Origin: a virus
Lineage: Duplodnaviria > Caudoviricetes
IMG/VR virus record: IMGVR_UViG_3300046795_000031
Coordinates: 1 to 31,500 of that record
DNA: 31,500 bases
Reading direction: 5' to 3' (one strand)
Shown: piece after piece, positions 1 through 31,500 of the stretch
Position numbering within the stretch: position 1 is the first letter of the stretch
Layout: the number at the start of each line of letters is the position of its first letter
Notes under the pieces: generated by a model
Seen by the model: the letters and a program-made list of their open reading frames with translations, nothing else
Database searches by the model: none
What the model was told of the DNA's origin: nothing
Program-made: the position numbers and the translations under genes

Positions 1-102
1 ATCAAATTTTGGTTCTTCTTTATTAATTGGGCGCGTATGACCGGGCTTTCCTCGTAGCTTTACGACGTTGTTTGGCAATCTTGCCGGTCCACGCTTACCC
101 AT
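1..102 (-). CDS. Terminase small subunit, P27-like, N-terminal fragment (runs off the window)
   Basis: Manual translation MGKRGPARLPNNVVKLRGKPGHTRPINKEEPKFD resembles the RGP..P..K.L.G.PG.R.N..EP N-terminus of P27-type TerS. It lies downstream of HNH genes and has a G-rich RBS (AGGGGG). Confidence 0.8.
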   Translation of the reverse strand, partial: MGKRGPARLPNNVVKLRGKPGHTRPINKEEPKFD

Positions 103-205
103 TTTCAAATAATCCCCCTATGGCAAAACCTCGGACTGTGTGAATGTGGGCACCGTGCGCTCAACAAAGGGCAGATTTTTGAAGATTTTGATGGCGTACC
201 CCTTT
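103..205. other. Candidate cos/packaging region
   Basis: Position between the HNH gene end and terS, as in HK97-type cos phages, with G-runs at both ends. The cut site cannot be determined from sequence. Confidence 0.35.
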
Positions 206-988
206 GATTTTATTACGTTTAATTGGCTGGGCTAATCCGGCTATCCATAACTGACCTAATGCCTTATCAAGTTTTATTGCATTACACTTACGACAAGCGC
301 ATTGCGTATTCTCGTATGTATGACCACCACCACGGGACATCGGTATTATGTGATCCAACTCAGGTGATTGCGGTTGATGCTTTCCCTTTAATCGTCTCGG
401 GGTACTGATTCCACAGAGTTGACAGTGCCATTTATCACGCTCAAATACTTTTATGGGATTAACTGGTCGGTAAACAACACCAAACAATATAGCGCGTTCT
501 TTATGAGTTCCGCCTTCTCGTTGGTGAACATTCCATCTTTTAGCGCAATGTTTCGAACAGAAGACACGCCTCCTATTTCCATATTCAGGAATGAAATTCT
601 TTTTACATTGTATACAAGACCGAGCTTTAAGAACCTTCTTTGCACTATTTATTTGAAATGAATAAAGAGCCATTCTCTTTTTTTGGCATTGAAGGGAACC
701 ACATAATTTATGTTTTGATAAAGCACCGCATATTAAACAAGATTTATAATAGAGTGTGAGCAACGGAGACATTGATTTCGCAGCAGGTTTTGAATGATTA
801 ACACCTTTTCGGTGAGCGTATGCGCAAGCCTTCGAGCAATACTGTTCGCCTTCACCATTAAATCTATGACGGTTGTTATAATATTGCTTTCCGCAATTCT
901 TGCAGTTCCATATGTGAGCCGCGCCATGCATATTCACTTCATCTGCTGGGAACAAACCTAAATTCATTCCGTGGAAATCAACGCCCAT
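161..988 (-). CDS. HNH endonuclease with multiple N-terminal Cys zinc-finger-like motifs
   Basis: VFERDKWHCQLCG...ELDHIIPMSRGGGHTYENTQCACRKCNAIK HNH core, plus CxxC...YCSxxC repeats. AT-rich. Alternative start at 967 (ATGA overlap). Confidence 0.9.
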   Translation of the reverse strand: MGVDFHGMNLGLFPADEVNMHGAAHIWNCKNCGKQYYNNRHRFNGEGEQYCSKACAYAHRKGVNHSKPAAKSMSPLLTLYYKSCLICGALSKHKLCGSLQCQKKRMALYSFQINSAKKVLKARSCIQCKKNFIPEYGNRRRVFCSKHCAKRWNVHQREGGTHKERAILFGVVYRPVNPIKVFERDKWHCQLCGISTPRRLKGKHQPQSPELDHIIPMSRGGGHTYENTQCACRKCNAIKLDKALGQLWIAGLAQPIKRNKIKGVRHQNLQKSALC

Positions 989-1074
989 TTCATCTCACTG
1001 CGCTTAACTTCAGGGACATGGAATTGCCTGAGCGCGCTTACCGTCGATCTGATTTTTGGTCCTCGTAAGCCCAT
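964..1074 (-). CDS. 36-aa micro-ORF whose start resembles the TerS N-terminus
   Basis: Manual translation MGLRGPKIRSTVSALRQFHVPEVKRSEMKWALISTE. Starts right after the upstream TAA and ends in an ATGA overlap with the HNH ORF. Confidence 0.35.
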   Translation of the reverse strand: MGLRGPKIRSTVSALRQFHVPEVKRSEMKWALISTE

Positions 1075-1206
1075 TTAAGACTCATTGTCATCGTCGTCGT
1101 AGAATCCAGCCTTCTTTGCACACCCGTAATCATCGCAAAATTGACCGGTACAATAGCTCCCCGTAACCGGACAAATAAACTCACCCTCTTCGTTATCGTC
1201 GTCCAT
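1075..1206 (-). CDS. 43-aa acidic four-Cys protein
   Basis: Manual translation MDDDNEEGEFICPVTGSYCTGQFCDDYGCAKKAGFYDDDDNES fills the gap between neighbouring genes. Confidence 0.5.
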   Translation of the reverse strand: MDDDNEEGEFICPVTGSYCTGQFCDDYGCAKKAGFYDDDDNES

Positions 1207-1215
1207 AGGATTTGT

Positions 1216-1416
1216 CTAACCTGGCAGATGCGCTGGTATGTGAGTGACAGCCCAAATTAATATAAGTAAACCAGCAATCGCATACATCAATTGTTGAATC
1301 TTTGGTGGCACTGCGATGAATAGGCCAAGGATTAATAAGAGAATCCATACGACGACATAAGCAACCAGTGCATAGACCAATAGCCACAAGAGGAATATCA
1401 ATATCCCTTCAAGCAT
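1216..1416 (-). CDS. Small two-TM membrane protein
   Basis: 66 aa with two hydrophobic helices separated by VPPKIQQ. Overlaps the upstream HNH stop. Confidence 0.7.
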   Translation of the reverse strand: MLEGILIFLLWLLVYALVAYVVVWILLLILGLFIAVPPKIQQLMYAIAGLLILIWAVTHIPAHLPG

Positions 1417-1681
1417 GGTGCTGCTCCTTCCAGGTTTTGGCGGAATGACAACTATGGCAAAGACCCTGCACGTTGTTTATATCGAAAGCTGCGCCGCCTT
1501 TGCTGATGGGCATGATGTGATCGAGGTCGACGCTGCGTGCATGATGGCATGCTTGGCAGATCGGATTGCGCATCAGGACATATCTTCTCCATTGCCTGTG
1601 CCTATATCCATAATTGATCTTAGTGCTTGGTCTTGGTGTCTTTGGTATCCGAGCGGGTAAGGGTTTGGCTGATTGTGGCAT
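1409..1681 (-). CDS. Small phage HNH endonuclease (HK97 gp74-like packaging nuclease)
   Basis: YGYRHRQWRRYVLMRNPICQAC...DLDHIMPISKGGAAFDINNVQGLCHSCHSAKT, located upstream of terS. Confidence 0.9.
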   Translation of the reverse strand: MPQSAKPLPARIPKTPRPSTKINYGYRHRQWRRYVLMRNPICQACHHARSVDLDHIMPISKGGAAFDINNVQGLCHSCHSAKTWKEQHHA

Positions 1682-1743
1682 TTTAGATGCGCAATCCCTT
1701 ATCCATAGACTAAGGGTTATGATATGATCCTAACCAGGCGCTT

Positions 1744-1792
1744 GGCCCCGCGAGGCCGCCGGAACTGCGCCGGGTACGTGGTCCGCGGGGCC
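1744..1792. other. GC-rich intergenic hairpin
   Basis: GGCCCCGCG (1744-1752) pairs with CGCGGGGCC (1784-1792), with inner stems GGCC/GGTC and CCGG/CCGG. Confidence 0.55.
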
Positions 1793-1817
1793 TTCTGTTC
1801 CTGCCGCCCGCCGCATT

Positions 1818-2039
1818 TTATGTCGCGGGTGTCGGTGGTTCTTCCTCGTCTGCTCCAACACCGTATTTGGTTTTCAGCCGCTCCAATCCATCCCGCATCG
1901 CGCGCGCCGTCTGTTCCGCGTCGCTTACATCTTCCGGCGTCGATTCGGGATCGTCAATAATTTCCTGCGCGCTGGCAAGGATCTCTTTGAAATGCTCCGC
2001 TTGTTTCTGTCGAATACTTTCTTTATCTGGTTTTGCCAT
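1818..2039 (-). CDS. Hypothetical acidic helical protein
   Basis: 73-aa ORF with a strong RBS (AGGGAGG). Confidence 0.75.
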   Translation of the reverse strand: MAKPDKESIRQKQAEHFKEILASAQEIIDDPESTPEDVSDAEQTARAMRDGLERLKTKYGVGADEEEPPTPAT

Positions 2040-2284
2040 TATAGTATCCTCCCTAAATTATTTTTAGCACTTCCCGATTGGTTCGCAGTTTTCTAAATCA
2101 TAGGCTTGAACCATGATCTCGCTTAAACGACACAGCCCGACCGATTCTTTAAATACCCACAAAGCGGCACAATATCTAAAATGGGCAGCATCGAACCCGA
2201 ATAATTCTGAGCCCTCTATCGGCTCGTCGGCGTCCACAGCATTGTTACAGTGATTTAATCGTCAGACAGAGTCAAACTCCAAAT

Positions 2285-2533
2285 TCAGGCCGCGCGTTGC
2301 CGTTTTGGTACGGCTTTTAGTTTAGGCTTTTTCGTCGTATTTCTTACAATTTGGTCCATCTTGTGTGGAATCTCCAAAAAATTTCGGCAATGAAGTATAC
2401 TGTTGAGGTTTTGTAACTCATCGCGAATATCCATCAATATTGCCGCGTGTATCGATTCCCATGAATGAGTTTTACCGGTGCCAGTTGGCGTGCCTTCGGG
2501 AAGAATCCAATTGAAATTTTTATTGCGTGCCAT
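2285..2533 (-). CDS. Hypothetical protein
   Basis: Start MARNKNF at 2533 overlaps the upstream stop (TAATG). Confidence 0.65.
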   Translation of the reverse strand: MARNKNFNWILPEGTPTGTGKTHSWESIHAAILMDIRDELQNLNSILHCRNFLEIPHKMDQIVRNTTKKPKLKAVPKRQRAA

Positions 2534-2949
2534 TATTCTCCCTCTTGCCAAATTTCTATGATCGTTTCTTCATTGTTGCGCTGCTCCCACGTCTCTTTGA
2601 TTTCCTTGACGTAGACGGGCGAATCATCCGGTAATAATCCGCTTCGAACGAGGCCGTCCACGACGGCCTTATGACTGCGCCCTGTGGCGTCTGCGATCCG
2701 CCGGCTTCGATGATGGACGACGATACTAAATCGCGGATGAACTTCTTCAGCCTCATCCGTTCGCGCATATCCATCGCCAGGATTCGATTCCACGTCGGCA
2801 GCGGAAACGGCAGCACGATTGAAGCGCGCAAGATAGGTTGCAAGTTCTGCTTCGGTCCAGGCATTTGATTTTGTCCCCACTAAATCTAGCTCGCGGTCAA
2901 ACCGCCGAAATACCCGTTCGGCATATTTGTAATATTTCAATCTTCGCAA
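2533..2949 (-). CDS. RusA-like Holliday junction resolvase
   Basis: RRIADATGRSHKAVVDGLVRSGLLPDDSPVYV matches the RusA D..K...D.L...G...DD pattern. Typical position after replication genes. Start uncertain. Confidence 0.65.
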   Translation of the reverse strand: MRRLKYYKYAERVFRRFDRELDLVGTKSNAWTEAELATYLARFNRAAVSAADVESNPGDGYARTDEAEEVHPRFSIVVHHRSRRIADATGRSHKAVVDGLVRSGLLPDDSPVYVKEIKETWEQRNNEETIIEIWQEGE

Positions 2950-4438
2950 TCAGTCGTAGGATTTCATACGCGACCTGCGGGACGATCGCGTTGCCCAATC
3001 CTTTAAGGCGGTCCACTCTTCGGGCGACTCCATTCGCAACTCTAGGCAAGCCATCTTCCCAGCCGTAGTCAGGCCAAGCCGCTTCGCTGTCGAATGCAGG
3101 AAGTTGTGACACCATTTGCAAAGCGTCTGGATGTTCAGCTGGTCGTTGTTTGCCTTGTTTTGATCGACGTGATGAGCGTGGAGCTGTCGCCTCTCGCCGC
3201 AAGCCTCGCAGGAATTCTTCAGATGCTTTCGCGCCCTCCACGAGTAACCGTGCTTCGTCAGAACCTTTCGAGTATTCGCGCACGAAAGAGAACAGAACCT
3301 CCGCTTGTTGAACGCGGTCAAGTCCTCTAGCTGTTTGCCATAACGCTTGCGAAACATTGGCGTTCCACAGTTCTCGCAAGGCTTTGATGCTTCGAGTATT
3401 TTCTTCATGCGTCAATCCTCTTCCGTGATGTCGGTCCAACCAACGGGGTAGCCCATCAGTGCTTCCACCCACGCCGGGTTCAGGGAGCCACAGGCCATCT
3501 GCTTGCCTACCTCCTCGCCAACCATTTCCCGCAGCTTCCTCGTGTTCCCGCTGCCGCCCCCTAGCCCATGCGTCCCGCCGCTCGACGTTGACGCCATCGT
3601 CGGCCACATCTTCACCTGACTGTGCAGACTGTCCGCCACTCCCCGATGCTTCCCCGCGTCGAATCCCTCCTTGCGCGGTGTGGCCCATAGTTTCACCTGT
3701 GCGTTGAGCGGTACTGAATGCCTCTCGTACTGGCTCGGCCCCCCGTCGTTGCTCGAATCCTGATCGGTCGGCGTAGCCCACAATCCCCTGCTGTTCACTG
3801 CTTGTGGTAGATGCATCTGTCCGCCGCTCGTCGTCACCATTCCGTGATGAATCGCCGATACAACGTCCATCGTGGGCCACAATCCATACTCTGTCTCTTC
3901 GGTGTCGGGCATCGACGGCGCAAGCTGGAATAATAAGCGGTTGCACGGCGTAGCCTTCACGCTCCAGGTCAGAAATACAGTTGTCGAGCTCCATCGTGAC
4001 GAATCCAGCAACGTTCTCACCAACGACCCAAGCGGGCCGGGCTTCTTGTATAACCCTGAACATTTCCGGCCAGAGCGCACGGTCGTCATCCTTGCCTCTT
4101 CGCTTCCCGGCCTGGGAAAATGGCTGGCATGGAAACCCGCCTGTAAGCAGAGTTGCTCCCCGGTATTCTTTTCCGTTGAATTGTCTGATGTCATCGTAGA
4201 GACGCGGATTGCTGTTTCTAATCCGCATGTCGAATATTTCTCTAGTCTCCTGATCCCCGCGTTTAAACCTTCCGCGTTGCCATCGCGTGCATCGGGTGTC
4301 GGCCACAGCTTTGAATCTCTGTTTAAGGATCGCTTGCGCATAAGGTTCGATCTCCACGAAAGCTACTGTCTTGAATCCCGCCCACTGTGCGGCAAGGGCG
4401 AAGCCGCCGATGCCGGAAAATAAATCAATGTGAGTCAT
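2897..4438 (-). CDS. DNA (cytosine-5) methyltransferase, alpha-like chain
   Basis: Motif I HIDLFSGIGGF, motif IV GGFPCQPFS, motif VI ENV, motif VIII RHRRDRVW and motif X RLKGLGNAIVPQVA. No motif IX in this frame. Confidence 0.9.
   Translation of the reverse strand: MTHIDLFSGIGGFALAAQWAGFKTVAFVEIEPYAQAILKQRFKAVADTRCTRWQRGRFKRGDQETREIFDMRIRNSNPRLYDDIRQFNGKEYRGATLLTGGFPCQPFSQAGKRRGKDDDRALWPEMFRVIQEARPAWVVGENVAGFVTMELDNCISDLEREGYAVQPLIIPACAVDARHRRDRVWIVAHDGRCIGDSSRNGDDERRTDASTTSSEQQGIVGYADRSGFEQRRGAEPVREAFSTAQRTGETMGHTAQGGIRRGEASGSGGQSAQSGEDVADDGVNVERRDAWARGRQREHEEAAGNGWRGGRQADGLWLPEPGVGGSTDGLPRWLDRHHGRGLTHEENTRSIKALRELWNANVSQALWQTARGLDRVQQAEVLFSFVREYSKGSDEARLLVEGAKASEEFLRGLRREATAPRSSRRSKQGKQRPAEHPDALQMVSQLPAFDSEAAWPDYGWEDGLPRVANGVARRVDRLKGLGNAIVPQVAYEILRLIAKIEILQICRTGISAV
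2950..3408 (-). CDS. HNH endonuclease nested in the +1 frame of the methyltransferase gene
   Basis: CENCG...FCSLSCAN zinc finger and CEACGERRQLHAHHVDQNKANNDQLNIQTLCKWCHNFLH HNH core. GAGG RBS upstream. Confidence 0.85.
   Translation of the reverse strand: MKKILEASKPCENCGTPMFRKRYGKQLEDLTAFNKRRFCSLSCANTRKVLTKHGYSWRARKHLKNSCEACGERRQLHAHHVDQNKANNDQLNIQTLCKWCHNFLHSTAKRLGLTTAGKMACLELRMESPEEWTALKDWATRSSRRSRMKSYD
3412..4341 (-). CDS. Methyltransferase beta-like chain encoded in an overlapping frame
   Basis: Ends in motif IX-like GSLNPAWVEALMGYPVGWT and has five (L/M)W(P/A)T(P/M) modules. Arrangement as in M.EcoHK31I alpha/beta. Start uncertain. Confidence 0.75.
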   Translation of the reverse strand: MRKRSLNRDSKLWPTPDARDGNAEGLNAGIRRLEKYSTCGLETAIRVSTMTSDNSTEKNTGEQLCLQAGFHASHFPRPGSEEARMTTVRSGRKCSGLYKKPGPLGSLVRTLLDSSRWSSTTVFLTWSVKATPCNRLLFQLAPSMPDTEETEYGLWPTMDVVSAIHHGMVTTSGGQMHLPQAVNSRGLWATPTDQDSSNDGGPSQYERHSVPLNAQVKLWATPRKEGFDAGKHRGVADSLHSQVKMWPTMASTSSGGTHGLGGGSGNTRKLREMVGEEVGKQMACGSLNPAWVEALMGYPVGWTDITEED

Positions 4439-4680
4439 CGTGCCTTGATCCCCTCGCGAAACGTCCGCATCGCGCCCATCACAGGGCTATGAATGCCCGG
4501 CGGCCGGCCATGTGAGTGCGGCGCGTAATGGGGTTTTCGCGAGTAAATGACCGGCTGATGGTGCAGGCGCATGTGATCGTGAAACGCCGACTCGGGATAG
4601 ATAATCGTTTTCTGCACGCAGTGCGGGCAAACCACACCGATAATTGTCCGATGGCCGATCCGGATGATGCGCCGTTCCAT
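4435..4680 (-). CDS. Hypothetical protein with a C2H2-like motif
   Basis: CPHC...HMRLHH. Overlaps both neighbours. Confidence 0.6.
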   Translation of the reverse strand: MERRIIRIGHRTIIGVVCPHCVQKTIIYPESAFHDHMRLHHQPVIYSRKPHYAPHSHGRPPGIHSPVMGAMRTFREGIKAR

Positions 4681-4901
4681 TAGGCTTTTTTGGGCCAGTT
4701 ACTAAGTATCCCTGTCAGTCGCGGCGGCGATTCCTTCGCCATACTGGCAACAACAAACTCTAAAACCGCAGCGCGACTAAAACGCCAGCTTCGGCCTATC
4801 CGCTTGCCGGGGATAACCCCGGTTTCAGCGAGCTTATATACCGTCTTAACGTGTAATCTTAAAAGCGCGGCGACTTCCGGCGCTGTCATAACTTCTTCCA
4901 T
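4680..4901 (-). CDS. Excisionase-family (HTH_17-like) DNA-binding protein
   Basis: MTAPEVAALLRLHVKTVYKLAETGVIPGKRIGRSWRFSR. Confidence 0.9.
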   Translation of the reverse strand: MEEVMTAPEVAALLRLHVKTVYKLAETGVIPGKRIGRSWRFSRAAVLEFVVASMAKESPPRLTGILSNWPKKA

Positions 4902-4903
4902 TT

Positions 4904-5122
4904 CTATTCTTTGCTGAAGACCGCATTGCGCAAGGCCTTGCGCCTGTCGCGCTCATATTGCCGGTGATAGGCACGCACTTTGTCAGGGTTGCGCTTCTTC
5001 CATGCCGTCTGCCTCGCGTATCTCGTTTGCGGCATCGGCCCGACAAACTCGTACTTAAACCACATGCGATCACTCGGCTCGACCAGGGGCTTATCCGGCG
5101 TGATTATCTTTATCTTATCCAT
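4904..5122 (-). CDS. Hypothetical basic protein
   Basis: 72 aa, WKKRNPDKVRAY motif, AGGAG RBS. Confidence 0.65.
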   Translation of the reverse strand: MDKIKIITPDKPLVEPSDRMWFKYEFVGPMPQTRYARQTAWKKRNPDKVRAYHRQYERDRRKALRNAVFSKE

Positions 5123-5147
5123 TTTTTTTATTTGACTCTCCTGACGG

Positions 5148-5363
5148 TCATAACCCGAGCACCCACATGACGACCGGTGTCATCAACAGCACAAACAAAA
5201 ACAATGCAGCCAACAGCATCTGCCACGACGTCTCATCGTTCATCGTCCTGACCATATTTGCAAAACCACCATTCCTATGCCGCTCAAGGTCAACGTTAAC
5301 GCCAGGAACAGCAGGGCCGCCACGATCACGATCTTTAACCAGTCGAAGAACGGCATCACGCAT
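5148..5363 (-). CDS. Hypothetical protein with a C-terminal TM helix
   Basis: Hydrophobic C-terminus. Overlaps the upstream stop. Confidence 0.55.
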   Translation of the reverse strand: MRDAVLRLVKDRDRGGPAVPGVNVDLERHRNGGFANMVRTMNDETSWQMLLAALFLFVLLMTPVVMWVLGL

Positions 5364-5703
5364 GACCTATTTGCTTTTGCGTCTCCTGTTTTAATTTCGC
5401 TTGGACTTGTTTTCCTCGCTCGATCTGCTCGCGCCAGTTGAGCGTCGCAAACGGCTGATCGACCGGCGGTAGTGGCGCTTTGAAATCTCTTACGGGCGGC
5501 AGTGACGCATCACCCAATTCGGCAATACTCGGAAAATACTTACAAGTCGCCAAACACTTCTGCACGCCAGCGGAGAATTTGCTATCGGGAATGTCTTTCA
5601 GCATTTCCCAATAAACATCTTGACCCTCATCCGGCATTTTGTGCGCGTAGGTAAACACGGAAAGCAAAGCGGTAAATTGATTGTTGAAAAATTCTCGGGT
5701 CAT
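5356..5703 (-). CDS. Putative helicase loader/inhibitor-like replication protein
   Basis: YWEMLKD...CKYFPSIAEL motif, directly after the initiator with an ATGA overlap. Confidence 0.6.
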   Translation of the reverse strand: MTREFFNNQFTALLSVFTYAHKMPDEGQDVYWEMLKDIPDSKFSAGVQKCLATCKYFPSIAELGDASLPPVRDFKAPLPPVDQPFATLNWREQIERGKQVQAKLKQETQKQIGHA

Positions 5704-6398
5704 AATCCCCTCGTCAAAGAGCGTTTAAGACGCTCATTCAATTCGCCGGTAAAAACCGAAGTGATCGGCCGTTCGTCTTTCCATCGCCCCTGATTCAGCC
5801 ATGTCGCGGGATTTGGGATATATTGCCCGTTGTCTTTGATCCACTGTGGCTGATTGATCTGCCAGCCGAGCGCCGCGAATATTTCATTTTGCACGTCGCT
5901 ACAATGTTGGGCCTCTTTGCACCAGGCCCGGTATGCCACCCGTTTCGCATTTTTCTTTGGATAGATTGACCAAAATTTTTCAAAAGTGAGATCACCAACC
6001 GCCCGCCCCCTTTTAGGGGGGTTAGGGGGGTTTGGTCCGGTCTGGTCAGTAAGGTTTGGTTCGGAAGGTTCGGAGGGAACCGGTTTCCGTTCCTCGACTC
6101 TGTGATATTTCGACCATTTAACTACTCTTAGAGTGGGCTGACAGGTCAGCCAGAGGCGGCTGAGAGCGAACTGGTACACGCCTGTCACCGTCCTCTGAGC
6201 GGCCTGACACCGGCCTGCGACCAGCCTGATAAGCTCCTCATAGTCGCCTGGCAGCTCACTCTCATTGCGGTCTGCGATGCTTAAAAACTCAAGCCAGATT
6301 GACAAGGATTTCTCGCCAATCTGGTGCCGCATTGCCCAGACTTCGGGATCGGCGTTGATGTCATGCGATACGGGAAACCAGCGTTTAATTCTTGGCAT
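5700..6398 (-). CDS. Phage replication initiator / replisome organiser
   Basis: N-terminal helical domain, Pro-rich linker, and C-terminal FEKFWSIYPKK...YIPNPATWLNQGRWKDE. Confidence 0.8.
   Translation of the reverse strand: MPRIKRWFPVSHDINADPEVWAMRHQIGEKSLSIWLEFLSIADRNESELPGDYEELIRLVAGRCQAAQRTVTGVYQFALSRLWLTCQPTLRVVKWSKYHRVEERKPVPSEPSEPNLTDQTGPNPPNPPKRGRAVGDLTFEKFWSIYPKKNAKRVAYRAWCKEAQHCSDVQNEIFAALGWQINQPQWIKDNGQYIPNPATWLNQGRWKDERPITSVFTGELNERLKRSLTRGL
5995..6090. other. Candidate replication origin inside the initiator gene
   Basis: Short repeats GGTTCGGA x2 and GGT(C/T)(T/C)GG, plus a CCCCCC-TTTTA-GGGGGG hairpin in the linker. Lambdoid origins lie in this position. Confidence 0.35.
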
Positions 6399-6430
6399 GG
6401 TGATTATCTTTCAATGGTTGGCGGTGAGCT

Positions 6431-6589
6431 TCATGCGATCATCCTCGACATGGCGATGCAGGCAATACCGCAAACACAGGCGATCCCGGCCATATAAAAC
6501 TCGCCCTCAGTCAACATGCAGACCATCTCGCCGCCAAGAAAGCCGCTAAAAAACGCCAGCCCTAAAGCTAAACGAAATGGGTCAATCAT
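6431..6589 (-). CDS. Small two-TM membrane protein
   Basis: Start MIDPFRL at 6589 via an ATGA overlap with the upstream stop. Confidence 0.6.
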   Translation of the reverse strand: MIDPFRLALGLAFFSGFLGGEMVCMLTEGEFYMAGIACVCGIACIAMSRMIA

Positions 6590-6858
6590 AGGCAAAAGTG
6601 CAAGAGTATAAGTGTACAAGAGTAAAAGAGCCTCGGAACTTTTGTACTCTTGTACTTTTTTACTCTTTCACCGCCCCCATCATTTTGCTCGATCATGTCG
6701 AAGGCGTGCCCGGCGTGCTCCTCGAGCAGCGCATCGATCACGCCTTGCAGGTACGGCCCGCCGTCTGCACCGTAAAAAACAAAACTCACCCCGCACTCCG
6801 CGCAGGAAAATGACACGCTCGTCGAGATGCCGGGCTTCGATGAAACGCTAGGAGTCAT
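6586..6858 (-). CDS. Hypothetical zinc-binding protein whose C-terminus is encoded by repeat B1
   Basis: CAEC...H..H. Ends ERVKKYKSTKVPRLFYSCTLILLHFCL. Confidence 0.6.
   Translation of the reverse strand: MTPSVSSKPGISTSVSFSCAECGVSFVFYGADGGPYLQGVIDALLEEHAGHAFDMIEQNDGGGERVKKYKSTKVPRLFYSCTLILLHFCL
6594..6668. repeat. Family B 8-bp-unit inverted repeat, copy B1
   Basis: AAAAGTGC AAGAGTAT AAGTGTAC AAGAGTAA AAGAG-cctcgga-ACTTTTGT ACTCTTGT ACTTTTTT ACTCTTT. Confidence 0.95.
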
Positions 6859-7312
6859 CGATGACAGAATTTATTAAAGACAATGCGCGATTATAAGTAT
6901 GCCGTTGAATCTCGCCGCGCTTCTGCATTCTTTCTAATTGATTAAACCCATATTGTTTATCGGCATCAGATGCGTTTTGAGAATCAAATAATTTGATGGC
7001 GATGATTGATCGTCTTGGCCCGCTATAATCGATAATCATGAATTTTCCGCGATTGAGCGCATATCTAAAAACACCCGCCACTCGCTGGCGCATTTGTTTT
7101 TTCGTTGTAGGCGTCGCGCGACCGCCAGATACTGTTCTCGTGGCACAAGCGATGTCGCACCACTTCCAGCGTTCTTTTGGATTTAATAAATGCGATTCCA
7201 AATGCTTGAGGAATAAGTCCGATCCGAAGCCATGCGTGAGTAAAGTTCTATCGCCAAGTTCAATCAGATTAATTTGTTCTTGTTTCACCAATTCTTTTGC
7301 TGTCATCGTCAA
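6848..7312 (-). CDS. Hypothetical protein
   Basis: 154-aa ORF with AAGGAG RBS, lower GC. Confidence 0.75.
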   Translation of the reverse strand: MTMTAKELVKQEQINLIELGDRTLLTHGFGSDLFLKHLESHLLNPKERWKWCDIACATRTVSGGRATPTTKKQMRQRVAGVFRYALNRGKFMIIDYSGPRRSIIAIKLFDSQNASDADKQYGFNQLERMQKRGEIQRHTYNRALSLINSVIDDS

Positions 7313-7327
7313 AACTCCTTCCCGGTT

Positions 7328-7918
7328 TTATATTGCCGCCTTTAAAATTGATCTAACCTTATTTAGCCGCGCCATTGCTTCCGGTGATCCGCCTTTGTCT
7401 GGATGAAGTTTCGTTGCGAGAACCTTGTATCCGATATCAATCAATTCATTGGCTAATTTCCGCAGCACCTGTTCCTCTTTTTCTTTGCTTTGTTTTTCCT
7501 GCATGAGCCGTTCGACGTTGACAGTATTTAACGTCTCGCGGATCGGTTCGTGCCACTCTGGTTGATGACGAGAATCGCGATGCGGATGAGTAAAGTCCGA
7601 CATTATGCGAAACGGTTGTTCTTGGCGCGCCGAGGTAAATTCCTCTGTTGTTTTAGCTAGATGCACATACGTTCCTACCAATCCTTCGCTAATTGGTCTG
7701 CCCGTTTCACGATGCGTGAATGTTCGTCCAATCCAGCTGTACCATTCCACCGTTTTATTGAACGCCGCTCGCGCTTCAATAAATAATGCTCCTGCTTGTC
7801 GCCTATATTCGATTCCCGCTTCGTGGGCATGATCCAGCGCGTCGTTGATTAGCGGCACAAGTACCTTGAGCGGCCTCGCCGGTACTTTGCTATTTTGTGT
7901 TGATAATGCTGTCGCCAT
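7328..7918 (-). CDS. Protein with a C-terminal J-domain-like segment
   Basis: GYKVLATKLHPDKGGSPEAMARLNKVRSILK contains the HPD motif of DnaJ domains. Confidence 0.7.
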   Translation of the reverse strand: MATALSTQNSKVPARPLKVLVPLINDALDHAHEAGIEYRRQAGALFIEARAAFNKTVEWYSWIGRTFTHRETGRPISEGLVGTYVHLAKTTEEFTSARQEQPFRIMSDFTHPHRDSRHQPEWHEPIRETLNTVNVERLMQEKQSKEKEEQVLRKLANELIDIGYKVLATKLHPDKGGSPEAMARLNKVRSILKAAI

Positions 7919-8124
7919 TATTTTTTTGACTCCTTTTTTCTTTTTCTGAATTCTTTAAGATATGCCTCAGGGGAAAATACTGAGGCGCCATCAGATCGCC
8001 ACAATCGCCCAGTTTCATTTAAAAATTCTTCAAGCTGTTTTTTTGATTTAAATGGACCTACGACAAGAGGATCGTGACCGTCCCCGAAATAAGGCAATTC
8101 ACCAGATCGTCCTAATAAATACAT
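7918..8124 (-). CDS. Hypothetical protein
   Basis: Start MYLLGRS at 8124 with GAGGGGG RBS. TAATG overlap downstream. Confidence 0.6.
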   Translation of the reverse strand: MYLLGRSGELPYFGDGHDPLVVGPFKSKKQLEEFLNETGRLWRSDGASVFSPEAYLKEFRKRKKESKK

Positions 8125-8144
8125 TTTAAATTCTTCCCCCTCTT

Positions 8145-8354
8145 CTATTTGCTCGCGAGTATCACCGGTTTTTCCACCACGGCCCAGATCAGCGCGGCGA
8201 TCCAGCCTAAAATCGTCCAGCCGAAAAGCATGTTGATAAAAAAGATCGCACCTTGATGTCCGGTCTTGCGCGTCGATGCGATGACGCAAGGCAGCAGATA
8301 AAAGACTACGATCAAAAACAAAATCGCAAACGTCAAAAACATATGTGCTTCCAT
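8145..8354 (-). CDS. Superinfection immunity protein (T4 Imm-like)
   Basis: YLLPCVIASTRK...AIFFINMLFGWTILGWIAALIWA signature. Start MEAHMF at 8354 with AAGGA RBS. Confidence 0.9.
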   Translation of the reverse strand: MEAHMFLTFAILFLIVVFYLLPCVIASTRKTGHQGAIFFINMLFGWTILGWIAALIWAVVEKPVILASK

Positions 8355-8370
8355 GTTATTTTCCTTCTTT

Positions 8371-8469
8371 CTATTCGCTCGGGCGGAAGTACAAGAGTGC
8401 AAGTGTACAAGGGTTGGACTCTTTTACTTTTGCACTTTTACACTCTTGTACTTCTTCGCTTTCGGTCAT
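8371..8469 (-). CDS. 32-aa micro-ORF encoded by repeat B2
   Basis: MTESEEVQECKSAKVKESNPCTLALLYFRPSE. Starts in an ATGA overlap with the upstream stop. Confidence 0.4.
   Translation of the reverse strand: MTESEEVQECKSAKVKESNPCTLALLYFRPSE
8386..8454. repeat. Family B inverted repeat, copy B2
   Basis: GAAGTAC AAGAGTGC AAGTGTAC AAGGGT-tgg-ACTCTTTT ACTTTTGC ACTTTTAC ACTCTTGT ACTTC. Confidence 0.95.
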
Positions 8470-8651
8470 CCGTTTCTCCAGTTAACCTCGCGCTTGTCCA
8501 ACCGGGCTTCGATCGTGGCGCTGACGCCCACGGCAATGAGCAGCAAGGCCGAGCGAACTGGTTCATAGGGGAGTTGCCCTAGACCAATCCCAAAAAGCAT
8601 TGCATTGATATTCTGCCAGTATTGATGGCGCCTTGAGCTAGTCCCAATCAT
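8466..8651 (-). CDS. Small membrane protein
   Basis: Two hydrophobic stretches. Start at 8651 or 8600. Confidence 0.5.
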   Translation of the reverse strand: MIGTSSRRHQYWQNINAMLFGIGLGQLPYEPVRSALLLIAVGVSATIEARLDKREVNWRNG

Positions 8652-9447
8652 TTTCGTACTCGCTTTCTGCGTAATCGAACGCGCTTGCTGCATCGCGCAG
8701 GACACTGACTGCGTAATCCAATAACGCTGGATCGTCCAACCCTTCCTGCTCCACTAGAGCAGCCGTATTCCACAGGTGATCTCCAAGAGCGCCGTGGTAA
8801 TACCCGAACATATAAAAACCCCATGCCACGTTTTCTTTGTGGCGGTCGGCGTACCAGTCGGGACACTCCAAGCCCATCTGCTTGCAGGACGTGAATCTGT
8901 CGGCCTCGTTCGTGATGTAATCCGTGTAATAGGAGACGCCCTGCGCGAGTTCTACCAACTGGTCATTCCACCACCAGCCGGTGTACTGCATACCCACGCT
9001 ATCCGCGCTCGGCCAATCACCGCCTTGGTAAAACTCCAGGAAGTCCCACCGGAATGGGTCTTTTCTTACGGCGCTCGATCTCTCCCCATAAACCGCCAGC
9101 GCGAGCGTAACAGGCCCTGTAAGTTGTTTTAGCGCCGTCCCGCCGCCAGGAACGAAGGCCAGGGCTGTGCTGATAGCGGCCATATCAACGACTCGCCTCT
9201 TAACGTAGTCCTCGACGTATGCCGCCACGTCTTTTTTCCTTTGCTTGGTCGCAGCACATCTCCAGGGTTCCCACCAAGGGCAGCAGGGATTGAATATACT
9301 GAACCGGCAATCAGCACAGGGAATGCCGTGAAACTCGTCACATGACTGTGCAATGGCCGGAGTTACGACCGTCACCACATTGAAGACCGGCACATCAAAC
9401 AAACTCGCGCCGAACATAAAAACCATCAATAATAAAATCCGTTTCAT
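8638..9447 (-). CDS. Exported Cys/Trp-rich hypothetical protein
   Basis: Start MKRILLLMVFMFGA with GAGGGAGG RBS, AIA-Q cleavage-like site and a Cys cluster. Confidence 0.75.
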   Translation of the reverse strand: MKRILLLMVFMFGASLFDVPVFNVVTVVTPAIAQSCDEFHGIPCADCRFSIFNPCCPWWEPWRCAATKQRKKDVAAYVEDYVKRRVVDMAAISTALAFVPGGGTALKQLTGPVTLALAVYGERSSAVRKDPFRWDFLEFYQGGDWPSADSVGMQYTGWWWNDQLVELAQGVSYYTDYITNEADRFTSCKQMGLECPDWYADRHKENVAWGFYMFGYYHGALGDHLWNTAALVEQEGLDDPALLDYAVSVLRDAASAFDYAESEYENDWD

Positions 9448-9540
9448 TCGGAGACCTCCCTCTTGACGTTGGAGGCCCGTTTTTGGCAAACTTGATTTGC
9501 GTTTATCTAGCTCGCCTCACACGGGCCGGGTTGATATTTA

Positions 9541-9570
9541 GAGGGGCTGAAGTTCCAGCTTCAGCCCCTC
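9541..9570. other. Perfect 12-bp hairpin at a gene end
   Basis: GAGGGGCTGAAG-ttccag-CTTCAGCCCCTC. Contains the TGA stop of 9561..9938. No U-tract. Confidence 0.7.
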
Positions 9571-9938
9571 GCGCTTGCGATCTTATCTAGACAATCAAAA
9601 CAAAAGGATTCTTCTGGTTTTGTGCAGTGCGTAATCTGCGGACAATACCGCCGAGCGCCGCAGCGCGGGCAAAGGTGACTGTGATTGCCTGGGTGTGATA
9701 TCTTGGCGTTTTGTATATCGGCAAGCTTTTTATAAAAGTCATCGCCTCTTTTCATTTTTTCCCCTCCTTTCATCGCTTGTTCCCTGTCTAACTGTTCCAC
9801 CGTGTATAAAATCATCTGATCTAAATCCCGCTCGGCTATACAGTCCTCGCAATAGGGCAAGCCCCGGCATTTTCCGGCTTTATGCGCGGCCCGTTCGTCT
9901 TCGTGGTCGTCGTTCATATTCTGCCTGCAATGTTCCAC
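9561..9938 (-). CDS. Hypothetical Cys-rich zinc-binding protein (possible internal start)
   Basis: CEDC, CPRC and CFDC motifs. Internal RBS before MKRGDD. Confidence 0.6.
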   Translation of the reverse strand: MEHCRQNMNDDHEDERAAHKAGKCRGLPYCEDCIAERDLDQMILYTVEQLDREQAMKGGEKMKRGDDFYKKLADIQNAKISHPGNHSHLCPRCGARRYCPQITHCTKPEESFCFDCLDKIASARG

Positions 9939-10105
9939 CCGTTCGGTACTTTGCGCTGCTCGGCGGGGATGTAGTGCGCGCCTTCATTAGAGAATGCGAA
10001 ACTTTCCCAGAGCCATTTTTCGAATCTTAGATTTTTAAACCCCGGCCCGGTCTTCCGCGCATTGCCCAAGGCCAGTAAAAATTCCCGGTGCGTGATCTTC
10101 GTCAT
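9914..10105 (-). CDS. Hypothetical protein
   Basis: ATGA overlap with the upstream gene. Confidence 0.55.
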   Translation of the reverse strand: MTKITHREFLLALGNARKTGPGFKNLRFEKWLWESFAFSNEGAHYIPAEQRKVPNGWNIAGRI

Positions 10106-10257
10106 CTTGCGAGCGCTCCGATGTCGCGTACGGGCGATTCATGAATCGCCCCTACGTTGTCGTCCGCGCTCGTCACCCAGCCGGCAAAGCCTATGAGGGC
10201 GACGAATACGAGCACGATCAAAACCGCCATCAACTGATCCAGGATTTCGTCGATCAT
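10102..10257 (-). CDS. Small TM protein containing an in-frame family A repeat
   Basis: MIDEILDQLMAVLIVLVFVALIGFAGW...VGAIHESPVRD. ATGA overlaps at both ends. Confidence 0.6.
   Translation of the reverse strand: MIDEILDQLMAVLIVLVFVALIGFAGWVTSADDNVGAIHESPVRDIGALAR
10128..10155. repeat. Family A REP-like palindrome, copy A1 (in-frame VGAIHESPV)
   Basis: GTAC-GGGCGATTCATGAATCGCCC-CTAC. Confidence 0.95.
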
Positions 10258-10439
10258 GCCGCCCCCCTGCCCTCTTCTTCTTTGAGACTTTTCTTGCCTC
10301 GGCGAATTAGCGCCATGTTCTTGTTGTTGTGCGCCGTCCAAGCACACTTGGGCGTGTGATATTTTTGCCAATACGGGTTGGGCGTAAACTCTTTGCCACA
10401 ACTCCTAAGCGCGCATTTTTTCGTTTTGACTTTGGGCAT
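10254..10439 (-). CDS. Small zinc-finger-like protein, first gene of the leftward operon
   Basis: CALRSCGKEFTPNPYWQKYHTPKC. TAAGGAG RBS. Confidence 0.7.
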   Translation of the reverse strand: MPKVKTKKCALRSCGKEFTPNPYWQKYHTPKCAWTAHNNKNMALIRRGKKSLKEEEGRGAA

Positions 10440-10504
10440 CGTTGTGCTACTCCTTATTTAGTATTTTGTGCCTGTTATCATGTTTAGGTACTAGGCCATA
10501 TGCG

Positions 10505-10533
10505 ATATTACATAAGCTATAATTTACAGTCAA
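10505..10533 (-). promoter_or_regulatory. Sigma70-type leftward early promoter
   Basis: TTGACT-17 nt-TAATAT on the minus strand in the AT-rich divergent gap. An opposing TATAAT at 10518-10523 on plus could serve the repressor gene. Confidence 0.6.
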
Positions 10534-10554
10534 GAGAAAAAATAAAAAAACTTT

Positions 10555-10866
10555 ATGCCGCCGAGATTGCGTGAGGTAGTCGATAAGGTGCTGGACGCGG
10601 GTAATATGACTCAAGCCGAGTTGGCGCTGAAACTCTATGGCAGCGAGAAAAAACAATCAACGCTGAGCATTATGCTAAGCGCCGCCGATGATAGTGACTG
10701 GGAGAAGCACTGGCAGGCGTGTGCGCGACTCTTGCCGCTCGCTATCGCGCTGGGGGTTTTAACGGAAAGGGATTTGCTCGACCTCAAACAACAACATGGA
10801 GCGAAACACGTTGGACCAAAAAAGAATAATGACGGTGCTAAGACGGGCCGGTCTACGATTAGTTAA
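10555..10866 (+). CDS. XRE-family HTH repressor (CI-like)
   Basis: LDAGNMTQAELALKLYGSEKKQSTLSIMLS helix-turn-helix. Divergent from the early operon. No S24 peptidase domain. Confidence 0.7.
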   Translation: MPPRLREVVDKVLDAGNMTQAELALKLYGSEKKQSTLSIMLSAADDSDWEKHWQACARLLPLAIALGVLTERDLLDLKQQHGAKHVGPKKNNDGAKTGRSTIS

Positions 10867-10891
10867 ACCAAATAATCAAAGTTTACCGATT

Positions 10892-11401
10892 ATGAAACGC
10901 AGGATTGCTAAGTCTGCGGATTCCCTTGTCTCATCGGTTGACCAAACTATATCTTATCAGACGTTGCCAAGTCCTGAAGAACTCGGCAGAAACGCCCAAA
11001 CCCAGCCGGGGCTCGACATTATCGGACGTAAACCCGGCCCGCGCATTGCGTCGTCTGACGAGCCCATGCCCGTCGATCTCATCAGCAATGCCGGCGCCCT
11101 TGTTGTCCCCGATGAGCGTACGATCCCGAACGAATATGAGTTCGAAATCTTGCGGCTACGTCGCCGCGTCGATTCCCTGGAAGACGCTATCAGGGAAAAA
11201 AACGAGCGCAACGTCCACGCGATCGCTATGCTTGAGGACGAGTTGCAGATGTGGCGCAGTTTTATGCACGAGCACGTCGCCGAGACCCACGACGGGATTC
11301 GGCGGCGCGTCTTGCGCATCGAGTCGACTTTAATGACGTTGAAAGAATCGGGCAGCTCTGACCTAAGCGGGGTGAAAGAGTACAAGAGTACAAAAGTATA
11401 A
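10892..11401 (+). CDS. Hypothetical coiled-coil protein
   Basis: Start at 10892 or 10796. C-terminus VKEYKSTKV* is encoded by repeat B3. Confidence 0.65.
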   Translation: MKRRIAKSADSLVSSVDQTISYQTLPSPEELGRNAQTQPGLDIIGRKPGPRIASSDEPMPVDLISNAGALVVPDERTIPNEYEFEILRLRRRVDSLEDAIREKNERNVHAIAMLEDELQMWRSFMHEHVAETHDGIRRRVLRIESTLMTLKESGSSDLSGVKEYKSTKV

Positions 11402-11444
11402 AAGTTCGAGGCTCTTTTACCCTTTTACTCTTGTACTCTTTTAC
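11375..11444. repeat. Family B inverted repeat, copy B3, between convergent genes
   Basis: AAGAGTAC AAGAGTAC AAAAGTAT AAAAGT-tcgagg-CTCTTTT ACCCTTTT ACTCTTGT ACTCTTTT AC. Contains both TAA stops. Confidence 0.95.
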
Positions 11445-11746
11445 AAATTCCGAAGGACCGGAAAAGTCGCGATCTCGGTGCGTAGATCCGAGGTCGTGAA
11501 AGTCAGCTCGGCCTGCACCTCGAAAACGCCATAAGGTACCAGATCGCCGGCTACGGTCGTGACGACGAGCTTACCGTCGCTCCCCGGCGGGTTGGAAAAG
11601 TTAGCGGTCTTTTCCAAGCGCACGCCGTTCGGCTTTTTGAACAGCAATTTTTTGACTGTCGCGGCGGATATGTTCCTGGCGCTGCCGTCGCTATTGAGCA
11701 CGCCGTATTCGATCGGTACCCCTATCGCATTCTCTTGAATTGCCAT
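11441..11746 (-). CDS. Small beta-rich structural protein (BppU N-terminal-like)
   Basis: FKKPNG...DGKLVVTTVAGDL..YGVFEVQAELTF pattern. AGGAG RBS. Confidence 0.6.
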   Translation of the reverse strand: MAIQENAIGVPIEYGVLNSDGSARNISAATVKKLLFKKPNGVRLEKTANFSNPPGSDGKLVVTTVAGDLVPYGVFEVQAELTFTTSDLRTEIATFPVLRNL

Positions 11747-11756
11747 CGTTCTTCTC

Positions 11757-11784
11757 CTAGGGGCGATTCATGAATCGCCCCTAC
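11757..11784. repeat. Family A palindrome, copy A2 (supplies a TAG stop and abuts the next RBS)
   Basis: CTAG-GGGCGATTCATGAATCGCCC-CTAC. Confidence 0.95.
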
Positions 11785-13208
11785 CTATCTCCAATCTTGC
11801 CCGTTAGATCGGCTTTATCCGCCGTCTTGCCGGTGACGCTGATTTGCTGCGCGACCGCACCGGTGGCGTTAACTTGATCCGTAATCACTTTGCCTGTCAA
11901 GCTGATTTGATCGACGGCTTTGCCCGAGAGTTCGAGAGTATCGAATAACGGCGGCGTAACGCTGCCGACTGCGCCCGTCCCGCTAACCCCGGTCAATGCG
12001 GCAATGGTATCGCCTGACGGTGGTAAAATGATGCCGGCCGCGCCCGTCCCGGCATTGCCGGATAACGCGACCGTGATTGTCTTGCCGACCGTACCGACTG
12101 CACCCGCGGCGCTGATTCCGGTCAATGCTCGGGTATAAACCGCCGACGCGCTAACGGTGCCCACTTGGCCGGTTGCGCTAACCCCGGTCAATGCTCGGGA
12201 GTAGGATGTCGAGACGCCAACGGTGCCGACTTGGCCGGTGGCTTCATTGCCCGTCAATGCGCGGGAGAATGATGTCGAAATGCCGACCGTGCCGACCTGG
12301 CCGGTGGCTTCATTGCCCGTCAACGCGCGTACCGTATCGCCTAACGGTGTAACCGTGCCGGCCGCACCGGTCCCGGTATTGCCGGAAAGCGCGACCGTGA
12401 TTGTCTTGCCGACCGTGCCGACTTGGCCCGTTGCAAGATTGCCCGATAACGCAAAGCTTGGTGACGCCGTGACGGTCCCGACTTGGCCGGTTGCGGCAAC
12501 TCCCGTGGTGAGCGCAACTACGTTGCTAGGCGCTAGGCTGCCGACTTGGCCCGTCCCGGCGTTGGTAGTAATGGCCCGGCTTATCGATGGCGCCAAGGTG
12601 CCGATCGCGCCCGTCGCCAGATTGCCCGTTATGGCAGGACTATTATTGGCTATAACCGAGCCGGGCGAGCCGGTGGCAAGGTTGCCTGTCAGCGCCGCGC
12701 TCTGCCCGCTCGATGGTATAAGCGTCCCGACTGCGCCCGTTGCCTGATTGCCGGATAACGCCAGCGCGGTCGATGGCGAAAGAGTACCGGGCGAGCCGGT
12801 GGCTAGGTTGCCGGTCAGCGCCGCGGTCTGCCCGCTCGATGGTATAAGCGTCCCGACTGCGCCGGTTGCCTGATTGCCGGATAACGCCAGCGTGGTAAAT
12901 GGCGAAAGAGTACCGGGCGAGCCGGTGGCAAGATTGCCTATCAGCGCCTTTGTAGTTGACGGTGATAGATTCCCGACCGAGCCTGTGGCTAGGTTGGTGG
13001 TTAATGCAAGAGATAGAGAAGGAGTTACGGTCCCGACCGAGCCGGTCCCTACATTGGTAGAGATAGCCCGGTCTGTGCTCGGTGAAAGCGTCCCGACCGA
13101 GCCGGTCCCGGCGACTCCGGTCAGCGCGACCGTGACCGTAACCGCCGCCGCGCCGACTAGTTTTCTGATTGAAGCGTTAAACGGAAAGGATCGGCCGAAA
13201 CGAGCCAA
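11781..13208 (-). CDS. Gly/Thr/Ala/Val-rich repeat protein, probable fibre or virion structural protein
   Basis: About 19 repeats of AL(T/S)GN.ATG.VG(T/S)(V/L) with a 20-22 aa period. Confidence 0.8.
   Translation of the reverse strand: MARFGRSFPFNASIRKLVGAAAVTVTVALTGVAGTGSVGTLSPSTDRAISTNVGTGSVGTVTPSLSLALTTNLATGSVGNLSPSTTKALIGNLATGSPGTLSPFTTLALSGNQATGAVGTLIPSSGQTAALTGNLATGSPGTLSPSTALALSGNQATGAVGTLIPSSGQSAALTGNLATGSPGSVIANNSPAITGNLATGAIGTLAPSISRAITTNAGTGQVGSLAPSNVVALTTGVAATGQVGTVTASPSFALSGNLATGQVGTVGKTITVALSGNTGTGAAGTVTPLGDTVRALTGNEATGQVGTVGISTSFSRALTGNEATGQVGTVGVSTSYSRALTGVSATGQVGTVSASAVYTRALTGISAAGAVGTVGKTITVALSGNAGTGAAGIILPPSGDTIAALTGVSGTGAVGSVTPPLFDTLELSGKAVDQISLTGKVITDQVNATGAVAQQISVTGKTADKADLTGKIGDR
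12661..12940. repeat. 126-bp tandem duplication inside the repeat protein gene
   Basis: CCGGGCGAGCCGGTGGC recurs at 12661, 12787 and 12913 with near-identical intervening sequence. Confidence 0.85.
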
Positions 13209-13235
13209 TTTAAAACCTCAAATGGCAGCGAGCGA

Positions 13236-13715
13236 TTACGCGATTCTGATTAATCCCGTTGAAGAATCGTTCGTAGGCATGGTGAGGGTGAACGTCCCTG
13301 CCGTAACGCTCTGGCTGCTGAATGTATGAACGGACACGGCCAGCTCCACGGCGCCGCTTGTCGACTTGTTGTTGATAATCAAAAGCGCATCGAAGGCCGC
13401 ACTCGATGTCAACGCCGCCCATGATAGCGAAGCCGAAGGCGTCCAGAATGCCGTCGTGCCGGTCGAACTAGGCGCGTTAGCGTTGGTGATAAGCGCGCCC
13501 TTGGCCGTATAGTTGCCCGTGGCGGCGAGCTCGCCCGACGAGGTGTACACTGTCGTCGCTTCGCTTAGAGTCGCGGTGGTAGTGTAGAGCGCGCCGTTGA
13601 ACGTGTCCTTGGTCGTGACCGTCCGCACGCTGTTGACCGCCTGCGTGCCGAAAGCATGAGAGCCGTTGAGAAGTTGCACCTTAAAGCTCGTGCACATAGC
13701 CTGGGTGTTTGCCAT
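13236..13715 (-). CDS. Putative phage structural protein
   Basis: MANTQAMCTSFK..LL....F...ALYT...YT.SGE...NYTA.G...GTFTLTMP...GLIRIA. Ala/Thr-rich, with AAGGAG RBS. Confidence 0.75.
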   Translation of the reverse strand: MANTQAMCTSFKVQLLNGSHAFGTQAVNSVRTVTTKDTFNGALYTTTATLSEATTVYTSSGELAATGNYTAKGALITNANAPSSTGTTAFWTPSASLSWAALTSSAAFDALLIINNKSTSGAVELAVSVHTFSSQSVTAGTFTLTMPTNDSSTGLIRIA

Positions 13716-13730
13716 AAAAATTATCTCCTT

Positions 13731-13949
13731 TTAGATTTTTTGCGTTTCGCCGAATCCCCAAACCATCGGGGTCTTTAAATGCATGTCAACGGATCGATGG
13801 ACGACTCGACCGGTAGGATTGCTCCGGAGTCGATATTCGACCCAAGTCGTGCGCTCGACTTCGTTGTCGATCTTGCCGGTCGTCTTGATTAGATCGGACT
13901 CGTCCATATAGGTGAGCAGGCCGTCTTCTTCGAGTTGGACTAAAATCAT
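13731..13949 (-). CDS. Hypothetical protein
   Basis: 72-aa ORF starting just after repeat A3. Confidence 0.7.
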   Translation of the reverse strand: MILVQLEEDGLLTYMDESDLIKTTGKIDNEVERTTWVEYRLRSNPTGRVVHRSVDMHLKTPMVWGFGETQKI

Positions 13950-13954
13950 TTTGT

Positions 13955-13983
13955 GTACGGGCGATTCATGAATCGCCCCCTAC
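13955..13983. repeat. Family A palindrome, copy A3 (intergenic)
   Basis: GTAC-GGGCGATTCATGAATCGCCC-CCTAC, directly after the TAG of 13984..14454. Confidence 0.95.
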
Positions 13984-14454
13984 CTATTCTTCCCATTCGA
14001 GATAGGCCTCGCAGGTCGGTGTACCCGTATCCACCTTGAGCCGGATCCCGATCGCCTTATGATTCGTCGATCCCGATAGCAACGTTTTTGGTTCGCGCCC
14101 TAGCGGAAACTGGATCACCAAAGGCCCAGGGCACGGAAACCACCACGATTTAAGTACCGTCAAAACGGTCGGCTCGGCTGAGTATTCGCGCCCATAGGTG
14201 CAGGCCGGTGTGCCGTCGGTGCCTGCCGCATAACCGCCGAGCTGTTTGGCGCCGGTCGAGGAACCTACCGTGCCCGCCGTCGCCTGCGTCGATTCGAATA
14301 ACTCGACAAGACAGCGGCCTGTACCCTGATCGACCGATGCGCCGATCTCGACAATGGTAGCGTTCGCCGTCGCGCTGGCAATTACGTTGCACGCCGTCTT
14401 GGCCGTAGTCGCCAACGCGAAAGCATCGGCTATAATCGTAAATCGTGCATCCAT
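13984..14454 (-). CDS. Hypothetical beta-rich virion protein
   Basis: 156 aa ending YLEWEE. TGATG coupling. Confidence 0.75.
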   Translation of the reverse strand: MDARFTIIADAFALATTAKTACNVIASATANATIVEIGASVDQGTGRCLVELFESTQATAGTVGSSTGAKQLGGYAAGTDGTPACTYGREYSAEPTVLTVLKSWWFPCPGPLVIQFPLGREPKTLLSGSTNHKAIGIRLKVDTGTPTCEAYLEWEE

Positions 14455-15179
14455 CAGAAGTACCCCGCTCTCTTTATCGCCTGTAAATTGATCCTAGACC
14501 CCGCCGCATTGGCCGCCGCCCCTGCCGCCGCCTTGAACGTCATCATTGCAATGATCGCATTATCGCCGGATATGCCGGTGCCGGTAAACGTCGCGGCGAT
14601 CGAGCCGCCTGTCGTTTGGATCTGGTTTTCGCTTTCCAGAGGAGCGGCATCCGAAGCGCCGTCAAAACTCTCTCGCCCTGTATAGCCCGATCCCACGGCA
14701 ATCGTCTTGCCTACGCCCACGTTACAGACATGCACCGCGCCGAAAATATACTCCCCGTTGGCCGTCGTGGTCTTAGCCGTCGATGTCATCGCGTTGGCCC
14801 CGGTGCCGGGGTTGGTCTGCGTGTTGATGAAATGCTGGTCGAGCGGCACCGATAAGTCCGCCCCGCTGATCTCATGGACGACTAAAGAACGGTAGCCGAC
14901 CGATGCGCCCAAGGTGACGGTAATCGTATCGGCCCCCGCAGCAATGTTTTTAGCATACCAAGTCTTGCAAACATCGCCGCTGAAATTGAGCGTGTTATCG
15001 ACCGGCGTGAACGTATTGCCGCGCGTATCGGCGCATGAAGTAAATGTCACATCTGCTGCGATACAATACACCGCCAAAAGATTTCCAACTGCCACGCTGC
15101 TGGTCATGGTCACGGCCACGGTCGTGCTGGTCGTGCCGGTCGTGCTGGTCGACTTCGATTGAACGTGAGCGACCGCCAT
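14454..15179 (-). CDS. Thr/Ala/Gly-rich adhesin-like or virion protein
   Basis: VAVGNLLAV...DTRGNTFT...WYAKN...TITVT...EISG beta-sandwich-like pattern. Confidence 0.7.
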   Translation of the reverse strand: MAVAHVQSKSTSTTGTTSTTVAVTMTSSVAVGNLLAVYCIAADVTFTSCADTRGNTFTPVDNTLNFSGDVCKTWYAKNIAAGADTITVTLGASVGYRSLVVHEISGADLSVPLDQHFINTQTNPGTGANAMTSTAKTTTANGEYIFGAVHVCNVGVGKTIAVGSGYTGRESFDGASDAAPLESENQIQTTGGSIAATFTGTGISGDNAIIAMMTFKAAAGAAANAAGSRINLQAIKRAGYF

Positions 15180-15491
15180 TTATCTGAACTTGGAAAATGC
15201 CTGCGCCATTGCCGATTTGGTGCCGGTCGTGCTGGCATCGGTGTTGTAATGCGCAACCAGCGAATTGAGCTCGGTATATGCCTGATGCGATAGCGCATCG
15301 TTGGCATAGCCGAACTGCGCCGTCATATAGGTATAATGCGCATCCTGCGTGCCGTCGCCGTTGAGCATCAGCGCCATCGCCGAGAGCAGATCTATCAAGC
15401 CGTCCGTGCTCGCCTCAAAATTCAGCATATAGGACTTGAGCAAGCGCCCGTAATTCGTCGTTTCGTTGCATCCGATATGTGTGACAGCCAT
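15180..15491 (-). CDS. Hypothetical protein
   Basis: 103 aa with GAGGTG RBS. Confidence 0.75.
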   Translation of the reverse strand: MAVTHIGCNETTNYGRLLKSYMLNFEASTDGLIDLLSAMALMLNGDGTQDAHYTYMTAQFGYANDALSHQAYTELNSLVAHYNTDASTTGTKSAMAQAFSKFR

Positions 15492-15544
15492 TTTAAATCA
15501 CCTCTTTCCGTTGCTTTTATTTTCGTCTTTCATAAAAATCTCCT

Positions 15545-15841
15545 TCATCGTACCGTCTTGTTCGGTTCCGGCAGCAAGCTGCGCGGCATACAAAGCCAGT
15601 ATTCGCTTGGAATGTCTTGCAATGTTAGCCGCATGTCCTTTGGTTGCATCGCTACAAACACATTCAATTTGCTGGTGCATACGAGTTGCTGCATTTCAAT
15701 CTGAATAATATGCGCAATCTCCTCGTGTTCGTTGCTGCGCTGTTTGTGCTCCCAAACCGCGATCATCGTGAAAACCCCAACAGCTACTGCTACAAAAACC
15801 GAAGCAGCCGCACTCCATAAATTGCCGTTGCCGTTTGCCAT
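15545..15841 (-). CDS. Single-TM protein (possible lysis accessory)
   Basis: N-terminal hydrophobic helix, then a soluble domain with two Cys. Confidence 0.6.
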   Translation of the reverse strand: MANGNGNLWSAAASVFVAVAVGVFTMIAVWEHKQRSNEHEEIAHIIQIEMQQLVCTSKLNVFVAMQPKDMRLTLQDIPSEYWLCMPRSLLPEPNKTVR

Positions 15842-15864
15842 TATTCATCGCATCGTTTTGCCCT

Positions 15865-15892
15865 GTACGGGCGATTCATGAATCGCCCCTAC
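15865..15892. repeat. Family A palindrome, copy A4 (supplies a TAG stop)
   Basis: GTAC-GGGCGATTCATGAATCGCCC-CTAC. Confidence 0.95.
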
Positions 15893-16602
15893 TTCGACGT
15901 CGTAGCGCAGGCCGTCTGACTCGCCGGGCTGTTCGGGTTCCCGGTTGCCACTACCCCGACGCAATAGCTCGTATACCTTTTGCGCAGTAACCAATCCCAT
16001 GTCGTCACATCAGGAGCCAAAGTCACCAGCTTGACCGCGTCTGTCTTCGGTCCCTTAGCCGTCCTTCCCCAGACCTCGTAGCCGGTTTCATCATCAACGT
16101 CATCCCACGTCACGCGAAGGCTCGACGATGAGACCGCGGCAATCGTCACCCCGACCGGCGTACTCGGCGGAGCTCCGGTAATAGCCGGACTCGTCCAGCA
16201 CGCCTGCACGCTCGGAGGACTGGATTGCGCCGACTTGGTGGCGATGACGTCCCAGCAATGCGCCACGCCGCCCGCATCCGTGAAAGTGTTTTGAAAGCTC
16301 GTCGTGGTCGCCACTACCGTCCCGATCTGCGCCATTGCCCCGCCGGCGTCGCCGCGGCGGATCACATAATTGGCCGGCGCGTCGTGCGTGGCGTCGACCA
16401 CCGAGGCGGTCCAGCTCACCGTCGCTAGGCAATTCTGCGAGGTGGCTGTTACGCGCTGGCAGGTTTTCTGGGCCTCGGCCGGCGCCGCAGCGGCGAGTAA
16501 AAAAGTACAAAAGTAAAAGAGTACAAAAGCCCGGACCCTTTTACTCTTATACTCTTGTACCCTTGTACTCTTGTACCCTTGTACTCTTTTACTCTTGTAC
16601 AT
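15889..16602 (-). CDS. Fibronectin type III domain protein with a repeat-encoded signal peptide
   Basis: Two FN3-like units (VSWTAS...YVIRR; PSTPVGVTIAAVSSSSLRVTWDD...GYEVW). N-terminus ends FVLFYFCTFLLAAAAPAEA-Q. Confidence 0.85.
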   Translation of the reverse strand: MYKSKRVQGYKSTRVQEYKSKRVRAFVLFYFCTFLLAAAAPAEAQKTCQRVTATSQNCLATVSWTASVVDATHDAPANYVIRRGDAGGAMAQIGTVVATTTSFQNTFTDAGGVAHCWDVIATKSAQSSPPSVQACWTSPAITGAPPSTPVGVTIAAVSSSSLRVTWDDVDDETGYEVWGRTAKGPKTDAVKLVTLAPDVTTWDWLLRKRYTSYCVGVVATGNPNSPASQTACATTSK

Positions 16603-16615
16603 TTTTTACCCTCTT
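16495..16615. repeat. Family B inverted repeat, copy B4 (longest; encodes RBS, start and signal peptide)
   Basis: About 4 A-rich units, cccgg spacer, then 8-9 T-rich units (ACTCTTGT/ACCCTTGT/ACTCTTTT). Confidence 0.95.
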
Positions 16616-18643
16616 TTAGTCCGCGCTGATCTCGATCGACGACGCCGAGCTGATCTCCACGGATGCCGGCGCGGCGATCTCCACATATTTCCCCGGACCG
16701 CCGATCAATGGCGTGTTCATGTCGCTGACGATCTGCGTCGGGGATCTCGCGTAGTTATAGATTCGCGGCTCATCTATCTTGCCGACGAAGTTCTCGCCAA
16801 ATTGACTTGCGCCGATGGTTACGTTGGCGCTAGTCGGCGTCATTGCAGGCGCAGACGGCTGGCTAGTGATAGGCTTGCCGTCTAAATAAAACGTCAGCGA
16901 TGAGCCATCGTAGGTTACGGCTAAATAGGACCACGTATTAAGCGGCGGCACTGCGCTGGCGCAAATGAACTGATTGTCCGGCGTGGCGTAACCGCCAATG
17001 GGCGCAATCGGCAATGACGGGCAATAGGCAAGCTCGCTCCCTACGTAGAGAAAATATCGCTCGCCCCTGATAACAGCACTGAAGCCGGATAATACGGCAG
17101 TCGGGAAAATCCAGGCCTCCAATGTCATTGCAGGCGCAAGCGCCAAAGAAGCCGAGGCGGTAATATTCAAATTGCCGGTGCCGTCGAACATCACCGCCTT
17201 GCCGTACTTGCCGGCATTGTCCCACGTCACGCCGCCGACCAGAGCAGCATTGTTTTTTTGTCCCGATACATCGACCGCGCTGGTCCCAGTACCTTCGTCG
17301 AGGGGCAAAGCAAGCACTAATTGATTCGGGGGTGGCGCTACTGTGCCGGCAAACTCATAAGCACCCATGTCATAAGCACCGACACGGGCGGCGTTGCTAT
17401 AATCGACGTCATAGGGTGCCCCAAGAGTCGCCCCTGCATTGATGGCGGGAGAGCCAGCGGATAAATGGAAATCGCTGCCAGGATTTACAAACAATGGGTT
17501 TCCTGCACGCGAGCACCCGGCGCTAAGCGTCGGACAAAAATTATTTGAGACGTTGGCCCCAACTACGGAAAAAAGCGGCCCCGTCATAGTGTTCAGGATG
17601 TTATTCTTAACGATGGTATCGGACAGATTCTCAAACCCCGCAGCACTCATGCTATAAACCGTATTTTCTGCAATCGTCACATTTGAAGCGGTCGAATGGA
17701 GCGCAACAGCCTTCGTGCCACAGTTAAAGATATTGTTAAATATCTTTTGGCTGCTCGATGAGTCCGCGTGCCAAAACATGATGGCAGGAGGATTACTAGG
17801 GTCAGGCGGGCCAGATGTGCTACAAGCTCCGTAGTGGTGAAAATAGTTTCCCTCTATGGTGATGTTGCCTATCTTAAAAATTCCTTGGGAATTCATGTGA
17901 ATCCCGTAGGAAGGGAAATCGTAAAATTCGTTCCCCTTGATGATAGAATCGTACCCTTTGGCATAAATCACATAAGCAAATCCCACCCCATCGGTGAATC
18001 CGCCACTATGAAATTTGTTATTTAACACCTCTATGTTATTCCCGTCCTGAGGCGGACCGTCGTGGCCGAACATGAACATATTGTTCTTAGGCGAGTTCTT
18101 CCATTCGTTGTATTGAAAACGCACATAATTAGGCCCGGTATCGCCGCACGCTATACTTACGCCTGCGTCCGTGACGGTCATCAAGGCCATGTCAAAAACA
18201 AAGCCGTCAATGATGGTAAAATAGTTGGTGCCTACGGCAGGACTACACCAACGCAGCAAGACGCCATCACGTCTAATCGTAACCGTTCCCCGCGTTTCTG
18301 CTTTGAGCGTGAACGGGGCGCTCCAAGACGTACCCCTTGGCATCAAGAACACTCCAAGCGAAGCCTCGTCCAAGTTTTCTGAGTAGGTTCCCGGTTTGAC
18401 GATGACCGTCTTGTTGGCCCCGGCCCCAGCTGAAGTGCCGATACAATCCAGCGCGGCCTTGATCGTGGTTGACGGCGTGGAGGAAGTTTGCATCGTGGTG
18501 CAGTTGGTCGTCGAGCCGCCCCCGGCGTAGTAGGTTTGCGCGGCGGCAGACGGTAAAAAAGTGCAAAAGTACAAGAGTAAAAGAGCGAGGAAAAATCCGA
18601 GACTCTTGTACTCTTGCACTCTTTTACTCTTATACTTCTTCAT
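16616..18643 (-). CDS. Right-handed beta-helix plus LamG/concanavalin domain protein with a repeat-encoded signal peptide
   Basis: TIKAALD...VIVKPGTYSE, repeated I..N.F turns, DFHLSAGSPAINAG...YDMGAYE, and a LamG part (MTLEAWI...WSYLAVTYDG...GKIDEPRIYN). Confidence 0.9.
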   Translation of the reverse strand: MKKYKSKRVQEYKSLGFFLALLLLYFCTFLPSAAAQTYYAGGGSTTNCTTMQTSSTPSTTIKAALDCIGTSAGAGANKTVIVKPGTYSENLDEASLGVFLMPRGTSWSAPFTLKAETRGTVTIRRDGVLLRWCSPAVGTNYFTIIDGFVFDMALMTVTDAGVSIACGDTGPNYVRFQYNEWKNSPKNNMFMFGHDGPPQDGNNIEVLNNKFHSGGFTDGVGFAYVIYAKGYDSIIKGNEFYDFPSYGIHMNSQGIFKIGNITIEGNYFHHYGACSTSGPPDPSNPPAIMFWHADSSSSQKIFNNIFNCGTKAVALHSTASNVTIAENTVYSMSAAGFENLSDTIVKNNILNTMTGPLFSVVGANVSNNFCPTLSAGCSRAGNPLFVNPGSDFHLSAGSPAINAGATLGAPYDVDYSNAARVGAYDMGAYEFAGTVAPPPNQLVLALPLDEGTGTSAVDVSGQKNNAALVGGVTWDNAGKYGKAVMFDGTGNLNITASASLALAPAMTLEAWIFPTAVLSGFSAVIRGERYFLYVGSELAYCPSLPIAPIGGYATPDNQFICASAVPPLNTWSYLAVTYDGSSLTFYLDGKPITSQPSAPAMTPTSANVTIGASQFGENFVGKIDEPRIYNYARSPTQIVSDMNTPLIGGPGKYVEIAAPASVEISSASSIEISAD
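18553..18640. repeat. Family B inverted repeat, copy B5 (encodes a signal peptide)
   Basis: AAAAGTGC AAAAGTAC AAGAGTAA AAGAG-spacer-ACTCTTGT ACTCTTGC ACTCTTTT ACTCTTAT ACTTC. Confidence 0.95.
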
Positions 18644-19737
18644 TGAATCCCCACCACCCTTCGCCGCGTTCCCGCCCCTCCCACAGTAGCTATGTCGCCC
18701 ACTTCAAAATCGTCGAGCCGCGCCGTTTCACTGCCACTGACGGCAAACGCGGAATTGAGCATCATGCCGCCGCGTCCGCTGGTATGAGTCGAATCCGTGC
18801 CCGTCAGAACGGAAACGCCATTGCGAAAAACGGTCAGTCCCGTGCCGCTGATTTCGAGCCGCGCCACATCGCCGAAGCTCCATAGGGGATAGCCACTTTC
18901 GGTGCCAACTGTTGTCGAAGCACCGGCTACGCGCTTTTGTAAAAGGGTGGATACGCTGCCGCTGACATGCCGCCCGCAGCGGGCAAAATAGCCACTAAAA
19001 GTGCTCGGCGCTGCCATGCGCACGGCTGGACCGACATCACCATCTCCGGTCGTAAGGTATTGCACGATGACGCCTTGAGCGTATTGATCCGGCCCCGGCG
19101 TAACTGCGTTATAAGAAGCAACACAGCGCGAGCCGATGGCACACTCTGCGGCATTGCTGACAACCGTAGGGGTTGACTCACCGGTATACCCGCCGCTCCA
19201 ATTAGCACTGAGCGCAGAAGTCCCTGTGTTAAAGTTGTCCGTCGCCGAGGCTGCCCACGCCAAGGCCGCGCCGAGTAGGGGCGATTCATGAATCGCCCTT
19301 ACGGCGAAGCGAATCGCCCGGTCCCGGTAGTCCCGCCATGAGCCCTTGATGACCGCCGGAGGTGGAGTCATCGCCTTTAGATCGGCCTTTGGATCGCGTA
19401 TGAGGATAGCCGCTGCCGCCTCTGCCGGTGGTATTGCCTTGCTGGCAATTCCCGGCGGAAGCGTCAACGTAGTAGGAAAACAGACGTAGGTGTCGGGATA
19501 TGTCGGCTTGCCATCTGGATTGCTTGGAATATGCGCCGACCAGTTAGCGCCGAGCATTCCCTCGACACCTGGCGGGATAGCAGGTCTATAAGGCGAGCTA
19601 TCCGAGCCATTACCGATGATCGGCAATAAGAGGCAGTCCGCCTGCGCAAGCGCGGGGAAGTACAAAAGTATAAAAGTACAAAAGTACAAAGGTCCGAGAC
19701 TCTTGTACACTTTTACTCTTGTACCCTTGTACTTCAT
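18640..19737 (-). CDS. Two-domain protein (Pro-rich N-domain plus concanavalin-like C-domain) with a repeat-encoded signal peptide
   Basis: Start MKYKGTRV at 19737, one nt after the upstream TGA. ALAQA-D site. C-domain ATDNFN...DQYAQ...RLEISGTGLTVFRNG...LDDFEVG. Confidence 0.8.
   Translation of the reverse strand: MKYKGTRVKVYKSLGPLYFCTFILLYFPALAQADCLLLPIIGNGSDSSPYRPAIPPGVEGMLGANWSAHIPSNPDGKPTYPDTYVCFPTTLTLPPGIASKAIPPAEAAAAILIRDPKADLKAMTPPPAVIKGSWRDYRDRAIRFAVRAIHESPLLGAALAWAASATDNFNTGTSALSANWSGGYTGESTPTVVSNAAECAIGSRCVASYNAVTPGPDQYAQGVIVQYLTTGDGDVGPAVRMAAPSTFSGYFARCGRHVSGSVSTLLQKRVAGASTTVGTESGYPLWSFGDVARLEISGTGLTVFRNGVSVLTGTDSTHTSGRGGMMLNSAFAVSGSETARLDDFEVGDIATVGGAGTRRRVVGIQ
19275..19302. repeat. 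Family A palindrome, copy A5 (in-frame VRAIHESPL)
   Basis: GTAG-GGGCGATTCATGAATCGCCC-TTAC, with an extra half copy GAATCGCCCG at 19311-19320. Confidence 0.95.
19657..19735. repeat. Family B inverted repeat, copy B6 (encodes a signal peptide)
   Basis: GAAGTAC AAAAGTAT AAAAGTAC AAAAGTAC AAAGGT-ccgag-ACTCTTGT ACACTTTT ACTCTTGT ACCCTTGT ACTTC. Confidence 0.95.
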
Positions 19738-19738
19738 T

Positions 19739-21460
19739 TCATTCACTATCCACCACAAACGTGATCGTCACCGTGACTCTTTTAGTTGCACCGCCGACCG
19801 CCGCATTGACCATGACGAAATCAATCATCTGACCGATAGCGATGGCGTCCTCGCCTGAAACAAAACTCGTCGAAGTCGCACCGCTTGTAGTGCAATCCAG
19901 ATCGGACGAAAGAATATTCGCCGGGCTGCCATCATTGCGCTGCAAGTTTATTCTGGCGGTATTGGTATTCGTCCTGCACTTGACGCTCGTAATGTGAAAA
20001 GCCGCCAATTGATTCTCGTAAATATCCGGTTGATCGTCGCCGTTGGTAAGGTCGGCACCCGTGTCCGATCCGATGATGAAAGTAATGTTGCGCTTTCTAA
20101 GCGTCGCCGCCTGGATGCCCACTTTACCGGTGGTGCCGGTCGCTTTTAGTTGAACGCTGTTGGTGGAGACATCCCCGATCTCTATTTTCTTGCTTGAGTT
20201 GATGCTGTCCGCATCCTCGCAAACTGTACTATCGTTGAGCGTTGTGGCGCTGGCCGCTTTGGATAAACAGCCGGTAGCCAAACCGCTAATGCCGCCGGGC
20301 GCGTTGCCGAGCTGCGAGACCATTTGAAAATTGGTCCCATCGTGGACGACTTCAACGATCTGGCCGGCGCGGATATCGTTGTCGACAAGATCGGTCGTCA
20401 CGCCGCCCACCGGCTTTTTGATCGTGACCGGGCTGGCGATGCCGTTCAGTGCCAACGTCGCCGCGCCGGTGTTGGCCGTATTCGCTTTAAAAAAGTAATG
20501 AGCGCCGGTCGTATACGCCGTGATCGACGGTGTCAGTGCGCAAGCATAGGCGTCGGTCGATCCGGCGTCGGCACAGTACGCGCTCGCCCCTGGATTGATG
20601 ATAGTCGAGAGAGCGCGCCAGCTGCTCACACCAGAAGTCGCATCATATTGGAGGATCAAGCCCTGATTCGGCCCGACTATGATATCGGAACCGAAGGCAA
20701 AGCGGCTGCCGGTAGCCGATGACGATGATTGATTAGGGAAGATCGCAGCAAAACTGCCGACGTTGTAAAGCGTGAGGATGCGTCCGTCTTGCCCGCCAAG
20801 AAGTCCGGTGATCGACCATATCGCGTTAGTGCTGAATCTGATCGTTGAGGCGGTCGAGAGGCCGGTTGGATTCCAGTCGTTGGTGTTGGCGGTCAAAGCG
20901 GCTGGCGTGATATCGCCGGCGAGGTCGAGGCGGCCGAGCTGGATGATCTTGCCGAGGATCGCCACAGTCGAGCATAGACCAACTTGAGGTTGCGGACCGC
21001 CTGGATTGATAACGCATATTTCGTTACTCGTTGGCAATACGTCAGTGACATCGCCAGTCCCGCCGCCACCCGCGCCGCCGCCGATCGACGCCCATGCCGA
21101 GCCGTTCCATGCGCAAAGCACGCGAGTCGAGCCGCCGCCCACTGTGCAATCCGTCCCGCTCGCGCCGTTTGTCACGATCGAGAGCGGATGCGAGGCAGGG
21201 AGAGCCGCAACCGTATATTCGGGCAATTTAAATAAAACTGTCTTGCCGGTGAGATCCACCGTACTGCAAAGCGTGATCGACGGCGCGACTCCTGGCGTAT
21301 TGCCAATGCAAACCGCATTGGTCTCGCCTGTCGGAATCATTTCAGATTTGCGCGGGATGTTCGGGCTGATCGATGAATCGGGAATGTATTGCGCCGCGTG
21401 TAGGGGCGATTCATGAATCGCCCCTACGATGACCAATAAAATTAATAATATTTTTTTCAT
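19739..21460 (-). CDS. Mosaic tail-fibre-like protein with a signal peptide
   Basis: Start MKKILLILLVIVGAIHESPLHA-A at 21460. Fibre-type modules (FKANTANTGAATLALNG...DIRAGQIVEVVHDGTNFQM; GGQDGRILTLYN). Confidence 0.8.
   Translation of the reverse strand: MKKILLILLVIVGAIHESPLHAAQYIPDSSISPNIPRKSEMIPTGETNAVCIGNTPGVAPSITLCSTVDLTGKTVLFKLPEYTVAALPASHPLSIVTNGASGTDCTVGGGSTRVLCAWNGSAWASIGGGAGGGGTGDVTDVLPTSNEICVINPGGPQPQVGLCSTVAILGKIIQLGRLDLAGDITPAALTANTNDWNPTGLSTASTIRFSTNAIWSITGLLGGQDGRILTLYNVGSFAAIFPNQSSSSATGSRFAFGSDIIVGPNQGLILQYDATSGVSSWRALSTIINPGASAYCADAGSTDAYACALTPSITAYTTGAHYFFKANTANTGAATLALNGIASPVTIKKPVGGVTTDLVDNDIRAGQIVEVVHDGTNFQMVSQLGNAPGGISGLATGCLSKAASATTLNDSTVCEDADSINSSKKIEIGDVSTNSVQLKATGTTGKVGIQAATLRKRNITFIIGSDTGADLTNGDDQPDIYENQLAAFHITSVKCRTNTNTARINLQRNDGSPANILSSDLDCTTSGATSTSFVSGEDAIAIGQMIDFVMVNAAVGGATKRVTVTITFVVDSE
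21400..21427. repeat. Family A palindrome, copy A6 (perfect 28 bp, inside a signal peptide)
   Basis: GTAGGGGCGATTCATGAATCGCCCCTAC. Confidence 0.97.
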
Positions 21461-21462
21461 GT

Positions 21463-21699
21463 TTACCAGAAATATCGCGCCCAAAGGTCCACGCCGCTTG
21501 CCGGCGCGATCCCCATCTTGACCGCCGTACCCGACACTCCGTACTCCGCCTCGCCCGGTGTCGGATTGACCGCCACGCGCACTTGACGGATGCCGCTGTG
21601 AACGATCATCATGCTTTCCGCTATCGGCGTGTGACTGATCGTAAAGTTCACGTTTGATCCGTTCTTGGTGCCGATGAGATCTTCGATAACCCACGTCAT
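21463..21699 (-). CDS. Small beta protein paralogous to the C-terminal domain of 22086..22847
   Basis: EDLIGTKNGSNVNFTISHTP...HSGIRQVRV versus ETPSGGTGTVFTLSQNP...WSGLVLKRV. An alternative GTG start at 21774 adds a hydrophobic leader. Confidence 0.75.
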   Translation of the reverse strand: MTWVIEDLIGTKNGSNVNFTISHTPIAESMMIVHSGIRQVRVAVNPTPGEAEYGVSGTAVKMGIAPASGVDLWARYFW

Positions 21700-21797
21700 G
21701 ATCCACCAAAGTAAAAAAGTACAAAAGTAAAAGAGTAAAAGAGTCCGGACTTTTTTACCTTTGTACTCTTGCACTCTTTTACCCTCTTATATTTCAT
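21696..21797 (-). CDS. 33-aa micro-ORF encoded by repeat B7
   Basis: MKYKRVKECKSTKVKKSGLFYSFTFVLFYFGGS. ATGA overlaps at both ends. Confidence 0.5.
   Translation of the reverse strand: MKYKRVKECKSTKVKKSGLFYSFTFVLFYFGGS
21707..21793. repeat. Family B inverted repeat, copy B7
   Basis: AAAAGTAC AAAAGTAA AAGAGTAA AAGAGT-ccgg-ACTTTTTT ACCTTTGT ACTCTTGC ACTCTTTT. Confidence 0.95.
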
Positions 21798-21994
21798 GTC
21801 TTTACTTCCCATTGATCGTAAAACCGGCACACCGAATTCTGATAAATCACCTCGGCAGAGAGCAGCCACGTCTCGTTTGGCACCTGCCCGACATCGCGGA
21901 TCGAGCGCAGCTTGCCGTAGTCGATCCAATCGCCCTCGCCCCATTTGATTCTTATTTGCTGCCCTACTACCGGCAGTCCTTCGGCAAATGTCAT
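21794..21994 (-). CDS. Hypothetical protein flanked by two family B repeats
   Basis: Start MTFAEGLP at 21994. Confidence 0.65.
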   Translation of the reverse strand: MTFAEGLPVVGQQIRIKWGEGDWIDYGKLRSIRDVGQVPNETWLLSAEVIYQNSVCRFYDQWEVKT

Positions 21995-22089
21995 AATCTC
22001 TCGAATGTACAAGAGTAAAAAAGTACAAAGGTAAAAGAATCCGAGGACTCTTGTACTCTTGCACTCTTATACTCTTTTACTTTTTTCAT
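21991..22089 (-). CDS. 32-aa micro-ORF encoded by repeat B8
   Basis: MKKVKEYKSARVQESSDSFTFVLFYSCTFERL. ATGA overlaps at both ends. Confidence 0.5.
   Translation of the reverse strand: MKKVKEYKSARVQESSDSFTFVLFYSCTFERL
22005..22086. repeat. Family B inverted repeat, copy B8
   Basis: AAGAGTAA AAAAGTAC AAAGGTAA-aagaatccgagg-ACTCTTGT ACTCTTGC ACTCTTAT ACTCTTTT ACTTTTTT. Confidence 0.95.
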
Positions 22090-22847
22090 GCCGTCACATA
22101 TTGGGCGGTGATATTTTGCCCGGCTACAACACTTGAGCCCATCGTAATAGTGCGGTTGCCGACACCTCCCGCGGTAAACTGAAGCTCTGCCGGTGCCGAG
22201 GCGACGCGCTTCAAAACTAAACCCGACCAGGCGACGATTAGGGAATTCAAATCGGGGTTTTGACTCAGTGTAAATACCGTCCCGGTCCCGCCGCTCGGCG
22301 TCTCGGTGACGAACGTCCCTATATTAGCGACTGTCGACGGCGGCGTCGGTATCGTCTGCGGCGGGACGTCGAGCAGCGCCGCCTGGATCGCGGTGATCTC
22401 CGAATTGGAGATGATCGAATTGAGCTTGCAGACATGACTGATATGTATTCCAAGAGCGCCGACATATACGCCGCTGCCATTAAACGGATTGCTATTAGTC
22501 GGCGTCGACTTGGGTACGCGATCTTCAAACCAAATCAGCGTGCTTGCATTGCTTAATATATTCTCAGTAGCAAATGAGAGAGTTTCTCCGGTAGTCATCG
22601 CGATGCCCAAATTGAGTTCATAATAGCCGTTGCTATCCACTGCATATTGAAATCGCGGTACATTGACCGCCACAGCATGAATGAATCCATCCCGCCGAAT
22701 CGCAGTCGATGTACTCGCTCGCGTAAATGTCACGCCATCGATCCCCATGAAGTCCAGGTTATCCAATAGCGGCGCATAGAAAGTGATTTTCTTGCGCAGC
22801 GTGTAGTTCAATTTCAATAAATTGGCGATGGTCCAAAATTGCAACAT
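22086..22847 (-). CDS. Putative tail fibre/adaptor protein
   Basis: TFTRASTSTA..RDG.I..VAVNVPRF motif typical of fibre N-termini. Follows the tail-tip gene. Confidence 0.7.
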   Translation of the reverse strand: MLQFWTIANLLKLNYTLRKKITFYAPLLDNLDFMGIDGVTFTRASTSTAIRRDGFIHAVAVNVPRFQYAVDSNGYYELNLGIAMTTGETLSFATENILSNASTLIWFEDRVPKSTPTNSNPFNGSGVYVGALGIHISHVCKLNSIISNSEITAIQAALLDVPPQTIPTPPSTVANIGTFVTETPSGGTGTVFTLSQNPDLNSLIVAWSGLVLKRVASAPAELQFTAGGVGNRTITMGSSVVAGQNITAQYVTA

Positions 22848-22859
22848 TTAAATTCACAT

Positions 22860-22913
22860 GTAGGGGCGATTCATGAATCGCCCTTACGAATCGCCCGTAC
22901 GAATCGCCCGTAC
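22860..22913. repeat. Family A palindrome, copy A7, with two extra tandem half-sites
   Basis: GTAG-GGGCGATTCATGAATCGCCC-TTAC, then GAATCGCCCGTAC x2. Confidence 0.95.
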
Positions 22914-22917
22914 CATT

Positions 22918-25900
22918 TCAGGCAATATCCGCGTCCGTTATCCTTTGCAGTTGAAAATCATTGGATTGCACAAAGGCGCTCATATTGCCGCTGAAATCAA
23001 TGGCCCGCACTTGAACATAAAGACTCTGCCCGGTCCCATCAGGGTGGAAGTAGGGCGGCGGGTTGTTGCTCAAGTCAAAAACCATCCGCACATTGCTCGT
23101 CTGCCCTACCAGCGCGGCGCTCGTTCCTGCCCTGGCCTGTGCATAGCCGATTAGGTTGCCGCGATAGGGATTGCCTGAAGCATCGAGAAGAAAGTCGAAA
23201 CTCACGACTACGGCCTCTATCGCGGCGAGATCCAACGAGGTTGGCAGATTGAAACTCGCCTGAATCGTGACGGTTTTTAAAACGCCCCAGGCTTCCACGG
23301 TACGCGGAGGATCTGGCGGTGTCGTATCGCCAAAAAAAGTCGTCGGCCCACGAATTACCGGAGCGAAATTATTGTAAACTCCGCTTGAATTGAAAGGCGT
23401 GAATCGATGATACCAAGTACCGCCTTGATCGCCTCCGTCACGCTCCCAGTGTATTCCGGTGGGGCGCGCCAGTTCATACCAGTGTATTCTGTCCGCAGAT
23501 TGCTCGATTTTGAATCCGTATGTCTCGCTGAAACTTGTCCAGCGAATACGATAGGTCGTGCCAATGGTCGGCAGTCCGGTGAACTGCTCGCAAGCTGCCG
23601 AACGGCTAAGGGCGTCGTAATATAAAATCTTTCTTTCCTGGTCGTGAAACGGTCCATCGGCGATAAGTAAATAAGCGCCTCGATAATAATTGGTCTGCTC
23701 GGCTATCGACGGTTCGTTAAAATCCAAAACGATGACGGTCGTAGTCACATCGGTTATACCGGCACCCATCGGCCCTGCCGTATGCGCATTGCCCGACATA
23801 TGACCGCCATGTACGGCCAGCCCGCGAGTAATATCGAATAGGATAACTGCTCCCCAACTCCCATCCCTTCTTTGCACTACTTGGCACTGCACCGAAGCGT
23901 CGCGGATCGGAATCGGCGGCACGATAGATAGCGGAAATCGTTTGCGATCAAGCCCCGGCGGTAGCGCATCGGGATTATAAACCTCCTCGATATATTCGGT
24001 CCGGATCTGCGTGATATGCCCCTGATCGTCGATCTGAAAGTCCCGCGCCCGCGTCTTGATGTGGTCGATCAATTCCACGCCGATGGCGAATATCGCGCCC
24101 TCTTCCACCGGATTATTGAAAGACGAAGCCATCGCGATCTCATTCCAGCGGCCCGGCCCCGTAGCTATCAGGCGCGTCTCACATAAGCTCATCCCCTTGT
24201 GTTGAATAATGGCGAGATAGCTTTTCCCTACCTCAAGCTCGATGGTGTAAGGCAAATATAGAGTGGCGACGGTACAACCTGCCGGGAGCACTCCCGTATA
24301 TGCGCCGATATCTCCGATGGTGCGCTCGCTCAGCCAATCGATATCGAACGGCTCGCCTGTCAACTGACTTGAAGGCGAAACGAAACTGAACCGGCGCTTT
24401 TCGAGATCCTGCCGTTTCATTTGAATCATGTTTTCGCGGATCACCTCGGACTCGCGGGTAATAGTCTCGTAAGCAACCACCTTTTGATTGACCGAAGTTC
24501 TCGGCGCGATGCTGTCTATCGGCTGGGAAAGCTCGCTCGTGTAGTCGCTTGCGCTGTCTCTAAATTGACCGACGATTTGATTGAAGGGATCGTCCGGCGG
24601 GCTGATCTCCATCGAGATCGAGCCTTCGATGATATTGCCCGGCTCGGCGAGTAGCATATTCGGCGTGCCGGGTTTGTCGATCACATATTTCCAAAGAAGT
24701 CCTGATGGAAAAACACAGGCGCGGCCCTCGCCTGCAACTCTTTTCACCCAATCCCAATCCCATCGCCGCTCGGTTATTCCGACATCGCAGAGGTCGCGCT
24801 GCTCCGTACCGCCGCCCTGCGCCGGGACTAACTCGTCATAGTAAGCGAGCGAGTCGAAATGCCATTGGCTGTCATCTATCTCAGCCTCGCTGAATTCATA
24901 GCCCATGCCGCAAGTAGGATGCACCATCATGTCGCGCACGATCTGGGTGCGCTCTCGCGTATAGGATAGCGGCGACCCCGGTATCAAAACATTCTTGCAC
25001 TTCTTACCTTTGACGAATGCCGACACTTCGACGGACTGAAGATTCTTGACTTGATTGCCCTGCAATCCGGTAATTCCCAACAGCACATAGCCGGGATAGT
25101 TCGTAGTCGTATAGCTCACCTCTTCAACGTTAAATATGACCACCGTGGTGGCATGAGGATCTTGTATCGAACCCAGGCCGGCGCTATTGACGGTGATCTT
25201 CAAATCCCATTGCCCGGCCGGCGCAAGCTCGTCATGCCAGATCGCGCCTTCAAACTGCCCGAACATAATCCAATGCTGAAAAGCCGCCATCGGTGAGCTG
25301 CCGTGAAACGGATCGGCGGCCACGTCGGGACGGTCGGCCCAATATTGATTCGCCGCTTCCAGGGACACCATAGAAGTCTGGATATAGACGTCGCGAAAAA
25401 AGGCGCTCCGAACGGCGTCTTCTATGTGCCACAACGGCCCCGACACACTAGGCACATAGACAAAATCGGCACTGCTGCCGGTCCGCCTTAAATCGATGCG
25501 CAGGTCGACAAAGTCCTGACGAAATTGTCCCGTCTTAGTCGCGCTCCAAAGACCGGCGGGAAAATGCAGAATCAGTTTAATTACATTGATGTTATTTCCC
25601 TGCGTCGTGTAATTGAGCGGCGTGCCTTCTTCGCGTGTCTCATTATAAGGTAAGGTCCGACCGTCAACGAATAGATTCGATGTCCGGCTGAATTCAGGAA
25701 TAACGCTTTGAGTCAGACTCCCGAGCCGGGTGTGGACCGTGACGCCCTTGTATTGATCGGCTGGTATCCTGTCGATTCGCACGTCATAGATCGCTTCATA
25801 ACCATCGCCGCCGCTGTCGCCGATGCAATAAAGAATATTGGCGAGCATGGTCGTATAATCAGCAGACAAGTTCGCGCCCGATGCGATCACATGTCCCCAT

Positions 25901-26352
25901 ACCCTTTGCTCGCCGTACCAGACTGGGATCGGCACGCCCTGCCCCGTAGTGTTTTGAAATCCGGTAATGCCGAAGGCTTGGCCGCTGCTGCCGTCGAGCT
26001 TTGGCGCTTTGGGATTGGGAGTCAGTGCTTTGACTATTGCCGACATCGCTATCGACACCGCTATTGAGGCGACGATATTGACCACGGTAGCCGCGACCGT
26101 CCCCGCTGCTAACGCTGTCGATAAAGCAGGGATCAAGGCAAGAAGTGGCGCTCCTGTTTTTAACCCCAAGCGCACCCGGTCGCTCTTTTGTGGGACATAG
26201 CTTTGCCAATCGGCAATCAATCGGCCATTGATTAAACACGTCTCGACCGCTGGCAAGCACTCTTTGAGCAACGCCGCAAGATTAAGCCCGCAGGCATCTA
26301 CCGCCGCGCTCTCTTCGTATCCTGCCGGGCCATCTGCAACCGTTAGGAGCAT
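22918..26352 (-). CDS. Tail tip / host-specificity protein (lambda gpI-like N-terminus fused to a gpJ-like body)
   Basis: Hydrophobic ALIPAL...VSIAMS segment, GVPIPVWYGEQRVWG, RLGSLTQSVIP, VKGKK, GNIIEGS and a C-terminal FN3-like region (DTTPPDPP...VRAIDFSGNMS). Confidence 0.9.
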   Translation of the reverse strand: MLLTVADGPAGYEESAAVDACGLNLAALLKECLPAVETCLINGRLIADWQSYVPQKSDRVRLGLKTGAPLLALIPALSTALAAGTVAATVVNIVASIAVSIAMSAIVKALTPNPKAPKLDGSSGQAFGITGFQNTTGQGVPIPVWYGEQRVWGHVIASGANLSADYTTMLANILYCIGDSGGDGYEAIYDVRIDRIPADQYKGVTVHTRLGSLTQSVIPEFSRTSNLFVDGRTLPYNETREEGTPLNYTTQGNNINVIKLILHFPAGLWSATKTGQFRQDFVDLRIDLRRTGSSADFVYVPSVSGPLWHIEDAVRSAFFRDVYIQTSMVSLEAANQYWADRPDVAADPFHGSSPMAAFQHWIMFGQFEGAIWHDELAPAGQWDLKITVNSAGLGSIQDPHATTVVIFNVEEVSYTTTNYPGYVLLGITGLQGNQVKNLQSVEVSAFVKGKKCKNVLIPGSPLSYTRERTQIVRDMMVHPTCGMGYEFSEAEIDDSQWHFDSLAYYDELVPAQGGGTEQRDLCDVGITERRWDWDWVKRVAGEGRACVFPSGLLWKYVIDKPGTPNMLLAEPGNIIEGSISMEISPPDDPFNQIVGQFRDSASDYTSELSQPIDSIAPRTSVNQKVVAYETITRESEVIRENMIQMKRQDLEKRRFSFVSPSSQLTGEPFDIDWLSERTIGDIGAYTGVLPAGCTVATLYLPYTIELEVGKSYLAIIQHKGMSLCETRLIATGPGRWNEIAMASSFNNPVEEGAIFAIGVELIDHIKTRARDFQIDDQGHITQIRTEYIEEVYNPDALPPGLDRKRFPLSIVPPIPIRDASVQCQVVQRRDGSWGAVILFDITRGLAVHGGHMSGNAHTAGPMGAGITDVTTTVIVLDFNEPSIAEQTNYYRGAYLLIADGPFHDQERKILYYDALSRSAACEQFTGLPTIGTTYRIRWTSFSETYGFKIEQSADRIHWYELARPTGIHWERDGGDQGGTWYHRFTPFNSSGVYNNFAPVIRGPTTFFGDTTPPDPPRTVEAWGVLKTVTIQASFNLPTSLDLAAIEAVVVSFDFLLDASGNPYRGNLIGYAQARAGTSAALVGQTSNVRMVFDLSNNPPPYFHPDGTGQSLYVQVRAIDFSGNMSAFVQSNDFQLQRITDADIA

Positions 26353-26732
26353 AAATCCTTATGACGATAAAAGCCTTTAAGAGACGAGTCCCAGACAGGA
26401 CGACTAATATCGATCTTGCCGACGCCATTCGTTTGAGGAATACATTGAATACATTTTCGATAATCGATCATCACTCCAATATGAAAGCCGCCCCCTTCAA
26501 ATTGCGCGCCATGAAAAACCGCGATATCGCCGAAACGCGGCTCCTCTACCTTGACGAAATTACGTCTTTCCTTAATTGCCTCTTTGCTAATCTCGTTTCC
26601 CATTTCAGCAAAAAACTTGATGACGAATTTCAAGCAACCCTCATCCTCGTAAGGCAGGCCGAGCCAGCCGCCAAGCCCCACCGGCTTATTACAAAGGTCT
26701 TCGATCCGTTTTCTGGTTTCTTCCTCGATCAT
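26343..26732 (-). CDS. NlpC/P60-like tail assembly protein (gpK-like)
   Basis: WLGLPY...GCLKFV...PRFGDIAVF...FHIGVMID...GFYRH. Start at 26732 via an ATGA overlap. Confidence 0.75.
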   Translation of the reverse strand: MIEEETRKRIEDLCNKPVGLGGWLGLPYEDEGCLKFVIKFFAEMGNEISKEAIKERRNFVKVEEPRFGDIAVFHGAQFEGGGFHIGVMIDYRKCIQCIPQTNGVGKIDISRPVWDSSLKGFYRHKDLCS

Positions 26733-27229
26733 GAGATCCGCGGCACTTCCGGACTCAAGCCGGGAAATTCCGATTGAGTGTAAATTTTCCTCGGCAATAC
26801 ACCTCGGCCAAGCCAGCGCCCAATGGTAAAATTTACCATCGACTGATCGGCTTTGATTGCCATGATTTTCGCCGCTCGCTCCCAATGGCCCGTTATTTTA
26901 GATAACAAATCTGCATGCAGCAGGCGCAGCGTTACGGCATTGCCAGTCACATCGATTTCTTTTACATACTTGCCAGCTAATCCGGCCAAGTTGGAAACCG
27001 ATATCGTCGCCGCCTCGATGCTCATGCCTTGTGAGGTTTTCAAATTAATCCACGTCATCAGAATCGGTTGAAACGTGTGGCCATTCCATGTAATCGGCTC
27101 GGGATTCTCTGCCCAATACGAGATTACCGGCCCGACCGGGTTTTCGACCAATTCGACGGTCTTGATGAATCTGCCGCCTTCGTAATTCGCCGCTAATTTT
27201 CTTACATACGCATCGTCTAGGATTAACAT
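26729..27229 (-). CDS. Minor tail protein (gpL-like hub)
   Basis: ITWNGHTFQP...ATISVSN...LPRKIYT..EFPGL, in the canonical position. Confidence 0.75.
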   Translation of the reverse strand: MLILDDAYVRKLAANYEGGRFIKTVELVENPVGPVISYWAENPEPITWNGHTFQPILMTWINLKTSQGMSIEAATISVSNLAGLAGKYVKEIDVTGNAVTLRLLHADLLSKITGHWERAAKIMAIKADQSMVNFTIGRWLGRGVLPRKIYTQSEFPGLSPEVPRIS

Positions 27230-27243
27230 TCATTAAATTTCCG

Positions 27244-27271
27244 GTACGGGCGATTCATGAATCGCCCCTAC
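27244..27271. repeat. Family A palindrome, copy A8 (supplies a TAG stop)
   Basis: GTAC-GGGCGATTCATGAATCGCCC-CTAC. Confidence 0.95.
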
Positions 27272-27843
27272 GTTGCCACCTCTTCTATGACCAATTTCAG
27301 CCGGTGAATATTCTCAGCGGTTATCTGCGAGCGAAACGAGCGCGACATCTGGGTCTTTTCCTCGGTCCGCAGCACGCATTTAATCCGCCGCCTATATTTG
27401 GCCGTGATCGGGTAGTTAGGATTGATGACTCCGGTAAACCGGATCGCGTCGCAGGTGATCCCATCGCCGCCGAGCGGCGACCACGGCTGATAAAACGACC
27501 CGTTGACGTAAACTAACAACGACGAAACAAACACAAAACGGTGTGGCAGATCGTAGTCTGTCGTGTTGGCGATCCCGATGGCCACTAGGACCGGCGCGAC
27601 CACCTCGCCGAAGCCGGCACCGTCAAACCAGAAAGGCGTGTCGCCTTGAACGTTCTCCAACAGTCCCAGCACCGGGCCGAGCAATTCCTGGCGGCCCGGG
27701 ACAACCAGCTCCCAGCTTGAGAGCGGCCGCTTTTGCAATCGTCTGAACATCATCGTGCCGTTGCCGACGGGGTCTTTCATCGTGGGCATGGAAAGATTTT
27801 GCGGCATGACGTGTTCCGGCGCGGCGAGTATCGTATAGGCCAT
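27268..27843 (-). CDS. Distal tail protein (gpM/DUF2460-like)
   Basis: Follows the tape measure gene. GDTPFWF motif with an inserted beta domain. Confidence 0.7.
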   Translation of the reverse strand: MAYTILAAPEHVMPQNLSMPTMKDPVGNGTMMFRRLQKRPLSSWELVVPGRQELLGPVLGLLENVQGDTPFWFDGAGFGEVVAPVLVAIGIANTTDYDLPHRFVFVSSLLVYVNGSFYQPWSPLGGDGITCDAIRFTGVINPNYPITAKYRRRIKCVLRTEEKTQMSRSFRSQITAENIHRLKLVIEEVAT

Positions 27844-28005
27844 TTATTTTTCCACTACGTTTTCATGCTTTTTTATAGTCTGTTGAAGTCCACACCACTT
27901 GCACCACAAAACCGTTTCACCATTCGGATAAATAGGAGGCGCATGATGCCAATGATAACGATGAGCAAATTTCATAAGCAATCGGTACAAATAGCCATAA
28001 ATCAT
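27844..28005 (-). CDS. 53-aa His/Cys protein absent from the ORF track
   Basis: MIYGYLYRLLMKFAHRYHWHHAPPIYPNGETVLWCKWCGLQQTIKKHENVVEK. ATGA overlap with the tape measure stop, and its TAA abuts the next ATG. Confidence 0.65.
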   Translation of the reverse strand: MIYGYLYRLLMKFAHRYHWHHAPPIYPNGETVLWCKWCGLQQTIKKHENVVEK

Positions 28006-30200
28006 TTTCCCCGCAGCCTCAGCCTCTGCTCGATCGCGCTCATCACCATGCCGTCATTGGTAATATTGCCGGCGGTGACGCGCACCACCTGGTCCGGCGT
28101 CATGTTCGGTTGGCGCGGCGTGATATCACCGTTGATCTCGATATTGACCGCAGGAGCGCCGCCGCCCGGCACCTTGCCTGTCTTATTCATCATCCCGAGC
28201 GTATCCGCGCCGATATTATCGACGGCCTTTTTCTGCATGACGAATTCGCCGCCGTGGCCAATAAAAAGGCCACCGCTGGCGAAGCTCGGGATCATGCCGC
28301 CGCGGGCCAGTCCTGTCCATCCTAATTCAAGATCGAGTGCCGACATTGATCCGGCTCCGGCACTGCTACCACCACCAAATAGACCGGCCAAACCTCCACC
28401 GCCGCCCCCCAATGCTTGGCTTACCCATTGCGATACTTGCTGGCCGAGTCTTTTCGCCCAGGCTTTTAATTCCTTGTTTGCAGCTTCGTCCAATGCGCCT
28501 ACAAGTCCTGAGATAAATCCCGATGCTATTGCTTTTAATGGTTCGAGAATTGTCTTGTCGAAGATCGCACCCTGCAATTCCAGCATCATGTTACGGAGCA
28601 AATTTTTCATCCCCTCGCCGATGCTTTGATCACCCGTCTCAATGCCCATCAGGGTATTTTTTAAACCCGATGTTAATGAGTTGGCTACTTCTTCCCCGAG
28701 TTTATCCGCCTGACTCTTTATCGATTCGATAGACTTGAGCGTCCCGGCTTCCGCCGTCGTAATCAATGAATTGATTTGATCTTCGGTCAATCCCGCTTCT
28801 CTTCCTACTTCGCCAATTTGAAGCGCGAGATTGCCAAATTCTGTTTTTAATTCTTGAATCCTTCGGGCGTCGTTTTCTTCCGGTACAAGACCCAATCCAA
28901 GTTGTTGCTCTAACTTAATAATTTGTTTTCTCGCCTCAATCTTTTGTTGATCTGTTCTCGCCTGATTCTCGTTGAATTCTCTTTGCTGTTCCGGTGTCAA
29001 ACCAAAGCGCGTCGATTCCTCTATCAGCGGCGTATCTTTGCGGCTTTGTTCTGCTAATCGATGGAGATCGTCGCGTGCAAGACCTTCCAACCGCAATTGA
29101 TCGGTTAATTCACGGCGGCGTTCCTGCTCGGCCTTAATAGCAGCAGTTATATGCTTGGAGTTTTCCTCCATCTCCTGTTGCTGAAGCGTATAATTCTGTG
29201 CGGCTTCTTTACCTGAGTTTAACTCGATGATCTGTGCTTGCAGCGCAGCATTCGATTTTTGCAACGCCTCAACCATCGCCTTTATTTCTTCGGCGGCTTT
29301 TTTTGCGGCTGCTTCATCGATTGGCGGTTTGAATTTCGCCCCCGGCTCTTTTGCCGGCGTATGAGATTGCGGCGATAACAATTCCGCAAGCTGCGATTCG
29401 ATGTCCGCCTTGTCTATAAAGCCTTCGTGAAAGGCACCCGCCCAGAATTGTTTCCAATACAAATAACCTCGTTGGAGCGACCGACTGATATTGTCTAAAT
29501 CTTCAATCAGCCTCGACAGTTGTCCCGCGAGATATACCTCTATCGTATTGGAAATCCTGGTCCAGGAATCGCCCCAACGATCCAGTATCTCTATATCTTC
29601 CTCGCTGATGCCTCCTGCTTTAAGTTCGGCGAGTCGTCCCGACATCTCTAAAATGGCCGGACCGAGCTCGCGGAAACTCTTACCAAGTAACTGCGCACCT
29701 AGCGCGGCCCGATTGAGCGGATTGCTGACGTTACCTAACGCATCGGTGATGAGCTTTAAAAAATCCTCGGTATTGGCGTTGCGCACTTCATCGAGATTTA
29801 AACCGAGCGCCTTTACCGCCTGCGCTGCGGGGTCAGTTTCGTTTTTGATACCGCCGAGGTTTTTTTGAAGTGTGAAGATGCCCTTGGCGAAAGCATCGAG
29901 CGATGTGCCGTTTTCTTCGAGAGTGGATTTGAGACCGCTTAGCGTTTGACTAGATATGCCGGTCTGTAGGGATAAATCTTTAAGTTGGCCGCCGAGATTA
30001 ACGATCTGTTTGCCGTATGCGATGATGGCGCCTGCGCTAAAGGCCGCGCCTAGGATATTGCCGAAACTCTTGGCTAGATTCTCGACGTTGGTGAAGGACG
30101 TTTTAAAAACGCCCTCCATTTCCTTCACATCGACGCGCAGCTTGCCGAGATCGGCGCGCATCTCGACCAGGAGCTGGCCGACGGTGCCCTTACCTGCCAT
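28002..30200 (-). CDS. Tail tape measure protein
   Basis: 732 aa, helical and Ala/Gly/Leu-rich. VGQLLVEMRAD start and GLARGG/FASGG...GGEFVMQKKAV C-terminal motifs. Confidence 0.92.
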   Translation of the reverse strand: MAGKGTVGQLLVEMRADLGKLRVDVKEMEGVFKTSFTNVENLAKSFGNILGAAFSAGAIIAYGKQIVNLGGQLKDLSLQTGISSQTLSGLKSTLEENGTSLDAFAKGIFTLQKNLGGIKNETDPAAQAVKALGLNLDEVRNANTEDFLKLITDALGNVSNPLNRAALGAQLLGKSFRELGPAILEMSGRLAELKAGGISEEDIEILDRWGDSWTRISNTIEVYLAGQLSRLIEDLDNISRSLQRGYLYWKQFWAGAFHEGFIDKADIESQLAELLSPQSHTPAKEPGAKFKPPIDEAAAKKAAEEIKAMVEALQKSNAALQAQIIELNSGKEAAQNYTLQQQEMEENSKHITAAIKAEQERRRELTDQLRLEGLARDDLHRLAEQSRKDTPLIEESTRFGLTPEQQREFNENQARTDQQKIEARKQIIKLEQQLGLGLVPEENDARRIQELKTEFGNLALQIGEVGREAGLTEDQINSLITTAEAGTLKSIESIKSQADKLGEEVANSLTSGLKNTLMGIETGDQSIGEGMKNLLRNMMLELQGAIFDKTILEPLKAIASGFISGLVGALDEAANKELKAWAKRLGQQVSQWVSQALGGGGGGLAGLFGGGSSAGAGSMSALDLELGWTGLARGGMIPSFASGGLFIGHGGEFVMQKKAVDNIGADTLGMMNKTGKVPGGGAPAVNIEINGDITPRQPNMTPDQVVRVTAGNITNDGMVMSAIEQRLRLRGK

Positions 30201-30570
30201 CGCTCATCCCCTGTACGGGCGATTCGTGAATCTGCTGTACGGGCGATTCATGAATCGCCCCTCCCTTATTAAAGAACCGATCCAGGAATAATTCGGACTC
30301 TTCTTCGCTGAGATATTTGTTGCCGTCGGGTGGAAAGGGCAAGAGATCGGTGTATTCAAGAGTTTGACCGCGCCCGCCAAACATATTGGCGACGGATGCC
30401 GTCAGGATCGCCACCGGACGCGCATGGCGGTTCTCTCTTTCAATCCACTGTTCGGATAATAAACGTAGCTCGAACGGCGTGAGCGCCCAGAATTCTTGCG
30501 AGGAAAGGCCGAGGTCTATTCGGGCGAAGGACCAGAGGTCGCTGTCCCATTGAGTTTCATCAAATTTTTT
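30190..30570 (-). CDS. Tail assembly chaperone gpT-like part, reached by -1 frameshift
   Basis: The -1 frame after the A10 run reads KKFDETQWDSDLWSFARIDLGLSSQEFWALTPFEL... and continues into the 30190..30414 ORF. Confidence 0.85.
   Translation of the reverse strand, partial: KKFDETQWDSDLWSFARIDLGLSSQEFWALTPFELRLLSEQWIERENRHARPVAILTASVANMFGGRGQTLEYTDLLPFPPDGNKYLSEEESELFLDRFFNKGGAIHESPVQQIHESPVQGMSDGR
30213..30264. repeat. Family A palindrome, copy A9, plus a partial tandem copy (in-frame GAIHESPVQQIHESPVQ)
   Basis: GTACGGGCGATTCGTGAATC-tgct-GTAC-GGGCGATTCATGAATCGCCC-CTCC. Confidence 0.95.
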
Positions 30571-30941
30571 TTTTCCGCTGATTCAATGGGTGCCTCGTCT
30601 GTCTTGGGCTCGATCTTTAGGTATGTTTCAGTGATTACCCGCAGCGTCAATTGCATCACGTCGCGCAGGTCAAACGGCATCTGTCCGACTGCGTCGATCG
30701 ACAGATCGGGATCTTCATGGAGCATCGAGGCCCATAAGATCGCCTCGCAGAAGTCCATCCCGACGTCGCCCTGCTCGACCTGCGGTAGCTCTTCCATCAT
30801 GATGCGGAAAATAGCTTTGCGCGGCTGCAAGTTTCTCGACTTGTTGAGCTCGCGCTCGGCCGCCTTGAGCCCGCCGACCGTCAGTAATAGCCGGCGCGGC
30901 TTGTCGAGTTCGATGTCTATTGGCTGTACGCCTGCTCTCAT
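30516..30941 (-). CDS. Tail assembly chaperone gpG-like
   Basis: IELDKPRRLLLT...ILWASMLHEDPDLSIDAVG. Lies between the major tail and tape measure genes. Start at 30941. Confidence 0.85.
   Translation of the reverse strand: MRAGVQPIDIELDKPRRLLLTVGGLKAAERELNKSRNLQPRKAIFRIMMEELPQVEQGDVGMDFCEAILWASMLHEDPDLSIDAVGQMPFDLRDVMQLTLRVITETYLKIEPKTDEAPIESAEKKNLMKLNGTATSGPSPE
30562..30576 (-). promoter_or_regulatory. Programmed -1 ribosomal frameshift slippery site
   Basis: GG-AAAAAAAAAA-TTT near the 3' end of the gpG-like gene. Confidence 0.8.
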
Positions 30942-31036
30942 AAAGAATCGACGTATAAGGGTAAAAGAGTACAAGAGTAAAAGAGTCTTCGGACTTTTGT
31001 ACTCTTGTACATTTGTACTTTTGTACTTCTTTTCAC
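30938..31036 (-). CDS. 32-aa micro-ORF encoded by repeat B9
   Basis: (M)KRSTKVQMYKSTKVRRLFYSCTLLPLYVDSL. GTGA overlap with the major tail stop and ATGA overlap with the chaperone start. Confidence 0.5.
   Translation of the reverse strand: MKRSTKVQMYKSTKVRRLFYSCTLLPLYVDSL
30953..31033. repeat. Family B inverted repeat, copy B9
   Basis: AAGGGTAA AAGAGTAC AAGAGTAA AAGAGT-cttcgg-ACTTTTGT ACTCTTGT ACATTTGT ACTTTTGT ACTTCTTT. Confidence 0.95.
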
Positions 31037-31482
31037 GGCAATCCTGCCGTTCCCGTCGTCACGCGCGTCGGCGCCCCGCTGATCCTGACCGTTGCGCCCA
31101 TTCTGATCGCTTTGGTGAAATCGAGATTCGGCGCCGGCGATGTCAAGAAGCCGGGAAAGCCCCAGCCGTGCAGACCGCCGGGAAGTATAATGCCCCATAA
31201 CCGCACCGGCAGCGGCTCGGCGACGGCGTCGTCGTACAAAACAATATGAATCGGGATATTGACGATGTCCCAGAGCACCTCTAACGGCAACTCGCCGCCG
31301 TCCCTGAGTGTTGCGGCGTACTCTTTGTATCCACCCGGTGAACTATGATTAGTTATTTCGTCGAAATCTTGGCGGATTTGCGGCCCCGTCAATACGGTAC
31401 ATTGCGGGATCTCTTCGTAAGTCGATGATGTCGGATTTTTCCGATATAACTTCGACCCCTTCGCGAGCATGTATGTCGACAT
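31033..31482 (-). CDS. Major tail (tube) protein
   Basis: GSKLY...TGPQI...DEITNHSSPGGYKEY...LRDGGE...GFPGFLT...ATVRISGAP. GGAG RBS. Confidence 0.9.
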   Translation of the reverse strand: MSTYMLAKGSKLYRKNPTSSTYEEIPQCTVLTGPQIRQDFDEITNHSSPGGYKEYAATLRDGGELPLEVLWDIVNIPIHIVLYDDAVAEPLPVRLWGIILPGGLHGWGFPGFLTSPAPNLDFTKAIRMGATVRISGAPTRVTTGTAGLP

Positions 31483-31500
31483 GGTTTTTTTCTCCGTATG

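Follow-up and report, generated by a model that had tools for sequence, protein, structure and literature searches.

The window, a 31,500-nt stretch of the IMG/VR record IMGVR_UViG_3300046795_000031, carries four neighbouring minus-strand genes in its tail region, designated B4, B5, B6 and A6 (Table 1). In the window and in its sister genomes, these genes are part of a tightly coupled tail gene run located right after the central tail fibre gene J, and in sister L001 the cluster is flanked by J and by holin-like and GH108 genes. The spacing to the upstream stop codon was −4 nt for B5, +1 for B6, +13 for B4 and 2 nt for A6, and the ATG of B4 is preceded by a GAGGG motif 6 nt ahead that lies within the repeat. 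The four starts are backed by this spacing together with orthologues whose mature parts start at the identical residue. The initial annotation, which had described these genes and starts, leaders built from repeats and a repeat-supplied ribosome binding site for B4, therefore agrees with the present analysis, and its concern that the true starts might lie downstream of the repeats was not borne out. A second contig was 100% identical to the window over 2023 and 150 nt, with the four leader genes lying outside the overlap.

Table 1 Genes, leaders and repeat elements of the tail region in the window
Feature	Position	Strand	Description
B4 gene	15889-16602	-	237 aa: 44-aa leader and two FN3 domains, 6 mature Cys
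B4 leader coding region	16471-16602	-	Predicted cut AEA/QKTC
B5 gene	16616-18643	-	675 aa: 35-aa leader, beta-helix, choice-of-anchor Q and LamG, 10 mature Cys
B6 gene	18640-19737	-	365 aa: 33-aa leader and two domains, 5 mature Cys
A6 gene	19739-21460	-	573 aa: 22-aa leader followed by a tail fibre modelled as a homotrimer, 12 mature Cys
78-aa leaderless gene	21463-21699	-	Candidate cytoplasmic adaptor
66-aa leaderless gene	21794-21994	-	
253-aa leaderless tail protein	22086-22847	-	Weak phrog_5939 match; candidate cytoplasmic adaptor
Central tail fibre J	22918-26352	-	phrog_31, leaderless; marks tail-tip module directly upstream
B element 4	16496-16612	.	Inverted 8-mer array; RBS, start, n- and h-region of B4; hairpin z -6.9
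B element 5	18553-18641	.	Gives the B5 leader its n- and h-region; cut predicted at AAA/QTYY; hairpin z -6.3
B element 6	19657-19735	.	Gives the B6 leader its n- and h-region; cut predicted at AQA/DCLL; hairpin z -4.0
A palindrome	15865-15892	.	Gives the TAG stop of B4; junction without it in sister L001
A palindrome	19275-19302	.	In frame, B6 inter-domain linker
A palindrome	21400-21427	.	GTAG-tagged, REP-like, inside A6 leader, older stretch replaced
B7 mini-ORF	21696-21797	-	33 aa, coupled -4/-4; empty site in L012, L017, L018
B8 mini-ORF	21991-22089	-	32 aa, coupled -4/-4; empty site in L012, L017, L018
B9 mini-ORF	30938-31036	-	32 aa from a GTG start, coupled -4/-4; flanked by the genes for the major tail protein and the tail chaperone

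The leaders of B4, B5 and B6 are built alike: the purine arm of a B element encodes the basic part, the pyrimidine arm encodes the hydrophobic part, and the residues preceding the predicted cut (AEA, AAA and AQA, respectively) are encoded by unique sequence, confirming the arrangement first proposed. In the A6 leader, the palindrome contributes no more than the last part of the h-region plus the c-region. All four n-regions are basic, with a net charge of +2 to +8 ahead of the h-region, and each h-region contains at least 7 uncharged hydrophobic residues. The best 8-residue hydropathy was 4.11 for A6, 3.3 for B5, 2.42 for B4 and 2.27 for B6. Small residues occupy positions −3 and −1 in the three B leaders, and A6 is looser with LHA; its orthologues showed V, L, A, I or S at −3, and A, S or G at −1 in 17/18 cases. 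The predicted mature N-termini are Q45 (B4), Q36 (B5), D34 (B6) and A23 or Q24 (A6). Tat signals are recognized by a twin-arginine motif and lipoprotein signals by a lipobox Cys at +1. The four leaders contained no RR motif, their +1 residues were Q, Q, D and A, and no membrane anchor or lipobox was seen in them. The B4 leader is unusually long at 44 aa.

A crude n/h heuristic for signal peptides flagged A6, B5 and B4, none of the 11 upstream tail genes and 4 of 40 other tested window genes; B6 was missed owing to a stronger hydrophobic window in its mature part. The nine B elements have 54 frames, 27 of them open, and 20 of these 27 were basic-then-hydrophobic. Appearance by itself is therefore little proof for the B leaders, and the argument is carried by the orthologues. 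The three leader frames ranked 1, 2 and 5 in hydrophobicity among 28 open frames, in a test defined once the data had been seen. All orthologues with a locatable cut passed the heuristic (30/30 for B4 and 18/18 for A6). Conservation jumped at the predicted cut, with mean identity rising from 0.31 before it to 0.72 after it for B4 and from 0.24 to 0.74 for A6, and the −3 residue of the B4 orthologues was A or V in 30/30. For B5, L002 and the 73% homologue P0157 have leaders ahead of the identical QTYYAGGG start, and 9 of the 12 two-domain B6 homologues shown passed the heuristic. Leaderless two-domain B6 homologues also exist (P0193 and P0224), which tells against a general leader. The leaderless state expected of a cytoplasmic tail fibre was not encountered for A6, whose leader was present in 18/18 orthologues examined. 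The four leaders are thus very likely to be real Sec signal peptides, as the initial annotation had held, with cleavage and export predicted from the sequence comparisons.

If the repeat start were silent or minor, a cytoplasmic form initiated from a downstream start could instead be the one placed on the virion. B hairpins do cover the start region, and the window's B4 protein is on record without its leader (P0121), its start having been placed downstream by a gene caller. We consider such dual routing, or a lack of export, improbable, given that in B4, B5 and A6 no ATG is found where the mature region begins, that the conserved sequence begins at the AxA cut in plain-leader orthologues, and that repeat leaders (0.25-0.53) and the eight plain leaders (0.31-0.66) overlap in the predicted accessibility of their starts. 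Start hiding by hairpins as a property special to repeat leaders was also considered and found no support in these accessibilities.

Repeat elements were also found at head, early and convergent-gene junctions. The sisters carry their own repeat family at the same junctions, and some sites are empty in sisters. A coupled mini-ORF was present in 5 of the 7 intergenic B elements, compared with 0.94 expected, although this test too was defined once the data had been seen. As to the short direct repeats that mark the ends of MIRU elements (see below), CATGA flanks B7 on both sides, and such flanks were unclear at B8. The starts are covered by strong hairpins (z −4 to −6.9), the arms are still complementary and coupling is kept through the elements, which would suit a phage-specific regulatory device gating translation of the exported genes. 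However, the same sites are empty or occupied by another family in close sisters, and the spread of the elements to junctions of other gene classes likewise makes such a device scarcely credible. A search of genome contigs with a strict B pattern gave one match, but the AT-rich Sulfurimonas contig in which it fell contained no B element, and a B-arm scan of viral contigs returned 11 stretches, with a true B element only in the same phage. No RAYT transposase hit was obtained among the scanned phage ORFs. At the A insertion in the A6 leader, microhomology ranked in the top 2% of 30-mers in L018 and the top 22% in L001.

The repeats resemble several known systems in part. Mycobacterial interspersed repetitive units (MIRU) insert at start codons and bring along a short reading frame with −4 nt coupling (PMC12548453; PMC3184786), and B7, B8, B9, B10 and B12 similarly form coupled mini-ORFs at start codons. 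However, MIRU are mycobacterial and contain GC-rich internal inverted repeats, whereas B is an AT-rich 8-mer array in a phage that can fuse in frame as a leader; B works like a MIRU but is none. Family A shares a GTAG end, a short stem-loop, TAG stops and occurrence inside ORFs with the GTAG-tagged REP palindromes, as characterized in PMC3733652. It differs in having been seen within a leader and in the genomes of phages; GTAG REP are otherwise marked by many copies in a host chromosome and by association with RAYT transposases. Rickettsia palindromic elements of 105-146 bp are tolerated within the reading frames of protein genes, where they lengthen the mature product by a peptide (PMC3184786; PMC3733652); unlike these, the repeat peptide here would be cut off. 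A literature search, with subscription journals largely outside its scope, listed nothing on point for tail or virion proteins of phages that carry signal peptides, or for repeat-derived signal peptides or such arrays.

Comparison of orthologue N-termini revealed that plain leaders are the majority, accounting for 22/27 of the B4 family and 18/23 of the A6 family and occupying all deep branches. Repeat leaders belonged to four unrelated families scattered at the tree tips, with near-identical sisters differing in family, and the starred branches alone forced at least three repeat-state changes for B4 and at least four for A6. The export signal is therefore likely older than the repeats. For B5, L002 and P0157 suggest a series running from a plain leader through the pyrimidine arm only to both arms. 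These observations bear on the possibility that the repeats created the export signal and rerouted formerly cytoplasmic virion proteins into Sec. Such an origin could appeal to three leaders that are almost wholly repeat-coded, to the prevalence of basic-then-hydrophobic B frames with the leader frames among the most hydrophobic, and to leaderless phage proteins containing the same domains. Nevertheless, the plain majority with its deep branching and the B5 series largely refute it for these four genes, and we hold it to be highly improbable. The earlier proposal of a repeat exapted as a targeting signal therefore stands insofar as the repeat now does the leader's job, and lacks support insofar as the signal probably predates the repeats. 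It is likely that the repeats replaced or grew inside existing leaders. Families of short repeats, presumably derived from the host, would insert into these phages at gene junctions and start codons. A B element that arrives between cytoplasmic genes would mostly persist as a coupled mini-ORF, while at an exported gene it could stay in frame as a leader, which may be tolerated because the purine arm is basic, the pyrimidine arm is hydrophobic and the leader is discarded. The element would thereby take over the existing signal peptide, and the most hydrophobic frame may have been favoured by selection to some extent.

The mature part of B4 consists of tandem FN3 domains, and B5 combines a beta-helix, a choice-of-anchor Q domain and LamG, with one relative named from a Deltaproteobacteria MAG. 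B6 had no family hit, and its second domain had no match among GenBank phages. The origin of B6 as a new fusion via its internal A repeat was ruled out, as repeat-free homologues are also two-domain. A6 itself gave no Pfam, PHROG or NCBIfam hit. Its best PDB match was the Pa193 tail fibre (9B45, E 1.6e-5), and 5/5 of its GenBank phage matches were annotated as tail fiber; these matches to known tail fibres are partial and accord with the place of A6 in the tail module. A trimer model of mature residues 1-265 scored 0.92 compared with 0.39 for the best control, with at least 88% contact agreement between runs and pLDDT of at least 85; in calibration, the trimer-model mark was reached by 20/30 solved homodimers and 1/23 single chains. 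A6 is accordingly predicted by modelling to be a homotrimeric tail fibre. The monomer model was poor (pLDDT 62.8), resulting in low Foldseek TM-scores, and the ESM Atlas provided a weak lead for the N-terminal part, PF26696 PTL_trimer, in 16% of cluster members (score 0.90). The kinds of protein initially named, FN3, beta-helix/LamG and fibre-like, were thus found in B4, B5 and A6, respectively, by domain searches, the PDB match and the trimer model.

A6 shares fibre domains, the predicted trimer and the place after the tail tip gene with phage tail fibres (Pa193 PDB 9B45, phrog_4900 and the T7-type MW202742). It differs from the MW202742 fibre, which has no leader and 1 Cys, in its cleavable-type leader and 12 Cys. 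Leaderless T7-type fibres assemble in the cytoplasm. The tail family phrog_4900 matched 31/37 leaderless A6 homologues but 15/42 leader-bearing ones. Paired cysteines had been pointed out in several of the proteins by the initial annotation; the mature counts are given in Table 1. A Cys pair in the A6 fibre domain occurred in 46/48 leader-bearing vs 1/37 leaderless homologues, and median Cys content in these homologues was 1.95% vs 0.32%. In B6 domain 2, at least two Cys were present in 27/32 leader-bearing vs 30/60 leaderless homologues, with even counts in 24/27. The leader label required 6-8 changes in bootstrap trees, and the association of leader and Cys pair counted only two phylogenetically independent pairs on starred branches and seven on all branches, which is not significant. 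The cysteine pattern fits export.

Taken together, we lean towards the explanation that these are late genes of a lambda-like phage whose products are Sec-exported, disulfide-folded in the periplasm and added to particles at lysis, the repeats being later passengers. Export, cleavage and disulfides of the four proteins are likely on the sequence evidence, while attachment to virions at lysis is the most weakly inferred part. Against this explanation, the closed genome yielded no recognisable endolysin, which leaves the lysis step without an explanation. A bolder extension, for which we see the chances as evenly balanced, posits a second, extracytoplasmic assembly line of tailed phages in which host-recognition fibres and decorations are Sec-routed, disulfide-bonded and trimerised in the periplasm and docked on leaderless adaptors of finished particles at lysis, with the leaders serving as a sink that mobile short repeats can overwrite repeatedly while function is kept.

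The exported proteins might instead never reach the virion and act as phage-encoded surface adhesins, decoys or receptor blockers of the infected cell. This resembles the case of the Bdellovibrio MAT fibres, which PMC10769870 describes as phage-tail-fibre-like trimers that lie behind a signal peptide, act outside the cytoplasm and can be cell-surface proteins. MAT fibres are encoded on the bacterial chromosome, serve as surface adhesins and have an N-terminal domain of ~130 aa in common, whereas the A6 gene lies in a phage tail operon. B4 with its FN3 domains and B5 with its choice-of-anchor Q and beta-helix parts look like host-type secreted modules, in keeping with a surface function. So is a leaderless second run of structural-looking genes downstream in the window (15491-11441), from which ordinary appendages could come. 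The coupling into the tail gene run after J and leaders lacking a membrane anchor or lipobox tell against it, and no integrase was found in the phage, making a lysogenic surface role less obvious. A leader is furthermore present on the sole annotated tail fibre gene in a 10.5-kb region of OP596612, from the Bradyrhizobium phage ppBdUSDA122-1. The product of that gene, WAX24263.1, shares 35% with A6 mature residues 119-260. WAX24263.1 and WAX24264.1 follow a tail protein gene and have leader-like starts and 18 and 6 Cys, respectively, their leaders appearing plain by eye, unlike the repeat-built A6 and B leaders. The strain carrying OP596612, the non-pathogenic laboratory strain Bradyrhizobium diazoefficiens USDA 122, spontaneously releases siphophage particles (PMC10127595), and the main text of the phage paper makes no mention of a signal peptide, tail fiber or proteomics. 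On balance, a role confined to the cell surface seems unlikely, though it is the most serious competitor to addition at lysis.

The preferred explanation, addition of exported proteins to particles at lysis, can be tested now, as a leader-bearing fibre exists in a culturable Bradyrhizobium siphophage. For annotation, the locus is a warning that repeats may mimic signal peptides and hide true starts. With its empty and filled sites, this one phage lineage indicates that a functional signal peptide can be replaced by mobile repeats more than once, and 7-8-mer inverted arrays appear pre-fitted for such replacement. If the explanation is true, disulfides and host-type secreted folds would be available to receptor-binding parts, and the Sec and Dsb systems of the host would be phage assembly factors. 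If A6 is on the virion, it would represent a wide exception to the cytoplasmic completion of tailed-phage particles.

Re-examination of the sequence bore out the initial annotation of four consecutive tail-region ORFs (B4, B5, B6 and A6) whose Sec-type signal peptides (leaders) contain repeats. Their starts at the repeat leaders hold; orthologues fix them, as does the distance from the preceding stop codon: -4 in B5, +1 in B6, +13 in B4 (which has an internal GAGGG) and 2 nt in A6. Because 20 of the 27 open frames (of 54) in the B elements, which are inverted 8-mer arrays, read as basic-then-hydrophobic, the appearance of a B leader alone should count as little proof, and it is the orthologues that decide. 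Comparison of orthologue N-termini, which had been proposed as a check, found leaders in all usable B4 and A6 orthologues, with conservation rising at the cut. Among 32 B4 homologues examined, 30 had a locatable cut and at least 15 leader residues (two truncated ones were dropped); all 30 passed a crude heuristic for a basic-then-hydrophobic start and carried A or V at position -3, and identity rose from 0.31 before the cut to 0.72 after it. For A6, 18 of 22 were usable (three truncated and one short were dropped), all 18 passed, and identity rose from 0.24 to 0.74. The leaders of the nearest B5 homologues precede an identical mature start, and 9 of the 12 two-domain B6 homologues compared passed. 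Within the window the heuristic flagged 0 of 11 upstream tail genes and 4 of 40 other genes, and it misses B6. The end of the B6 linker, before the second domain, is also leader-like, as it is in homologues that lack repeats, some of which carry basic residues ahead of it. This stretch may be the remnant of a signal left by an old fusion, or a second site of processing.

Features of the window and their positions
Feature	Position	Strand	Remarks
Leader-bearing gene	8638-9447	-	fifth such gene; 269 aa, plain leader, 8 Cys; early region, adjoins superinfection-immunity gene
B3	11371-11444		between convergent genes, terminator-like position; overlaps end of repressor-like plus-strand gene
Second run of leaderless structural-looking genes	11441-15491	-	103, 241, 156, 72, 159, 475 and 101 aa; after holin-like gene
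B4	16602-15889	-	
B5	18643-16616	-	
B6	19737-18640	-	
B6 linker	19210-19330	-	
A6	21460-19739	-	
Two family A copies	30190-30260		in frame, C-terminus of tail chaperone's second (probably frameshifted) ORF

Disulfides are formed in the periplasm and not in the cytoplasm. A domain of A6 that starts at residue 295 could be located in 89 of the 97 homologues that are not orthologues, and in the 85 used (Met start, both columns filled) its flanking Cys pair occurred in 46 of 48 leader-bearing versus 1 of 37 leaderless proteins; the median Cys content of the whole protein was 1.95% versus 0.32%. B6 domain 2 tended the same way, though less strongly (two or more Cys in 27/32 versus 30/60, counted in the 92 of 142 matches shorter than 260 aa with a Met start). 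This pattern lends independent support to the leaders as real export signals, with the reservation that the association may reflect ancestry, because only two independent leader/Cys pairs fell on strong branches of a 93-column tree.

Family A is a 28-nt GTAG-tagged palindrome with 10 copies in family D7, and family B comprises nine inverted 8-mer arrays, five folded regions of which gave hairpin z-scores of -4.0 to -6.9. Plain (repeat-free) leaders were found in 22 of 27 members of the B4 family and 18 of 23 of the A6 family, as called by a 4-mer dictionary that may leave other repeat families undetected; the remainder fell into families A, B, C (8-mer) and D (7-mer). Repeat leaders were scattered tree tips, starred branches forcing at least three changes for B4 and at least four for A6, and two sisters with end branches of 0.02-0.03, P0008 and L002, carried different repeat families (D and C). 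At the DNA level, the same junctions in ten related loci were filled with each phage's own family or were empty. The B5 leader is plain in L002, contains the pyrimidine-arm peptide only in P0157, and has both arms in the window, where the pyrimidine arm aligns with older leucine codons; in A6 the palindrome took the place of the plain leader's end, and the flanks still match the sister phage L001. The repeats appear to have replaced export signals and not to have made them. The proposal that a repeat was exapted as the targeting signal thus fails as an account of origin, plain leaders being the majority, and stands insofar as the in-frame B repeat would now perform the signal's work. It may be tuned for it, because it lies in frame at exported genes and, by hydrophobicity, the three B leader frames come first, second and fifth among 28 (P 0.003, test set after the data were seen).

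Where they separate leaderless genes, B elements resemble MIRUs in behaviour; an excerpt of PMC12548453 describes MIRUs as insertions at start codons that carry an ORF with -4 coupling. ORFs of 32-33 aa in B7, B8 and B9 are coupled to both neighbours at -4, those of B10 and B12 end with a -4 overlap, B1 lengthens the preceding gene so that it overlaps the next at -4, and B2 and B11 have no such coupling. Five of seven elements between leaderless genes were coupled versus 0.94 expected (P 0.0002, test set after the data were seen; B11, without an overlapping stop, counted as a miss). Repeats would be tolerated through -4 coupling between leaderless genes and in-frame persistence at exported genes, with B7 as a counter-case, since its open GTG frame also runs into a leaderless 78-aa gene. 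Family A fits GTAG REPs in its TAG stops and presence in ORFs; according to an excerpt of PMC3733652, such REPs frequently provide TAG stop codons and in some cases are found within ORFs. Its 24-mer occurred in 50 stretches of viral contigs, and on a further phage contig (L042, ~401-424) an A palindrome lies in frame within an ORF resembling the terminase large subunit. The tail-chaperone A sites are empty in the related loci L011 and L014. Because these two carry inserted genes, including HNH-like ORFs, where sisters hold repeats, tail-module junctions would be general insertion hot spots. In an unrelated phage (L028), positions 2915-2990 hold another, distinct inverted array of 8-mers at this type of junction, after a tail-tube-like gene.

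B4 was modelled as two FN3 domains (pLDDT 92) and has six Cys, each at least 90% conserved; B5 contains beta-helix, choice-of-anchor Q and LamG domains. Neither of the two B6 domains belongs to a named family, and most of the best 150 of 1901 phmmer matches at E 0.001 cover the second only. The fibre-like character assigned to A6 was upheld by its best solved-structure match (Pa193 tail fibre, E 1.6e-5), by its five GenBank phage matches, all annotated tail fiber, and by a trimer model. Homologues whose shared domain matched phrog_4900 (tail) were 31 of the 37 without a leader and 15 of the 42 with one; a family search with A6 itself gave no match. Mature residues 1-160 were poorly modelled as a single chain. 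Three copies of residues 1-265 scored 0.92 versus 0.39 for the best control, with at least 88% contact agreement between runs and pLDDT of at least 85. In a calibration that used two copies, 20 of 30 solved homodimers and 1 of 23 single chains attained this mark, and resemblance to solved fibres may raise the score. We take A6 to be a fibre, as sequence and models predict.

The window covers the greater part of a lambda-like tailed phage, with genes for the major tail protein, the tape measure, tail-tip proteins and the central fibre J on its minus strand. Because a second contig (G001/L084) is 100% identical to the window at its two ends, along 2023 and 150 nt, and supplies the head genes (terminase, portal, protease, capsid), the two would together span a ~40.85 kb circle. 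In the sister L001 the leader-gene cluster is flanked by J on one side and by holin-like and GH108 endolysin genes on the other. A leader-bearing gene in the sister L085 occupies the slot of the fifth such gene of the window, and runs of them lie in or near structural modules of the unrelated phages L010 (3835-8606) and L007 (3459-11387). In the leaderless run, only the 159-aa protein had a PHROG match, and the 475-aa protein contains 60-66-nt repeats.

It is moderately probable that late transcription and coupled translation of the four genes would be followed by export through Sec, loss of the leader and periplasmic folding aided by disulfides, and that the exported proteins would contact particles at lysis. 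In T4, fibres can be added last to finished particles in extracts. Against this reading stand the host-like domains in B4 and B5, the leaderless structural-looking module downstream, and family searches of the closed genome, which recognised neither a GH108 endolysin (present in the sister G003) nor another lysin family. These searches also gave no tyrosine integrase. The main rival, in which the proteins serve at the host surface or as decoys, has a precedent in the MAT fibres of Bdellovibrio (excerpt of PMC10769870) and is less probable.

In Bradyrhizobium phage OP596612 the tail protein is followed by two Cys-rich proteins whose starts resemble leaders; one of them is annotated tail fiber and has part of A6 in common. 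PMC10127595 describes spontaneous siphophage release by the strain, and its main text makes no mention of signal peptides or proteomics. A podophage fibre with the shared A6 domain, unlike A6, is leaderless and has one Cys. A surface-level literature search found no account of signal peptides on phage tail or virion proteins, nor of repeat-derived leaders or such arrays. On what was tested, this would be an exported tail fibre with MIRU- and REP-like passengers, and the chances are even that this would represent a new assembly route for phage fibres.

Follow-up and report, generated by a model that had tools for sequence, protein, structure and literature searches.

Why should open reading frames of 32 or 33 codons be wedged between one phage gene's stop codon and the next one's start codon? 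The question is raised by the window analysed here, which is an entire 31.5-kb contig (31,500 nucleotides) of a long-tailed phage (siphophage). Genes for the major tail protein, the tape measure, minor tail proteins and a J-like fibre are followed by accessory genes and then by the replication region. The metagenome runs in which the contig occurs are from soil and rhizosphere, and no RNA datasets are listed among them. A second contig, L001, has the same sequence as the window across their overlap and reaches further, into the head genes. No prophage relative was found among genome contigs. The features at issue are the following.

31033..31482, minus strand: major tail protein (PHROG 158, E 8.5e-13)
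30938..31036, minus strand: micro-ORF of 32 amino acids, with a GTG start in the tail-protein stop and its TGA on the chaperone ATG; hairpin at ~30945-31032, folding z -3.8
30516..30941, minus strand: likely tail assembly chaperone, from its position between tail protein and tape measure and from an A-run with an open -1 frame
22086..22847, minus strand: tail-region gene after the J-like tail fibre; a chain of five ORFs starts here
21991..22089, minus strand: micro-ORF of 32 amino acids, ATGA at both ends; hairpin at ~21999-22086, z -5.0
21794..21994, minus strand: 66-amino-acid gene, 67-85% identity in relatives
21696..21797, minus strand: micro-ORF of 33 amino acids, ATGA at both ends; hairpin at ~21705-21790, z -5.1
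21463..21699, minus strand: 78-amino-acid gene, 82-95% identity in relatives; the five-ORF chain ends here
8371..8469, minus strand: micro-ORF of 32 amino acids with an ATGA start, running through an 8-mer hairpin

The micro-ORFs and their overlaps are real. A first-pass annotation of this DNA had described 31036-30938, 22089-21991 and 21797-21696 as frames that each start in the upstream stop and end on the downstream start, and their coordinates, lengths and overlaps are confirmed; the frame that ends at 30938 starts on GTGA and ends on the ATGA of 30941. The five frames 22847-22086, 22089-21991, 21994-21794, 21797-21696 and 21699-21463 form an unbroken chain of -4 overlaps, again as described. 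The repeat copy near 6590-6677 falls within the C-terminal part of ORF 6858-6586, at whose end there is an ATGA overlap. The fourth micro-ORF, 8469-8371, does have 32 amino acids and an ATGA start, but it is uncoupled at its 3′ end, where a TAG lies 16 nt ahead of the next ATG with a purine-rich site in between; the downstream gene, of the superinfection-immunity family, has an accessible purine-rich site of its own. The chaperone gene has no family match, its assignment being inferred, and no Shine-Dalgarno site precedes it.

Every micro-ORF sits within one copy of a hairpin repeat with an 8-nt period, the left arm being an array of AAGAGTAC-like 8-mers and the right arm its complement. The window contains nine copies and L001 three further ones, and seven of the phage's copies are intergenic. 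The element measures 65-85 nt, and the gene gaps at intergenic copies are 78-114 nt. Folded in silico, the seven junction copies give -31 to -41 kcal/mol, with z from -3.7 to -7.3. Copies are 49-78% alike, ragged and without fixed ends. Neither the micro-ORFs nor the hairpins have a Pfam, PHROG or Rfam match, and promoter and terminator scans gave background levels, with none on the hairpins. The remaining window copies are listed below, with one copy of a second repeat family.

11368..11452, no strand assigned: 8-mer hairpin between convergent genes, where a relay of ribosomes is impossible
6590..6677, minus strand: 8-mer hairpin within the C-terminal part of ORF 6858-6586, the ORF with the ATGA overlap at its end
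19648..19740, minus strand: 8-mer hairpin forming a signal-peptide-like N-terminus of gene 19737-18640
18562..18649, minus strand: 8-mer hairpin forming a signal-peptide-like N-terminus of the beta-helix/LamG protein 18643-16616; the orthologue in L026 has an ordinary leader
16495..16622, minus strand: 8-mer hairpin forming a signal-peptide-like N-terminus of 16602-15889; the orthologue in L027 has a 9-mer repeat
21393..21431, no strand assigned: GTAG-type REP palindrome (family D7), one of ten window copies; it is part of the leader of gene 21460-19739 and in frame with it

Relatives of the phage have hairpins built from other words at the same places. The loop is TCCG or CGGA in 10 of 11 8-mer and 16 of 16 7-mer hairpins of the phage family (three of the sixteen represent a single site), where 6-16% is the background level. 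Without exception the purine arm comes first; the reverse order was not found. As a universal feature the loop was rejected, since among unrelated phages it occurs in only 6 of 14 entries, two of which are second-strand views. In three unrelated phages (L081, L082, L064), 7-mer hairpins that share this loop core do lie at junctions of head and tail genes, two of them with single bridging ORFs. A loosened search for the 8-mer pattern returned L001's contig as its sole match, and a plasmid search gave four short partial matches. No Pfam match to a mobilising gene or tyrosine transposase was obtained when 53 ORFs from the window and 47 from relatives were scanned (of the 83 unassigned ORFs, 34 were included), nor was a four-helix-bundle gene of the type found in 23S intervening sequence cassettes present among the window and relative ORFs scanned.

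Comparison of junctions among relatives shows what the micro-ORFs are not. At the junction of tail protein and chaperone, 20 loci whose tail proteins are 93-100% identical display eight kinds of filling: the 8-mer hairpin (L001 only), an empty TAAAATG (two loci), a 7-mer hairpin (five), a 7-mer half element (four), a 9-mer half element (three), a different 7-mer half element (one), a C-rich hairpin (one) and an inserted gene (three). When the contigs of four runs were compared, run X4 added another empty allele; small gaps at 22024-22045 in run contigs were left out, as they look like other hairpin copies aligned there. The window's micro-peptide at this junction is found again only in the identical contig L001. 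In L027 and L029, junctions 22847/21994 and 21994/21699 are empty or almost so; in L028 they contain 7-mer hairpins. Empty alleles are junctions of -4, -1 or at most 7 nt. Between lineages the DNA of the flanking genes is 79-87% alike, and their tree has a star shape from which no insertion order can be read; the fillings therefore look independent. With eight fillings, one of them empty, among relatives whose proteins are 93-98% identical, neither the peptide nor its length is conserved; both were ruled out as explanations, and annotation of the micro-ORFs as conserved small proteins is not warranted. The near-constant length noted at first pass thus holds as an observation (32-33 amino acids) but not as a conserved property, bridging frames in the family spanning 22-33 amino acids; it follows from the size of the element, the gaps being 94, 94 and 97 nt.

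Small unrelated genes and HNH endonuclease genes are also inserted at these same junctions, after the tail protein in L008-L010, after the chaperone in L002, L009 and L021, and at L026:9420-10013. The 75-amino-acid insert of L008-L010 and the chaperone gene open with identical codons.

There is modest support for a tendency of the frames to form a path from one gene to the next. Nineteen non-redundant hairpin-filled junctions (seven 8-mer, twelve 7-mer) were scored in four spacing windows against phase shifts. Relay paths numbered 13 against 9.4 expected (p 0.036), 10 against 5.7 (0.017), 11 against 8.0 (0.064) and 7 against 3.7 (0.027); neither the 8-mer nor the 7-mer family is significant alone (p 0.06-0.26). 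A null based on permutation of repeat units gave 14 relays against 7.2 (p 0.0004), in a window picked after the data had been seen. The cleanest control is the comparison of strands: 7-mer hairpins have 13 of 36 frames open in sense and 3 of 36 in antisense, with early-start ORFs in 10 of 12 and 3 of 12, respectively. Among 8-mer hairpins the two strands do not differ (12 of 21 frames are open on each). All five intergenic 8-mer copies that precede an ATGA start contain an open frame with a start codon that ends on that ATGA, and a 22-amino-acid 7-mer relay frame is kept in five loci whose flanks are 93-94% alike, the sole indel lying outside the frame.

Relays also coincide with absent ribosome-binding sites. 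At 12 of 18 junctions scored there is no Shine-Dalgarno match stronger than -3.5 kcal/mol, as the pyrimidine arm occupies its place, and all 12 carry a relay (11 single ORFs and, in L028, one two-step ATGA chain). Accessible purine-rich sites are present at the two 8-mer junctions where no relay ends close by. Under a strict test, exact coupling from NTGA to ATGA by a single ORF occurs at three of the eight junctions with ends of both kinds, and each of these three is a window site; this test is blind to GTG-start, spaced and two-step relays, and the looser tests came after it. When junctions outside this sample were scored by a criterion set in advance, a relay was present in 4 of 9 against 2.7 expected (p 0.21), with eight open frames in sense and six in antisense; eight of the nine came from unrelated phages, and the one new junction from the family failed. 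REP-filled junctions show no relay excess (4 of 18 against 2.7, p 0.26; one of 19 was left out for a wrong coordinate). Unit order may come from a master copy, and copies would therefore not be fully independent. The ribosome relay suggested at first pass thus has a modest excess over the nulls across two repeat families in its favour, but a replication that was not significant; with this modest support it appears to be a tendency rather than a law.

The reading we favour, at a probability of about 0.62, is that the micro-ORFs are frames through gene-less hairpin repeats that entered formerly coupled junctions and that survive by passing ribosomes to the next start. A hairpin of 30-40 kcal/mol in a once-coupled junction of an essential virion operon would be expected to cut translation of the next gene. 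Such an insert might persist if a frame opens near the upstream stop and closes near the next ATG, if the downstream gene owns an accessible ribosome site, or if the repeat itself supplies an in-frame N-terminal leader. What is proposed is a survivor filter on insertions, akin to the tolerance suggested for MIRUs, rather than a tuned control device, and the peptide itself would be disposable.

The main competitor holds that the overlaps are a neutral by-product of a stop-poor repeat among common starts and stops, downstream genes initiating unaided. The first-pass annotation had itself cautioned that the repeat is stop-poor and that the overlaps, not the openness, are the signal. The caution is borne out by the 8-mer frames, equally open on either strand, and the starts and ends that make up the overlaps are common in this genome: 11 of 36 phage genes start with ATGA and 16 of 36 end in (A/G/T)TGA. 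Gap length modulo 3 is flat over 58 repeat-filled junctions (18/23/17), and the non-significant out-of-sample and REP tests point the same way. A by-product does not, however, readily account for the sense bias (13 against 3) of the stop-rich 7-mer family or for a relay at every one of the 12 junctions without a Shine-Dalgarno match. Nor does it sit well with the window sites: given NTGA and ATGA ends, resampling of repeat units and length phase puts exact coupling at ~0.19 per site and 0.007 for all three, a figure to be read with the three sites having been chosen from the phage's seven intergenic 8-mer copies. Chance overlap is thus rather unlikely as the full account, though clearly the strongest of the alternatives.

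Very improbable, by comparison, is a genuine mobile unit of MIRU type, entering at ATGA overlaps with duplication of the four bases, so that coupling is built in at insertion. Junction 21994/21699 behaves in just this way, with one ATGA when empty (L027, L029) and two when filled, and a REP-filled allele of L027 likewise has ATGA on both sides; MIRUs do have tetranucleotide direct repeats according to excerpts of PMC3184786. The empty orthologues with a single ATGA, proposed at first pass as a check, are thus present at this site but absent at the other two. The tail/chaperone allele is TAAAATG when empty; the window's GTG start there comes from a Pro codon's last base together with TGA, while the ATGA downstream (Met-Arg) is already in the empty allele, just as that of 22847/21994 is already in the short alleles. 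Across four junctions that are ATGA overlaps in relatives, two of eight repeat-filled alleles have ATGA at both ends; in the others a new TAA, TAG or TGA heads the insert, often as the repeat's first letters. A 4-bp target duplication, as first suggested, is therefore not the rule, and as a fixed insertion route it was rejected, failing at two of three window sites and six of eight filled former ATGA junctions. Copies that are 49-78% alike without fixed ends, some of them inside genes or between convergent genes, also speak against such a unit. Equally hard to credit is a selected device, setting the ratio of tail protein to chaperone, or a set of functional small peptides. The stable hairpins in a virion operon and the 7-mer relay kept in five related loci would fit either, whereas the eight fillings among 20 loci, a peptide common only to the identical L001 and the lack of database matches would not. 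The idea that the frames tune stoichiometry is not supported, given a junction that tolerates anything from a 4-nt gap to a whole gene.

If the survivor filter is correct, the closest parallel in working is the MIRU. As described in excerpts of PMC12548453 and PMC3184786, MIRUs are 40-100 nt long, lie in operons, have internal inverted repeats and contain a short ORF that overlaps its neighbours at -4; the internal ORF was proposed to render insertion harmless (Supply et al. 1997, as summarised in these two sources). In the same excerpts, translational coupling is best at spacings of -4 to +3 and weaker with distance, and RNA unfolding is possible (PMC12548453; PMC3184786). By layout, not sequence, the likeness to the MIRUs so described holds for a 40-100 nt repeat between co-oriented operon genes (gaps here 78-114 nt), and the -4 overlap on both sides is exact in three of seven intergenic 8-mer copies, with looser bridging in more. 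It does not hold for the tetranucleotide direct repeat of those excerpts (one of three window sites, two of eight former ATGA junctions). Set against the same descriptions, the arms here are degenerate arrays of 8-nt words (7- or 9-nt in relatives) without fixed ends, the carrier is a phage, several unrelated repeat families take turns at a single junction, and copies also form protein leaders.

In build, the element is closer to arrays of short words. The cyanobacterial STRR are heptamer tandem repeats of comparable type. The TAACTGA heptamer repeats of Beggiatoaceae, in the portions of PMC4679880 drawn on here, form short-word arrays upstream of start codons, mostly intergenic, with the purine-rich strand towards the start codon; a Shine-Dalgarno is often absent, upstream stops are overlapped, 169 sets are direct and one inverted, and the mechanism of spread is given as unknown. 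Compared with that account, the arrays here are likewise oriented to the start codon (purine arm first; 12 of 18 without a strong Shine-Dalgarno match), and half elements in relatives look alike. The unit differs, however, having 8 nt in the window and, where relatives fill these junctions, 7 nt. Most arrays form long inverted pairs that have the TCCG/CGGA loop core in common, with an open frame running across them. REPs and in-frame palindromes such as Rickettsia RPEs are described, in the parts of PMC3733652 drawn on, as lying near gene 3′ ends and sometimes in frame within genes. To that extent the 8-mer element resembles GTAG REPs, being palindromic, near gene 3′ ends and sometimes in frame, and a GTAG REP family shares these junctions; it has neither the GTAG tag nor the fixed 20-40 nt palindrome of such REPs, both of which the separate D7 family has. 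Fixed terminal inverted repeats and a target duplication, as in MITEs, do not occur (ragged ends, 49-78% alike). The element is thus MIRU-like in working and like a word-repeat array in build, and it is not a GTAG REP. In the open-access literature (main texts without supplements) no paper on this combination of features was found.

The leaders are the third way in which a repeat may be tolerated. The three in-frame window copies give basic-then-hydrophobic leaders, putative signal peptides as judged from sequence alone. The leader of gene 21460-19739 (window 21460-21390, minus strand) is formed by the REP in the window, by a 9-mer arm in L026, by a 7-mer hairpin in L028 and P0008, by a partial 7-mer hairpin in P0012 and by an 8-mer hairpin in P0126, and by ordinary sequence in most of the 23 homologues. 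Four repeat families thus encode one putative signal peptide across relatives.

How the hairpins arise may be considered separately. It is conceivable, though we think it distinctly unlikely, that they are written on site by an enzyme that extends a break in a stop/start junction on either side with lineage-specific words of 7, 8 or 9 nt, the ends joining via the shared, partly self-complementary TCCG(G)A core, with no master element. On-site writing would account for the ragged ends, the purine-first order, the half elements and the occurrence of a single loop core with arms of different words. With a purine arm ahead of a pyrimidine arm, the reading in any frame or strand would be basic then hydrophobic, and one cassette could therefore give both relays and signal peptides.

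Whatever their origin, these loci show that repeat DNA can enter a tightly coupled phage virion operon without breaking it. They provide a natural allelic series, in which one junction or signal peptide either lacks a repeat or has a repeat of any one of four to five unrelated types, and two questions become testable with reporters: whether MIRU-like relay frames rescue translation, and how word-built hairpin repeats arise.

Several other features were observed. In the window at 30941-30190 (minus strand) the A-run and open -1 frame are conserved in eight of eight loci, and a frameshift of the G/GT tail chaperone type is likely; in-frame REP copies lie at the end of the -1 extension. In 13 of the 14 loci compared, a small gene after the major capsid gene (L001:6524-6790) has a conserved A-run of 8-10 nt, and the -1 frame behind it is conserved and open; this is likely a second programmed frameshift and unusual for the head region, and in several loci an in-frame REP lies within its -1 extension. 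A C5 DNA methylase ORF (4438-2897, 513 amino acids) overlaps a 309-amino-acid ORF in another frame (4341-3412), both on the minus strand. Finally, the window encodes at 13208-11781 (minus strand) a 475-amino-acid protein made of repeats of 20-22 residues.
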